Positions 1-48,858 of a stretch of DNA of 48,858 nucleotides are shown here, one piece after another (the first letter of the stretch is position 1; each line of letters starts with the position of its first letter). The DNA is taken from positions 1-48,858 of the forward strand of contig CAVVWZ010000088.1 in NCBI GenBank assembly GCA_963752035.1, given 5' to 3'. The position numbers and the translations under genes are program-made. The notes below the pieces were generated by a model. It made no database searches and was not told the origin of the DNA. It worked only from the letters and a program-made list of their open reading frames with translations. This DNA is from an uncultured delta proteobacterium. Lineage in GTDB: Bacteria; Desulfobacterota; WTBG01.

Positions 1-146
1 TGCGGGATTGAGGATGGGGGAGATGTCAGCTCGGCTTTGTCCCGTTCACGCTGAATGGGTTTTTCCGCATTGATGGGGAAAAAGGCAAGGAAGGAAATGA
101 AGGCGAAAAAAACAAAAACATAGACACAGTTACTAAACTTTACCAT
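1..146 (-). CDS. 5' end of a gene for a secreted or membrane protein, running off the left edge (partial)
   Basis: A reverse-strand ATG at 144-146 opens a frame with no stop down to position 1: MVKFSNCVYVFVFFAFISFLAFFPINAEKPIQRERDK... The N-terminus is hydrophobic and signal-peptide-like. It is absent from the ORF track because it has no stop in the window. The RBS is weak. Confidence 0.3.
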   Translation of the reverse strand, partial: MVKFSNCVYVFVFFAFISFLAFFPINAEKPIQRERDKAELTSPPSSIP

Positions 147-663
147 CTTGTCGCAAACCTTGTGAGTGTATAGTAAATTTGGTGAGGCGCTGCCTTATGT
201 TTCAGTCAGCTACTCTATTATCGGCAACCCTCCCCATATCTTTAGGCCCCTCTTGAGTGGCAGCCTAATACTGCTGTCTACACACAATATGTTGTAGGCC
301 GAAAATTCAGACACACAATAAATCGCGTATATATAAGCAAAGTTATATAAAGCATTTTTACAGACAAGTCAACACTTTTCTCCATCTTTTTACGCACGGG
401 CCTACCGGGTGGAGCCTGTTTTGTTCAGCTATCCCCGGGGTTTGAAAAGAGAAAATCATTGACAAGGGACCATTTTACGTTTAGATATACTTAAGAACAC
501 CGCTTGGATCCTCTTTGACCGGACCGTGACGGAAGGATTGGTTGAACACCTTAGATACAATACCCCAGAAGGTATGGCTCTCCTGTAGACCGTACTGTTG
601 ATAGAAAAAGCCTTCTGCATTACGGCGCAGGGGGCTTTCATTAATCTTAAGAGAGGTGGTTCT

Positions 664-1467
664 ATGGATACAAAGGTTACTGTAGTGGACATTAAAGAGA
701 TGAAGGCCAGGGGCGAAAAAATCGTGATGCTTACTGCCTACGATTATCCTACCGCCCTGATTCTTGACCAGTGCGGGATAGAAGTGCTCTTAATCGGTGA
801 TTCAGTGGGCAATGTGATGATGGGTTTGGAGAATACCCTGCCGGTGACTACCGATGAAATTATTTATCATACCAGGGCGGTAGTCAGGGCTCGCAAACGT
901 GCCCTGGTGGTTGCCGATATGCCATTCATGTCTTATCAGGTAAGTATTGAGCAGGCCAAAGAGGAAGCCGGCAGGCTTGTTAAGGAAGGCGGGGCGGAAG
1001 CGGTAAAAATTGAGGGTGGGGAAAATATGGAAGGAGTTATCAAATCCATTTGCGACATAGACATACCTGTGATGGGCCATATTGGGTTAACACCCCAGTC
1101 CATTCATCGCATGGGGGGCTACAAGGTGCAGGGGAAAGAGGAGCGTCAGCGGGAAAAATTACTGGCTGATGCAATTGCGGTTGAGAGGGCAGGTGCCTTC
1201 TCTCTGGTTCTGGAGGCTATTCCCTTGAAGCTGGCAAAAGAAATTACCGAAACGGTGAAAATCCCCACCATTGGTATCGGTGCCGGCCTTCATTGTGATG
1301 GTCAGGTGCTGGTGATACATGACCTCTTAGGCCTTGGAGGCAAAGTGCGACCTAAATTTGTCAAGCAGTATGCGCACCTGGAAACGGACATTACCAGGGC
1401 AGTGAAGGCCTTTCGCTCAGATGTTAAAAAAGAGAAGTTCCCCACCGATAAACAGAGTTTCCATTAG
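664..1467 (+). CDS. panB: 3-methyl-2-oxobutanoate hydroxymethyltransferase (ketopantoate hydroxymethyltransferase)
   Basis: Track ORF 598..1467. An internal ATG at 664 follows a GAGAGGTGG RBS and gives MDTKVTVVDIKEMKARGEKIVMLTAYDYP, a typical PanB N-terminus. Family-like stretches continue throughout (GDSVGNVMMG, VVADMPF, AVKIEGG, GHIGLTPQS). Confidence 0.95.
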   Translation: MDTKVTVVDIKEMKARGEKIVMLTAYDYPTALILDQCGIEVLLIGDSVGNVMMGLENTLPVTTDEIIYHTRAVVRARKRALVVADMPFMSYQVSIEQAKEEAGRLVKEGGAEAVKIEGGENMEGVIKSICDIDIPVMGHIGLTPQSIHRMGGYKVQGKEERQREKLLADAIAVERAGAFSLVLEAIPLKLAKEITETVKIPTIGIGAGLHCDGQVLVIHDLLGLGGKVRPKFVKQYAHLETDITRAVKAFRSDVKKEKFPTDKQSFH

Positions 1468-1480
1468 AGGGTACAGGTTG

Positions 1481-2344
1481 ATGCAGACCATTAGCAGTAT
1501 TACAGCAATGCAGGCCTTTTCACGCAGGGCACGGGCAGAGGGGAAAACAATTGCCCTGGTTCCCACTATGGGATTTTTGCATCAAGGCCATGTGAGTCTG
1601 ATGGAAGAGGGCAGACGTCGGGGAGATTACCTGGTTATCAGTATCTTTGTCAACCCCACCCAGTTTGGGGCAGGGGAAGATCTTGAAGCATACCCACGGG
1701 ATATGGAAAGGGATCAAAGGCTGGCTCAAGAGGCCGGGGTTGATGTTATCTTTGCCCCACCGGCAGCCGAGATGTACCCCCCCGGTTATCAGACCTATGT
1801 TAACGTTGAGGGTGTTACCCGGAACCTGTGTGGCATTTCGCGGCCGACCCATTTTAGAGGGGTAACCACGGTGGTGTGCAAACTCTTTTGTATTGTACAG
1901 CCGGACTGTGCCATCTTCGGTGAAAAAGATTTTCAACAGCTGGTTGCCATTCGGCAAATGGTATCCGATCTTAATTTCGATCTTAAGATTGTGGGGATGC
2001 CGATTTACCGGGAGGAAGATGGCTTGGCCATGAGCTCTCGCAACAGATATTTAAAACCGGATGAGCGCAAAGCTGCCCTTTGCATTATCAACTCGCTTAA
2101 GCGGGCGAAAGCCCTGTTTGATACCGGTGAAAGAGAGGGAAAAAAGATCACCGGGGAAGTAAAAAATGGTATAGAAGCTGAGCCGCTGAGCCGAATTGAT
2201 TATATAAAGATTTGTGATGCCAGTGATATACAAGATATTGATCAGATTACACAAAGAGCTGTGCTGGCAGTGGCAGTGAATGTTGGTAAGGCACGTTTGA
2301 TCGACAATGTGATACTGGACCCGCTGGCTGCCAAAGGGAGCTAG
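1481..2344 (+). CDS. panC: pantoate--beta-alanine ligase (pantothenate synthetase)
   Basis: Track ORF 1421..2344, with a likely ATG at 1481 (MQTISSITAM...). It has the PTMGFLHQGH HIGH-type motif, the FGEKDFQQ motif and the SSRN motif. It starts 13 nt after the panB stop. Confidence 0.95.
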   Translation: MQTISSITAMQAFSRRARAEGKTIALVPTMGFLHQGHVSLMEEGRRRGDYLVISIFVNPTQFGAGEDLEAYPRDMERDQRLAQEAGVDVIFAPPAAEMYPPGYQTYVNVEGVTRNLCGISRPTHFRGVTTVVCKLFCIVQPDCAIFGEKDFQQLVAIRQMVSDLNFDLKIVGMPIYREEDGLAMSSRNRYLKPDERKAALCIINSLKRAKALFDTGEREGKKITGEVKNGIEAEPLSRIDYIKICDASDIQDIDQITQRAVLAVAVNVGKARLIDNVILDPLAAKGS

Positions 2345-2431
2345 CAGGGAAACCCCGACAGGTCCAAAGTTTTCCCTTAAGAAGACCGGGGTGTGGTTAA
2401 AAAGCATTACTGTGGGTGAATCGTAGAAGGC

Positions 2432-3109
2432 ATGAAAAAACTGATAAAAAAGATTGGTACTGTTTTGGGAAATGGGATTAAACGTTTTTCCAGTATGTTC
2501 CTGGCCGGCGGAGAAGGCATGAGGAAGCAATTGAGAAAATCGTTTTTTACCGGGCTTCTGGTTGTTATACCTATTGGTGCAACAATCTATCTCCTGCTCT
2601 TCCTGACACGCATTCTGAATGATCTGCTGCCCTTCAGTTTTTTACCCTATGGGACAGGAATCGTCCTCACCATCATACTCATTACCCTGGTAGGATTTAT
2701 GACTACCAACTTACTGGGGAAGCGGCTCATTGAAGTGGGGGAACAACTCATTTCCCGCATACCCCTGGTGAAAAATGTCTATGCCGCAGTTAAGCAAATA
2801 TCAGATGCCATGCTCTCTTCACCGGGTAAAAAATACAGGAGGGTTGTACTCCTAGAATATCCCCGGAAAGGAATTTATACCCTGGCCTTTGTTACCGGTA
2901 TTGCCAAGGGAGAAATACAGAAGAAAACCCAGAGTAATGTTATAAATCTCTTTCTTCCCACTACTCCCAATCCAACTTCCGGATTCTACCTCATGGTTCC
3001 TGAAAACGATGTTATCGATCTTGATATATCAGTGGAAGATGCCTTTAAGCTTCTGATTTCCGGCGGGATGGTTTCTGCTGAAAACAACCGCAACGAGGAC
3101 TTTTTCTAG
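2432..3109 (+). CDS. DUF502-family integral membrane protein
   Basis: The body is FFTGLLVVIPIGATIYLLLFL ... RIPLVKNVYAAVKQISDA ... LPTTPNPTSGFYLMVP, matching the remembered DUF502 architecture. The start is uncertain. The ATG at 2519 (MRKQLRKSFFTG...) is as plausible as 2432. Confidence 0.75.
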   Translation: MKKLIKKIGTVLGNGIKRFSSMFLAGGEGMRKQLRKSFFTGLLVVIPIGATIYLLLFLTRILNDLLPFSFLPYGTGIVLTIILITLVGFMTTNLLGKRLIEVGEQLISRIPLVKNVYAAVKQISDAMLSSPGKKYRRVVLLEYPRKGIYTLAFVTGIAKGEIQKKTQSNVINLFLPTTPNPTSGFYLMVPENDVIDLDISVEDAFKLLISGGMVSAENNRNEDFF

Positions 3110-3786
3110 CTGGAATACTCTTTCCGAATCATCTTCATGTCTTCCCACACTTCCCGTTTTTTTTGAGCATTCCTGAGCAGATAGGCTGGATGGAAGGTTG
3201 CAATGAGCTTGGTGTTGCGATAGTCAATAAACCTGCCTCTGAGACGGGATATTCTTTCGTCAGTGTCAAGCAGTGTTTGTGCAGCAAAGGTGCCCAGCGC
3301 GCAGATGATCTTCGGCTGAATTGCATCGAGCTGTTTAATGAGAAAAGGCTCACATGCTTTAATTTCATCCGGTTCAGGATTCCTGTTCTGGGGTGGGCGG
3401 CATTTGATGATATTGGCGATGTAAACTTCTTCCCGGGTGAGATTGATGGAGTTGATAATCCTGGTGAGGAGTTGGCCCGCAGGGCCTACAAAGGGTTTTC
3501 CCTGGATATCCTCTTCCCCTCCAGGGCCTTCACCGACAAATACCAGTTTTGCCTCCGGATTTCCTGTGCCAAAGACGATGTTTTTGCGATGTGGATGGAG
3601 TTTGCAGCGGGTACACTCACCCAGTTCGTTTCTCACCTGTTTAAGCAGTTCACCTTTTCCTGGAGAAGGCAGTCTCTGCTGTAGCGGTAATTCCTCAACC
3701 CCCTCCTCTTTAAGGGAGGAGAGGAAATCCTGCAGTGAAGAGAGAACCTGATGAAACTCCTGTTCGAGCCCGTTCAGTTCGTTCAT
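3106..3786 (-). CDS. uracil-DNA glycosylase, family 4
   Basis: It has GECTRCKLH, VFGTGNPEAKLVFVGEGPGGEED, GKPFVGPAGQLL and HPAYLLRN motifs, characteristic of family-4 UDGs. Its start overlaps the coaBC stop in an ATGA arrangement (3783-3786). Confidence 0.9.
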   Translation of the reverse strand: MNELNGLEQEFHQVLSSLQDFLSSLKEEGVEELPLQQRLPSPGKGELLKQVRNELGECTRCKLHPHRKNIVFGTGNPEAKLVFVGEGPGGEEDIQGKPFVGPAGQLLTRIINSINLTREEVYIANIIKCRPPQNRNPEPDEIKACEPFLIKQLDAIQPKIICALGTFAAQTLLDTDERISRLRGRFIDYRNTKLIATFHPAYLLRNAQKKREVWEDMKMIRKEYSS

Positions 3787-5033
3787 CTCCTTTTGCCCTT
3801 GGCGCGTTTCTCAGCTGTTTTTTTCGGGGCCGGGGCAACTTTTTTCTCCGCTTTAAGCTCCTTAACTCTATCAAGGATTTTATCTGCAAGCCCTGTTTTC
3901 TCCATACGGGGGAGTGTTTCCACTCTTCCTTCATAGTCAATGAGGGTGACCTCATTGTTGTCTGAGCCAAATCCACCTTCCTTCTGAAGTGCGTGATTGA
4001 CTACAATGAGATCGAGATTTTTTCTGTCCAGTTTTCCTTTAGCCTGAGAAATAAGGTTTTTTGTTTCGGCAGCAAATCCAACCAGGAACCGCTTCCCCTT
4101 ATTTTTTCCAAGTTTGTAAAGGATGTCAGGATTTCTCTCCAGTTCCAGGGTCAGGCTTTTTTGTGCTTTCTTCATCTTTTCATGAGAATACTTTTTAGGG
4201 CGGTAATCTGCCACCGCCGCAGTCTTGATAACGATGGTACAGGACTTGTAGTGTCGTGATACAGCTTTGTCCATATCGAGAGCACTGGTGACAGGGATGG
4301 TGCGGATGTGGGGAGGGGGATTGATTGTTGTAGGACCTGTGACCAGCAGTACTTCTGCGCCTCTTTTTTGAGAAGCGTGTGCCAGGGCATACCCCATTTT
4401 CCCGGAGGAACGATTGGTAAGGAACCTGATGGGATCTACCTGTTCCTGAGTAGGTCCTGCTGTAATCAGGATGTGTTCCCCGTGCAGGTCTTTTTCCGTT
4501 ATAAGCGCTGTGGTTTCTTCAAGGATGTCATCCAGTTCAGCGAGTCTGCCTTTTCCTTCATAACCACAGGCAAGTTCCCCCGTTGCGGGGCCTGAGAAGA
4601 TGAAACCGCGCTCTTTTAATTTTTCTACATTCTGCTGGGTAACGGGATTTTCCCACATCTTGGTGTTCATAGCGGGGGCAATGAGCACCGGGGCGGCTGT
4701 GGATAAGACTACCGACGAGAGGAGGTCATCTGCAATGCCAGCTGCACACTTTGCAATGATGTTTGCTGTTGCAGGTGCAATGATTAAAAGATCTGCCTTA
4801 TCGGCCAGGGCAATGTGGGCAATCTCCGGCTGGTAACTGCTGAAGAGGTCCGTGTGAACAGGGTGAGTGGAGATAGTCTGGAAGGTAAGGGGGGTGACAA
4901 ACTGCTGGGCATTGCTGGTCATTACCACATCGACTTCAGCATTACGCTTGCAGAGTTGCCTGACTAATTCAGCCGCTTTATAGGCAGCGATTCCACCCGT
5001 AATACCCACTACAATCTTTTTTCCTTTAAGCAT
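3783..5033 (-). CDS. coaBC: bifunctional phosphopantothenoylcysteine decarboxylase / phosphopantothenate--cysteine ligase
   Basis: 416 aa. The N-terminal flavoprotein domain (IVVGITGGIAAYKA, PAMNTKMW) is followed by the CoaB ligase domain (ITAGPTQEQVDPIRFLTNRSSGKMG, AAVADYRP). Confidence 0.95.
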   Translation of the reverse strand: MLKGKKIVVGITGGIAAYKAAELVRQLCKRNAEVDVVMTSNAQQFVTPLTFQTISTHPVHTDLFSSYQPEIAHIALADKADLLIIAPATANIIAKCAAGIADDLLSSVVLSTAAPVLIAPAMNTKMWENPVTQQNVEKLKERGFIFSGPATGELACGYEGKGRLAELDDILEETTALITEKDLHGEHILITAGPTQEQVDPIRFLTNRSSGKMGYALAHASQKRGAEVLLVTGPTTINPPPHIRTIPVTSALDMDKAVSRHYKSCTIVIKTAAVADYRPKKYSHEKMKKAQKSLTLELERNPDILYKLGKNKGKRFLVGFAAETKNLISQAKGKLDRKNLDLIVVNHALQKEGGFGSDNNEVTLIDYEGRVETLPRMEKTGLADKILDRVKELKAEKKVAPAPKKTAEKRAKGKRR

Positions 5034-5081
5034 TTTCTTAATTCCTGTTGATTAAGATTATAAAATTCACATTAGTTTCAA

Positions 5082-5248
5082 ACCGCAAAGACGCAAAGTA
5101 CGCAAAGATTTTAAAGAGGTAAATAAACAGCTGTTGACTCCGCTATTCTATACGGGGAATTTCCACGAGTATCCAGGGATTCTTTTCTGTCATCTCTATT
5201 TTAGCTACTATAGGCTTCCTTTGCGTCATCTCTGCAGTCTTTGCGGTG
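5082..5248 (+). repeat. GCAAAG-array inverted-repeat element, copy 1
   Basis: The left end is ACCGCAAAGACGCAAAGTACGCAAAG and the right end is CTTTGCGTCATCTCTGCAGTCTTTGCGGTG, an imperfect reverse complement. The AT-rich core is about 110 bp. It lies between the 5302..6525 gene and coaBC. Confidence 0.8.
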
Positions 5249-5301
5249 TCATTAAATCTTTTTGTATCCGCTAACTCGCATGCTTCAGCTCCATTCTCTT
5301 T

Positions 5302-6525
5302 TTATTCTATTTCTTCTTCCGGTTCCTGGTTTTTTAACATGACTTCCATCTCGATAAGTGGTGGTGTGACGCTTGCAATGTAGACAGTAAAATCCTTGAA
5401 TTGCTTGCGCTCAATCAGCGCAGCAAGTGATGACGTGTCAAGGGGTGATTCCACTTCAATCAAAGCCCCTGTGTCAGAAAGGGTTTTTTGTAACAGATTG
5501 TAAATTTCCGGGATCGCCTTTTTTAAAGCGCTTTTAAAGCGGGAAAAGTCAAGATAATCTGACAGGCCGGAAACACTGAGGGTGCTTGAAGCTATCCCCC
5601 GGTTTTCTTTAACCCATCGCAGAGAAAGTTCTTCCCCGATGGTACGGGCGAGTCTTGATGCTGCCTTCTCAAGTGCAATCTGCTGTGCCGTTATTTCACT
5701 GTCGTCGGTTGCCGGGATATAGCTCTCACTGGTTGCAATTACAGAACCATCGTCTACCTTCAGTGCTTTAGCGACAATATTCGCCTGGACGATTTTTTGG
5801 GAAGGGTTTTCCGTTTCACCTGTCAGTTCAACCTGGGCTTTTCCAACAACGACTATATCTACCTGAAACTGTTTGCCTAACGCCTGAACATCTTCCGGCA
5901 GTATGTCAAGACAACCGTACACTTTCGAGGTAGTGATTTTTTTGATCATAGAGGTATGATCTATCACTTCGAACCCCCTTTTCTGAAGCTCATTCCGTAC
6001 AGTGCTGTCAATGGTTGTCAATTCCTTTTCGGGATCTATGAAGGACCACCAGCAGGTAGAGAAATTTTGATCAAGTTTCTGCTGGGAAACCATAAGGAGG
6101 ATGCGGGGCAATTTCAACTGAGAACCTATGGAGCGGGTGTTTAGCAGGTTGTTTTTTAAGTCTTCCATCGCTACGGTTGCCTGAATGGTGATATGATAGC
6201 GATCACCGAGGGTACTGTCGTAGAGAACTCTGTAGCTCTCAATATAGTCAGCAGTTTTCGTAAAAAGGGTGCGTTTAAGTTCGGCAAACTGTCGGCTAAA
6301 CTGTTCAAATGTCATCAGCCGGATCGCTGCTTTTATGAGAGCCTTCTTCTGGGCGTCTGCAAGTGCATCGTTTCGTGCGCCAAAAACATTATTATTTCGT
6401 ATGGAAGCTATCCCGGTACTTGTAATGGGATCAACTGTAGCCGCGTCTTGTGCACAAACAGGGATGCTGGTAAAAAAAGGAATCATAAGAGATAACATCA
6501 ATAGTAGTACAAGGAATTTCTTCAC
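5302..6525 (-). CDS. secreted protein of unknown function (signal peptide)
   Basis: 407-aa ORF with a GTG start at 6525 behind a GAGGT RBS. The N-terminus MKKFLVLLLMLSLMIPFFTSIPVCAQD is a clear signal peptide. I cannot name a family with confidence. Confidence 0.7.
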   Translation of the reverse strand: MKKFLVLLLMLSLMIPFFTSIPVCAQDAATVDPITSTGIASIRNNNVFGARNDALADAQKKALIKAAIRLMTFEQFSRQFAELKRTLFTKTADYIESYRVLYDSTLGDRYHITIQATVAMEDLKNNLLNTRSIGSQLKLPRILLMVSQQKLDQNFSTCWWSFIDPEKELTTIDSTVRNELQKRGFEVIDHTSMIKKITTSKVYGCLDILPEDVQALGKQFQVDIVVVGKAQVELTGETENPSQKIVQANIVAKALKVDDGSVIATSESYIPATDDSEITAQQIALEKAASRLARTIGEELSLRWVKENRGIASSTLSVSGLSDYLDFSRFKSALKKAIPEIYNLLQKTLSDTGALIEVESPLDTSSLAALIERKQFKDFTVYIASVTPPLIEMEVMLKNQEPEEEIE

Positions 6526-6589
6526 GATTTGCTACCTCGACAGTACAGGGTTTAAGTGGCCTAAAGCTGGTCTACTATCTAAACGTCCT

Positions 6590-7850
6590 TCAGTGCAGAT
6601 AGGGTTTGACTTCATCAACAAGGGCTTTACTGATTTCGGCTTCAATGACAATGCCTGTATCTAAGTACTCTTTTGTAATGATGTTCCCCCTGCTCAGAAT
6701 GGTGCTGATGGTCTCCCCTGCTTCAAAAGGGATAGTGAGCTTCACTTTTTTAAGGGTTTCCGAAACGACAGCAGCTATTTTACCGAGCAGGGTCTCTAAC
6801 TCCTTCACCGGTGAGGGCTGATACTGCAACTCCATTTTCCAGCTTTTGTACCCAGGAGCTGATCATTGGTTTGTGTGAAACAGAATCTATTTTGTTGAGA
6901 ACGTGGATGATGTGTGTAGGGGATATGTTGCTCTCTGCAAGAACCCTGTTAACCGCCTTGATCTGGGCTTCGAACTGGGGATTGCTTATGTCGATGAGGT
7001 GTAGAAGGATGTCGGATGCCTTTACTTCTTCAAATGTTGCCTTGAATGCAGCAATGAGCTGGTGGGGAAGTTTTTCTATGAAGCCAACCGTATCGGTAAG
7101 AAAGACTTCCTGGTTGTTAGGCAAACGGATCTTTCCCACTTTTGGATCCAGGGTGCTGAACAATTGGTCTTCTGCCGGAACCCTTGTGCGGGATAACCGG
7201 TTTAAGAGAGTGGACTTCCCGGCATTGGTATAACCGACAAGGGTTATGGTTGAGGGTGAAAGAGCCTTCCTGTTCAGACGGTGCAGTTTTCTTACTTTGC
7301 GTACCTTTTCCAGTTCTCGCTTTAAGCGGGTAATGCGTTCCTTGATCTTTCTGCGATCAACTTCCAGCTGTGTTTCTCCGGGTCCCCTGGTTCCGATTCC
7401 ACCGCCCAAACGGGAGAGCATTGTCCCTTTTCCCCTGAGCCGGGGCAGGGTGTAGTTAAGCTGGGCAAGCTCTACCTGCAGCTTTCCTTCTCTTGACTGT
7501 GCTCTCTGAGCAAAAATATCCAGGATAAGGCCGGTCCGATCAATGGTTTTGGTGTCAAACAGGGTTTCCAGGTTTCTCTGCTGGGTTGGCGTGAGCTCAT
7601 CGTCAAAGACTACCAGATTAATAGTATGGGACTTTACATAGGTACATATCTCCTCAGCCTTGCCTTTCCCGATCAGAAGTGAGGGATCAATCTTTTTCAA
7701 TTCCTGGACTATTGTTTTCTCAACTCGGGCACCGGCAGTCTCAGCAAGACGGGACAACTCCTCCAGGGATTCTGCAACTTCCCAATCCCGTTTCTGTCCG
7801 GCAGAGGTTCCTATCAGCAGTGCTTTTTCTTTGTTTGTGTCTTGCTCCAT
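6590..7850 (-). pseudogene. hflX: GTPase HflX, interrupted by one frameshift (two overlapping ORFs)
   Basis: ORF 6780..7850 carries the HflX N-domain and G-domain (GYTNAGKSTLLN, DTVGF, NKID, SALTGEG). It stops 5 codons after TGEG. ORF 6590..6835, in the +1 frame, continues with VKELETLLGKIAAVV..., the normal continuation and C-terminal domain. The shift lies near 6800-6812. Confidence 0.85.
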
Positions 7851-7982
7851 AAAATAGTAATGCTAGCCTGCGTCCAGACTAGTCAGCCTTGGTATCTGTA
7901 AGCTGTATTAAAAAGACGAATGATACCTAACCAAGAGGGTTCAAGAGATTTGTATCAGACAGCACCATCATAGAACAATTGC

Positions 7983-8915
7983 TTAAATATTCAAGAACTT
8001 TTTGATTGTCTCACCGATCTCAGGGGACTGGTTCGGGAGGGTAACCCACTTAATCTCCGCATCTTTTTTGAACCAGGTGATCTGGCGTTTTGCATACCGT
8101 TTAGTGTTTCGTTTAATGAGTTGAACGGCTTCATCCATGTCTGTTTCTCCCTGAAGGAAGCCCAGTATCTGCTTATAGCCGAGACTCTGAAAGGGTTTGA
8201 TGGTGGAGGGGTAGCCTTTGGTTAGTAAGCTTTTTATCTCTTCTGCCAGTCCGGAGGAGATCATGAGGTCCACTCTTCGTTCAATTCGGTCATACAGTTC
8301 TTTCCGGTCTCTCATGAGGCCTATTTTTAAGAGGTTGAAATGGGATTCTTTGAACTGGTGGTTCTGGTGTTGTTCTGAAATGGATTTTCCGGTGAGGTGA
8401 AATACTTCAAGGGCCCGAATAATCCTGAAGGTGTCATTAGGATGTATTCGTGAAGCAGCTGCAGGATCTATCTTTGTAAGCTTCCTGTGGAGATACCATT
8501 TTCCTTTGTTTTTCTCCTGCTCTTTGAGTTCCTCACGCAACCTGTGATCAGCCGGAGGAGCCTGAAAGAGCCCCCGTGTCAGTGCCCTGATATACAGACC
8601 GGTTCCTCCTACCACAAGCGGCTGCTTAGCTTTGCGGTGGAGTGAGGCAATACTGTTTAATGCCTCTTTCCTGAATTGAGCCGCACTAAACTCCTCATCG
8701 GGGTTCTTGATGTCAATGAGATGATGGGTGACCAGTTCCCTCTGGGCAGGTGAGGGTTTTGCGGAGCCAATATCCATTTCCCGATAGACCTGCATGGAGT
8801 CAGCATTAATAATTTCCATGTCAAAGCGTTGAGCGAGCTCAATGGCATGTTCTGACTTGCCCACCGCAGTGGGTCCCAGCAAGATTACCAGGGGGATGTT
8901 TTTAAGATCTTCCAT
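7983..8915 (-). CDS. miaA: tRNA dimethylallyltransferase
   Basis: It has the P-loop LLGPTAVGKSEHAIELA, then IINADSMQVYREMDIGSAKPS and GGTGLYIRAL. The length of 310 aa is typical for MiaA. Confidence 0.95.
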   Translation of the reverse strand: MEDLKNIPLVILLGPTAVGKSEHAIELAQRFDMEIINADSMQVYREMDIGSAKPSPAQRELVTHHLIDIKNPDEEFSAAQFRKEALNSIASLHRKAKQPLVVGGTGLYIRALTRGLFQAPPADHRLREELKEQEKNKGKWYLHRKLTKIDPAAASRIHPNDTFRIIRALEVFHLTGKSISEQHQNHQFKESHFNLLKIGLMRDRKELYDRIERRVDLMISSGLAEEIKSLLTKGYPSTIKPFQSLGYKQILGFLQGETDMDEAVQLIKRNTKRYAKRQITWFKKDAEIKWVTLPNQSPEIGETIKKFLNI

Positions 8916-8994
8916 GATGCACGATACAGGATGCAGGATTCAGATGCAGGATCAAAAAAGTCCGAAATCAGAAACAAATCAAAACTTGTTTCTA

Positions 8995-9136
8995 ACCGCA
9001 AAGACGCAAAGTACGCAAAGATTTGTCACTGGTAAAAAACAGAACTCGTTTATCCTCCGCATCAAAAGTATTTCTGTATCTTTTTGGTTACTTATCTTTC
9101 TTAGGTTTGCTTTGCGCTCTTTGCGCCTCTGCGGTG
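8995..9136 (+). repeat. GCAAAG-array inverted-repeat element, copy 2
   Basis: ACCGCAAAGACGCAAAGTACGCAAAG ... GCTTTGCGCTCTTTGCGCCTCTGCGGTG. It lies between apt and miaA. A short CAGGATGCAGGAT low-complexity tract precedes it (8925-8950). Confidence 0.8.
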
Positions 9137-9168
9137 CGTAAATTTTGTTCCTGCTTTCCGCAATCGGT

Positions 9169-9692
9169 TTATTCGCCTTCGAATTCTACCAGGGTGAAGA
9201 TCTGGTAGTTCTGTAATTTCTCCCTTCCCTTTAGATCGGGAAGGTCCACGATGAATGCACACTCTGTGACGATACCACCTGCCTTCTCAACCAGGTCGCA
9301 GGCCGCTTTCATGGTGCCCCCGGTGGCAAGGAGGTCATCAACAACCAGTACACGGGCTCCTTTATAAACACTGTCTTTGTGCATTTCCACCGCATCCTTG
9401 CCGTATTCCAGCTCGTAATCCACACGATAGGTTTCTGCGGGAAGCTTCCCCGGTTTGCGGATAGGGATAAATCCTTTTCCCAACAGAAAAGCAATAACCC
9501 CGGCAATGATGAAACCGCGGGATTCTATACCGGCCACCAGATCAAAAGACTGGTGACGATAGCGTTCTACCAGGGCATCAATCGTTTCTTTAAAGGCTCG
9601 GCATCCTTAAGGAGGGTGGTTATGTCACGAAACATAATCCCTTCTTTGGGGAAGTCTGGTATGGTGCGAATTGCTTTCTTGATGTTTTCCAT
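9169..9692 (-). pseudogene. apt: adenine phosphoribosyltransferase, interrupted by one frameshift
   Basis: The ATG at 9692 follows an AGGAGA RBS and gives [32 protein letters not shown]. The frame then breaks near 9598-9600. The shifted frame reads [33 protein letters not shown]...VLVVDDLLATGGT to the stop at 9169. The total length is 524 nt, one short of a multiple of 3. Confidence 0.85.
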
Positions 9693-9940
9693 TGTGTGTT
9701 CTCCTCATGCTCATTAATTATTTTTAAAATCAAATCACAATACATTCAAATGCCAGAAGTCAGAAGACAGAAGTCAGATAGACATTCGGAGTCAGAAGCA
9801 ATCGAATGAATAAGCTGAAAACCAAATTAGATAGCATCGGTCTTACAATCCGCGACCGAAATTGAAGAGCTCGATCAATCTAGACTTATTATTCGTAACT
9901 CTTTACGCGATTGCTTCGTCTTTATATTCTCTTTCTCATT

Positions 9941-10016
9941 ACATTCGATGTTCATTTTTCCTTTGTGACTTTGCTACTTTGTCACTCGTCACTCCTGTTT
10001 TTTTCATTCGACGTTC
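9941..10016 (-). repeat. post-stop purine-rich repeat, diverged copy C
   Basis: The reverse complement reads GAACGTCGAATGAAAAAAACAGGAGTGACGAGTGAC...GAAAAATGAACATCGAATG. It shares words with the copies at 27396 and 29836. It starts at the stop codon of the permease gene, in that gene's sense orientation. Confidence 0.55.
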
Positions 10017-11362
10017 AGTTCCTCCATCACAGCAAATAGATATCCAGTGACAAAGATGACACTCAGCACATAAACCATCCAGTGTACCTCTCTCCCTTTT
10101 CCACACACCAGTTTGATTATGGGATAGCTGATAAATCCCATAGCGAGACCACTGGAGATACTAAAAGTCAGGGGCATGGTAATAATAGTGAGGAAGGCAG
10201 GGATGGCCTCATCGGGAAGCTCCCACTTAATCCTGGTAATGGTGTGCATCATTAAGCTTCCCACTACAATCAGGGCTGGCGCAGTAACAGGATGGAGAAT
10301 CACTCCTGTTCCTTCCACCACATAGCCCCCTCCAAACATTTGAGCCAGCGGGGAGAAAAAGAGGGCCAGTAGAAACAGTGCAGCTGTTATGATGTTGGCA
10401 AACCCTGTTCTCCCTCCTTCTGAAACTCCTGCGGCACTTTCGATATAGCTGGTTATGGGTGATGTGCCGCAGAAAGCTCCGAAGGTAGTGCCGATAGCAT
10501 CCGACATGAGTGCATTGCCGGCACGGGGGAGTTTACCGTTTTTAAGTATGCCTGCCTGTTCACTCACCCCGATTAATGTCCCTATTGTGTCAAACATGTT
10601 TAGAAAGAGGAGGGTCAGGATGGGTGTGATGTAGGTGATTTTCAGCGCCCCCATGATGTCAAGTTTTCCCCAGGTTGGAGCCATTGAAGGGATGGTGCTT
10701 ATTAAACCCTTGTATTCCACTATTCCTGAAGCAATGCCCAGGATACCGGTCAGGACAATCCCGGACAGGATAGCGCCTTTCATGCGGCGGGCCATCATGA
10801 CAGCTGTTACCAGGAGTCCCGCCAGGGCGATAAGGGTAGGTGGTGAACGCAAATTTCCCAGGGTAACAAAGGTTATGGGATGGGCAACCACAATACCAGC
10901 CTCTTTTAACCCGATGAATGCTATAAACAGCCCGATGCCTGCTGCAATTGCGTACTTGATGCATTCAGGCACGGCATGGAAAATCAGTTCCCGTAATTTT
11001 AATACCGTCGCGAGCAGGAACAAACAGCCCGAGAGAAATACGATGCCCAGTGCGACGGGCCAGGGCACACCCATGGATGCACAAATCTCGAAACTGAACA
11101 GTGCATTGATTCCCATTCCCGGTGCCTGGGCGATAGGGTAGTTGGCCAGAAGTGCCATCAGCAGGGTTGCAACCGCTGTCGAAAGGCAGGTAGCTACCAT
11201 GACCGCATTAAAATCCATCTGAGCTCCCTGCGCTAAAATCGCCGGGTTTACGAAAATGATGTAGGCCATGGTCATAAAGGTAGTAATTCCAGCGACAATC
11301 TCGGTGCGAAGGGTGGAACCGGCCTCTCTGATTTTAAAGAACTTATCAAGCATGGTGCCCAT
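10004..11362 (-). CDS. NCS2-family purine (adenine/guanine/hypoxanthine) permease, AzgA-like
   Basis: Track ORF 10004..11473. The probable start is the ATG at 11362 or 11353 (MGTMLDKFFKIREAGSTLRTEIVAGITTFMTMAYIIFVNP). The protein is multi-pass and hydrophobic throughout, with motifs typical of the AzgA/PbuG group. Confidence 0.88.
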   Translation of the reverse strand: MGTMLDKFFKIREAGSTLRTEIVAGITTFMTMAYIIFVNPAILAQGAQMDFNAVMVATCLSTAVATLLMALLANYPIAQAPGMGINALFSFEICASMGVPWPVALGIVFLSGCLFLLATVLKLRELIFHAVPECIKYAIAAGIGLFIAFIGLKEAGIVVAHPITFVTLGNLRSPPTLIALAGLLVTAVMMARRMKGAILSGIVLTGILGIASGIVEYKGLISTIPSMAPTWGKLDIMGALKITYITPILTLLFLNMFDTIGTLIGVSEQAGILKNGKLPRAGNALMSDAIGTTFGAFCGTSPITSYIESAAGVSEGGRTGFANIITAALFLLALFFSPLAQMFGGGYVVEGTGVILHPVTAPALIVVGSLMMHTITRIKWELPDEAIPAFLTIITMPLTFSISSGLAMGFISYPIIKLVCGKGREVHWMVYVLSVIFVTGYLFAVMEELNVE

Positions 11363-11529
11363 GCAGAGCCTTTGTTCAGGTTGTGAAAGAGTAGATTCTT
11401 TATAGCGAGAATGAAGATTTACAGTCAAGGAAAAACTCTTCAGCAGGCATTCCTCAAAAAACATTCTTGACATATATACTGTTTAATATTAAATTGAAAG
11501 GGAAAGACAGGGTGAAGTGGAGAGAATCA

Positions 11530-11967
11530 ATGGAAAAAGAGACTAGCTTCAGAGAGGTCATGCTGTGGGTGCGATTAGCAATGACCTTTAATGTGCTCTA
11601 CCATGAAATAAAAACGGAGTTGAGCAAGGAAAAGCTGACTGTTCCACAGCTTGACATTATCTCCTGTCTTGACCGTAGCAAAGGCCTTCCCTTAAGTGAG
11701 CTGGCAGAGAGGCTGCTGGTAACCGGTGGTAATATTACCGGCATTATTGACCGTCTTGAACGGGATGGCTATGTCTATCGGGAGCGGGATAAAAAAGACA
11801 GAAGGATAGTGCGGGCGCTGTTAACTGAGAAAGGGTTTGATCTCTACAAGTCTTTTCTTCCCCGGTACAAAGAGATTATGCGCAAAATTAACAGTGTGTT
11901 AACCACCGAGGAACGCCAGCAGCTGCAGCGATTGCTTAAAAAGCTGGGGCAGGGAATAAAAAAGTAG
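11530..11967 (+). CDS. MarR-family transcriptional regulator
   Basis: Track ORF 11467..11967, with a likely ATG at 11530 after a GGAGA RBS. The winged-helix core is LTVPQLDIISCLDRSKGLPLSELAERLLVTGGNITGIIDRLERDGYVYRERDKKDRR. Confidence 0.85.
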   Translation: MEKETSFREVMLWVRLAMTFNVLYHEIKTELSKEKLTVPQLDIISCLDRSKGLPLSELAERLLVTGGNITGIIDRLERDGYVYRERDKKDRRIVRALLTEKGFDLYKSFLPRYKEIMRKINSVLTTEERQQLQRLLKKLGQGIKK

Positions 11968-11970
11968 GAC

Positions 11971-13020
11971 TCAAACACACTCCTTAAGTATGGTATATTC
12001 ACTGTTCCGTAGAGCCGGTTTTAAACCGGCATTTTTTATAACCTGTATCATTGTTTCCTGAGAGGCAGAATAGGTGGTGCCGGTTGCCTTCACTACCAGC
12101 TCTTCCATCAAAATCCCTCCCATATCACTTGCTCCCATCCTGAGGGCCATTTCAGACAGCTCAAACCCCTCCGTGACCCAACCTGCGTGAATGTGGTTAA
12201 TATTATCAAGTACAATTCTCGACAGGGCAACCGTCTTTACGTAATCTTCTCCTGTTGCCTCCTCAACTTGCAAGCGTGTGTGGGGTTTTGAAAAGGTCCA
12301 GGGAATAAAGGCGCGAAAAACCCCTGTGCGGTCCTGAAGATCGCGGATGACAAAAAGGTGCTCAATCCTATCGGCAAGGGATTCACCCATACCAAAGGTC
12401 ATGGTTGCGGTTGCGCGCATGCCTGCCCTGTGTATGCCTTCCATGACCGCAACCCATTCTCGGGATTTTAATTTGCGGGGACTTACCTTATCACGGTGTT
12501 CATCCACCAGAATTTCTGCGGCCCCGGGCAGGGATTGCAGTCCTGCCTCTTTCAGTTCGACTATGGTATCATACACGGATTTCTTCTCACGTTTTGCAAG
12601 AGAATCAATTTCGGCCGGAGAACAGGCATGAATATAGATATGGGGGAAGTTTGTCTTTATGGCAGAAAAGATTTCTTTGTAAAATGCTAAATCGTACTGT
12701 TCGTGTATTCCTCCCTGGATCATCACCTGGGTGCCACCTATTTTTTGAAGGTCCCTGACCTTTTCCAGGATTTCATTTACGGTGAGGGTAAAGGCTTCCG
12801 GGTCATCCTTCTCCCGATAGAAAGCGCAGAAGTCACACTGTGCGGAACAGATGTTGGTGAAATTAATATTTCTATCTATGATAAAGCACGCATAGTCAGC
12901 ACGGCTGCCCAGCACCTCCTTTTTAACTGCATCCGCTCTCTCCCCCAGATCGTAAATGGTGCTCTGGTAGAGATCATGAGCCTCTTCCCGTGATATCCTG
13001 TTTCTTCCTGTTAGAGCCAT
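11971..13020 (-). CDS. mqnC: radical SAM menaquinone biosynthesis enzyme, best fit cyclic dehypoxanthinyl futalosine synthase
   Basis: It has the CSAQCDFCAF CX3CX2C cluster after IIDRNINFTNI. GGTQVMIQGG, ACSPAEI and FIPWTF fit my remembered MqnC signatures. The MqnC versus MqnE assignment could be swapped. Confidence 0.78.
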   Translation of the reverse strand: MALTGRNRISREEAHDLYQSTIYDLGERADAVKKEVLGSRADYACFIIDRNINFTNICSAQCDFCAFYREKDDPEAFTLTVNEILEKVRDLQKIGGTQVMIQGGIHEQYDLAFYKEIFSAIKTNFPHIYIHACSPAEIDSLAKREKKSVYDTIVELKEAGLQSLPGAAEILVDEHRDKVSPRKLKSREWVAVMEGIHRAGMRATATMTFGMGESLADRIEHLFVIRDLQDRTGVFRAFIPWTFSKPHTRLQVEEATGEDYVKTVALSRIVLDNINHIHAGWVTEGFELSEMALRMGASDMGGILMEELVVKATGTTYSASQETMIQVIKNAGLKPALRNSEYTILKECV

Positions 13021-13841
13021 TAATAGAACCTCAGCTTGACAGTGTCCTTAATGATAGAGCACTTTTCAAGCATCCTGTAGTAGTAGAGCAGTGCTTCCTT
13101 GAGTTCATCGGTAAAGGTGTAGGTAAGGTTGGAAAAATAGTCCAGATAATTGATTGAGAGCTCTGAATGTGACTGGGCATACCGGGCGATTACCTCCGGC
13201 TGTTCTTTAAAAATTGTTTGGGATTCATTGATCTTTGCCAGGAGGAAATCGAGTGCTTTTTTACATGTCTTAGCTGACTGGATGCTTATAGCAAGCAGGG
13301 CAAATACAATGGGGTATCCTGTTTTCTCTGTCCACAACTGGCCGATATCATATTTTTTGTAGCTGCCATTGTCAGTAAACTGCAGGGCTTCATCACCTAT
13401 AATAAGAATGGCATCGTGGTTCTTAAGAGAAAGGTGAAATTTTTCCTGGTAGGGGATGTAATGAAATGTATTAGAAAACCCGTAGAACTCTTGTAGGAGA
13501 ATCCGGATAAGATTGCTGCTGGTTGCACTTGCGTTACTGAGCCCGATGTCTGCCCCGTCAAGATCTTTGATGTCCCTGGTGGAAATGAGCAGCACGGAGT
13601 TGACATACCCCGTGGACGCAAGGCAGATGTCTGGCTGTATGAGGTATTGATCTGCAGCAGCAGCATATTCAAAGGATGAAATGAAGGAGGCATCAAGCTC
13701 TCCTTTTCTCATCATCTCATTCAGCCGGGCGGGGACGTCAGAAATGAGATTGAAGGGGAGTGTTTCCCTCTCCTTCATGAGGGTATAAAAGAGGGGATAG
13801 GTGTTAATGTACTGTATGTGACCGATCTGTGCTTTATTCAT
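13020..13841 (-). CDS. mqnA: chorismate dehydratase (futalosine pathway)
   Basis: 273 aa of the periplasmic-binding-protein-like VitK2 family. The N-terminus is IGHIQYINTYPLFYTL. It lacks the SPCPNDT motif that marks MqnD. Both neighbours overlap it (TAATG at 13018-13022 and an 8-nt overlap at 13834-13841). Confidence 0.82.
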   Translation of the reverse strand: MNKAQIGHIQYINTYPLFYTLMKERETLPFNLISDVPARLNEMMRKGELDASFISSFEYAAAADQYLIQPDICLASTGYVNSVLLISTRDIKDLDGADIGLSNASATSSNLIRILLQEFYGFSNTFHYIPYQEKFHLSLKNHDAILIIGDEALQFTDNGSYKKYDIGQLWTEKTGYPIVFALLAISIQSAKTCKKALDFLLAKINESQTIFKEQPEVIARYAQSHSELSINYLDYFSNLTYTFTDELKEALLYYYRMLEKCSIIKDTVKLRFY

Positions 13842-14916
13842 GTCTTTTTATGAGCCTGTAGTTTGAATCCACTTCATAGGGTATGAGTTGCATGGATTGT
13901 ATCTGATGAACGAGTTTGTCTTTGGAAACACTGGATGACTGAGATCCCGCTGCATGTACAATACGCTCATCGTAAGAGGTGGCACCCATATCATCCGCAC
14001 CGAAGCGAAGTACGACGGTGGTAAATTTGAGCCCCAAATACATCCACAGGGCTTTTATGTGGGGGAAATTGTCGAGTATCAGTCTGCTGGCAGCATACAC
14101 CTTTAAGATTTCTGCCGCACTGGTAACTTTTGAAAGGTGGCTCAACCGGGTGTTCTGGGGATGGAAGAGGAGTGGCACAAAAGATTTAAAGCCATTGGTC
14201 TGGTCCTGCAATTCCCGGAGCTTAAACATGTGTTCCACTCTGTCAGCATAGCTTTCAACATGACCCCAGAGCATGGTTGCATTCGTCTTTATCCCCGCCT
14301 GGTGTGCAGCTTTGCTCACCTCGAGCCACCGCTCTCCTGAGATCTTCAGGGGGGTTATCTGCTGTCTGATTGCTTCGTCAAGAATTTCAGCCCCGCCCCC
14401 GGGCATGCTCCCCAGCCCTGCTTCCTTCAGCTCACGGAAAAGCTGATCTAAGGGTATGCCTTCCTTGTGACTTATAAAGTCGCATTCTGTTGCGGTGAGG
14501 GCATTTATGTTCATAGCAGGGGCTATGTGTCGTATTGCAGTAAACATTTCCTTGAAGTAACCAAGGTCGATACCGTCATGTAAGCCCCCCACTATGTGCA
14601 CTTCTGAGATGTCATGCCGGGCAGCTTTTTGTACCCGTGCACTGATCTCATCCTGGGATAGAAAGTAGGCATTGTCGGCATCCCTGTCGGTGGAGAAGGC
14701 ACAGATGGGGCAGCGCAATGTGCAGATGTTGGTGTGATTGATGTTGAGGCTCACACCGAAGTGTATTTTAGTACCGTGTATCTGTTCTTTGCGTCCATTT
14801 GCGATTTTCCCCACCCCAAAGAGGTCATCTGTAGTAAAGATGGCCAGTGCATCCTCACGGTCAAGCCGTTCTCCTGCAGCGATCTTGTGCTCAATTTTTT
14901 GTAAACGAGGGTCCAT
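13834..14916 (-). CDS. mqnE: radical SAM menaquinone biosynthesis enzyme, best fit aminodeoxyfutalosine synthase
   Basis: It has NINHTNICTLRCPICAF (CX3CX2C), SEVHIVGGLH, PGGGAEIL, NATMLWGHVE and FVPLLFHPQNT, which fit MqnE-type signatures as I remember them. Confidence 0.78.
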   Translation of the reverse strand: MDPRLQKIEHKIAAGERLDREDALAIFTTDDLFGVGKIANGRKEQIHGTKIHFGVSLNINHTNICTLRCPICAFSTDRDADNAYFLSQDEISARVQKAARHDISEVHIVGGLHDGIDLGYFKEMFTAIRHIAPAMNINALTATECDFISHKEGIPLDQLFRELKEAGLGSMPGGGAEILDEAIRQQITPLKISGERWLEVSKAAHQAGIKTNATMLWGHVESYADRVEHMFKLRELQDQTNGFKSFVPLLFHPQNTRLSHLSKVTSAAEILKVYAASRLILDNFPHIKALWMYLGLKFTTVVLRFGADDMGATSYDERIVHAAGSQSSSVSKDKLVHQIQSMQLIPYEVDSNYRLIKRHE

Positions 14917-14978
14917 CAGTATAGAGTTTTGTTGAGGAAAATAATTTCCGGGATGTCCCGCACTCTGTGCGGAGAGTA

Positions 14979-15816
14979 TTACAAGACGAAGTTTAAAACG
15001 AATGCTGCGAATACACTTAGAGAAATATTTCTATTTGCAGTGAAGAAGGCGGCATTTACTCTCGTCAGATTTTCTTCGGTGACAATTACATGTTGCCAGA
15101 TGAAAAAGCAGCAGGCAACCAGGAGGCAGAGCCAGTAAAAGAGGTTGGCCTGAACCAGGATTCCTGTAATGCAAAGGATTAAAACTGCTGTAGTGTGGAG
15201 CAGTGCTGAGATGATAAGCGCCTTCTTGAGACCAAACTTCACCGGGATGGAGTACAGCCTGTTGGTTTTGTCAAAGCTGAAATCCTGGCAGGAGTAGATA
15301 ATGTCAAAACCTGCTATCCACAAGAGTACGTATAATCCCATGAGGAGTGCCTTGGGTGAGAAGTGAGGATACACTGCCAGTGCACCTCCTATCGGGGCAC
15401 ACGCCTCTGTCAGGCCGAGATAGAGGTGGGATGTGGAGGAAACCCTCTTCACCAGGGAGTAGGTCACCAGTAAGAACAGTGCCGGGAATGAAAGATAAAA
15501 ACAGAGTGTGTTTAACTGATATGCCGAAAAAATAAATAACAGTGCGAAGGCGATGGAATAGTAGACTACCCTGGACACAGAAATCTCCCCTGATGGCAGC
15601 ATGCGATTTGCTGTCCGGGGGTTCTTTGCGTCGATGTCTTTGTCGAAAATACGGTTGAGACACATGCCCACGGTGCGCGCACTAATCAGAGCGGTTGTGA
15701 CAAAAAACCAGACCGAAAGCGGGGGAGGTTCTTCTGGCAACCAGCAGCACTCCAATGTATGCAAGGGGGAGTGCAAAAACGGACTCCTTTACCCTGATTA
15801 ATTTAAGTAATACCAT
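14979..15816 (-). pseudogene. UbiA-family prenyltransferase of the futalosine cluster, interrupted by one frameshift
   Basis: The ATG at 15816 overlaps the UbiD-like stop by 14 nt. It gives MVLLKLIRVKESVFALPLAYIGVLLVARRTSP. The other frame then continues PLSVWFFVTTALISARTVGMCLNRIFDKDIDAKNPRTANR (the NxxxDxxxD prenyltransferase motif). The length is 838 nt, one more than a multiple of 3. Removing one G from the G5 run at 15721-15725 restores a single frame. Confidence 0.82.
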
Positions 15817-17239
15817 AGTCCTTCCATTTAGCAGTTACCAGGTCTGTTATCTCTTTGCTCATGATTATTTCATCAGGCCAGGGACGTTCTGTTTCACCCT
15901 GTATCTTTATGGTTGCATCCACCCCCAGCTTGGAGCCGTGAAGTGGGAAGGGGGAAGAGTGGTCAAGGGCATCAAGGGGACCGGAGGTTATAACCATATC
16001 CCGCCGTGGATCAACATTACTTAAGGCCTTCCAGGTGACTGTTTTTATGTCGTGTACATCAACATCGCCATCCATGATAATAATGATTTTGGTGTTCATC
16101 ATCTGTCCCATACCCCAGAGTGCGTGCATCACCTTTTGGGCCTGCATGGGATAGGTCTTGTTAATGGATACGATTGCGCAGTTGTGAAAAACTCCTTCTC
16201 CCGGCAGGTTCATGTCCACAATTTCCGGGACGATCATTTTAATCAGGGGCAAAAAGATTCTCTCGGTCACCTTGGCCAGGTAAAAGTCCTCCATGGGGGG
16301 AGGGCCGACGATGGTGGCCGGGTACACAGGGTTTTTGCGGTGGGTTATGCAGGTCGCGTGGAAAACGGGGTATTCATCGACGGACGAATAGAAACCTGTG
16401 TGGTCTCCGAAGGGCCCTTCAGCTCTTCTCTCCTGAGGATCAAGGTAGCCCTCAATAATAAACTCTGCTTCCGCCGGCACTTCAATGTCGATGGTTTTAC
16501 ACTTTACCACCTCAAGGGGCTTTTCCCTCAGGAAGCCCGCCAAAAGATACTCGTCCACTTTCGGCGGCAGGGGGGCAGTGGATGCGTAAATGGTTGCGGG
16601 ATCGCCACCGATTGCAATGGCAGCTTCCATGCGTGTGTTGTTTTTCACATACTGATAAAAATGGTTGGCCCCGTCCTTATGTATGTGCCAGTGCATGCCG
16701 GTAGTGGTTTTGTCGTAGATCTGTATGCGGTACATACCCATGTTACGGCTTGCATCTTCCAGGGACTTGGTAATGACCATGGGAAGGGTAATAAATTTGC
16801 CACCGTCCTGAGGCCAGCATTTCAACACGGGAATAATTGAAAGGTCCGGTTCAGTGTGGACCACCTCCTGACAGGGTGCGCTGGTTACGGTCCTGGGGGG
16901 GGTTTTTGCAAGCCCGATCAGTTTTGGGATGAGTTTGAGCTTGTCAGCGATACCTTCCGGTATCTGGGCTTTGATGAGTTCCTCAATCTTTTCTGCCATC
17001 CTGTCGGGACTTTTGCCAAAGGCCAGCTCCACCCGTTTGGGGCTACCAAAGGCGTTGGTGACAACGGGGAATTGGGAATCTTGCACATTTTCGAAAAGCA
17101 GTGCCTTCCCGGAGCTCTTGGAGACCCTGTCGGTGATTTCGGTTATCTCAAGATCGGTTGAGACCGGGGTCTTAACTCTGATCAATTCACCGTTTTTATC
17201 GAGATGAGCAACAAACTCTTGAAAGTTCTTAAAGGCCAA
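15803..17239 (-). CDS. UbiD-family decarboxylase (menaquinone biosynthesis decarboxylase type)
   Basis: 478 aa, full-length UbiD-like sequence (GMYRIQIYDKTTTGMHW, GGDPATIYASTAPLP, EGPFGDHTGFYS). It sits directly upstream of, and overlaps, the UbiA-like gene. This matches the arrangement of the futalosine-associated UbiD/UbiA pair in Streptomyces. Confidence 0.85.
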   Translation of the reverse strand: MAFKNFQEFVAHLDKNGELIRVKTPVSTDLEITEITDRVSKSSGKALLFENVQDSQFPVVTNAFGSPKRVELAFGKSPDRMAEKIEELIKAQIPEGIADKLKLIPKLIGLAKTPPRTVTSAPCQEVVHTEPDLSIIPVLKCWPQDGGKFITLPMVITKSLEDASRNMGMYRIQIYDKTTTGMHWHIHKDGANHFYQYVKNNTRMEAAIAIGGDPATIYASTAPLPPKVDEYLLAGFLREKPLEVVKCKTIDIEVPAEAEFIIEGYLDPQERRAEGPFGDHTGFYSSVDEYPVFHATCITHRKNPVYPATIVGPPPMEDFYLAKVTERIFLPLIKMIVPEIVDMNLPGEGVFHNCAIVSINKTYPMQAQKVMHALWGMGQMMNTKIIIIMDGDVDVHDIKTVTWKALSNVDPRRDMVITSGPLDALDHSSPFPLHGSKLGVDATIKIQGETERPWPDEIIMSKEITDLVTAKWKDYGIT

Positions 17240-17501
17240 TAGTATCCTCCTTGTGTGAAAGGACCGGACTGTACCGCTAGTCCTCTTAATCTAAAGCAGG
17301 TATGACACCTTGTGATGCTCCCCCGCACAGCGCGGGGCACCTGCCGGTAAACACCGCAAAAATATCACATGTACCCTAAGAATGCAAGTAGAGCTGACCA
17401 ACTTGCCAGCTTATGACAATTTTTGTATTGCAATGAACTTAAGGGGTGCGCTACACTAGGCACAGTTGTCACCTGCCGGTAGGAGGAATGGAGAAAACCT
17501 G

Positions 17502-18293
17502 ATGAGACTTACTGTGGGGATGTCACCCTGCCCAAACGATACCTTTATGTTTTACCATCTGCTCGAATCGGGACAGTTTGAGATTGATCTTACCATAGCT
17601 GACGTGGAAGACTTAAACAGAAGGGCACTCAGTCATGAGCTTGATATTTCAAAGGTTTCACTCTATACCGCCGTTAAGGTCCTGGACCACTACAAAATCC
17701 TCGATGCCGGTGCTGCCCTGGGTAAAAACTGCGGACCCCTCCTGGTGGCCCGGAAGGACAATTGTACCCGTGAACTGAAGGGCGCAACTGTTGGTATTCC
17801 CGGCCGCCATACAACGGCAAACCTCCTTTTCAGCCTCTTTTCCGAAGGGCAGGGGGAGAAAGTTTTTATGACCTTCGATCAGATCATGCCGGCGGTACAG
17901 GATGGAGTGGTTGATTTCGGCGTGATAATACATGAAGGTCGATTTACCTATCACAACTATGGACTTGCAGAAATAGTGGACCTGGGGGAGTGGTGGGTAG
18001 ATTTTAGCAAGATGCCTATACCCCTCGGGGGAATCATTGCTAAGAATGATCTTTCAGAGGATCTTCTCCACAGTTTTACCCGGGGATTACATGATTCCAT
18101 TCTGAAGGCATTTAGTGAAAAAAACAATTACAGTGCTCCCCTGTATGCCTTCATACGGGAACATGCCCAGGAGATGGAACAGGACGTTATAGACCGTCAC
18201 ATAGATCTGTACGTCAATGACTACTCCCTCTCCCTCGGCGAAGAAGGAAGGGAAACCATCAAAAAACTTTCCCGGCTGGCAGGAGACCTGTAG
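17502..18293 (+). CDS. mqnD: 1,4-dihydroxy-6-naphthoate synthase
   Basis: Track ORF 17466..18293, with an ATG at 17502 giving MRLTVGMSPCPNDTFMFYHL. The SPCPNDTF motif is the MqnD hallmark. Confidence 0.88.
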   Translation: MRLTVGMSPCPNDTFMFYHLLESGQFEIDLTIADVEDLNRRALSHELDISKVSLYTAVKVLDHYKILDAGAALGKNCGPLLVARKDNCTRELKGATVGIPGRHTTANLLFSLFSEGQGEKVFMTFDQIMPAVQDGVVDFGVIIHEGRFTYHNYGLAEIVDLGEWWVDFSKMPIPLGGIIAKNDLSEDLLHSFTRGLHDSILKAFSEKNNYSAPLYAFIREHAQEMEQDVIDRHIDLYVNDYSLSLGEEGRETIKKLSRLAGDL

Positions 18294-18356
18294 ACTGTCA
18301 TCTGGCACCAGGTCCTGCAGCGGTTAACGGAATGGACAGGAATAAGCGAGGACATA

Positions 18357-18995
18357 ATGATTCTTCTTGTTTGTGCTACTGAACTTGAAGCCCGGCCCTT
18401 TATAGAGCACCATAAGCTTGAAAAGCAGGGTGCAGCCTCTGCATACCATTTCTATGAAAAGGAAAGCAGTGCTCTTGTTGTCACTGGTATGGGGTCAATG
18501 AAGGGAGCACTCTATTTGTCCGAGGTGATACAGCAGAAGCAGGAAAGTGGTGCTTCCATTGCACAGATTGTCAATTATGGTATCGCCGGATGTCTCACTG
18601 ATGCAAGGAATATAGGTGATGTGGTTGAGATTGACCGGGTGATAAAATACAGCGCACATGAATTCGCGAGGGAAAAACCGGGCAGCCACTTTCTATCTTC
18701 CTTTCCGGAAATCATCCTTAATACAACCGGGCATGAACCGAATATCCTCGCCACCAGCGACCATCCGGTGTTCAACAAGGAGGATTCACAAAATGCAGCA
18801 CGATATGCACAATTCGTGGATATGGAGGGTTATGGCTATGCCTTCGTAGCCAACCACTATGCTATCCCCATAAAAGTCTTTAAAGGGATAAGTGACTATA
18901 CCTTTAAGGAAAGTGAAACTTCCTTTAAGCAAAACGTGCACCGTACCCTTAAGAACCTTCTCTCTTTTCACCGTGAACAGCACGAAGACAAATAA
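18357..18995 (+). CDS. mqnB: futalosine / aminofutalosine hydrolase (MTA-SAH nucleosidase family)
   Basis: 212 aa of the PNP_UDP_1 fold, with N-terminus MILLVCATELEARPF and the motifs GIAGC and VDMEGYG. It follows mqnD by 63 nt. Confidence 0.8.
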   Translation: MILLVCATELEARPFIEHHKLEKQGAASAYHFYEKESSALVVTGMGSMKGALYLSEVIQQKQESGASIAQIVNYGIAGCLTDARNIGDVVEIDRVIKYSAHEFAREKPGSHFLSSFPEIILNTTGHEPNILATSDHPVFNKEDSQNAARYAQFVDMEGYGYAFVANHYAIPIKVFKGISDYTFKESETSFKQNVHRTLKNLLSFHREQHEDK

Positions 18996-19023
18996 TTACA
19001 AATTTCAAATAAATGTGTTTCTC

Positions 19024-19164
19024 ACCGCAAAGACGCAAAGTACGCAAAGGTTTTAAAAGATAAAAAACAACTGTTTATTTTTCCATTAAACTAAGTTCTG
19101 TGTTGTTTTTCTTTAATTTTCAGGCTTTATTTGTTTTCTTTGCGCTCTCTGCGTCTTTGCGGTG
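19024..19164 (+). repeat. GCAAAG-array inverted-repeat element, copy 3
   Basis: ACCGCAAAGACGCAAAGTACGCAAAG ... CTTTGCGCTCTCTGCGTCTTTGCGGTG. It lies between the convergent mqnB and cyclase genes. Confidence 0.8.
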
Positions 19165-19315
19165 TCATGAAATATTTTTGTATCCGTAATTCTCTGTTTC
19201 AGGGCCACAGGGGCGAGGGAATCGCTTTGACTTATCATTTTCTTTTTATGAGATTGCTTCGTCGGTTTATAACCTCCTCGCAATGACAATATATTTCCTA
19301 TGTGAGTCTAGGAAA

Positions 19316-22300
19316 TTACAATACCAGTGATGACCGGGCCTCACGTGCCTTCCTGAGAAAGGTCTCCGCTTCACACTCCTCAAAGAGCTCAATCGCAGAC
19401 GAGAAACAGTCACGGGCCTTGTCCCTTTTTCCGGTTACACTGTAAAGCTTTCCTAATCCCAGGTGTGCCTGTCCCTCCATCGCCTTGGCCCCTACCTTTT
19501 GAGCAGACACAAGTGCCCGCTTGTAGTGATTTTCTGCCTTCTGCCTGGCGAAAGGCAGGTTTTTAGCGATAAAGCCGATATTCTTCACTATGCTGGCAAA
19601 GCTGATTGGCGTTTTTCTTCCTGCCAGGGAAGAAAAAAGTTCCCCGAAAATCAATTCTGAGAAGGTATAGCGCCAGGGGGCATTCTGTTCCTGCCACTTT
19701 TTCTGTGCCCCTTTCAGCATCTTAAACCCCTGAGCAAACTTTCCCTCAGCAACCAGCACGACACTTAAAAAACACTGGGCAGGGGTTCCGATATAGTCAC
19801 ATCCTAATCTCCGGGAGAAATCCAGCACTTCCTCAAGGGGTTCTTTTGCCTTGTCAAAGTCTCCCTGGGACACATAGCTCATGCCGAGACAGAGCCGGGG
19901 AAACTGTGTGTAGAGTGGGTCCGTGGATGTCTTCAGGGCCAGTTTGTTGTAACCAATGGCCGATGTAAAATCACCGGATATCATAGAACTCCATGCATTA
20001 AGGGTGTGCCCCCAGGTGGTGCAACGGATGCTGGAAATTGATTCTCCATGCTCAAGGAGTGTTTTGCCTAATGCGCGAATCTGTGAGCAGGCCCCCAGCA
20101 CCCAGTAGGCATAGCCATCTGAATCCCAGGAATGGTAGTTGGGATAGTGTTCCCAGTTTACATCCACCGACATTTTTCTGGCTTTTTCTCCGCAGTAGAG
20201 TGCTTCTATTGGAAGACCTAATTCGGCACTCGTCCACCCCAGCCAGGCATATGCGTGACTGGTAATTTGCTTGTTGCCTGTTGCTTCACCGTGTCTCAGG
20301 GCCTTTTGCAGATAGTGATAGGACTGGTTAAATTTTTCAGCCGCCCAGAAACTTATACCCAGGCAAACATAAAACATACCACACCGCTCCTTATCCTCCA
20401 GAGACTCGGCTAGAGTGATGTATTGTGTGAGCAGTTTTTCAAGGTCTCTAAAGTTACCCCGAAAGTAATAAACCGGTGTCCAGCTGTTGAGAAGTTGAAT
20501 CAGCATGCCTTTGACGGCATCAGGCTCGAAATCCGCACCGGTAAGCAGCTGGTAGGCTTCTTTATAGTATTGATGAGATTCCACAACTGCATATCTGTTG
20601 AGGCTCTTTGTGCCGGATTGCATGAGATATTCAACAGCTTTAAACAGGGATTTTCCCTTTGAAAAGTGAAAGGCCAGGATTTCAGACTTCTCACATAAGT
20701 GTTGGGGGAAGAGTTTTTCTATTATAAGCCCTGTACGCTCATGGATTTCCTGACGTTCTTTTTTGAGAAGGCTGTTGTAAACCACTTCCTGGGTGAGGGC
20801 ATGCCTGAAATCATAGTTCCCATCAGGAAGGGAAGTGTTCACCCGGATGAGACCGAGACGCACCAGATTATCCAGGTGACAGGTGATGCTTTTTTTACCC
20901 TGGGTAATGTGACTCAGAATCGAAAGGTCAAAAGACCTTCCAATTACCGATGCATACTGAAGCACCTGCTTTGCATCTTCATCAAGGCGGTCGGTTCGTG
21001 CGGATATCACACCTTGTATGGTAAGCGGTATGTCGGCCTTGTGTATGGGTCGTAAAAGCTGCCAGTTCCCGTTTGACTTGATGAGCAGTTCTGATTCAAT
21101 CAGGGAATTGAGTATCTCTTCCAGGTAAAAGGGGTTACCTTCAATCTTATTTTGGATGAGCATTTCCAGGCCCCCCGGGATGGAGGGGGTTTTCAGCAGG
21201 GATTGCAGCATTTCCTGGGATTCAGCTTTTGTGAGGTCTTCAAGGAGGATTTCATGTTGTGTTCTGTTTGCTATATTGAGCTTACCACCTGTTTCAAGGC
21301 TGAAGGAAGTGCGAAAGGTGCAGATGAAAAGGGCAGGATAGTGAGTGCTTGCCATAATGTCTTTTAAAAGCTCCAGGGACGATGGATCACCCCAGTGGAG
21401 GTCCTCCATGCAGAACACGGTTGCCCCACGTGTAGCTATAGTCTCAAGGATTGACTTGATAGCCTTTTGAAGGCGGGATTTGAACACCTCCGGATCCAGG
21501 GCAGGTATCCCGGGATAGCTGATTCCAAAGAGGCTTCCAAGATAGGGAACAACCTGTTCGGTCCCGGTACACAGGGAGCCTGTGCCTGATTCGATTTTTT
21601 CCTTCAGGGTTGCTAAAGAGTCGGTTTCCTGTAGTTGGAAGGTGTCTTTCAGTAAATCTCTAAAAAGGAAATAGGGGATGTTTTTTGCATAGGCAAAGGC
21701 GTGCCCTTCTCTCCAGGTAAGTCTTTGGGACGGTAAAGAGTGCTTAAACTCTTCCACCAGCCTGCTTTTTCCCGTACCTGCATCACCACGGATGGAGATG
21801 ATGGAACCTTTCCCCAGCAGGTATTGTTCTGCGGCCCTTTGGAGGCGGGACAGCTCTCTTTTCCGTCCGATGAGCTGTGCCCTCAAACCGTGGATTCGGT
21901 GGACCTTGCGTGGCCGGTTCTTTGGGGCCAGCACCCGGTAAGCCTTTATGGGTTGGGACTTGCCTTTGATCGAGGCAGGGCCTAAGGATTCAAAGGTGAA
22001 ATATCCTTCCGCTTGCTGGCAGGTAACCTGATCAACTACTATTTCACCAACCGGGGCAAGGTCTTCCAGACGGGATGCAAGATTGATAGTTTCCCCTGAG
22101 ATACCATGGGTTCCCTGTTTGAGGTTAACTTCGCCGGTTATCACCAGGCCGGTACTGATTCCCGAGTGCATGGAAAGCCTGTGTCCGATTTTTCCTTCCA
22201 GTTGTGCAACTGCCTGGTGAATGTGCCGGGCCGCAAGTATGGCCCTGACGGGGTCATCCTCGTGGGCCTTTGGCACACCGAAAAGGGCCATGACCGCATC

Positions 22301-22621
22301 ACCCACAAACTTCTCAATAAACCCTTCGTAGCTGGTTATTACCCGGGCGATTTCTCCGAAGATTTGATTCATGATCTCTTTTACCTCTTCCGGATCAAGA
22401 CGTGTGGAGAGATCGGTGTAACCGGAGAGGTCTGAAAAGAGAATGGTAAGATACTTTCTTTCCTGGGCAGATTTTCCTGCCTTCCATTCTGGTCCTGCAG
22501 TTCTATCCAACTGGATGCCACACGAACCACAGAATTTATTTTGTGGCAGGTTACTGGATCCACAGCGGTAACAGGGTAAAAAAACCTGATTTTCAGTCTG
22601 GTAAAGGGAGCGCTTCATCAT
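19316..22621 (-). CDS. multidomain signalling protein: zinc ribbon + class III adenylate/guanylate cyclase + AAA/STAND ATPase + TPR-like repeats
   Basis: 1101 aa. It starts with CYRCGSSNLPQNKFCGSCG. The cyclase core follows (LTILFSDLSGYTDL...KFVGDAVMALFGVP...GETINLASRLE). Then comes the P-loop IRGDAGTGKSRLVEEF and a long helical repeat C-terminus. Confidence 0.9.
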   Translation of the reverse strand: MMKRSLYQTENQVFLPCYRCGSSNLPQNKFCGSCGIQLDRTAGPEWKAGKSAQERKYLTILFSDLSGYTDLSTRLDPEEVKEIMNQIFGEIARVITSYEGFIEKFVGDAVMALFGVPKAHEDDPVRAILAARHIHQAVAQLEGKIGHRLSMHSGISTGLVITGEVNLKQGTHGISGETINLASRLEDLAPVGEIVVDQVTCQQAEGYFTFESLGPASIKGKSQPIKAYRVLAPKNRPRKVHRIHGLRAQLIGRKRELSRLQRAAEQYLLGKGSIISIRGDAGTGKSRLVEEFKHSLPSQRLTWREGHAFAYAKNIPYFLFRDLLKDTFQLQETDSLATLKEKIESGTGSLCTGTEQVVPYLGSLFGISYPGIPALDPEVFKSRLQKAIKSILETIATRGATVFCMEDLHWGDPSSLELLKDIMASTHYPALFICTFRTSFSLETGGKLNIANRTQHEILLEDLTKAESQEMLQSLLKTPSIPGGLEMLIQNKIEGNPFYLEEILNSLIESELLIKSNGNWQLLRPIHKADIPLTIQGVISARTDRLDEDAKQVLQYASVIGRSFDLSILSHITQGKKSITCHLDNLVRLGLIRVNTSLPDGNYDFRHALTQEVVYNSLLKKERQEIHERTGLIIEKLFPQHLCEKSEILAFHFSKGKSLFKAVEYLMQSGTKSLNRYAVVESHQYYKEAYQLLTGADFEPDAVKGMLIQLLNSWTPVYYFRGNFRDLEKLLTQYITLAESLEDKERCGMFYVCLGISFWAAEKFNQSYHYLQKALRHGEATGNKQITSHAYAWLGWTSAELGLPIEALYCGEKARKMSVDVNWEHYPNYHSWDSDGYAYWVLGACSQIRALGKTLLEHGESISSIRCTTWGHTLNAWSSMISGDFTSAIGYNKLALKTSTDPLYTQFPRLCLGMSYVSQGDFDKAKEPLEEVLDFSRRLGCDYIGTPAQCFLSVVLVAEGKFAQGFKMLKGAQKKWQEQNAPWRYTFSELIFGELFSSLAGRKTPISFASIVKNIGFIAKNLPFARQKAENHYKRALVSAQKVGAKAMEGQAHLGLGKLYSVTGKRDKARDCFSSAIELFEECEAETFLRKAREARSSLVL

Positions 22622-23067
22622 TTTTTCTCCGCTGGTTGCATCTCAGGGGTTAACGTGAAAGGGTACAGGGTGCAGGGAACAGGGCTTCCCTCCCGGTGAA
22701 AACATGCCCGGATTCTACTCCATATATGCAAAAGCCATTCCTCTGTGACGACTTCAGTCAAGAAAGTCCATGATGACCCAGGGGTATTGTATGGTGGGGA
22801 GTTAGTTCATTTGAGTTTATTGTGGTTATATTCTGATATTCTGACTTCTTTATTTTTGATAGGTAGGGGACGTTCCTGCAAAATTGTTTTATTACAGGAG
22901 TGTCCAGGAGAAAAAACGCTTTTTTGAGGAGATAACGCCTGATCAGAGGAAAAACTATTTTAAATATTAACTATTTATATGTAAAAAAACAGTTGATTTT
23001 TTAACGGGAATAGTGTAGGAATAAAAATACTTTATACATAAAATATTTTTTTCTCAGAGAGGAGAAA

Positions 23068-25512
23068 ATGAAGGATTATTCTCAAAGATTTGCAGCTTTT
23101 GTTCTCAGGTGGAGATTTATTTTTATCTTACTGTCCGCTTCCCTGACCCTCTATTTTTTATTCAGCTTGAGAAATCTTTCCATTCAGACCAGCCTCGGTG
23201 ACCTCACCCCCCAGAAACACGCTTACATGGAAGTCCAGAAGGAGTTGATGTATATTTTCGGGGGCCTCAACCAGGTGTCCATCGGACTGGTGGTTAAGGA
23301 AGGTGATGTCTTCACCAAAGATACCCTGGATAAGGTTGTCCGGATTACTAAAAAGCTGTACCTGCTGGATGGTGTGAATCCGGGGAGGATTGCCTCACTT
23401 TCTGCCCGAAAGATCAAAAATACCCGTGCCTATGAAGACGGCTTTGAGGTAAAGCGTCTCATGCGCCAGCCCCCTGAAACCCCTGCTGAAATGGCAGGGC
23501 TTAAAGAGAGTATTATTCGCAATCCCATGTTATACGGCCCCCTGGTTTCTAAAGACCTCAAGGCAACCCAGATTATGGTTGACTTTGAACAGGAAGTGAC
23601 CTCCAGAAGAATCTTCAGGGAACTCGAAGAGATTGTCGCATCCGAGAGGGACAGTAACACAGAGATTCATATTGCGGGCCGGCCTATCTTAGAGGGATGG
23701 ATGGATTACTATCTTCCTAAAATGGGGTGGATATTTGGTGCGACGGGATTAATCATGATTTTTCTTCTCTACCTTGCCTTCCGGTCCAAGCGCGGCATTG
23801 TCCTGCCCTTTCTTTCGGCATCCATGGCGACTATCTGGGGATTGGGTGCTACTACCCTTCTGGGATACCATATGGATCCAGCTACTATCCTGGCCCCTTT
23901 TTTCATCCTGTCTTTGGGCATCAGTCACTCTGTCCAGTTTATTAAACGGTACTACGAGGCAATCAAGCAAAATCCACTGGATCGAAGATTGGCCGCACAG
24001 GAAACATTGTCACACCTCTTTGTTCCGGCACTGGTCTCTCTGGTGACGGACGGCATCGGATTTATTTCACTCTTTATTGTTCCCCTGGCTGCAATCAAGA
24101 GTATGGCACTGGCATCAGGGATCGGTGTTTTGAGTATTTTCTTTACCACCGTCACCTTTATACCCCCTGTTCTCTCCTATCTTCCTAAACCGAAACGGTT
24201 AGAGGTTGAGAGAGAGGAACGGCCTAATATACTCGATTCCTTTCTCACCCGGATTGCTTCTCTCATTCACAGACCCGCATTACGGTGGACCACCTTTGGT
24301 GTCTTTATCCTCCTGGCGGCCGTGGGTATGATCGGTGCATCCCAACTGGTGGTAGGGGATAATGAACCGGGCTCTGCCACACTCTATCCGGATTCTCCCT
24401 GCAACAGTGCAGAGAGAATTATCAATGACAAATTTACGGGAACCAACCCTTATTTTATTATGGTTGCAGGTGAGGGTGAGGAGTCCTTAATCAGCAGCGA
24501 AGTGTTAAAAGAGATGGAGTCCCTTCAAAACTATCTCCTGACAAACGTTCCCGAGGCGGGCTACGCCCTTTCCCTTGCCGATTATATCAAGGGACTTAAC
24601 ATGGTAATGTTTGGGGGTAATCCCGACTATTTCACCATTCCTGATAAGAACGGCACGATTGCGGAATACCTCTTTCTCTATTCAATTTCTGGATTCCCCG
24701 GGGATTTTGATCCCGTGGTGAGTCCCAATTTTCAGTATGCCAACATTAAGGTTGATTTCAAAGACCACAAATCAGACACTATCAAGAAGACACTCTTTTT
24801 CACCAGGGAGTGGATTGAAAAATTCCACAAGGTGGAGGCCGTCGATTTTCTCTTTGCAGGGGGCGTAATGGGGACACTGGGTGCGGTCAATGAGATAATA
24901 GAAGAGACCTTGCCGGTCAGTGTCCTGCAGGTTGGTCTGCTGGTTTTTATCTGTGTAGCCCTGGCCTACGGCTCGGCGGTGGGAGGACTGCTCCTGCTCA
25001 TTCCCCTGCTCTTCAACGTGCTGTTTGTTTTCGGCATCATGGGATTAAGTGGCATGAGTCTTACCATAGAGACCCTGCCGGTGGCCGCCCTCAGCATAGG
25101 GCGTGGAGTGGATTACAGTATCTATGTGGCAACACGAATCAGGGAAGAGCTCCAGTCGAATCAGGGCAAAACTCTGGGGGAGGCTACCCAGCGTGCCCTG
25201 GTGACCTCCGGCAAGGCAGTCTTTTTTACCGGTGCCACCATCGCCATTGGTGCACTGACCTGGGTTTTTTCTGATATCAGACTTCATGCACGCCTTGGAT
25301 TAACCCTGGGAAGTCTAACCCTGTTGAACATGGTTGGTGCTCTCATCCTGCTGCCCCTTTTTCTCCGTATCTTTAATCCCTCATTTATCTATAAGAGCCG
25401 TGGAATGAAGAACACCGTTGCAAAAAATGATCGCTTGAAGGAAGAGAGTGTGGACATACAAGAGAGGGGGAATGTCATTGAGGCCTGTAAGGAACAGCGG
25501 GTGTCACTCTAG
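23068..25512 (+). CDS. RND-superfamily exporter of the MMPL / HpnN-like type
   Basis: 814 aa, starting at an ATG behind an AGAGGAGAAA RBS. It has two six-helix bundles separated by large soluble loops and an SSD-like segment (ILAPFFILSLGISHSVQFIKRY). This architecture is typical of MMPL/HpnN lipid exporters. Confidence 0.88.
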   Translation: MKDYSQRFAAFVLRWRFIFILLSASLTLYFLFSLRNLSIQTSLGDLTPQKHAYMEVQKELMYIFGGLNQVSIGLVVKEGDVFTKDTLDKVVRITKKLYLLDGVNPGRIASLSARKIKNTRAYEDGFEVKRLMRQPPETPAEMAGLKESIIRNPMLYGPLVSKDLKATQIMVDFEQEVTSRRIFRELEEIVASERDSNTEIHIAGRPILEGWMDYYLPKMGWIFGATGLIMIFLLYLAFRSKRGIVLPFLSASMATIWGLGATTLLGYHMDPATILAPFFILSLGISHSVQFIKRYYEAIKQNPLDRRLAAQETLSHLFVPALVSLVTDGIGFISLFIVPLAAIKSMALASGIGVLSIFFTTVTFIPPVLSYLPKPKRLEVEREERPNILDSFLTRIASLIHRPALRWTTFGVFILLAAVGMIGASQLVVGDNEPGSATLYPDSPCNSAERIINDKFTGTNPYFIMVAGEGEESLISSEVLKEMESLQNYLLTNVPEAGYALSLADYIKGLNMVMFGGNPDYFTIPDKNGTIAEYLFLYSISGFPGDFDPVVSPNFQYANIKVDFKDHKSDTIKKTLFFTREWIEKFHKVEAVDFLFAGGVMGTLGAVNEIIEETLPVSVLQVGLLVFICVALAYGSAVGGLLLLIPLLFNVLFVFGIMGLSGMSLTIETLPVAALSIGRGVDYSIYVATRIREELQSNQGKTLGEATQRALVTSGKAVFFTGATIAIGALTWVFSDIRLHARLGLTLGSLTLLNMVGALILLPLFLRIFNPSFIYKSRGMKNTVAKNDRLKEESVDIQERGNVIEACKEQRVSL

Positions 25513-25609
25513 ATGAGCGGGGATCTGATTCAGCATAGAGTTCCTGTTTGTCAGGATTAGTTTTATTAGATAAAGGTTGCCGGAATTATTTAAACGAGGA
25601 CAGAAAACG

Positions 25610-26359
25610 ATGGAAATGAAAAAAGATGTGCACTTGAGTGCACAGGACCTGCTGGAAATGGTACAGATGAAACCGGGTGCTATCGGGGACTATACCATCA
25701 TCCCCGGACCCCGGGAGCGGTTGGAGGCGGTTATTGCAAAACTGGACAATCCGGCTGAGGATTTTTCATACATGGAACACACCATGTATACGGGTTCCTA
25801 CAAGGGAACAAAGGTCACCGCAGTTAACGGCGGGCTCTACAGTCCCCAGAGTGCGATTATGGGGGAGGTGGTGTGCGCTGCCGAAACGAAACACATTATT
25901 CGCACGGGTTCCTGCGGTGCCCTGTGTGAAGATATTTCCATAGGGGACCTGGTCATTGTGACAGGTGCAGTAAGGGGTGATGGGACAACCCCCTATTATG
26001 TGCCGAGCAACTTTTCTACCGTTTCTGATGTGAGGGTAACCAGTGCCCTTTTGAACGCGGCAGAGATGCTGGGAGTGAAGTGTCATCTGGGAGTGGTATG
26101 GACCACTGATGCACTTCTTAAAGAGACGAAAGAACTGGTTGAAGAGATGAGAAGATTGCAGGTTAAGGCAGTGGATATGGTTTCCTCCACCCTGCTCACG
26201 GTAGCCCAACTCTATGGGGTAAAGGCAGGAACTATTCTGGCGGTAAGTGACAATCTCATTACCGGAGAGCTGGGCTTTATGGATCCCAAATACTATGAGA
26301 CTGAAGAGGCAATGATAGATATTGCCCTCAAAGCTGTGACACTATTGGAAGGGAAGTAA
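25610..26359 (+). CDS. nucleoside phosphorylase, PNP_UDP_1 (hexameric DeoD/Udp-like) family
   Basis: Track ORF 25577..26359, with a likely ATG at 25610. Motifs are IIPGPRERLEAV, YTGSYKGTKVTAVNGGLYSPQSAI, RTGSCGAL and VDMVSSTL. Substrate cannot be read from the sequence. Confidence 0.85.
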   Translation: MEMKKDVHLSAQDLLEMVQMKPGAIGDYTIIPGPRERLEAVIAKLDNPAEDFSYMEHTMYTGSYKGTKVTAVNGGLYSPQSAIMGEVVCAAETKHIIRTGSCGALCEDISIGDLVIVTGAVRGDGTTPYYVPSNFSTVSDVRVTSALLNAAEMLGVKCHLGVVWTTDALLKETKELVEEMRRLQVKAVDMVSSTLLTVAQLYGVKAGTILAVSDNLITGELGFMDPKYYETEEAMIDIALKAVTLLEGK

Positions 26360-26360
26360 G

Positions 26361-27383
26361 ATGGATCTTCCCCCCCTGGCCTGGTCGGTATCGCTTAAGG
26401 ATGATAAACTCTACATCCTCGATGAGACAAAACTTCCGGAAGAAGAGGTGTATATCACTGCCCCTACCTACCTGGAAGCGGCTCAGGCAATAACTGACAT
26501 GAAGACCAGGGCCTTTGGGCAGGTCTTAACCCTGTTCTACGCCTTCCTGTTGACGGCACGCCACAACAGGGGAGAACAGGCTGAAGTGATTCTTCCCCGG
26601 CTGAGAAAAGTTGGCTGGACCCTTGAAAATGCCCGTCCCACCTTTGCCTTTAAGGATTTAACTAAACAGGTGCTCACCTGGGCTGAACAGGCAGAGGAGG
26701 AAGGGAAGGATATTAGCTCCTGCCTGGAGACTAGCATTCTTGGATTTCTTGACAAACTCAGGATGCTCCGTTTAAAGAGAGCCGAGTATGCATCTTCTCT
26801 GCTTGAGGATGGTGATACACTCTTAACCCACTGCAATGTGAGTGGTGAGATGGTATTAATCGGCCGGGCCTGTAAGCAGGCAGGTAAATCCATTCGGTTC
26901 TATGCTACGGAGACCAGACCATATTTCCAGGGACGTTTGACTGCCTGGGAGCTGGCTGAGGACGGTTTTGACGTAACCATTGTACCGGACAATGCGGTGG
27001 GCAGCCTTCTTTCAGAAGGGCGCTGCCAAAAGGCACTTGTGGGATCAGACCGCGTAGCAGGCAATGGCGATGTGGTTAATAAGGTGGGAACCTTCCAGGT
27101 AGCAGTGGCCGCAAAGAAATTTCGGATTCCTTTCTATGTGCTGGTGCAGGAGCCCGGCAGTACAGCCACCGGGGCGGAGATTCCTATTGAAGAACGGGAT
27201 ATGCAGGAGGTACTCTTTTACAAGGGTAAGCGGCTCTATCCTGAAGCAGTAAACGGTTATTACCCTGCCTTTGATCTTACTCCTGCAGGGTATGTTACAC
27301 GTTTGATCAGCTTTGGCGGTATTATTGATCCCCGGGAACTTCCTCAGGCATGGAAAAAAGTTCAAGGAGCAATGAGAAGTTAA
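26361..27383 (+). CDS. MtnA-like sugar-1-phosphate isomerase (eIF-2B alpha/beta/delta fold)
   Basis: 340 aa. It has LYILDETKLPEE at the N-terminus, LLTHCNVSGE (catalytic Cys position), ETRPYFQGRLTAWEL and GSDRVAGNGDVVNKVGTFQVAVAAKKFRIPFYVL (catalytic Asp position). It starts 2 nt after the phosphorylase stop. Confidence 0.85.
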   Translation: MDLPPLAWSVSLKDDKLYILDETKLPEEEVYITAPTYLEAAQAITDMKTRAFGQVLTLFYAFLLTARHNRGEQAEVILPRLRKVGWTLENARPTFAFKDLTKQVLTWAEQAEEEGKDISSCLETSILGFLDKLRMLRLKRAEYASSLLEDGDTLLTHCNVSGEMVLIGRACKQAGKSIRFYATETRPYFQGRLTAWELAEDGFDVTIVPDNAVGSLLSEGRCQKALVGSDRVAGNGDVVNKVGTFQVAVAAKKFRIPFYVLVQEPGSTATGAEIPIEERDMQEVLFYKGKRLYPEAVNGYYPAFDLTPAGYVTRLISFGGIIDPRELPQAWKKVQGAMRS

Positions 27384-27395
27384 CTGAGCAACATC

Positions 27396-27480
27396 GAACG
27401 TCCAACATTGAATGTTGAATGAAAAGAAAAAAGAATGACGAAAGACGAACAATCGAGTGACGAATGAAAAAAACAGGAGG
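27396..27480 (+). repeat. post-stop purine-rich repeat, copy A
   Basis: GAACGTCCAACATTGAATGTTGAATGAAAAGAAAAAAGAATGACGAAAGACGAACAATCGAGTGACGAATGAAAAAAACAGGAGG. It begins 13 nt after the MtnA-like stop and is nearly identical to copy B at 29836. Confidence 0.8.
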
Positions 27481-27537
27481 AATGAGTTGCGGGTTGCATG
27501 TACAAGTTTTACCTCTCGGATGAGATTCTATCATAAT

Positions 27538-27626
27538 GTCATTGCGAGGAAATGAAATGACCGAAGCAATCTCATGACACGTTAAAAACTGAGATTGCCA
27601 CGCTCCCTTTGGTCGCTCGCAATGAC
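27538..27626. repeat. nested palindromic element GTCATTGCGAG ... CTCGCAATGAC
   Basis: The outer arms are GTCATTGCGAG (27538-27548) and CTCGCAATGAC (27616-27626). The inner arms are GAAGCAATCTCA (27563-27574) and TGAGATTGC (27590-27598). A half copy (GAGATTGCTTCG...CTCGCAATGAC) sits at 19250-19287. Confidence 0.7.
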
Positions 27627-27811
27627 CGGTAGGGAACCCTTTTGAACATTTGATATTTAAAATTTATTTGGAATTTGGGTTTTGGTATTTTGATTTTATA
27701 CCTGTACTTCTCTGTGCTCTCTGTGGTTTAAGTTTTTAATTTAGGCATTCTAGGCAATTTAGCTCATTTTAGGCATTTGTACTAATTAACATTTAAGAAG
27801 GAGGAGAACCA

Positions 27812-29269
27812 ATGAAAGTACTGTTTTTACAACCCCCTTTAGGTTCGTGGGTAACCTGGGGGAATCACAAACCGATTAATGTGAGCCACGCTCAAATGTC
27901 AGCCTGTGTCAGGACGTGGGTGCCGGAGGCAGAGGTTAAGGTGCTGGACTGCCGTGCTTTAGACCTGGATACAGAGAAGATGGTTGCAGCCATTCAGGAA
28001 ATTGATCCGGATCTTATCTACATGGGTGATGCCTACCAGATGACGGAGACCGTAGCCATTGTTCCCCACTACCAGAACGCAGCCCGGCGGATAAAAAAGA
28101 CACGTCCTGACACCCCCATTTGTGTGGGAGGATTTTACGTCGCGGCCAATTATCAGGCTGTTGCGGATGAAACACCCGAGTTTGATTTTGTCCTCGCCGG
28201 GGAGCCGGAAATGACCTTCACCGAACTGTGCAAAGAACTGGTTAAGCCCGAGCCGGACCTCCCTTCAGTGAAGGGATTGATGTACCGTCAGAATGGGGAT
28301 ATCAAACTCAATGAATACCGTCCCCTCATGAAAAATCTGGACGAGCTTCCCATGCCAGCCTATGACCTGTTCCCCATGGATAAATATCTCGGCTATGGTT
28401 CGTTGCCTCACTATCAGGAAATATTCACCTCCCGGGGATGTCCCTTCGGTTGCAGCTTTTGTATCGACTGGGTTACCATGGATCCTCGCGGTAACAGGGA
28501 CTGGCAGAAATACAGAATCAAGTCAGCTAAACAGGTAGTGGATGAACTGGAGCTTTTGGAAAATGAGTATGGGGTAGAGTACGTTCATATTTTTGATTTA
28601 AATTTCAATCCTAAGAGAAGCAGGATTGAAGCGTTCCTCAAAGAGATGCAGCAGCGGAAGCTTAAGATGAAATACTGCTTTCTGGGTAATGCACATTCAT
28701 TTATCCGGGACAGCGATTTGCTTGAAGACCTGCATAAAACGGGCTTTGTTACGGGCGTCTTTGGTCTTGAGGTGGCAGATGAGGACGAACTGAAAAAGAT
28801 GCATAAGGGGATTACCCTTGATGAGGTCCGGGAGGTTACGGCCCAGTTTAGAAAATATGGTATTACATCGGTGATTACCTGGATGATTGGATTTCCCGAT
28901 GATGATGAGAAGATAATAAAACATCGCTTGAACACGCTGGATCAGATCGATCCGGACGTCATGGCCCTGCAGATGTTGCTGCCGGTGCCCGGCATGCCCA
29001 TGTATGAGGAGTGTGTTCCCTTTATTGAGGAACATGACCTTACCAAGTGGGACTTTCACCAACCGGTAGTTCGCACCAAGCATTTAACCAGAGAACAGCT
29101 TGGAAGCCTGGCAGCCTGGGCCAATAAGGAATTTTACACTAAGAAAGACCGTGTTCAACGTGTCCTTCAAAGTGAAGTTTTGTCTCCTTACAGTAAGGCC
29201 ATCTTTAAGAGCTACATAGCCAGTATGGATGAATACACCACTAAGGCAGCCCAGGATGTGGCTGTATAA
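27812..29269 (+). CDS. B12-binding-domain radical SAM protein (class B)
   Basis: 485 aa, with an ATG behind an AAGGAGGAG RBS. The N-terminal cobalamin-binding-like Rossmann segment (KVLFLQPP...IYMGDA...ICVGGFY) is followed by the radical SAM core with SRGCPFGCSFC. Confidence 0.88.
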   Translation: MKVLFLQPPLGSWVTWGNHKPINVSHAQMSACVRTWVPEAEVKVLDCRALDLDTEKMVAAIQEIDPDLIYMGDAYQMTETVAIVPHYQNAARRIKKTRPDTPICVGGFYVAANYQAVADETPEFDFVLAGEPEMTFTELCKELVKPEPDLPSVKGLMYRQNGDIKLNEYRPLMKNLDELPMPAYDLFPMDKYLGYGSLPHYQEIFTSRGCPFGCSFCIDWVTMDPRGNRDWQKYRIKSAKQVVDELELLENEYGVEYVHIFDLNFNPKRSRIEAFLKEMQQRKLKMKYCFLGNAHSFIRDSDLLEDLHKTGFVTGVFGLEVADEDELKKMHKGITLDEVREVTAQFRKYGITSVITWMIGFPDDDEKIIKHRLNTLDQIDPDVMALQMLLPVPGMPMYEECVPFIEEHDLTKWDFHQPVVRTKHLTREQLGSLAAWANKEFYTKKDRVQRVLQSEVLSPYSKAIFKSYIASMDEYTTKAAQDVAV

Positions 29270-29343
29270 GGATTGTCTTTTTTCACCAGTGGAACACGAG
29301 TTGGGAGGGATAAGAAATTAAAAAGAATCTGCTCACCTTCGGG

Positions 29344-29790
29344 GTGCCCGGGAGGGATTTCCCGGGATTCCTGGAAGAACACTATCCTCAACGGGAGTGG
29401 GCTCTTCTTTCGGCTGAAAGCAGGCCCCATGAATCTGAGCTGGGGAAAAGGTTAGAGACATTTACCGTCAGGGGCTATGAGACTGTCGTAATAACTGACA
29501 ACATGGTTGGGTTCTGTCTTGCGAATAAGGGGGTGGAAGGTGTTTTTCTCTACTACCAGCGGATGGCTGATGACGGGGCGCTGTGCCAGGGAGGTTCACT
29601 CCTCATTGCGGTTCTAGCTCAGGAACTTGGTATTCCCTGTAACCTTTCACCGACGGATTTTGATCCGGAAACAGCGGACATAAGCAGTGACCTCAGTTTT
29701 GCGGGAGATGTCCTTGCCACCGGAGGGGTTAAGAGCTATGTGCCCCGGGTAGACACGGTGCCGATGAACTACATTTCGAAGGTGTGGTAA
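29344..29790 (+). CDS. small paralog of the C-terminal half of MtnA/eIF-2B-fold isomerases, apparently non-catalytic
   Basis: ESRPHESELGKRLETFTVRGYETVVITDNMVGFCLANKGVEGVFLYYQRMADDGALCQGGSLLIAVLAQELGIPCNL aligns by eye to [34 protein letters not shown]...[34 protein letters not shown] of the neighbouring full-length gene. The Asp of GxDR is replaced (YYQRMA). The start codon is uncertain. Confidence 0.5.
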   Translation: MPGRDFPGFLEEHYPQREWALLSAESRPHESELGKRLETFTVRGYETVVITDNMVGFCLANKGVEGVFLYYQRMADDGALCQGGSLLIAVLAQELGIPCNLSPTDFDPETADISSDLSFAGDVLATGGVKSYVPRVDTVPMNYISKVW

Positions 29791-29835
29791 AAATAGGAGC
29801 CAGAAGACAGGAGTCAGAAATCAGAATAAAAAAAT

Positions 29836-29928
29836 GAACGTCCAACATCGAATGTTGAATGAAAAGAAAATAAGAATGACGAATGACGAACAATCGAGTG
29901 ACGAATGACGAATGAAAAAACAGGAGTG
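29836..29928 (+). repeat. post-stop purine-rich repeat, copy B
   Basis: GAACGTCCAACATCGAATGTTGAATGAAAAGAAAATAAGAATGACGAATGACGAACAATCGAGTGACGAATGACGAATGAAAAAACAGGAGTG. It lies 46 nt after the 29790 stop and forms a direct repeat with copy A. Confidence 0.8.
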
Positions 29929-30146
29929 ATGCAAGAATAGGTTACATTTTAAGGCTGGCAAGTAACAAATCATGTTAAGTTGGTTACATTAGTATATGGA
30001 AATGGTTTAGCCTCACTTTTCTTTGAGTACTGTTGGCTTAAGTTAACCAATAGAACAATTCAACGTAATTTCAACCAATAAAACAATTGAGCTATTTCAT
30101 CTCCGTTTTAATTCTGACTCTGAATTCTGTCTCCTGGAGAAAGGCT

Positions 30147-31154
30147 ATGGATGCTAAAAAAATAAAGCAGTTACAGGAAGAAATCATAAGGGTAGGCAGG
30201 GAAGCATACCAGCGGGGCCTTATCGTTGCACGGGGTGGCAATATAAGTGCCAGGTTGAGTGGGGAGGAGTTTTTAATGACTGCCCACACTGCTGCACTCG
30301 GTTTCCTCACCCCCGATGATTTTGTGACAGTGGACCTCAACGGTCAGGTAGTTAAGGGGGACGGTAAACCCTCCACAGAGACAAAACTCCATACAGCCAT
30401 TTATCGGGATACCGAAGCGGGGGCAGTCGTGCATCTTCATCCCCCCTATACGAACGTCCTGGCTGTCAGAGGAGTTGAACTAAAACCGATGACCTTTGAA
30501 TCCTCTCTTTTCCTGGGGCCTACCACACCTACGGTTGCCCAGGACAGTCCTTCTGTCACCAGGCTTGATGGTGTGATCGAGGCCTTAAACTTGAGCAACA
30601 TCATTATTCTTAAAGAGCATGGGACAGTAGCGGTGGGAGACAACCTCTGGGATGCATTTTTTCTTACCGAGATTTTAGAAGAAGCGGCTTTGATGTCTTA
30701 TGTAGATAAAACACTCGGGGTGTCTACACCGGAGAAACAGGAAAATAAACTGCCTGCAAAAGACGAGACATCGGTGACCTATGCTGTTTTCTCCAAAGAA
30801 CACATTGATAAGATTGTAACTCTTGTCAACCAGGATGAGGAGGCCCAGCGTCTCGGCAAGTCCACCCACTTAACCGTCAACTATGCCATTAAGCTGACTG
30901 ATACCAGTCAAGTGTACAACTTTCATTTTCAAGAGGGCACGATTGTCAAGGTGAGTAATGATGAAGATGCCGATTTTATCCTTGCGGGTAAACGGAAGCA
31001 GTGGATAGCTGTATTTAATGGGCTGATTGATCCCTTTGCTGCTACTACGCAAAAAAAACTTAAGCTGCAGAAGGGAAGTTTAGGAGACCTGTCCAAGTGG
31101 TATCCTCCTTTTTACAGAGTCTTTGCACTCTGGAAATATGCTCCTGTTGAGTGA
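30147..31154 (+). CDS. class II aldolase/adducin-domain protein fused to a C-terminal SCP2-like lipid-binding domain
   Basis: Track ORF 30087..31154, with an ATG at 30147 (MDAKKIKQLQEEIIRVGREAYQRGLIVARGGNISARL). Aldolase signatures are STETKLH, VVHLHPPY and KEHGTVAVG. The last roughly 120 aa (ADFILAGKRKQWIAVFNGLIDPFAATTQKKLKLQKGSLGDLSKW) look like an SCP2/sterol-carrier fold. Confidence 0.82.
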   Translation: MDAKKIKQLQEEIIRVGREAYQRGLIVARGGNISARLSGEEFLMTAHTAALGFLTPDDFVTVDLNGQVVKGDGKPSTETKLHTAIYRDTEAGAVVHLHPPYTNVLAVRGVELKPMTFESSLFLGPTTPTVAQDSPSVTRLDGVIEALNLSNIIILKEHGTVAVGDNLWDAFFLTEILEEAALMSYVDKTLGVSTPEKQENKLPAKDETSVTYAVFSKEHIDKIVTLVNQDEEAQRLGKSTHLTVNYAIKLTDTSQVYNFHFQEGTIVKVSNDEDADFILAGKRKQWIAVFNGLIDPFAATTQKKLKLQKGSLGDLSKWYPPFYRVFALWKYAPVE

Positions 31155-31168
31155 GGGAAAAGATAGTT

Positions 31169-32662
31169 ATGGCTGGTACTGACTATAAAATGTGGATTGG
31201 TGGTGAGTGGTGCGAAAGTGCGTCGAAAGCATCTATTGACAGTATCAATCCCGCCACTTCAGAGGTGCTTGGCAGCATCCCCCGGGGTGGGGAAGCTGAT
31301 GCTCACAAGGCAGTACAGGCTGCCCGGGCTGCATTTGATCAGGGTGAGTGGCCCCGGATGAGCTACCAGGACCGGGGCGACGTCTTACGGCAGATTGCCC
31401 AGCTTGTAAGGGAAAAGGCAAGTGACCTTGCGAGGTTGGAGACACTGGACAATGGCAAGTCCATCAAAGAGAGTACTCTTATCGATATTCCTACCGCGGC
31501 CGATACCTTTGAGAGTTTTGCCGGCATGGCTGGTGAGCTTAAAGGGGAGACCATTCCCGTTACCGCACCGGCAGTGAGCTATACACGCTACGAGCCGATC
31601 GGTGTTGCTGCCCAGATTATACCCTGGAATTACCCGCTGCTCATGGCGGCCTGGAAACTGGCACCTGCCCTTATCACGGGAAATACGGTTGTGCTGAAGC
31701 CTTCCACCCTTACTTCCCTCACCGCCCTGGAACTGGCTAAGCTGATGGACGAAACCGATCTTCCACAGGGGGTGGTGAATGTTGTTACCGGCCCGGGTTC
31801 GGAAATTGGCACGGCATTAGCTACCAGTCAGCAGGTTGATAAGATTGCCTTGACGGGGAGTACCGAGACAGGGCGGAAGGTTATGGGCCTTGCCGCTTCC
31901 AACATGAAAAAGATAACCCTGGAGCTGGGGGGGAAATCTCCCACCATCGTCTTGAAGGATGCTGACCTGGAGGCTGCTCTCAATGGGACACTGGCAACAA
32001 TCTTTCTCAACCAGGGACAGATGTGCGTGGCGGGTTCCCGGTTACTGGTCCAGGAGGATATTCACGAAGAGTTCGTTCAAAGATTAGTGGCCAAAACAGA
32101 GAAGATTAAACTGGGTAATGGTCTTGATCCGGAGACCACCATGGGACCCCTCATTTCTAAAGAGCATCGGGCAAAGGTGTTGAACTATATTTCCACGGGC
32201 ATAGAAGAAGGGGCACAGCTGGTTGCCGGGGGAAAGGTTCCTGAAGGTGAGGCATTTGAGAAGGGATTTTTCCTTGAGCCTACTATCTTTGATAAGGTTG
32301 ACAACAGTATGGAAATAGCGCAGGAAGAGATCTTCGGACCGGTGCTTTCAGTGCTCACCTTTGCAACTCTGGATGAGGCTGTTAGCCTGGCAAATGCCAC
32401 CCGCTACGGATTGGCAGGGAGTGTCTGGACAAAAGACCTCTATCAGGCCAACTACATTGCTGAACGTGTGCGGGCCGGTACCATCTGGATTAATACCTAC
32501 GGTAGCTTCTTCAATGAGGTGCCATTCGGGGGTTATAAGGAAAGTGGCCTGGGGAGAGAACTGGGAAAGGCGGGTCTTAAGGAATATACCGAACTGAAGA
32601 GTATTACCATGGACATGTCACCAGGTCAACGGTCGTTAATAACAAAGTGGTATGGATTGTAA
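31169..32662 (+). CDS. NAD(P)-dependent aldehyde dehydrogenase
   Basis: Track ORF 31151..32662, with a likely ATG at 31169. It has the classical ALDH motifs (IIPWNYPLLMAAWKLAPAL, ITLELGGKSP, QGQMCVAGSR, EEIFGPV). The upstream reading frame overlaps the aldolase stop. Confidence 0.9.
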   Translation: MAGTDYKMWIGGEWCESASKASIDSINPATSEVLGSIPRGGEADAHKAVQAARAAFDQGEWPRMSYQDRGDVLRQIAQLVREKASDLARLETLDNGKSIKESTLIDIPTAADTFESFAGMAGELKGETIPVTAPAVSYTRYEPIGVAAQIIPWNYPLLMAAWKLAPALITGNTVVLKPSTLTSLTALELAKLMDETDLPQGVVNVVTGPGSEIGTALATSQQVDKIALTGSTETGRKVMGLAASNMKKITLELGGKSPTIVLKDADLEAALNGTLATIFLNQGQMCVAGSRLLVQEDIHEEFVQRLVAKTEKIKLGNGLDPETTMGPLISKEHRAKVLNYISTGIEEGAQLVAGGKVPEGEAFEKGFFLEPTIFDKVDNSMEIAQEEIFGPVLSVLTFATLDEAVSLANATRYGLAGSVWTKDLYQANYIAERVRAGTIWINTYGSFFNEVPFGGYKESGLGRELGKAGLKEYTELKSITMDMSPGQRSLITKWYGL

Positions 32663-32877
32663 AAACCAGCAGAGTGACAAAGGCACAGAAGGCACAAAAG
32701 AGGGAGCAATTCCCACTCCTTAGAGTTTGTCTTAGTGAAACTTCGTGATTTAGTTTTTGATTGTTTGGCATTTGAAATTTGTATGTTTTTCGTACTTTTC
32801 GATGCTATCGTAGTTAGAGTTTTTGAGTTTACTCATTTTAGGCAATTTAGAAATTATTCTTGATAAAGGAGAGGTTT

Positions 32878-34314
32878 ATGAAACAGTGCCGTATTTTTCT
32901 AGTAGTGAGTGTGTTCCTTTTTCTGTCTGTTTTGCTGGTTAGCATCCCTGTGCATGCTTCACTGCTTGATGGTGAGAAGTTTACGCTTTCAGGATTCCTG
33001 AAAAACGCAACTTCCATAAACTCGAGCAGCGCAGACAACATGGATCAATTCTTGAAGATCCGGAATACTGCCCAACTGGAACTGGAGTATCAATTCACGG
33101 ATAATTTCCATTTCTTTACCATTGTGAGGGGTTGGTATGACAGCGCTTATGATGCTGAGAGTAAATGGCGCAAGGGTGACAACCGGAAGAAAATGAGTCG
33201 TGTGAGAGGAACGGACTGGCTGAGAGAGTGTTATGTCGACTACTATTCTGAAACACTGGACATTCGGGTAGGAAAACAGCAGGTGGTCTGGGGCACTGCG
33301 GACGGGGTGAAGATTCTGGATATTATCAACCCAATAGACTATCGTGAATTTAGCCTTGAAATCAACAGGGGACTTGATGCTGATGTTAAAATTCCCCTCT
33401 GGATGACCAAGGTAGAGTATGCTCCCACGGTGAACGGGACACTTCAGCTCCTGATCATTCCTGATTATGAAACAAATTTCCTTGCACCTCCCGGTGCCCC
33501 CTATACGGCCCGGGCAACAAATTCTGGTGATATGCAGCTGGATGTATTGAGAGATTTTGGAGCAGGGGTCAATATTGCAAATAAGAAACCGGGGAGAAGC
33601 CTTGACAACACGAAGATTGCTCTGAGATGGCTGGATGTTATAAAGGGATTTGAGTACACCCTCAATTATTTCCATGGTTACAGCTATGCACCATCACGGT
33701 ATTTCATAGGTATTGAACCTTTTGGGATACCCTTTTTGCCGGGTGCTGAAGCCTACTTTGAGGACAGGTATCCACAGACGGAAACTGTGGGGTTCTCGTT
33801 TTCAAAGGCAATGACCAAGGGGTTCCTGAGAGGATATAACTTCAGGGGTGAATTTGCCTGGGTCCACAACAGTACTTCCGGGTATGGGACGAGAGACAAC
33901 CAGGTTGGGGTGGCAAAGGTTGATCAGTACAACTACGTGCTGGGCATTGATAAGTATTACTGGACCAATTGGCTCTTTAGCTTTCAGTTCATACAATTCT
34001 GTCTGGAGAGAGATACGGAGGATGGATACGATTATATTTCAGGTCCAACCTTCAATACGGTTGATCAGTTTGAGACCATTTTGAGTCTCAAGATTGCGAC
34101 CGATTTCATGCATGAACGGTTAAAACCGGGGATTCTTACCCAGTGGGGTGCCAATAATAACGACTGGTCATTAAACCCCAGGGTGGAATTCGAACTGCGG
34201 GACTACCTGATTCTCACCTGGGGGATGAACGCCTTCTGGGGACCCAGTGACAGCCTGTTTGGATACTTTAGAACCAGGGATTCCATGTACTTGGAGGTGA
34301 AGCTTGGATTTTAA
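32878..34314 (+). CDS. outer-membrane beta-barrel-type protein, DUF1302-like
   Basis: The ATG at 32878 follows an AAGGAGAGG RBS, and there is a signal peptide (MKQCRIFLVVSVFLFLSVLLVSIPVHAS). RECYVDYYSETLDIRVGKQQVVWGTADGVKILDIINPIDYREF matches the remembered DUF1302 signature. The C-terminus is aromatic (LGF). Confidence 0.72.
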   Translation: MKQCRIFLVVSVFLFLSVLLVSIPVHASLLDGEKFTLSGFLKNATSINSSSADNMDQFLKIRNTAQLELEYQFTDNFHFFTIVRGWYDSAYDAESKWRKGDNRKKMSRVRGTDWLRECYVDYYSETLDIRVGKQQVVWGTADGVKILDIINPIDYREFSLEINRGLDADVKIPLWMTKVEYAPTVNGTLQLLIIPDYETNFLAPPGAPYTARATNSGDMQLDVLRDFGAGVNIANKKPGRSLDNTKIALRWLDVIKGFEYTLNYFHGYSYAPSRYFIGIEPFGIPFLPGAEAYFEDRYPQTETVGFSFSKAMTKGFLRGYNFRGEFAWVHNSTSGYGTRDNQVGVAKVDQYNYVLGIDKYYWTNWLFSFQFIQFCLERDTEDGYDYISGPTFNTVDQFETILSLKIATDFMHERLKPGILTQWGANNNDWSLNPRVEFELRDYLILTWGMNAFWGPSDSLFGYFRTRDSMYLEVKLGF

Positions 34315-34359
34315 CCATCATGCAGACAGTGCAGTAATTATATTTATTCTTTAGATTGC

Positions 34360-34398
34360 AGAAGGGCCCCGCTTAAATTGGTGGGGCCCTTCTTGTTT
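34360..34398 (+). terminator. Rho-independent terminator hairpin of the 23068-34314 cluster, and target site of the intron
   Basis: An 11-bp GC-rich stem pairs AGAAGGGCCCC (34360-34370) with GGGGCCCTTCT (34383-34393) around a 12-nt loop. A TGTTT tract follows, immediately before the intron 5' GTGCG. Confidence 0.75.
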
Positions 34399-35004
34399 GT
34401 GCGCCCGGCAGGGCGCACCTACTTGGAGGTGCAAGTCCTCTACCGACCCGACAGGGGGAACGGTTAGCTTAACGGCAAGGGTGTCCATCGTGAGGTGGAA
34501 TCTGAAGGAAGCCGCAGGCAAAGCGCTGGCCTGACGAACAGGAATCGTATATGAGGCTGTTACGCTGGATGAGGAGGCAAATATCTCTAAAGTCCAATAC
34601 CTGTACGGAGAGCGTGGCAGTATATACGGCAGGTATAAGCGTGAAGGTGGGTGCGCATTACCCGGGGAGATCTGTCAATCAGCCTTGTGCTACGGTCATC
34701 GAGAGGTGACAGGATAGATTGGCAGAAGTCAGCAGAGGGCATAGTAGGTTCAAGTAATTGAGCTGAAGGCCTGAACCTGGTGCTTATGTATTGGATCGCT
34801 TTTCCGAGTGTTTTGAGCAGATGCCTCGAAAGGGGGCCTAAAGCTGGAAGTAACGGACGGAATCTGTGAGGTAAGGCTGGGCGCTTATAGAACACCGGGC
34901 ACTGAGGTCAATGATAATACATTGCAACAGGAACCGCCGTATACGTGATCCGTACGTACGGTGGTGTGGGAGGACGGAGGGGGTAACCCCTCCTCCTACC
35001 CGAT
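34399..35004 (+). mobile_element. group II intron RNA, class C (IIC), ORF-less (no reverse transcriptase in domain IV)
   Basis: The 5' end is GTGCGCCCGGCA. Long stretches match my memory of the Oceanobacillus IIC ribozyme (GTTAGCTTAACGGCAAGGGTGTCC, GGAATCTGAAGGAAGC, TATGAGGCT, TTACCCGGGGAG, CAGAAGTCAGCAGA). Domain V lies at 34934-34964 (8 bp, 2-nt bulge, 4 bp). Domain VI lies at 34968-35001 with a GTAA tetraloop and a bulged A at 34998, 7 nt from the 3' end, which reads ...CCCGAT. Total length is 606 nt, with no ORF that looks real. Confidence 0.88.
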
Positions 35005-35031
35005 ATGGTTGCATGTGAGGCTAAAATTATT

Positions 35032-36276
35032 TTACGCAGATGCTTTTTCTCCTGCAAGATAGCCGGTAGAGAAAGCCTGCTGGAGGTTATATCCACCGCT
35101 CTTGCCACAGCCATCAATTATTTCTCCGGCAAAATACAATCCGGGTACCACCCGTGACTCCATGGTCTTAGAGTAAATCTCTTTTGTTGCTATGCCCCCG
35201 TTTGTAACCATGGCCTCCTCTACAGAGAGGGAACCTGTTACCGTTAAGGGGAAGAACTTTAATAAGCCTGCAATCAGCAACCTTTCTTTTTTAGTAATTT
35301 GATTTACTCGTTTGCACATTTCGATATTCAGCACCTGCATAAACACAGAAACCAGCCGTTGAGATAAAAATTTTCTTATAACAGTTTTTATCTGGAGATT
35401 CCGCCTCGTGGTACATTCACTCAGCAATTGTGCCTGCAGCTGTTCATGGTTCACCCCGGGAATAAAATCAATGGAAAGCACTAGTTTTTCACTATCTCCC
35501 AATGCAGATACAACCGTTGAGCTTACATCTAAAACTAAAGGCCCTGAAATCCCATAATGGGTAAACAGTAATTCTCCTTTCGGGGAGACAGTTTTTTTAC
35601 TACCACATTTTATGGTAATACAGACATCATTTAGGGAAAGTCCCTGTAATTGTTTGATCCAAGGCTCTTTTATTCTCAAAGGTATAAGTGCCGGTCTCAA
35701 ATCAACAACGGTATGACCCAGTGTTTCGGCAATGCGGAAGCCATCACCTGATGATCCTGTTTTCTTATAGGATACCCCGCCTGTCGCTAAGATAACTTTT
35801 TCGGCGCAGATCATAGTGTTGTTGCCTCGATCTAATGCCAATTGAAATAAGCCATCCTTTCTTTCCAGCTTGACAACACGCCCACTGTATAAGATTTTAA
35901 CTTTATTCTTTACCAGGTATTCCCCTAAGACACGTACCACAGAAAACGCCTTATTGGTAACAGGGAACACCCTTCCCCTATCTTCTGTAGTAAAGTTGAG
36001 TCCTTGTGCTTCAAAAAACTGAATGAGGCTATGATTGCGGAAGGCATAAAACGCGGGCTTTAAAAACATGCCTTGTTTGCCGAAATTTTTTATAAATACC
36101 TCAATGGGGGAGGTATTGGTTATGTTGCACCTCCCGTTGCCGGTAAGCAAAATCTTTTTACCAATAACACCATTTCTTTCAATTACTATTACGTTTTTCT
36201 TAAGCTGGCTCGAGCGTATTGCAGCCATACTGCCTGCTGGACCAGCTCCAACCACGGCAACATCAAAAATATCCAT
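35032..36276 (-). CDS. HI0933-family NAD(P)/FAD-dependent flavoprotein
   Basis: 414 aa. It has DVAVVGAGPAGSMAAI, then LLTGNGRCNITN, and a C-terminal GGYNLQQAFSTG. This is a typical HI0933-like (BaiN-type) layout. Confidence 0.88.
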   Translation of the reverse strand: MDIFDVAVVGAGPAGSMAAIRSSQLKKNVIVIERNGVIGKKILLTGNGRCNITNTSPIEVFIKNFGKQGMFLKPAFYAFRNHSLIQFFEAQGLNFTTEDRGRVFPVTNKAFSVVRVLGEYLVKNKVKILYSGRVVKLERKDGLFQLALDRGNNTMICAEKVILATGGVSYKKTGSSGDGFRIAETLGHTVVDLRPALIPLRIKEPWIKQLQGLSLNDVCITIKCGSKKTVSPKGELLFTHYGISGPLVLDVSSTVVSALGDSEKLVLSIDFIPGVNHEQLQAQLLSECTTRRNLQIKTVIRKFLSQRLVSVFMQVLNIEMCKRVNQITKKERLLIAGLLKFFPLTVTGSLSVEEAMVTNGGIATKEIYSKTMESRVVPGLYFAGEIIDGCGKSGGYNLQQAFSTGYLAGEKASA

Positions 36277-36287
36277 CCGGTAGATCT

Positions 36288-37199
36288 CTATCTCCTTTGT
36301 TTTAAGCAGCTGTTGAGAGAGGAAGGCATATGAATGTTCTTTTCATCTGTTAAACCGAACTTCTTCGGTATGCTGCTCACGAAATGCATTGGTTTCCCGT
36401 TAACAGGATGTTTGAATGAAAGGAGATATGCATGAAGACCGAGCCGACGGAACGGGTCGGTCCTAGCCCCGTATTTTTTATCACCGGCTACAGGATGGCC
36501 GATGTCTGCAAGGTGTACCCTTATCTGGTGCTTCCGTCCGGTCTCAAGGAGTATATCAAGCAGGGCATACATCCGGTTCTGTGTTATGACTCTATAGTGT
36601 GTTTGAGCAGGTTTCCCCGTACCTGAATGGTGGTCGCTGTAAACCATGAGGGACTTCGTCTCACTCAGACAACTTTTGATCCTACCTTCCTTTTTACTGG
36701 GTGTGCCCTCAACGACCGCATAATAACGCTTCTCAACTTTTTTCCAGTTACCCTGAAGTATCCGCTTTATTTCCTCGCTTTTGGCAAACACTATAAGGCC
36801 GGAGGTGTCTCGGTCCAGCCGATGAACGATGAAGATCCTCTCCCCTGTCCCGTGAGCACGCTGTTTAAGGTACTCATTCAACTGAAAATATACAGTCTTT
36901 GTCTTCTCTGCCTCTGTGGCGATGGTCAATACGCCGGCAGGCTTTTCCGTGACTATGAGTGCATCGTCCTCATACACCACCCTGATACCCAGTGAGGGAA
37001 GCAGGGTGGATTCTTTTTTATCTTTCAGTAGAGAAATCCTATCCCCTTTCTGCAAAAGGCGGTCGAGCTTCTTCTCCACCACTCCATTCACCTCAATGGC
37101 CCTGTACTTCAACAGCTGCTTGATCTTAGTACGAGTGAATCCCTTCTCCTTGAGAAAATCAATCAGCCTGCTCTCGGATGTTGCTCTAAAAAAGGTCAT
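36288..37199 (-). CDS. RluA-family RNA pseudouridine synthase with N-terminal S4-like domain
   Basis: It has the catalytic motif HRLDRDTSGLIVFAKS, then GRKHQIRVHLA. The N-terminus KIKQLLKYRAIEVNGVV is S4-like. It lies 11 nt upstream of the flavoprotein gene on the same strand. Confidence 0.9.
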   Translation of the reverse strand: MTFFRATSESRLIDFLKEKGFTRTKIKQLLKYRAIEVNGVVEKKLDRLLQKGDRISLLKDKKESTLLPSLGIRVVYEDDALIVTEKPAGVLTIATEAEKTKTVYFQLNEYLKQRAHGTGERIFIVHRLDRDTSGLIVFAKSEEIKRILQGNWKKVEKRYYAVVEGTPSKKEGRIKSCLSETKSLMVYSDHHSGTGKPAQTHYRVITQNRMYALLDILLETGRKHQIRVHLADIGHPVAGDKKYGARTDPFRRLGLHAYLLSFKHPVNGKPMHFVSSIPKKFGLTDEKNIHMPSSLNSCLKQRR

Positions 37200-37563
37200 A
37201 TGGTTTGGTGTACAGATGATTTATAGGGAAATAATACGGTCACCAATTTTTCTGTAACCCATGAGACACGGGTAGAGTTCCAGGAGAGCTCATCGGCATC
37301 AGTTCATTTTCTCAAGCACGTCTTACCTTCCTGGGAAGCTGGTAAGAAAAGGCATAAGACATTACACGGTGTCTCTTAAAAGCTATAACCCTGCAGCTCT
37401 GCTACAGGGTTATATACCTTACAATAAACATTTGGACAATCATTATTGTAATGAATAACTAATCATATAACTCCATCAGTTTTCCACAACACAAGGGAAT
37501 GTGATTACCCTTCTTATGCAGGTGACACTTACCCCCAAGCTGTATTTTGTTATGGCTTCTGTC

Positions 37564-37592
37564 TTGACACCCAATTTTACTTTTCCTATACT
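37564..37592 (+). promoter_or_regulatory. candidate sigma-70 promoter for the 37767 gene
   Basis: TTGACA (37564-37569), an exact 17-nt spacer, then TATACT (37587-37592). It lies about 175 nt upstream of the ATG at 37767. Confidence 0.4.
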
Positions 37593-37766
37593 TATCCCAT
37601 CAGAAACGAGTTCTTGTCAATTAAAGAGATACATTGATTTAAAATAGATTTATACATAGTATGTCTTTAGAGAGTGCAAAAGAGATACTTTGTGCTGTAA
37701 CCAAATGAGTAAAACTTCCACCATCAGTAAAGCCCATCCTACAAGTCAATTAACTAAGAGGATTGC

Positions 37767-38546
37767 ATGAAGCCCAACTACTCAATTGAAAATATTGCCC
37801 AGTCTATCGTCAGGGATAGCGAGACGGGGAAGAAGTACACCGATGAGGATAAGAGGGAGCTCTATGGTGAAGTGCTTCGTCAGGCAGAGGATGTATCAGG
37901 GTTGAATGATCTCTTATCTCTGGAGCGCATACAGGGTTACGATGTACCCTGGGCGAAAAGGCTTGCACGTCTGGCGGTTCTTCCACCTCAAATCGTGGTG
38001 GTGGACAGCCGGATTCAGGACATGTGTTATCTTCCCTTCTGGACTTACTACGGTTCGGGAGAAGGCAGCTTCAGCCGGTGTGCCGGGGTTGGTGCATTTT
38101 CCTGCTGTCCCCCTTTTAATCCCAAGGCTGAAAAGGTACAGGCCCTGGTGGACAAGGCTGATATTTTTCTGGTTATACAGAGCAGGCTTACCAGGATGTT
38201 CAGTATAGGTGACCCCGGCGGACAGTTCCGGGTGCTCAACAGGTTGACAGATGAGATTAACCACCTTCTGGGGAAAGGGGCCGTGGTGCAGAAATTTGGC
38301 GGCGGTCCCTGCTTCGCGTGCTATCCCGAGTTTTGTGAGGGAGGTGGAACGTGCAAGGCCCCCCACCTGAAGGTGCCAGCTTTGGAGGGGATGGGCATCT
38401 GCGTAGATCAGCTGTGTAAAGACCTGGTTTTGTTGACAGGAGACGAGAGCTGGAAGATTACCTGGATTAAGGGTTTTGGTACGCCGGAGCAGAAACCTAA
38501 AAGAATGAAGGCAACTATGGGTCTGGCCATAAAGTTAAAGGATTAG
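37767..38546 (+). CDS. Cys-rich putative metal-binding protein, possibly DUF2284-like
   Basis: 259-aa ORF behind a GAGGA RBS. Its cysteine clusters (RCAGVGAFSCCPPF, GGGPCFACYPEFCEGGGTCKAP, MGICVDQLC) resemble the CxxC...CPP pattern I associate with DUF2284. The family call is tentative. Confidence 0.6.
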   Translation: MKPNYSIENIAQSIVRDSETGKKYTDEDKRELYGEVLRQAEDVSGLNDLLSLERIQGYDVPWAKRLARLAVLPPQIVVVDSRIQDMCYLPFWTYYGSGEGSFSRCAGVGAFSCCPPFNPKAEKVQALVDKADIFLVIQSRLTRMFSIGDPGGQFRVLNRLTDEINHLLGKGAVVQKFGGGPCFACYPEFCEGGGTCKAPHLKVPALEGMGICVDQLCKDLVLLTGDESWKITWIKGFGTPEQKPKRMKATMGLAIKLKD

Positions 38547-38551
38547 CGAAG

Positions 38552-38831
38552 CAGCGCTTAATGTTAATGGGGTCGGGCCACGCTAACCATTTGATATTTA
38601 ATTATAAATTAGCAAAAAGATGGTTTATTTAAGGCCAATAATAGCATTTTTGGGCACAAAAAAGTACTTATTCAACAGAAACAGACAGTAAATTTTTACA
38701 GCTTTGAGTTTCTTCAATTTCTATAATGCCCAATTTGGCATCAAAAAAGGCGATATTGGGGCAAAAACAGGGTGATTCTGACCTATAAATTAAAATATTA
38801 CAATAAGATAGCGTGGCCCGACCCCACTAAA
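38552..38831. mobile_element. MITE-like non-coding insertion with 17-bp perfect inverted repeats
   Basis: GGGGTCGGGCCACGCTA (38569-38585) pairs with TAGCGTGGCCCGACCCC (38809-38825) around an AT-rich core of 223 bp with no ORF. The 15-bp direct repeat AAAGGATTAGCGAAG flanks it at 38537-38551 and 38832-38846. Confidence 0.65.
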
Positions 38832-38837
38832 AAAGGA

Positions 38838-39839
38838 TTAGCGAAGTAGTACATCACAGAAAAAACGAATCTTTTTTACAAGTTTCCCAAAGAAATTATT
38901 GTGGATGTTATGCCGTGCCAGGCGAAGTAACTTTCTCTCCAGCTGAAAACGATCGAGGGGAGGTTTTTTTACTGGACTTCCATCAGGACGGGCCTCGTCG
39001 AGAGGCTTGAAGATAGTATTTGAGGGATACCCCCACACCTTCAAATCCTCAGGGTCAAGTGATTCTATAATTCCCCGGATAAAGGCGCACTTCTTTTCAT
39101 CCTGCACCAGCTCACCTGCCCACTTCTCCACCGATTTCGTCATGGGGCGACTGTGCCTGTTAACTGAAACAGGATCACCAAGGCCCTTTTGTTCATGTTG
39201 CTGGCTGCCATACTCGATGACATTCTCCTCAAAGGGGAGTTCCAAAAATGACAGTATCCTGTTTACTTCTTCCTCAGGATTGGTAACCAGCTGTTCGTAG
39301 CGTACATGCACCATAGGGACCGGACTTTTCCTGAGCAGTCGTGCAATGGCAGGCACGTAGCGGTCCAGAATGGGATTGAACTGATGGGCAGCCCTGTAAT
39401 CACCATCAAAAAAGGAGCTGGTGTAGGAGGTGAAAATGGCGATGGGGTGGCGGGTCAGGACAATATATCGTGCTTTGGGATACAGTTTTGTTAAAAAATC
39501 GAGGACAAGGGCATATGCAGGTGTCTTGTCGAGAAAAAGGGACTTGCTGGATGTCTGCAGCCTCCTGCTGTAAAGGGTGTCGGTATAGGCCCTGCACGCA
39601 TCAAGGTAGTCTTCTTCTCCCTTGGGAAGTTCTGTGACAAAATCCCTGATTGCATCAACCGCGCGAAGGTGATCATAGGGGGCTTTTTCAACTGTTTCAT
39701 AGTAGCCCAGGTGGGCAAGTGGAGTTATGATATGGGGTTCCGGGCAGCTAAAGATTTCGGAATGGGAGCTCAGCATGCGTTGGAGCAGTGTTGAACCGGA
39801 GCGTGGTGAGCCGATAACAAAGATGAGTTTTGATTCCAT
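38838..39839 (-). CDS. sulfotransferase-family protein
   Basis: The N-terminal PAPS 5'-phosphosulfate-binding loop is VIGSPRSGSTLLQRML. A later stretch, YIVLTRHP, looks like the 3'-phosphate-binding region. Length is 333 aa. Confidence 0.82.
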   Translation of the reverse strand: MESKLIFVIGSPRSGSTLLQRMLSSHSEIFSCPEPHIITPLAHLGYYETVEKAPYDHLRAVDAIRDFVTELPKGEEDYLDACRAYTDTLYSRRLQTSSKSLFLDKTPAYALVLDFLTKLYPKARYIVLTRHPIAIFTSYTSSFFDGDYRAAHQFNPILDRYVPAIARLLRKSPVPMVHVRYEQLVTNPEEEVNRILSFLELPFEENVIEYGSQQHEQKGLGDPVSVNRHSRPMTKSVEKWAGELVQDEKKCAFIRGIIESLDPEDLKVWGYPSNTIFKPLDEARPDGSPVKKPPLDRFQLERKLLRLARHNIHNNFFGKLVKKIRFFCDVLLR

Positions 39840-39850
39840 TGGGTATATCC

Positions 39851-40114
39851 TTACTCTTTATCATCACTTCGGTATGCCTTCAGAAACTCTTTTTTCGCTT
39901 CTTTCAAGTCATCCCAAACACTTTTGCTGTGGCGCTTTACAATGCTGTGTGCCTCGTCTACGATGCGCTCTGAGCTACTCTCAAGGGTTTCTTCATCGGC
40001 AGGGGGTAGCCCTCCCCGTTTAATCCTCCACCTGAGAAGTCCTTTGGTGAGGTCTTTTTCAGCAGTGCGGAGTTTCTTTCCCAGGTTCGTAAACCCGTTT
40101 TTTTCATCACCCAT
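39851..40114 (-). CDS. small charged hypothetical protein
   Basis: 87-aa ORF ending 11 nt upstream of the sulfotransferase start on the same strand. It is lysine- and glutamate-rich and helical-looking. I recognise no family. Confidence 0.55.
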   Translation of the reverse strand: MGDEKNGFTNLGKKLRTAEKDLTKGLLRWRIKRGGLPPADEETLESSSERIVDEAHSIVKRHSKSVWDDLKEAKKEFLKAYRSDDKE

Positions 40115-40207
40115 TGTGTGGAGACATCACTAAATTAAAATTTCAAAAATCTAAATTCCAAATGCCAAACAAATCTCAAATGTTCAAAACATTCAAACTT
40201 ATTTCTC

Positions 40208-40356
40208 ACCGCAAAGGCGCAAAGAGTTTTAAAATACAAAAAAACTCTTACCCCTCCCTTCACACAGGGGTGCTTCTTTGGCTGTACCGAGAATTCTTTT
40301 ACTTAATTCATTTATATCCAGTATAGTTTTGCTTTGCGCTCTTTGCGTCTCTGCCT
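40208..40356 (+). repeat. GCAAAG-array inverted-repeat element, copy 4 (degenerate right end)
   Basis: ACCGCAAAGGCGCAAAG ... GCTTTGCGCTCTTTGCGTCTCTGCC. Its internal segment (GAATTCTTTTACTTAATTCATTTATATCC) is similar to copy 5. Confidence 0.75.
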
Positions 40357-40434
40357 GCCCCGTGAAATGTGTAACCTATTTAACTGGGGCGGTGAATTAT
40401 TTCAATCTGCTTTCCGGAACCTGCAATTTGGCTT

Positions 40435-40599
40435 TTAGGGCCTCTTTTGGCTGCCCTTCATCTGCCGCTCGTACTTTTCCAGCACAAGTTCCAGAGCCTC
40501 TCTAATGTAAGTTGCCTTGGGAACTTTGGTCTGTGTTGATAAGCTGTCGAGTTTTTCTAATTGTTCAATCTCGATATAAATCGATCTGAGAATTTTCAT
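40435..40599 (-). CDS. ribbon-helix-helix (CopG/Arc-like) small DNA-binding protein, 54 aa, below the ORF-track cutoff
   Basis: My own translation of the reverse strand is MKILRSIYIEIEQLEKLDSLSTQTKVPKATYIREALELVLEKYERQMKGSQKRP. The beta-strand then helix-helix pattern is typical of RHH proteins. A GGGGAG RBS lies 6 nt upstream of the ATG at 40599. The gene follows the 40622 stop by 22 nt. Confidence 0.65.
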   Translation of the reverse strand: MKILRSIYIEIEQLEKLDSLSTQTKVPKATYIREALELVLEKYERQMKGSQKRP

Positions 40600-40621
40600 T
40601 CATGCTCCCCGGTATGGATCC

Positions 40622-41519
40622 CTAGGGCTGATCCTCTAACTCTACCTGGACATTCCAAAAACCGTCCAGCCAGTATTTTTCAAAGTGATCTTGAAAGACT
40701 CTCTTGCCGAGGGCAATGGCAAAATCATTGTTATAAAATAGTATGACCAGCTCTTTTGTTTTATCCTCGTGAGCTTGTGCGTAGCCGGTGTCCATTGCAG
40801 CTCTGTGAAGGCTTTTTAAATAAGCTGCCAGAACCAGCTCTACGGCTTTTTCGACGGTTGTGTAGTATTCCTCGCGAATCTTTTCACTGTCTGTTGGTGG
40901 TTCCATCAGCTCAAATCGATACTCACTCTTATGGGGATCCAGGTAGGCAGTGATTTTTCCCCTTCCCTCCTCAACACTGCGCTGATACCTCTCAACCAGG
41001 GAGAGTGCTTCCTTTAACGCTTTCAATCTCTGTGCCGAAGAACTCATCCACGGAGATGTTCTCTGTATCGGGATTGAAGAAATCCATCGAGCATAGACCC
41101 GGTGTTCCCGGTGAGGGCTTCATGAAATCGATGTGAAAAATAGGGGCTCTTAACCCGTACTCCGGTCTTATGTGGAGGGTGAAGTCACGATAGTAATCAG
41201 ATCCAGGTGGAACCTGGAACTGACTAATGGTTGCAACACCCATTTTATCGTTTTGAAAAGATTTTATGGGAACTGCTATGACATCACTGCCAAAGAGTTT
41301 GTTAAAGGGGAAAGACAGCTGCAAAGTAAGTTCGCTAAACTCCTGGGTAATGGGTCTCTCGTTCGCCCCGTACTTTTTGAGCAGCGTTGTGGTGTAGTTG
41401 CGAAGATTGGTGTAAACCCCAAAATCGGAATACTCTGGCGGTTGAAAAGTTGCGATAAATATCCCGATGGCAATGATAAGCAGCAGCAGTACTATTCCTA
41501 TAATTTTTACTATTTTCAT
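40622..41519 (-). pseudogene. membrane-anchored protein, tentatively ferredoxin-dependent-bilin-reductase-like, split by one frameshift
   Basis: The ATG at 41519 follows an AAGGAGGGA RBS and gives MKIVKIIGIVLLLLIIAIGIFIATF, a TM anchor. ORFs 40992..41549 and 40622..41047 overlap by 56 nt. Deleting one nucleotide at the CCTTT site (41011-41015) joins ...GTEIESVK to EALSLVERYQ... See the findings for the fold argument. Confidence 0.55.
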
Positions 41520-41700
41520 GCATCCCTCCTTTACCAAGATAATTGCCAAAAATTAAGAAAATAGAAGACAGGAGCCAGAAGTAAGAATACAAATGCCTAA
41601 ATTAAAAACGTAACGGGCAAACGGGTAAACCTGCTAACGGGCGAACCTGATGCACCTCTGTCTCTTTGTTACTTTGTGCCTCTGTGCCTTTGTTACTTTG

Positions 41701-41748
41701 CCACTCGATTGTTCGTCTTTCGCCATTCTCTTTTCATTCAACATTCAC
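41701..41748 (-). repeat. post-stop purine-rich repeat, copy D
   Basis: The reverse complement GAATGTTGAATGAAAAGAGAATGGCGAAAGACGAACAATCGAGTGG matches copy A at 27411-27459. It starts at the stop codon of the 41745..42302 gene, in that gene's sense orientation. Confidence 0.75.
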
Positions 41749-42302
41749 TTCTTCTTATACGTCCAGACGCATCCACCTTCCTCCCACACGATTTCAGTGG
41801 GAAAGAATCCCATCCTGCAGCCCGGATGGTTAGGGTGGGTGAGATGCATTTTCTCTACTTCGCAGATTTCACGGTCGTCAAAATCGTATCCAAGCTGTTT
41901 TATCCACTTTTTGTGCCTCTTGAGGCGGGCACAGTTCTTCCACCTGACCACAATTTCACCATTCTTGGGCTCAGAATATTCAAATTCTGATATGTCGTGA
42001 TGTTGCTGATCAAGGTTAAAAACATTATCGAAGCATTTCTTGAGTGCCAGGTTAGGAGCCAGTTTGGTTACCGCTTTGGCAACGGGACCTAAAAACCGCG
42101 GTACCGATTTATTGTAGGCCGCCACAGTATCGTCTACCCACTCTTTCACCGTTCCAAGTCTCTTGTGGGTGTAGTAGCTGATCATGTGATCCATTTCGAA
42201 GAAGTCACAACACCGATCGTACTTTTCTTCAAGTGACATCGCCTTGGTGTTGGGCTTTTGCATCGCGACATCAGGTTTATGCCGCTTAACTTCTTGTGCC
42301 AT
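41745..42302 (-). CDS. hypothetical protein (Cys/His-containing, 185 aa)
   Basis: It is a long ORF with coding-like composition, and a GGAGGTGG RBS precedes the ATG at 42302. I recognise no family with confidence. Confidence 0.65.
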   Translation of the reverse strand: MAQEVKRHKPDVAMQKPNTKAMSLEEKYDRCCDFFEMDHMISYYTHKRLGTVKEWVDDTVAAYNKSVPRFLGPVAKAVTKLAPNLALKKCFDNVFNLDQQHHDISEFEYSEPKNGEIVVRWKNCARLKRHKKWIKQLGYDFDDREICEVEKMHLTHPNHPGCRMGFFPTEIVWEEGGCVWTYKKK

Positions 42303-42497
42303 ACGCCACCTCCTTGTACCCGGTTTCCGTGAGCACCCTTTTTACCCTATTGTATTCAGGGTACTTTTAAGTAACAAAGTATAGGGAAAAAGGTTGCTGT
42401 GTGTCAATAAAAATGTGCTTGCACCCTTTCAGGAAACTATGAGGGGAAACGGTTGTCGTTTCATGTTCCAGCAAACATAGCAGGTGGAGCGTTTTAC

Positions 42498-42803
42498 TCA
42501 ACTGTTTTCATTGAGAATTGTTTCTATACTTGAGATAATTGTCCCCAGGTCATCTTCGTAAACATCGGAGAACCATATCTTTTGCGGGTAGAGCATTACA
42601 TTGGAACCCAGTCCACAGAGGCCCATACAGCCAGACTGTGAAATTCTTACTTTCTGATCCCATCCTCTCGTCTTCATCTCTTCCTTTAAGCGTTTTCTGA
42701 TGAGCGGGCTTTTGTTATCAGCACACGACTTGCGTTCTCCATTGCGGTCATTGGTGCAGACAAAAACGTGACAAGTATAGGGTGATTCCTTTTGAACTGC
42801 CAT
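42498..42803 (-). CDS. thioredoxin-like [2Fe-2S] ferredoxin
   Basis: 101 aa. HVFVCTNDRNGERKSCA ... SGCMGLCGLGSNVMLYP matches the Cys pattern of thioredoxin-fold 2Fe-2S ferredoxins. Confidence 0.85.
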   Translation of the reverse strand: MAVQKESPYTCHVFVCTNDRNGERKSCADNKSPLIRKRLKEEMKTRGWDQKVRISQSGCMGLCGLGSNVMLYPQKIWFSDVYEDDLGTIISSIETILNENS

Positions 42804-42876
42804 AATTAATCTCCTTCGTTGTGTGTTATAATTAGTACAAATGCCTAAAATGAGCTAAATTAAAAACTTATTTCTC

Positions 42877-43039
42877 ACCGCAAAGACGCAAAGCACGCAG
42901 AGATTTTAAAAGGTAAAAAAACAACCTTTGCTCCTCTCTTTATGCTGAGTAATTCTATAGCTGTTTCGAGGATTCTTTTTTGCTTAATTTATTTATATCT
43001 AATCTAGGTTTGCTTTGCGCTCTTTGCGTCTCTGCGGTG
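42877..43039 (+). repeat. GCAAAG-array inverted-repeat element, copy 5
   Basis: ACCGCAAAGACGCAAAGCACGCAGAG ... GCTTTGCGCTCTTTGCGTCTCTGCGGTG. It lies between the EamA-type gene and the ferredoxin gene. Confidence 0.8.
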
Positions 43040-43048
43040 GTTGAAATT

Positions 43049-43928
43049 TTATCCCGCAACAGAAGGATACGCATCTCTTTTGCCCGCTAACACCAGTGAA
43101 CAGGATACCAGCACAATCAGTATCCCTGCGATACCCCTCTTAGAAATAGTTTCACCAAATCCGATGACTCCTATGGCTATATTGAAGACCGGTACCAGCA
43201 TTCCTATAAGAGAACCCGTCGAAACGGGAAGGTGGCGGAAGGCGTAGGTCATGGACAGTTGACCTGCTGAAGCCGCAATGCCTACGGCAAGCAGCACAAA
43301 ACCGGCACTCATGCCTATAGAACCGGTGGTGACATTGGCAGGAACAAACACCAGCCAGAAGCCGACGACAGATTGAGCAAAAAATATGGAATGTGATGAT
43401 TCAGTCGCGCGCAGTTTTTTGACCAGAACAATTGCCACTCCTGCCGATAGTGAGCCCAGAGCGGCAAGAAGGTCATATTTTCCGATGTCCAGCAAACTTT
43501 GTGCATCACTGGTTGCAATGAGATAGATACCGAAAAAAGCAGCAAAAATAATCACCCACTTTTGTTTGCTTACCTTTTTCTCCCAGAAAGATGACTCCAG
43601 CTATTGTGGCAAATATGGGTGAAGAGTATAAAATAACCGTTCCCTTGGAAATACCGATGGTATTTATGGCCAGGTAAAAAAACAGGACTGCCACACCACC
43701 GAAGAACCCCCGGAGAAAAAGCAGTGTACTGTGTGTGAAGGTAAACTCGATTTTTTTTACCAGCGCTAAAGACCCCAGGAGGGCAAGGCCAATAGCAAAA
43801 CGGAAAAAGGCTATAGCATAGGAATCAATATGCGGTATTGAACGAACAAGACCGGCCATGATGGAAAAGCATATGCTAGAGCATACCATCATCACTGAAC
43901 CGGTAAGATAGGGGTGTTTTTCCAACAT
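43049..43928 (-). pseudogene. DMT-superfamily (EamA-type) transporter, interrupted by one frameshift
   Basis: ORF 43506..43928 (first EamA repeat) ends at ...AGVIFLGEK and then runs off frame. The shifted frame reads VSKQKWVIIFAAFFGIYLIA... to 43049 (second EamA repeat). The break is in the CC-T5 run at 43573-43579. Removing one base gives GEKVSKQKWV. Confidence 0.85.
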
Positions 43929-44157
43929 ATCGAGCCTGATAATCGTTGAGGGAGGTGTTGCTCACGAATTCTCCCTCGGACTATAGCAAATCGTTTAAGC
44001 ATTATCAAAAGAATTTAATCCCTGGCTGAAAAGGGGAATTGTCTCTCATCTGCCACCCAAACTGCGGGATTGTGATTGACATAATCCGGACTTTTCTTTA
44101 TAGTGCTACAGCAATCACCCCTTATGTTTCTTTAACCTTTTTGTGTAGTTATCACCT

Positions 44158-44916
44158 ATGGAACTCAAGAAAGTAACTGACTACCTCGACAACTATCTCG
44201 ACATTGATGCCTTTCGTGATGATTCAGCCAACGGGCTGCAGGTTGATAACAGCGGTACTGTTGAGAAAATCGGCCTGGCAGTGGATGCCTGTCATGATGC
44301 GATAGTAAAAGCTGGCAGTGCGGGCTGCACTCTTCTGGTTGTGCATCATGGTCTTTTTTGGGGAAAACAGGAACTTGTGCTCGGTTATTTCCATAAGCGT
44401 ATCCGTGCCCTGATCAATGGGGATATTGCCCTGTATGCCGCACATCTGCCTCTTGATGGGCATCCTGAGGTAGGACACAACATCCAGATCGCCAGGAAGG
44501 TGGGGCTTAACAACATAGAGCCCTTTGCGCAGTATTATGGCAAAGCGATCGGTGTCAAAGGTAGTTTGCCGGAACCACAACCCTTAGGTGAAGTGGCTCG
44601 CGGTCTGGAACAGGCTATTGGCAAGTGCAGCTCCCTTCTGCAATTTGGTCCTGAAAAAATTAATTCAATTGGGATTGTATCGGGTTCCGCTACCGATCCT
44701 GATTTGTTCAAGGAACTCAAGCTGCAGGGGATTGATCTGTTTGTATCCGGTGAACCAAAGCATGGTGCCTACTATCTCGCTAAGGAGATGGGTCTCAATA
44801 TCTTTTATGGCGGACATTATCTGACGGAGACATTCGGTATGAAGGCCCTTGGAGATCACCTAGAGAAGGCTCTGAGTATACCTGCTGAGTTTATTGATGC
44901 CCCCTGCATTTTTTGA
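44158..44916 (+). CDS. Nif3-like dinuclear metal centre protein (YbgI / GTP cyclohydrolase 1 type 2 homolog)
   Basis: 252 aa. It has DSANGLQVDN, LLVVHHGLFW, YAAHLPLDGHPEVG and FYGGHYLTETFG, the characteristic NIF3-family His/Asp metal-ligand blocks. Confidence 0.9.
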   Translation: MELKKVTDYLDNYLDIDAFRDDSANGLQVDNSGTVEKIGLAVDACHDAIVKAGSAGCTLLVVHHGLFWGKQELVLGYFHKRIRALINGDIALYAAHLPLDGHPEVGHNIQIARKVGLNNIEPFAQYYGKAIGVKGSLPEPQPLGEVARGLEQAIGKCSSLLQFGPEKINSIGIVSGSATDPDLFKELKLQGIDLFVSGEPKHGAYYLAKEMGLNIFYGGHYLTETFGMKALGDHLEKALSIPAEFIDAPCIF

Positions 44917-45055
44917 ATACAGTGCCCCCCCTTGTTTCTTCCCACAGGCGTAAAACCCGTTGACAACTATAGATTCTTTAGGTAATTTCTAGGATTATTT
45001 CTTGTCAGTGTGGTTCTCTGTACGGCAATCAAACCTTTACTGGAGGTCTGTTTTT

Positions 45056-46572
45056 GTGCATGTAGGAAAAGTTTTAAGCCAAACAGCGAAAAGAAACCCC
45101 CAAAAGACAGCTGTTATCTTCAAGGATGAGGAAATAACCTTTTCTCAGCTGGAACTTATGGCTTCCCGCCTGGCTAATAAGCTGAGATCATGTAAGGTAG
45201 GCAGCGGTGATCACGTGGCTATTATTCTGCCCAACTCTTCCCAGTGGGTCGTTTCCTACTTTGCTGTAATGAAGCTGGGTGCAGTTGCAGTACCCTTCGA
45301 TTTCCGCCTCAAGGGAGAGGAAATTGTCACTATGCTGACCGATGCTGCCATTAAGGGGGTTATTGCCAGTGATCTCTACCCGGAAGTCACTGTCTTTTCA
45401 CAGGTGGAAAGCATCAGCGTGGATTTATTATAACCGGGGAAGAAGGGACACCGGTTCTTTCAGCAGGTATGAAGATGTGGTCGGTGATGAATCACTCTCA
45501 TCGGCAGTGGAGGTAGATATTACCGAAGAGGAAGAAGCTCTCTACCTTTATACCTCGGGGACGACGGGCAAACCAAAAGGGGTGGTCCTGACCTTTTCCA
45601 ACCTTGATCTTTTCCCGGAGGGGATGCATGAGGTCCTGGGAACCCGGGAAGAGGATATCCTCGGATGTCTTTTGCCCATGTCCCACATTTCAGGGCCTAT
45701 CATGTGTAACGAATTCGTGCTAAGGGGATCTACACTCTTCATTTTTGACCAATTGAGGCCTGATAAAATCCTGTCGGCAGTGGAAAAACATCAGGTTACC
45801 TACTTTCACAGTGTGCCCCCCATTTTTGAAGCTATTCTGCATGTTCCCAACAAAGAGCGATTTAATGTGGGAAGCCTTAAGTATGTGGCCATGATGGGAA
45901 CTTCAGTTCCCATTGATCTTCTCAATGTCTTTAAGAAGTCCTTTCCTAACGTTACTGTTATTCAGGGGTATGGACTTACAGAAACGTCTCCCTTTATTAC
46001 CCTCCTTCCTCTGGAATATGCTGAGACGAAGATAGGAAGTATGGGCCGAGCTGTCCCCCGTGCTGAGGTAAAGCTGGTAAACGATAAGGGGGAGGAAGTG
46101 CCGGGTAGTGAAATAGGAGAACTGATTGTTCGCGGTCCCATGCTCATGAAGTGCTATCATAATAATCCGGAGGCTACCCGGGAGCGAATTAAGAACGGGT
46201 GGCTCTACACGGGTGATTTATGCAAGAAGGATGAGGATGGTTTCTTCTACCATGTGGGGCGGAAAGATGATATGATTATCGTTGGCGGGTTAAATGTCTA
46301 CCGCAGAGGTTGAGCAGGTCTTGCGGAGTCATCCGCTGGTACGGGAGGTAGGAGTTGTCGGGGTCCCGGACAAGGACAGAGGGGAGATTATCAAGGCAGC
46401 TGTTGTTGTTACGCCCGGTGCCCAGGTAACCAGGAAGGAAATTATGGCTTACTGTAAAGAAAGGCTGGCGAACTTCAAGATTCCCAAGGTACTGGAATTC
46501 CGGGATGAGCTTCCCCGAAGCAGCACGGGTAAAATCGCACGAAGGTTTTTGATAACCCCTCACAGTGAGTAG
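45056..46572 (+). pseudogene. AMP-dependent acyl-CoA synthetase/ligase, interrupted by two frameshifts (three ORF fragments)
   Basis: A GTG at 45056 lies 10 nt after a GGAGG RBS. Fragment 1 (to 45433) holds the N-terminal domain. Fragment 2 (45342..46313) has LYTSGTTGKPKGVVL, GYGLTETS and YTGDL. Fragment 3 (46294..46572) has AEVEQVLRSHPLVREVGVVGVPD and PRSSTGKI. The breaks lie near 45415-45445 and at 46299-46303, where GGLNVY meets AEVE. Confidence 0.85.
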
Positions 46573-46729
46573 TAATCCATATCACCAGCTCCTCATGCCG
46601 ATGTGTTTCTTGTAGACTGCAAGGGCCAGGTGTTAACCCGGAGATAGAAACTGACGTTCAAGTTCTGTCTAAAAGCTGTCAGTGTTTCATCCTCTAAGAT
46701 ACGTAACCTTTTGAGCCATTAATGATCTC

Positions 46730-47485
46730 ATGCAAAAAATTACCCTTTCTCGGATTAGAGGAAGTATTGCTCAATATGTCCGGTTGGCCACCAACGTCTT
46801 CCGCCCTTTTTTTACTATAGAGGTGAAGGCGGACCAGTTAGAGAAGTATCGTTCGGAGCACGAAGGCATTACTTTTACCCCTCTCTTGATGAAAGTGATT
46901 GCTGCCACCGCCAGGCACCATCCGCTCATGAATGCGGTGGTATCAAGAAGATTTTTTGGAATAAAGGTTTTTGTTCAAGATGAAGTGGACATGTGTTTTG
47001 CAGTGGAAAAGACTTATGAAGGAGAAACCTTTGTTGCTGTGCCGGTCATTCGGGATGTTGAAAAAAAATCGATTCAGACCATTGCCTCTGAGATACGGAC
47101 TATCGCTGAGCTTCCCTATGAAGAACTTCCGGGCATTAAACCGGTTTTATTCTTTCACAGATATCCCTATTTTGTGAAGTTTGCTCACCTTAAGAGTCTG
47201 TGCCGATTTCCCCGTGTGTTTAAAGGACTCTTTGGTACCATTGGCTTTAGCAATTTGGGTAAATTTGGAGTGCAGGTTGCATCACCTACCTGGATTAATG
47301 CGGTTACTTTTGTTATCGGGACTATTGATAAGAAACCGGTGATTGTAGATGGTGAAATAAAGAACATACCGATACTTCATATTACCATGGGGTTCGACCA
47401 TGCTGTTTTTGATGGTGCTGAGGCAGGGAGGATTCTCGCAACAGTTAAAGGATTGATTGAAAATGGCAATTATGATGCACTATAA
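46730..47485 (+). CDS. stand-alone 2-oxoacid dehydrogenase E2-type acyltransferase catalytic domain protein
   Basis: 251 aa, with the CAT-fold active-site block HITMGFDHAVFDGAEAGRIL (the DHxxxDG motif). It has no lipoyl or subunit-binding domains. Confidence 0.72.
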   Translation: MQKITLSRIRGSIAQYVRLATNVFRPFFTIEVKADQLEKYRSEHEGITFTPLLMKVIAATARHHPLMNAVVSRRFFGIKVFVQDEVDMCFAVEKTYEGETFVAVPVIRDVEKKSIQTIASEIRTIAELPYEELPGIKPVLFFHRYPYFVKFAHLKSLCRFPRVFKGLFGTIGFSNLGKFGVQVASPTWINAVTFVIGTIDKKPVIVDGEIKNIPILHITMGFDHAVFDGAEAGRILATVKGLIENGNYDAL

Positions 47486-47530
47486 TAATAAAATTAACAG
47501 GAAATGTGAGGAGAGAGGACAATCAGACAT

Positions 47531-47989
47531 GTGCTGGTTTTTACCCTGGTAAGTCTAATGGCAGGTTTTTTGAGTTGTGTTGTTACACCCGCTTATGCAC
47601 AATCCACGGCGGACTTAGGGGAGCAGGAGTTTGTGGTTTTCATGCTGTGTAATGATGATGTGGAAGGCTATTGTGAAAAAGACCAGGTAAAGCAGGAGAA
47701 GTTCCTATTCAGAGAGGACAGTAGCTTTGTGATCGGAGCCTTCGAAGATCAACTGGTGCTATCGGGGAACTATAGTGTGCAGGGGTTGCTCTTGGAAGCT
47801 GAATTTTCAGCTTTAAAGGATGTGATTAAAACCTATGACTTCACCATAACCGGCCTTCTTATTGGTAACTTCATTATGGTAGGTCTGTGTGATGTTGAGT
47901 ATACCTTTATTGGACTCAACAAAGAAGAAGCCCGGTGTTACTTTCTTGGTTTCTCAATGGATGAGGCTTTAGTTCCCGACACTCAGTAG
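47531..47989 (+). CDS. small secreted hypothetical protein
   Basis: 152-aa ORF with a GTG start and a signal peptide (MLVFTLVSLMAGFLSCVVTPAYAQS). I recognise no family. Confidence 0.55.
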   Translation: MLVFTLVSLMAGFLSCVVTPAYAQSTADLGEQEFVVFMLCNDDVEGYCEKDQVKQEKFLFREDSSFVIGAFEDQLVLSGNYSVQGLLLEAEFSALKDVIKTYDFTITGLLIGNFIMVGLCDVEYTFIGLNKEEARCYFLGFSMDEALVPDTQ

Positions 47990-48072
47990 CAATCGTACAA
48001 AGCAGGAGAGATATTTTTTAATCACCAGATCTTTATAGTTACTGTTTCATAAGAAGGTTAAAAAAGGTGCAG

Positions 48073-48858
48073 TATGCGCGTTGCCATGTACTATAGCAAT
48101 AAGGATATACGAGTAGAGGAGATGCCGAAGCCGAAGACTGGCCCGGGTGAGCTGCTGGTGCGGGTGGAGGCAAGCGGTGTCTGCGGCAGTGATGTAATGG
48201 AATGGTACCGTATTCACAAGGCACCATTGGTACTGGGTCATGAAATTGCAGGTGAAGTCGTGGAGGTAGGAGAGGGGGTTACTAATTATAAAGTCGGGGA
48301 TCGTGTTTCAGCTTCCCACCATGTTCCCTGTAATACCTGTCACTACTGTTTGTCGGGTAATCATACCGCCTGTGATACGCTCCGGACAACCAATTTTGAC
48401 CCGGGTGGTTTTGCAGAATTCCTGCGGTTGCCTGCTCTCAATGTAGATCGTGGGGTATATCTTTTACCTGATGAGGTTTCCTTGGAGGAAGCTACCTTCA
48501 TTGAGCCCCTTGCCTGCGTTTTACGGGCACAGCGGCGGGCACAGGTTGGACCCGGTAAAACGGTCCTCGTCCTTGGAAGCGGTATCGGTGGACTGCTCCA
48601 CATTCACCTGGCGGGGAAGCTTGGGGCAACCCGGGTGATCGCAACTGATATTGATGAAGCCCGGCTGCGTGCAGCTGCCCGCTTTGGTGCCGACCTGGCC
48701 CTCAATGCAAAGGAAAACATTCCGACTCGGCTGAAAGAGTTAAACGAAGGGCGGCTGGCAGACAGTATTATCGTCTGCACGGGTGCAGTATCGGCCCTGC
48801 AGCAGGCCATGGAGAGTGTGGAACGGGGAGGAACTATCCTCTTTTTTGCCCCTACAGA
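48073..48858 (+). CDS. zinc-dependent medium-chain alcohol dehydrogenase (partial, runs off the right edge)
   Basis: It is not in the ORF track because there is no stop in the window. My own translation from the ATG at 48073 is MRVAMYYSNKDIRVEEMPKPKTGPGELLVRVEASGVCGSDVMEW...LGHEIAGEVVEVG...CNTCHYCLSGNHTAC...VLVLGSGIGGLL. It contains the catalytic and structural zinc motifs plus the GxGxxG fold. The frame is open for 262 codons. Confidence 0.85.

Follow-up and report, generated by a model that had tools for sequence, protein, structure and literature searches.

A six-gene cassette, tightly linked across phyla and found in several hundred genomes of uncultured anaerobes, combines a B12-binding radical SAM enzyme, a nucleoside phosphorylase, an MtnA-like isomerase, a half-length MtnA homolog (half-MtnA), a class II aldolase fused to an SCP2 domain and an aldehyde dehydrogenase (ALDH). 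The cassette is uncharacterized, and we found no published description of it in the literature. We tentatively propose, while according the idea somewhat less than an even chance, that it trims the ribose of a 5'-C-linked nucleoside adduct made by the radical SAM enzyme, yielding an acid of the form R-CH2-COOH. The four trimming enzymes (phosphorylase, isomerase, aldolase and ALDH), which could shorten a 5'-substituted nucleoside to a two-carbon acid, probably act on a hydrophobic substrate.

The aldolase-SCP2 fusion was recovered in 349 species-level genomes, including those of Thermodesulfobacteriota, MAGs labeled Omnitrophota or Planctomycetota, Fibrobacterales, Deferribacterota and other groups. 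Across the 42 well-flanked loci among the 80 best-scoring ones, a sample composed mostly of Omnitrophota-type MAGs whose co-occurrence counts are not phylogenetically independent, the fusion is accompanied by the isomerase and ALDH in every case (42/42 each), by the phosphorylase in 39 and by one orthologous radical SAM enzyme, present in several phyla, in 38. Half-MtnA is found in 23/42 and is missing from the Amidohydro_2-type architecture. Moreover, all three radical SAM homologs that we sampled outside these loci (40-54% identity) are likewise part of the cassette. Because of these two observations, the radical SAM gene is integral to the cassette rather than a neighbor of a salvage operon, as an earlier note on this DNA had supposed in counting it a member of the set. 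That note had also held that conservation of the shunt enzymes alone would reduce the cluster to ordinary salvage: the radical SAM gene is conserved with them, but the RND transporter and DUF1302 genes, which the note had made parts of the pathway, adjoin only a minority of cassettes (4/42 and 5/42, respectively) and are accessory to the conserved unit. In 8 of the 11 compared loci that carry it, the radical SAM enzyme is better conserved than any other cassette protein, reaching 60-61% identity in L003, L007 and L009, where the aldolase shows 48-50%; in L005, L008, L066 and L092 (36-40%) it is the least conserved of the cassette proteins. This conservation and the 38/42 linkage count in favor of a single pathway, as do the homologs outside the sample together with two bare six-gene cassettes with nothing else related (L009 and L091). 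The pathway reading is further favored by the gene order radical SAM, phosphorylase, isomerase, half-MtnA, aldolase, ALDH in L090, L091 and L010, which follows the proposed order of steps, and by the joint loss of the phosphorylase and radical SAM genes in L001/L002.

In the window, which is the whole 48,858-nucleotide stretch of DNA analyzed, the cassette lies within eight plus-strand open reading frames between positions 23068 and 34314. The earlier note had spoken of nine genes while itself listing eight; its gene family assignments were each upheld by Pfam/NCBIfam profile searches, and the single terminator that it placed at the end was found 3' of the last gene (34360 to 34393, plus strand; 14-bp stem with 9 G-C pairs and a T-rich tail). 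Orthologous operons are more compact than this one, which has spacers of 428 bp between the isomerase and radical SAM genes, of a type that they lack, and 356 bp between half-MtnA and the aldolase ATG. Neither long spacer contains a supported small open reading frame; each carries a copy of a dispersed intergenic repeat (27396 to 27467 and 29836 to 29908, unstranded, 91-97% identical), of which an inverted copy lies at 41689-41738. Upstream, a divergently transcribed minus-strand gene (19316 to 22621) encodes a 1101-aa protein with Pfam matches to adenylate/guanylate cyclase, AAA_16 and TPR domains, a candidate regulator of the operon; the same divergent neighbor occurs in five related Thermodesulfobacteriota loci. 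A DUF2284 metal-binding protein gene (Pfam match; 37767 to 38546, plus strand) is displaced in the window, whereas in relatives L001, L014, L015 and L017 it lies directly 3' of the DUF1302 gene. The same window also holds an MqnE-like gene that is unrelated to the cassette.

The phosphorylase (25577 to 26359, plus strand; Pfam PNP_UDP_1, E = 1.5e-35) is of the hexameric, Udp/DeoD-like type and is 53-58% identical to its counterparts in L003, L005 and L007-L009 and 43-45% identical to those of L090 and L091. Its closest solved relative is the Streptococcus pyogenes uridine phosphorylase (3QPB, 127.5 bits, versus 82.7 bits for the Sulfolobus solfataricus hexameric MTA phosphorylase), a match that weighs against the pathway reading. 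The isomerase (26361 to 27383, plus strand; Pfam IF-2B/MtnA-like, E = 1e-52) exceeds the cutoff of the subfamily model TIGR00524 (192.1 versus 185.85 bits), falls below that of NF004326 (244.7 versus 271) and retains both the catalytic Cys and Asp in alignments to 1T9K/1T5O. All 18 cassette isomerases aligned share a cassette-specific 7-residue deletion adjoining the catalytic Cys, which would fit a different 5-substituent. Half-MtnA (29344 to 29790, plus strand), the fastest-evolving cassette member, consists of the C-terminal domain only (a partial IF-2B match over profile positions 130-270, aligning to MtnA residues ~188-330); with Gln in place of the catalytic Asp and the Cys-bearing half absent, it is, judging by these residues, catalytically dead.

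The fusion protein (335 aa; 30147 to 31154, plus strand; Pfam Aldolase_II and SCP2) lies in an open reading frame spanning 30087-31154, the true start being the ATG at 30147, which is preceded by a GGAG ribosome-binding site. Its aldolase domain is of the class II FucA/DrdA type, retaining as invariant E78, H96, H98 and H158 the Glu and three His of those enzymes, and the AF2 model (pLDDT 92.8, pTM 0.88) matches Thermus thermophilus FucA and DrdA (6BTD, rmsd 1.9 Å). The SCP2 domain scores 31 bits against a Pfam cutoff of 21.3. Modeled separately (pLDDT 93.5), the C-terminal 131 residues adopt an SCP2 fold, as the earlier note had predicted, and the best PDB matches are all SCP2 proteins: T. 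thermophilus SCP2 (2CX7, TM 0.80, rmsd 1.8 Å), AF1534, UbiJ-SCP2, alkylsulfatase SCP2 domains and human SCP2. Many of its polar residues (D295, Q302, R324 and others) are invariant, which counts against a lipid-holding role; the domain could alternatively bind a phosphopantetheine/CoA arm or serve in assembly. The start of the ALDH gene (31151 to 32662, plus strand; PF00171, 617.9 bits, E = 1e-185) overlaps the aldolase stop. Its product is a NAD(P)-dependent, non-acylating enzyme of the ALDH1/2/BADH class (632.8 bits to the BADH model, cutoff 668.6) with ALDH2, BADH and phenylacetaldehyde and retinal dehydrogenases as its closest solved relatives, a class too broad to indicate chain length. 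The families and intact catalytic residues of the four trimming enzymes count in favor of ribose trimming. They might also serve plain nucleoside catabolism, taking a nucleoside through ribose-1-phosphate and ribulose-1-phosphate to DHAP and glycolaldehyde and thence to glycolate, as the affinity of the phosphorylase to uridine/purine nucleoside phosphorylases and the 82.2 bits of the aldolase against the haloarchaeal ribulose-1-phosphate aldolase model might suggest. This is very improbable: all models for such a route, including the latter, score below their cutoffs, and it would need neither a B12 radical SAM enzyme, an SCP2 domain and a dead half-isomerase nor neighbors of the ligase/ACP/ketosynthase or lipid transport type.

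The radical SAM enzyme (27812 to 29269, plus strand; Pfam Radical_SAM and B12-binding) belongs to class B, with a B12-binding domain at 33.5 bits (cutoff 32.1) and a CxxxCxxC motif of the form GCPFGCSFC; against the BchE model it scores 181 bits, far under the cutoff. Among solved structures it is closest to the methylases CysS and TokK, which counts against adenosyl transfer. As class B enzymes are typically methylases, it might do an unrelated job such as methylation, with the other five genes forming a DHAP shunt plus an acetaldehyde/methylthioacetaldehyde dehydrogenase that clears inhibitory 5'-deoxyadenosine (and MTA) and regains the carbon as DHAP and acetate. Such anaerobes encode many radical SAM enzymes, so private by-product disposal for a single one is hard to justify. 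The linkage is between the salvage genes and one radical SAM ortholog, not radical SAM genes in general, and in the bare cassettes five of six genes would handle one enzyme's waste. The Udp/DeoD-like phosphorylase counts against disposal, which also leaves unexplained the isomerase deletion, the dead half-MtnA, the SCP2 fusion with its family-wide invariant residues and the ligase, ACP and ketosynthase neighbors. Hence, even though the enzymes match those of the established shunt, the ALDH is near the acetaldehyde/betaine-aldehyde types and 5'-deoxyadenosine inhibits radical SAM enzymes (PMC6079011), we regard dedicated disposal as unlikely.

Beyond its core, the cassette is commonly flanked in the 42 loci by genes for a FadD-like AMP ligase (31/42), an ACP (34/42) and ketosynthases (30/42), fitting a hydrophobic acid product; the ligase scores 427.5 bits to long-chain fatty-acid-CoA ligases versus 244.9 to acetate-CoA ligase. 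The same neighbors, with two ketosynthase genes adjoining the cassette in most loci, might instead mark the making of a starter unit. The radical SAM enzyme would then alter a free nucleoside or its sugar phosphate, with C-methylation at the 5' end of 5'-deoxyadenosine/MTA as one example, and trimming would free a short, unusual acid that the ligase loads onto the ACP as a ketosynthase primer. Class B enzymes do methylate unactivated carbons, some iteratively, as befits the CysS and TokK likeness; in window-type operons the isomerase and half-isomerase genes flank the radical SAM gene; and in cispentacin-type synthesis an adenylating enzyme primes a KS/CLF-like pair, although the neighboring ketosynthase reaches only 174.9 bits, under the cutoff, against the AmcF model. 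We nonetheless give this version a low probability, since the ligase is closer to long-chain than to short-chain ligases, no ACP, ketosynthase or intact ligase lies near the cassette in the window, L003, L009 or L091, and a small polar acid would account for neither the SCP2 domain nor the hydrophobe export genes.

Those export genes encode an 814-aa RND transporter of the MMPL/HAE3 type (23068 to 25512, plus strand; PF03176, E = 3e-34; top NCBIfam match, HAE3 family TIGR00921, 201.6 bits) and an AmeA-like DUF1302 outer-membrane protein (32878 to 34314 within the open reading frame 32860-34314, plus strand; PF06980, 76.2 bits, E = 4e-21) that carries a Sec signal peptide, MKQCRIFLVVSVFLFLSVLLVSIPVHA; the precedent is AmeA (PMC6394551). 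Among the loci compared, the RND gene adjoins the cassette only in L001/2, L014, L015, L017 and L090; the carriers of the RND/DUF1302 genes are a Thermodesulfobacteriota group and one locus labeled archaeal, and in relatives a LolA-like DUF1329 gene joins them. The pair resembles an AmeABCD-type HAE3 hydrophobe exporter, not HpnN. The earlier note had drawn an analogy with hopanoids. In a hopanoid-specific version of the pathway, adenosylhopane would pass through phosphoribosylhopane, its ribulose form and C32 bishomohopanal to an exported C32 bishomohopanoic acid. The carbon arithmetic would fit, with aldol cleavage leaving C31-C32 on the hopane, SCP2 is a sterol carrier fold, HpnN is among the HAE3 pumps, and the step after HpnG is unresolved, phosphoribohopane never having been observed (PMC13459092). 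The analogy gains no support from family membership, since the RND protein, phosphorylase and radical SAM enzyme score 65.7, 34.3 and 133.7 bits against the HpnN (TIGR03480), HpnG and HpnJ models, far under their cutoffs of 751.85, 187.1 and 577.6. With no squalene-hopene cyclase or HpnH among the Pfam-annotated genes listed for twelve distinct loci, most cassettes lying beside fatty-acid/polyketide-type genes and one in a 1.55-Mb Omnitrophota chromosome, a hopanoid substrate is highly unlikely. More generally, the SCP2 fold, the long-chain-type ligase, the ACP and ketosynthase neighbors and the Ame-like HAE3, DUF1302 and DUF1329 genes together point to a hydrophobic substrate.

In the ribose-trimming pathway that we prefer, the radical SAM enzyme would make a nucleoside, most simply a SAM-derived 5'-deoxyadenosyl adduct, with its C5' carbon-linked to a hydrophobic R. 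The phosphorylase would remove the base to give the ribose-1-phosphate, and the isomerase, possibly paired with its dead half-copy, would convert this to the ribulose-1-phosphate. The aldolase, with R held by the SCP2 domain, might then cleave it to DHAP and R-CH2-CHO, which the ALDH would oxidize to R-CH2-COOH. The net result would be a two-carbon (carboxymethyl) extension at the cost of SAM, with DHAP returned to central metabolism. In the window and some related loci, the HAE3 pump and DUF1302 protein may carry the product or a lipid derivative across the envelope, alongside the LolA-like DUF1329 protein in relatives, whereas in most other lineages the FadD-like ligase might pass the acid to the ACP/ketosynthase set. 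MqnE and HpnH, the radical SAM enzymes known to adenosylate, come from families other than that of the class B enzyme of the cassette, which counts against the first step. For the trimming steps, the same order of enzymes leads from 5'-fluoro-5'-deoxyadenosine to fluoroacetate. It is likewise the order of the DHAP shunt, which converts 5'-deoxyadenosine or MTA to DHAP and an aldehyde (PMC6079011).

Profile searches against Pfam and NCBIfam confirmed every protein family that the earlier note had named in the operon at 23068-34314 on the forward strand. The single terminator it described also stands, a hairpin with a 14-bp stem at 34360-34393, but the genes that it ends number eight rather than nine. 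They code for an MMPL/HAE3-type RND pump, a PNP_UDP_1 phosphorylase, an MtnA-like IF-2B isomerase, a radical SAM enzyme with an N-terminal B12-binding domain, a 148-aa fragment-like IF-2B protein (half-MtnA), a class II aldolase with a C-terminal SCP2 domain, an aldehyde dehydrogenase (ALDH), and a DUF1302 protein with a signal peptide of the typical kind. The aldolase starts at the ATG at 30147, downstream of a GGAG site, and its homologues begin at the same position. No operon protein scored above the cut-off for any named equivalog family in NCBIfam. Promoter-like and terminator-like sites were, with the exception of one strong terminator, no commoner than in shuffled sequence, and Rfam searches retrieved neither a cobalamin or SAM riboswitch nor any other regulatory RNA, their sole match being a group II intron.

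The six genes enclosed by those for the pump and the DUF1302 protein form a cassette whose distribution extends well beyond the window. Scanning one genome per species, we found the aldolase-SCP2 fusion in 349 genomes and compared the best 80 of these 349 loci, a best-scoring and taxonomically skewed set in which all 80 genomes are metagenome assembled or otherwise uncultured; their labels are Thermodesulfobacteriota, the window's own group (67-74% aldolase identity), Fibrobacterales, and Omnitrophota/Planctomycetales (40-45%). The open reading frames of 92 fetched loci were labeled by best phmmer hit (E < 1e-5), with the window proteins and those of five annotated loci as queries, and neighbors were counted wherever the aldolase gene had 8 kb or more of flanking sequence on each side, which was the case at 42 loci. 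The isomerase and ALDH are present at all of them (42/42 each), followed by the phosphorylase (39/42), the B12 radical SAM enzyme (38/42), an acyl carrier protein (ACP; 34/42), a PF04199 cyclase (33/42), an AMP ligase (31/42), ketosynthases (30/42), an SRPBCC protein (26/42), and half-MtnA (23/42), the last probably undercounted because it is short and divergent. DUF1302 and DUF1329 genes occur at 5/42 loci each and the RND pump at 4/42. Thus, the possibility raised in the earlier note of a salvage operon lying beside unrelated genes holds for the pump and the DUF1302 protein but is rejected for the radical SAM enzyme.

The 818-aa protein encoded upstream of the L003 cassette is not an RND pump, as it gave no BLASTP match to the window pump, and it was dropped from the RND counts. 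Where the layout includes Amidohydro_2, a 133-aa protein was considered as a possible diverged half-MtnA and rejected (hhalign probability, 0.2%). The RlmN gene adjoining many Omnitrophota cassettes passes the RlmN cut-off and was treated as a housekeeping neighbor.

The cassette radical SAM enzymes constitute one orthologous group. The window enzyme is 60-61% identical to its counterparts at L003, L007, and L009, loci whose aldolases share only 48-50% identity with that of the window; with the enzymes of Omnitrophota-type loci, it shares 36-40% identity along its full length. When three homologues (54, 53, and 40% identity) were looked up from the radical SAM side, all three lay in a cassette, one of them in a Deferribacterota contig (L091) with no further related genes. 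Judged from these neighborhoods, the radical SAM gene is part of a conserved unit.

Three architectures were distinguished around this unit. In the window type, the order is RND, phosphorylase, isomerase, radical SAM, half-MtnA, aldolase-SCP2, ALDH, DUF1329, DUF1302, and DUF2284, with a divergent cyclase-AAA-TPR gene. In the second, a ligase precedes the phosphorylase, isomerase, half-MtnA, aldolase, ALDH, and radical SAM genes, which are followed by DUF2621, an ApbA-like reductase, two ketosynthases, ACP, cyclase, and SRPBCC. In the third, two ketosynthases, radical SAM, ACP, cyclase, SRPBCC, a ketoreductase, and Amidohydro_2 come before the phosphorylase, isomerase, aldolase, ALDH, and ligase. 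Some Thermodesulfobacteriota loci (L011 and L012) combine ketosynthase, ACP, and cyclase genes with DUF1329, and in L011 with DUF1302 too, and L009 is a bare six-gene cassette with cell wall genes on one side and unrelated genes on the other. The window itself is a reduced form, with no ketosynthase, ACP, or DUF1329 and with its sole ligase-like gene broken; tblastn retrieved no homologue of these three or of the PF04199 cyclase, SRPBCC, or Amidohydro_2 proteins anywhere in it.

At L001/L002 (5781-15842; 67% aldolase identity), RND, isomerase, half-MtnA, aldolase-SCP2, ALDH, DUF1329, DUF1302, and DUF2284 are present, and the phosphorylase and radical SAM genes are missing together. L090 (LR991655.1), a 2.5-Mb contig labeled as a Methanoperedenaceae archaeon, holds at 7658-21461 a full cassette in which the MMPL and isomerase genes are split, accompanied by DUF1329, DUF1302, and two AMP ligases; the occurrence of outer-membrane-type genes in a genome labeled archaeal suggests horizontal transfer or a mislabeled record. 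At the Fibrobacterales loci L007/L019/L020 (319-19179), a GRAS-like protein, an FrsA-like hydrolase, two AMP ligases, and an ACP precede the cassette, and a 2145-aa protein without a Pfam match comes after it.

DUF1329, which lies between the ALDH and DUF1302 genes in Thermodesulfobacteriota relatives with long enough contigs, is missing from the corresponding spacer at 32663-32859. DUF2284, which adjoins DUF1302 on its 3' side in relatives, is displaced in the window (34400-38546) by the group II intron and two minus-strand genes, coding for an HI0933-like flavoprotein and an RluA-type pseudouridine synthase. The intron (34401-35010, forward strand; RF02001, 149.6 bits; RF01998, 66.5 bits; RF00029, 41.1 bits) has no reverse transcriptase open reading frame and starts with GTGCG, seven bases past the terminator hairpin; bacterial class C introns typically insert just after a terminator. 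Several families of dispersed intergenic repeats are also present: a 73-nt family (27396-27467, 29836-29908, and 41689-41738) occupying two spacers inside the operon, a 59-nt family (27704-27762, 32792-32850, and 42810-42861) lying about 50 nt upstream of the radical SAM and DUF1302 start codons, and a CGCAAAG-rich family with five copies (5063, 8976, 19005, 40195, and 42858). The repeat-bearing spacers of the operon are absent from the orthologous operons. The FadD-like AMP-ligase gene at 45002-46551 (forward strand), 11 kb downstream, is broken over three frames, 36-45% identical to cassette-adjacent ligases of other phyla, and may be a pseudogene or reflect sequencing errors. Upstream by 4-11 kb, a near-complete futalosine menaquinone set occupies both strands at 11971-18995, with MqnC-like (426 bits) and MqnE-like (405.6 bits) proteins, a VitK2_biosynth protein, UbiA, UbiD, and a futalosine hydrolase/nucleosidase-like PNP_UDP_1 protein. 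The futalosine route is the textbook case of radical SAM adenosylation followed by base removal, and in relatives its genes are unlinked to the cassette.

By domain criteria, the radical SAM enzyme belongs to the cobalamin-dependent class B: it has an N-terminal B12-binding domain (PF02310, 33.5 bits against a cut-off of 32.1) and a radical SAM core (PF04055, 63.8 against 29.5) with the motif C-PFG-C-SF-C, and among solved structures it comes closest to CysS and TokK, both cobalamin-dependent methylases. It falls in no characterized class B subfamily (BchE, HpnJ, HpnR, PhpK, ladderane-associated, and others), as all 24 of its NCBIfam matches lie far below their cut-offs, the best being BchE (181 against 481.35 bits).

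The aldolase-SCP2 proteins form a coherent family of about 334 aa. Analysis of 79 family sequences revealed an invariant E78, H96, H98, and H158, the metal-binding Glu and three His; this Glu is the counterpart of Glu76 in the 5-deoxyribulose-1-phosphate aldolase DrdA (PMC6079011). The AlphaFold model (pLDDT 92.8; pTM 0.88) matches FucA and DrdA 6BTD (Foldseek E, 1.8e-14; rmsd, 1.9 A). An MtnB-type dehydratase was rejected, as MtnB models cover only the N-terminal half, aldolase models cover the full length, and an ALDH gene is always next. The C-terminal domain, proposed in the earlier note to be SCP2, indeed models as such: it scores 31 bits to PF02036 (gathering score, 21.3), the family profile matches 2CX7 (E, 2.5e-6), and, modeled alone, the last 131 residues (pLDDT 93.5) have only SCP2 proteins as best PDB matches, led by Thermus thermophilus SCP2 2CX7 (TM, 0.80; rmsd, 1.8 A), with UbiJ-SCP2 and human SCP2 also among the fold matches. 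On the strength of this predicted fold, the domain is a putative lipid carrier.

The isomerase retains the MtnA catalytic Cys (THCN) and Asp (GSDR) and has a seven-residue deletion immediately following the Cys motif, which recurs in 18 of 18 aligned cassette isomerases from different phyla; it falls below two equivalog cut-offs (244.7 against 271 and 208.1 against 279 bits) and passes only that of the subfamily TIGR00524 (192.1 against 185.85). Half-MtnA is alignable only to the C-terminal domain of MtnA, and since Gln replaces the catalytic Asp and the Cys region is absent, it cannot act alone as an isomerase. The phosphorylase belongs to the hexameric Udp/DeoD group, with Streptococcus pyogenes uridine phosphorylase as the nearest solved structure and the hexameric Sulfolobus solfataricus methylthioadenosine (MTA) phosphorylase as a further match; its best NCBIfam models are Udp/DeoD (142.8 and 112.4 bits, below cut-offs), and the MTA/SAH nucleosidase models give 55.5 and 36.4 bits. 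The window operon has neither an MtnP-type MTA phosphorylase nor MtnN with MtnK, and codes for no kinase. The ALDH is of the broad ALDH1/2/BADH class.

We favor the view that the product of the radical SAM enzyme, and not its by-product, is the substrate of the other cassette enzymes, because the cassette keeps to a single radical SAM orthologue and can stand alone, because its genes are specialized (the SCP2 fusion, the isomerase deletion, the dead half-isomerase, and the unusual phosphorylase type), and because it is usually followed by an ACP and by a FadD-like ligase, which reaches 427.5 bits with a long-chain ligase model versus 244.9 with acetate-CoA ligase. The DHAP shunt employs the same four trimming enzymes, and with the ALDH added, the set is that of the fluoroacetate route. 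The cassette might instead privately salvage the by-product of its radical SAM enzyme; in view of the foregoing points, we consider this rather unlikely, and even then, a salvage route bound so strictly to a single radical SAM enzyme would be unusual. A route in which a small nucleoside supplies a starter unit appears equally unlikely.

If the enzyme's own product is the substrate, the cobalamin-dependent radical SAM enzyme would join a 5'-deoxyadenosyl group to a hydrophobic acceptor at one of its unactivated carbons, conceivably, and speculatively, by attack of a substrate radical on adenosyl-cobalamin, much as class B methylases use methyl-cobalamin. The ribose of this C5' adduct would then be trimmed by phosphorolysis, isomerization, aldol cleavage, and oxidation, leaving R-CH2-COOH for export or for use as an ACP-bound primer. 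The gene order is that of these proposed steps at L090, L091, and L010. Such trimming seems to us quite conceivable, if somewhat short of probable. Its weak point, as the earlier note had itself recognized, is that class B enzymes are known as methylases, so that adenosyl transfer by this one is putative. We only tentatively entertain the broader proposal that the cassette represents a widespread, undescribed use of SAM as a two-carbon donor through B12 radical SAM adenosylation and ribose trimming.

The RND and DUF1302 genes are confined to a minority of loci, namely, the Thermodesulfobacteriota group and L090. The earlier note had assigned them to types linked to hopanoid or other lipid export; a hydrophobic cargo is still indicated, but the hopanoid assignment fell away, with scores far under the cut-offs for the HpnN models (65.7 against 751.85 and 39.6 against 1100 bits) and, in the same search of the operon proteins, for HpnG (34.3 against 187.1) and HpnJ (133.7 against 577.6). 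The pump also stays below the HAE3 cut-off (201.6 against 351.9). A hopanoid-specific version of the pathway is no more than an analogy; neither squalene-hopene cyclase nor HpnH is coded for in the window or at any of the twelve distinct loci that have lists of Pfam-annotated genes, and we regard that version as very improbable. A plain catabolic version of the pathway seems to us just as improbable. A closer likeness is AmeABCD of Castellaniella defragrans, a hydrophobe efflux system of a DUF1302 outer-membrane protein, a DUF1329 LolA-like protein, a COG4447 protein, and an HAE3 RND pump (PMC6394551). The window RND and DUF1302 proteins, with the DUF1329 protein coded for between ALDH and DUF1302 in relatives, would be counterparts of the AmeA/AmeB/AmeD components; unlike Ame, the window lacks DUF1329, and no AmeC-like gene for the fourth component was seen. 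In Pseudomonas, DUF1302/DUF1329 genes have fitness links to fatty-ester use. Ame belongs to a monoterpene degradation island, whereas here the transport genes bracket a biosynthetic-looking cassette.

Full-text literature searches turned up neither the cassette nor an SCP2-aldolase nor a B12 radical SAM adenosylase, and nothing comparable is listed in a 2026 review devoted to radical SAM enzymes that modify lipids. There is a real chance that the cassette houses new radical SAM chemistry. If so, it would add a reaction class for B12 radical SAM enzymes, give the Omnitrophota, Thermodesulfobacteriota, Fibrobacterota, and Deferribacterota a new way of making modified lipids or polyketides, and move DHAP-shunt chemistry, beside a B12 radical SAM enzyme, from waste disposal to biosynthesis. 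Hundreds of lineages of uncultured anaerobes carry the cassette, among them Omnitrophota with very small genomes, and it could point to hitherto unrecognized carboxymethylated lipids or primers that matter to geochemistry or to membranes. Testable functions would likewise follow for a large orphan radical SAM subfamily, for the SCP2-aldolase fusion, and for part of the non-anammox "ladderane-like" clusters.

These clusters, reported by antiSMASH from the same phyla without assigned function, are, with the anammox cluster itself, the nearest published objects. Their ketosynthase pair, ACP, and B12 radical SAM genes recall the Omnitrophota-type loci, with two FabF-like ketosynthases, ACP, and B12 radical SAM; the window, by contrast, has no ketosynthase or ACP genes, its radical SAM enzyme scores 78-88 bits to the ladderane-associated model TIGR04072 (cut-off, 360), and the described anammox cluster is without nucleoside-trimming genes. 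With the DHAP shunt (MtnP or MtnK/DrdK, MtnA/DrdI, and Ald2/DrdA), the cassette has three enzymes in common: the phosphorylase; the MtnA-type isomerase, in which the catalytic Cys and Asp are retained; and the class II metal aldolase, which keeps the Glu and the His triad of DrdA and has a DrdA-like predicted fold. It differs from the shunt in the SCP2 fusion, the shortened isomerase below equivalog cut-offs, the extra dead half-isomerase, the Udp/DeoD-like phosphorylase, the attached ALDH, and the link to one specific B12 radical SAM enzyme.

The fluoroacetate pathway of Streptomyces cattleya reportedly comprises fluorinase, the FlB phosphorylase, an isomerase, an aldolase, and fluoroacetaldehyde dehydrogenase. 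In this route, a SAM-derived 5'-X-5'-deoxyadenosine is converted via X-CH2-CHO to X-CH2-COOH, and the cassette follows the same four-step logic, final aldehyde dehydrogenase included. No fluorinase/chlorinase-type PF01887 gene occurs in any Pfam-annotated locus; in the cassette, unlike in that pathway, the 5' substituent would come from the radical SAM enzyme, and the aldolase carries a putative lipid-carrier domain. In concept, the cassette also resembles HpnH/HpnG and MqnE/MqnB, where a radical SAM enzyme forms a C5'-carbon bond and a PNP_UDP_1 enzyme strips the base. The cassette radical SAM enzyme is, however, a B12-binding class B protein unrelated to HpnH and MqnE, and whereas the hopanoid and futalosine routes keep and cyclize the ribose, respectively, the cassette would isomerize and cleave it.

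Follow-up and report, generated by a model that had tools for sequence, protein, structure and literature searches.

The window analysed here (the whole 48,858-nt stretch of DNA, a contig of an uncultured delta proteobacterium) belongs to a genome bin of 1.93 Mb in 102 contigs that is 69% complete. A cluster of plus-strand genes ends in a gene for a DUF1302-family outer-membrane-type protein, which is followed by an intrinsic-terminator-like hairpin, a T-rich tail, a group II intron of 606 nt and a convergent gene for an HI0933-like flavoprotein (Table 1). The stem of the hairpin contains 11 Watson-Crick pairs, or 14 when G-U pairs and an extension are counted, and the gap between hairpin and intron is 5 nt (TGTTT). 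The exon sequences that splicing would join at 34398/35005 are ...CTTCTTGTTT on the 5' side and ATGGTTGC on the 3' side, and the 3' end of the intron at 35004 reads ...CCUACCCGAU. The intron is sense-oriented between the two convergent genes and interrupts no gene; since nothing is disrupted at this locus, the host has no need of its splicing. Two antisense open reading frames that overlap it (34587..34895 and 34908..35117), already described as non-coding-looking, had no Pfam match.

Table 1. Genes, exon elements and intron domains at the locus, in coordinates of the window
Feature	Position	Strand	Evidence or remark
DUF1302-family outer-membrane-type protein gene, last of the plus-strand cluster	32860-34314	+	Pfam PF06980, E 3.6e-21
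Intrinsic-terminator-like hairpin AGAAGGGCCCC...GGGGCCCTTCT	34360-34393	+	Terminator scan and sequence
T-rich tail TGTTT; IBS1 = TTT at 34396-34398	34394-34398	+	Pairs with EBS1 AAA
Group II intron, 606 nt	34399-35004	+	Sequence read; Rfam
Domain I, 263 nt	34404-34666	+	RF02001, 149.6 bits; consensus fold
EBS1 hairpin GAGGCAAAUAUCUC; EBS1 = AAA at 34579-34581	34574-34587	+	Exon/loop covariation
Domain II, 64 nt	34667-34730	+	Fold
Domain III, terminal GUAA loop, non-palindromic	34737-34772	+	RF01998, 66.5 bits; fold
Domain IV, 156 nt, without ORF	34776-34931	+	Fold
Domain IV hairpin, 5-bp stem, CGGAA loop	34853-34867	+	Candidate RT docking site
Domain V, CGC triad and 2-nt AC bulge	34933-34965	+	RF00029 alignment; fold
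Domain VI, GUAA loop, bulged branch-point A 34998 (position -7)	34968-35001	+	RF00029; fold
First 3' exon base A, presumed IBS3	35005	+	A in all three full ORF-less copies
HI0933-like flavoprotein gene, convergent, downstream	35032-36276	-	Pfam PF03486, E 1.7e-78

Identity and boundaries of the intron

The intron begins with GTGCG and ends with ...CCCGAT. When the whole window was searched with Rfam, three matches reached the gathering level, each on the plus strand and each within 34399-35004: RF02001 (group-II-D1D4-3) at 34484-34655 over the full model (149.6 bits, E 2.3e-31; gathering cut-off 32 bits), RF01998 (group-II-D1D4-1) at 34691-34771 (66.5 bits; cut-off 35 bits) and RF00029 (Intron_gpII, domains V/VI) at 34932-35004 (41.1 bits; cut-off 40 bits). 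The ends were set by aligning copies from differing flanks. A single-sequence fold of the intron gave a minimum free energy of -240 kcal/mol (z = -6.3 against shuffled sequences) and six top-level helices. The element thus has what is expected of a group II intron, namely a GUGYG 5' end, an AY 3' end, a six-domain fold and a bulged A in domain VI within 7-8 nt of the 3' end. In a consensus fold of domains I to III built from eight sequences, compensatory changes were found at 52 of the 113 pairs.

The preliminary description, made from the letters of the window, had called this segment an ORF-less class C group II intron inserted behind a terminator hairpin, and had named Rfam models of the D1D4 region and of domains V/VI, as well as folding into six domains, as checks. 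Models of both kinds matched above their gathering scores, so that the lack of a domain V/VI match, which had been named as evidence against an intron, was not encountered, and the six helices were obtained. The canonical domain V with a 2-nt bulge was seen again, as was domain VI with its GUAA tetraloop and a bulged adenosine 7 nt from the GAT end. Two details had to be corrected: domain IV, given as about 70 nt, is 156 nt long, and domains I and II, thought to be enlarged, are free of extra insertions in an alignment with ribozymes from full-length relatives.

It might be argued that the segment resembles an intron by chance, or that it is an assembly chimera, in that the RF00029 score barely exceeds its gathering score; nothing else speaks for this. 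However, the RF02001 match has an E value of 2e-31, a 606-nt unit with identical ends occurs in independent contigs and plasmids, and covariation in the consensus fold is extensive. This explanation is therefore extremely improbable and was rejected, and the observation made in the window is confirmed as real, well beyond chance.

Domain V begins with CCGCCGUAU..., and its CGC triad, read off the RF00029 alignment, is a known variant of the catalytic triad (PMC12350094). A G is present at intron position -3, as is typical in IIC introns, and the basal helix of domain VI consists of 3 bp, or of 4 bp with a U-G pair; a G at -3 and a longer basal domain VI helix promote branching, and in vitro splicing of IIC introns is mostly hydrolytic (PMC4748821). 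Read-through transcripts of the locus would be expected to undergo self-splicing, with hydrolysis as the main route, like other IIC introns.

Class C assignment and recognition of the target

Relatives were gathered by searching 60 related genomes with the intron. The nearest full-length relative, G007:C193, has 88% identity to the window copy across intron positions 1-381 (domains I to III), after which it continues into an ORF, the product of which matches the GsI-IIC reverse transcriptase (RT; 6AR1) with an E value of 8.7e-104 and the RTs of Eubacterium and Roseburia IIC introns with about 1e-79. In domains V/VI, identity is 96-97% with full-length introns of two other genomes (G006 and G020), in both of which the RT stop codon abuts domain V. 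Because the nearest full-length relative encodes a GsI-IIC-like RT, the intron is placed in class IIC.

The target supports this class as well. The 5' ends of 21 members of the clade were compiled, and nearly all of them lie directly after a hairpin and T-run; this placement was found for the window copy, for two full-length ORF-less copies on metagenome contigs (L042 and L043), for a relic on contig C65 of the source genome and for more than 12 relatives, and at least five copies of the ORF-less lineage are positioned in this way. In addition, IBS1 (the last three exon bases) covaries with loop positions 3-5 of a domain I hairpin. Six covarying IBS1/EBS1 combinations were observed across the clade: UUU/AAA (window, L043 and G050), CUU/AAG (G007), GUU/AAU (G018), AUG/CAU (G020), GUG/CAC (G024) and UAC/GUA (G029). 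In the window copy the 3-bp pairing is perfect. It has been reported that IIC introns recognise their 5' exon by a short EBS1-IBS1 pairing together with a stem-loop (PMC8643678). The class C claim of the preliminary description is borne out by the RT of the relative, the hairpin and T-run target and the EBS1/IBS1 covariation, and its placement of the intron just behind a terminator hairpin by the positive terminator scan at 34360-34393. An IIC ribonucleoprotein reads the terminator stem-loop and, through EBS1 (AAA), the 3-bp IBS1 (TTT), and it then reverse-splices in.

An integron context, which would place the intron among the IIC-attC introns, was looked for around it and was not found. Instead of an attC site, the intron follows a G+C-rich hairpin and T-run located between convergent housekeeping-type genes. 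A search for an empty insertion site, with the joined flanks against 11 genomes of the family, was uninformative; the only flank match was the HI0933-like gene in G006, where its neighbours are different.

The ORF-less lineage and its domain IV

No ORF of at least 60 aa is present on the sense strand of the intron, only stubs of 45-52 aa, none with a Pfam match, and a tblastn search of domain IV with N- and C-terminal pieces of the RT gave a best E value of 0.35. The intron therefore lacks an ORF, as had been proposed, and no remnant of one is detectable in domain IV. A recent deletion of the ORF in place was considered and is unsupported: there is no RT remnant, and the 27-codon ATG frame of the window copy is broken by stop codons in L042 and L043.

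Public collections were scanned with an exact 29-mer of domain IV, which hit a single genome record (G005) as well as three metagenome contigs. L042 (606 nt, 97.9% identical) is located behind the hairpin AAGGCAGAGTC...GGCTCTGCCTT followed by GTTTTCTT, and L043 (606 nt, 87% identical) behind AAATGGCGGACA...TGTCCGCCATTT followed by TTTTATTTT; the flanks of the two are unrelated and their terminators differ from that of the window. L044 carries a 100% identical copy that has been disrupted, a Mutator-type IS being fused to intron position 299. This IS is 99.6% identical to C63:128-1238 of the source genome, and the L044 copy is from the same or a near-identical population. The copy in G005 is 5'-truncated and is retained from domain III onward. 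In the source genome itself, the C65 relic (15562-15712) lies behind another terminator and consists of the first 107 nt joined to about 50 nt of domain IV at a GGAATC repeat, domains V and VI being missing; the search for further ORF-less copies behind terminators that had been suggested was thus successful. The same domain IV was found in two other families of the phylum, in G365, where the copy is ended by a contig edge, and in G125, where it is decayed. Altogether, decayed or cut copies were seen in the source and three other Thermodesulfobacteriota genomes (G005, G125 and G365). A plasmid collection contained eight records with unannotated elements of 590-615 nt, about 70% identical over 96% of the query, the carriers including Rhizobium ruizarguesonis p4, Sinorhizobium fredii NGR234, Aeromonas IncP plasmids and Pseudomonas alcaligenes. 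The lineage ranges over at least three bacterial classes and includes conjugative plasmids. Since the same 606-nt ORF-less form occurs in different flanks, it represents one widespread lineage that has moved repeatedly, and the 98%-identical copy at another site indicates that movement was recent.

We then compared the window copy with its relatives for signs of structural constraint after loss of the ORF. Between the window copy and L043, 36 of the 192 predicted pairs differ; pairing is kept in 29 of these 36, in 20 cases by a change in each partner base, and the stem of domain II is fully compensated. The window copy has no private changes at the columns of domains I to III that are invariant in the seven other sequences, and its RF02001 score (149.6 bits) falls within the range of full-length RT-encoding relatives (146-153). 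Given the retained pairing, the lack of private changes and the full RF02001 score, the intron looks catalytically intact. Taken together, the above results establish the identity, class and boundaries of the intron, its target rule and guide pairing, its multi-site distribution and its structural conservation.

Identity between the window copy and L043 is uneven along the element: 84% in domain I, 60% in domain II, 92.5% in domain III, 96% in domain IV and 97% in domains V/VI. Compared with the Rhizobium/Sinorhizobium plasmid copies, domain IV is 78-86% identical and the entire element about 71%, and domain IV is the best-conserved part across phyla. This mosaic might stem from tighter constraint on domain IV or, just as well, from recombination or template switching with other introns. 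A consensus fold of domain IV from six sequences gave a long interrupted helix of 36 pairs, with compensatory changes at 6 of them and few broken pairs. A scan of domain IV against Rfam at a permissive threshold returned noise only. The possibility that domain IV is a duplicate of domain I was rejected, because the two share only 8-mers such as GGAATCTG. The GGAATCTG repeat does account for the deletion junction of the C65 relic.

Within domain IV, attention was drawn to a hairpin with a CGGAA loop. The same loop, on covarying stems, precedes the RT start codon within domain IV of three full-length introns (L011, L016 and L017), and it is also present in the ORF-less copies of G365, Rhizobium and Aeromonas. 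The stems are ACGGA/UCUGU in the window, GAGAG/CUCUC in L011, GCAGA/UCUGC in L016, CUGGA/UCCGG in L017, GCGGA/UCCGC in G365, GCGGG/CCCGC in Rhizobium and GGAGU/ACUCC in Aeromonas. By chance, only about three such hairpins would be expected in all of the scanned DNA, and the number of unrelated ones observed was three. The primary RT-binding site of group II introns is domain IVa, as established for LtrA; for this reason the CGGAA hairpin, judged by its position and conservation, is the best candidate for the feature by which an RT recognises the ORF-less RNA. An RT acting in trans would probably dock on this hairpin, which is common to both forms of the intron.

Mobility of the lineage and its relation to known introns

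Bacterial ORF-less introns are typically found beside a close RT-encoding relative (PMC4424553, PMC3245105), a pattern that was not seen in the assemblies examined. In the source genome (69% complete), neither PF00078 nor tblastn detected an IIC-type RT, and no full-length IIC copy with an RT ORF, which the preliminary description had suggested looking for, occurs in the assembled 69%. Only two RTs turned up in this genome, on C15 and C89, both of them parts of unrelated group II introns (33-37% identity): the C15 intron lies directly behind a 5S rRNA gene and has an RF02005-type ribozyme, and the C89 RT is at a contig edge. In G005, too, the sole RT is a distant one, and a search of G365 (100% complete by marker genes) for RVT_1 gave no match. 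The absence of an RT is weak evidence, because these metagenome bins are fragmented and multi-copy elements are often lost from them. The G365 copy itself ends at a contig edge.

As the intron encodes no protein, its copying most likely proceeds through an RT acting in trans, and splicing and mobilisation in trans are possible for ORF-less bacterial introns (PMC4424553, PMC8643678). Of the three options left by the preliminary description (a protein supplied in trans, a fossil, or self-splicing), the first is favoured for the lineage as a whole, since a lineage that kept moving used an RT in trans. We consider it very probable that this is an intact class C group II intron that is non-autonomous and was probably copied by an RT in trans, and a non-autonomous retroelement of this kind is the most likely reading of the sequences. 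A single ORF-less lineage, defined by the common 156-nt domain IV, has been inserted behind various terminators in various hosts, and its copying was most likely carried out by the RT/maturase of a related full-length IIC intron. The present mobility of the window copy would hinge on an RT encoded outside the assembled 69% of the genome.

It is possible, if somewhat doubtful, that the window copy is instead an immobile fossil, which arrived once by means of an RT since lost, persists only through being harmless behind the terminator and is decaying slowly. The failure to find an IIC RT in the genome is consistent with this, and dead copies are common: the second copy on C65 is a deleted stump, the identical copy in the near-identical population (L044) has been broken by an IS, and those of G005 and G125 are truncated or deleted. 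However, a fossil would hardly be expected to be free of private substitutions at conserved columns and to score like full-length introns; the 98%-identical copy at a different site also speaks against it, and the genome is only 69% complete.

Hydrolytic endonucleolytic ribozymes (HYERs), RNA chains of which are available as PDB 8K0P and 8K0S, suggest another explanation. The intron could be a stand-alone ribozyme of this type, kept for an RNA-only activity (guided hydrolytic cleavage of RNA or ssDNA) or using unrelated RTs, with domain IV acting as a module for structure or function and not as a dock for the RT. Hydrolytic endonuclease activity has been shown for ORF-less IIC introns (PMC12990946, citing Liu et al. 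2024). The strong conservation of domain IV (96% against 60-84% within the lineage, 78-86% against about 71% to Rhizobiaceae plasmids), the spread over at least three classes and conjugative plasmids, and host genomes without a cognate RT are in line with such a role. Nevertheless, every copy occupies an IIC retroelement site with a matching IBS1, which needs reverse splicing and reverse transcription; there are many decayed copies, as with selfish DNA, and no conserved neighbourhood hints at a host function, while RT genes can drop out of bins. We therefore regard this explanation as very unlikely for the intron. A broader proposal for the lineage is unlikely too, though less so: the ORF-less form may be an RNA element, SINE-like or stand-alone, that is long-lived and spreads horizontally and to which domain IV is essential, either as a universal dock for heterologous RTs or for HYER-type RNA-only activity. 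If so, persistence would be possible without a cognate IIC RT, for example in G365.

The favoured trans-copied retroelement can be compared with several known systems. With the ORF-containing IIC introns B.h.I1, O.i.I1 and GsI-IIC it shares the ribozyme architecture, the CGC triad of domain V and the 3-bp EBS1-IBS1 pairing, as well as sense insertion a few nucleotides past a terminator hairpin (Robart et al. 2007, cited in PMC8643678). In contrast to these, it has no RT/maturase ORF, and its domain IV is non-coding, without a detectable ORF remnant. Bacterial ORF-less group II introns have long been deemed rare (PMC4424553), and Thermosynechococcus provides well-studied cases of ORF-less IIB1 introns mobilised in trans (PMC2882425, PMC8643678). 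The IIB1 introns of Thermosynechococcus elongatus, the Trichodesmium dnaN introns and the present element are all non-autonomous, keep the ribozyme and exon pairings and spread, in the present case probably, by an RT made elsewhere (PMC2882425, PMC8643678, PMC12584367). Those introns, however, are of class IIB/CL with a close RT-encoding intron in the same genome, whereas the present element is of class IIC, with no cognate RT seen in the assemblies. C.te.I1 of Clostridium tetani is ORF-less in a genome without a related RT, like the G365 copy (PMC4424553, PMC4024640), but it is intragenic and gives coding mRNAs by alternative splicing, whereas the element of the window lies between genes and its lineage occupies several sites.

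As a natural case of a non-autonomous IIC intron the element is a clean one, with enough relatives for its rules to be read from sequence: the hairpin and T-run as target, covariation between the exon and a 3-bp guide, and structural constraint on the ribozyme after loss of the RT. Bins of sulfate-reducer type and rhizobial and IncP plasmids all keep its domain IV module, and the CGGAA hairpin shared with RT-encoding relatives offers a testable candidate for how gene-less IIC introns remain recognisable to an RT. Such introns might also provide new compact scaffolds for HYER-type ribozyme work.

ORF-less IIC introns have already been described as HYERs (Liu et al. Science 2024, 10.1126/science.adh4859; via bioRxiv 10.1101/2024.08.31.610620, PMC12990946), so the novelty is modest: the element adds a well-documented member and changes nothing known. 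What it adds to the HYERs is evidence of transposition to several terminators, a cross-phylum domain IV module and a first record in Thermodesulfobacteriota bins. By description, both are IIC ribozymes of about 600 nt without an intron-encoded protein, and both use short EBS guide recognition. With a GUAA loop in domain III in place of a palindrome, the element resembles the monomeric HYERs (2, 3, 4 and 6), unlike the dimeric HYER1 and HYER5; by this analogy the intron, if HYER-like in behaviour, would be of the monomeric type.

Copies of the intron: mosaic identity, disrupted and relic forms

The ORF-less IIC intron of the window was compared by domain with the 606-nt copy on a metagenome contig (L043, 87% identical overall). 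It can be seen that identity is 84% in domain I (D1), falls to 60% in D2 and rises to 92–97% in D3 to D6, a mosaic profile. From this sequence pattern, the 5' half of one copy, either the window's or that of L043, may derive from another intron parent, by recombination or by template switching of the reverse transcriptase (RT).

On a second metagenome contig (L044), a copy 100% identical to the window's is interrupted at position 298/299 by an insertion sequence (IS) of 1.1 kb. This IS is bounded by terminal inverted repeats, encodes a Mutator/IS256-like transposase and is 99.6% identical to its counterpart in the window's own genome bin (G000). The source population, carrying an IS-disrupted intron copy, is thus present in that metagenome.

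In addition, a dead relic of the same intron was observed in G000 behind a different terminator hairpin (GAGCAGGGGC...GTCCCTGCTT followed by TTCGTTT). In it, a domain IV piece of about 50 nt follows directly on the first 107 nt of the intron, with a GGAATC repeat at the junction; D5 and D6 are both absent.

Coordinates of the intron under study and of related introns and other features
Feature	Location	Locus, counterpart or model
ORF-less IIC intron	window 34399-35004 (+)	
Relic	G000 C65:15562-15712	L006 3563-3713
Intron copy with IS	L044 (Ga0070722_10027106) 481-1898	G000 C63:128-1238
Second group II intron, ribozyme	G000 C15, outside window	L005 ~4500-6482; RF02005 D1D4-6 + RF00029
Third group II intron	G000 C89:1-1500, outside window	
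ORF-less sublineage	G029:C7	L037 1110-1772 (-)
ORF-less sublineage	G033:C13	L023
Full-length relative	G006:C287 and C135	L047, L048
ORF-less IIC intron, plasmid	NZ_AP024949.1 15393-16006	L068 2501-3114
c-di-GMP-I riboswitch	G125:C155	L058 2380-2464 (-)

Related introns and loss of the RT

A separate ORF-less IIC sublineage, with the 5' sequence GTGTGCCCGGCATGGGCG and lengths of 663 and about 700 nt, was found in two genomes, G029 and G033, of the same bacterial class, here too with hairpins upstream. The clade has therefore lost the RT repeatedly.

Among full-length relatives, the one in genome G006 is closest in D1 (96%) and in D5/D6 (97%). It is broken at about intron position 217 by DNA carrying a large serine recombinase gene on the opposite strand.

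Aeromonas caviae plasmid pKAM345_1 carries, within its IncP backbone, an unannotated ORF-less IIC intron of 614 nt. The genes on either side of it encode ParB/KorB and a DNA-binding protein, the latter gene being upstream of kfrB and kfrC. Several IncP-type plasmids of Aeromonas and Pseudomonas contain the same element.

Other group II introns and a nearby riboswitch

G000 carries a second group II intron, unrelated to that of the window, about 20–90 nt past the 5S rRNA gene of an rrn operon. Its intact RT ORF (436 aa, RVT_1) shows only 35–37% identity to IIC RTs. The RT ORF of a third, at a contig edge, has a chloroplast-like-looking N-terminus and extends past the contig end; since the assembly breaks within this intron, it may be multi-copy.

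In genome G125, a decayed ORF-less intron copy and a c-di-GMP-I riboswitch (63.9 bits) are separated by about 600 nt, a proximity that is probably coincidental.
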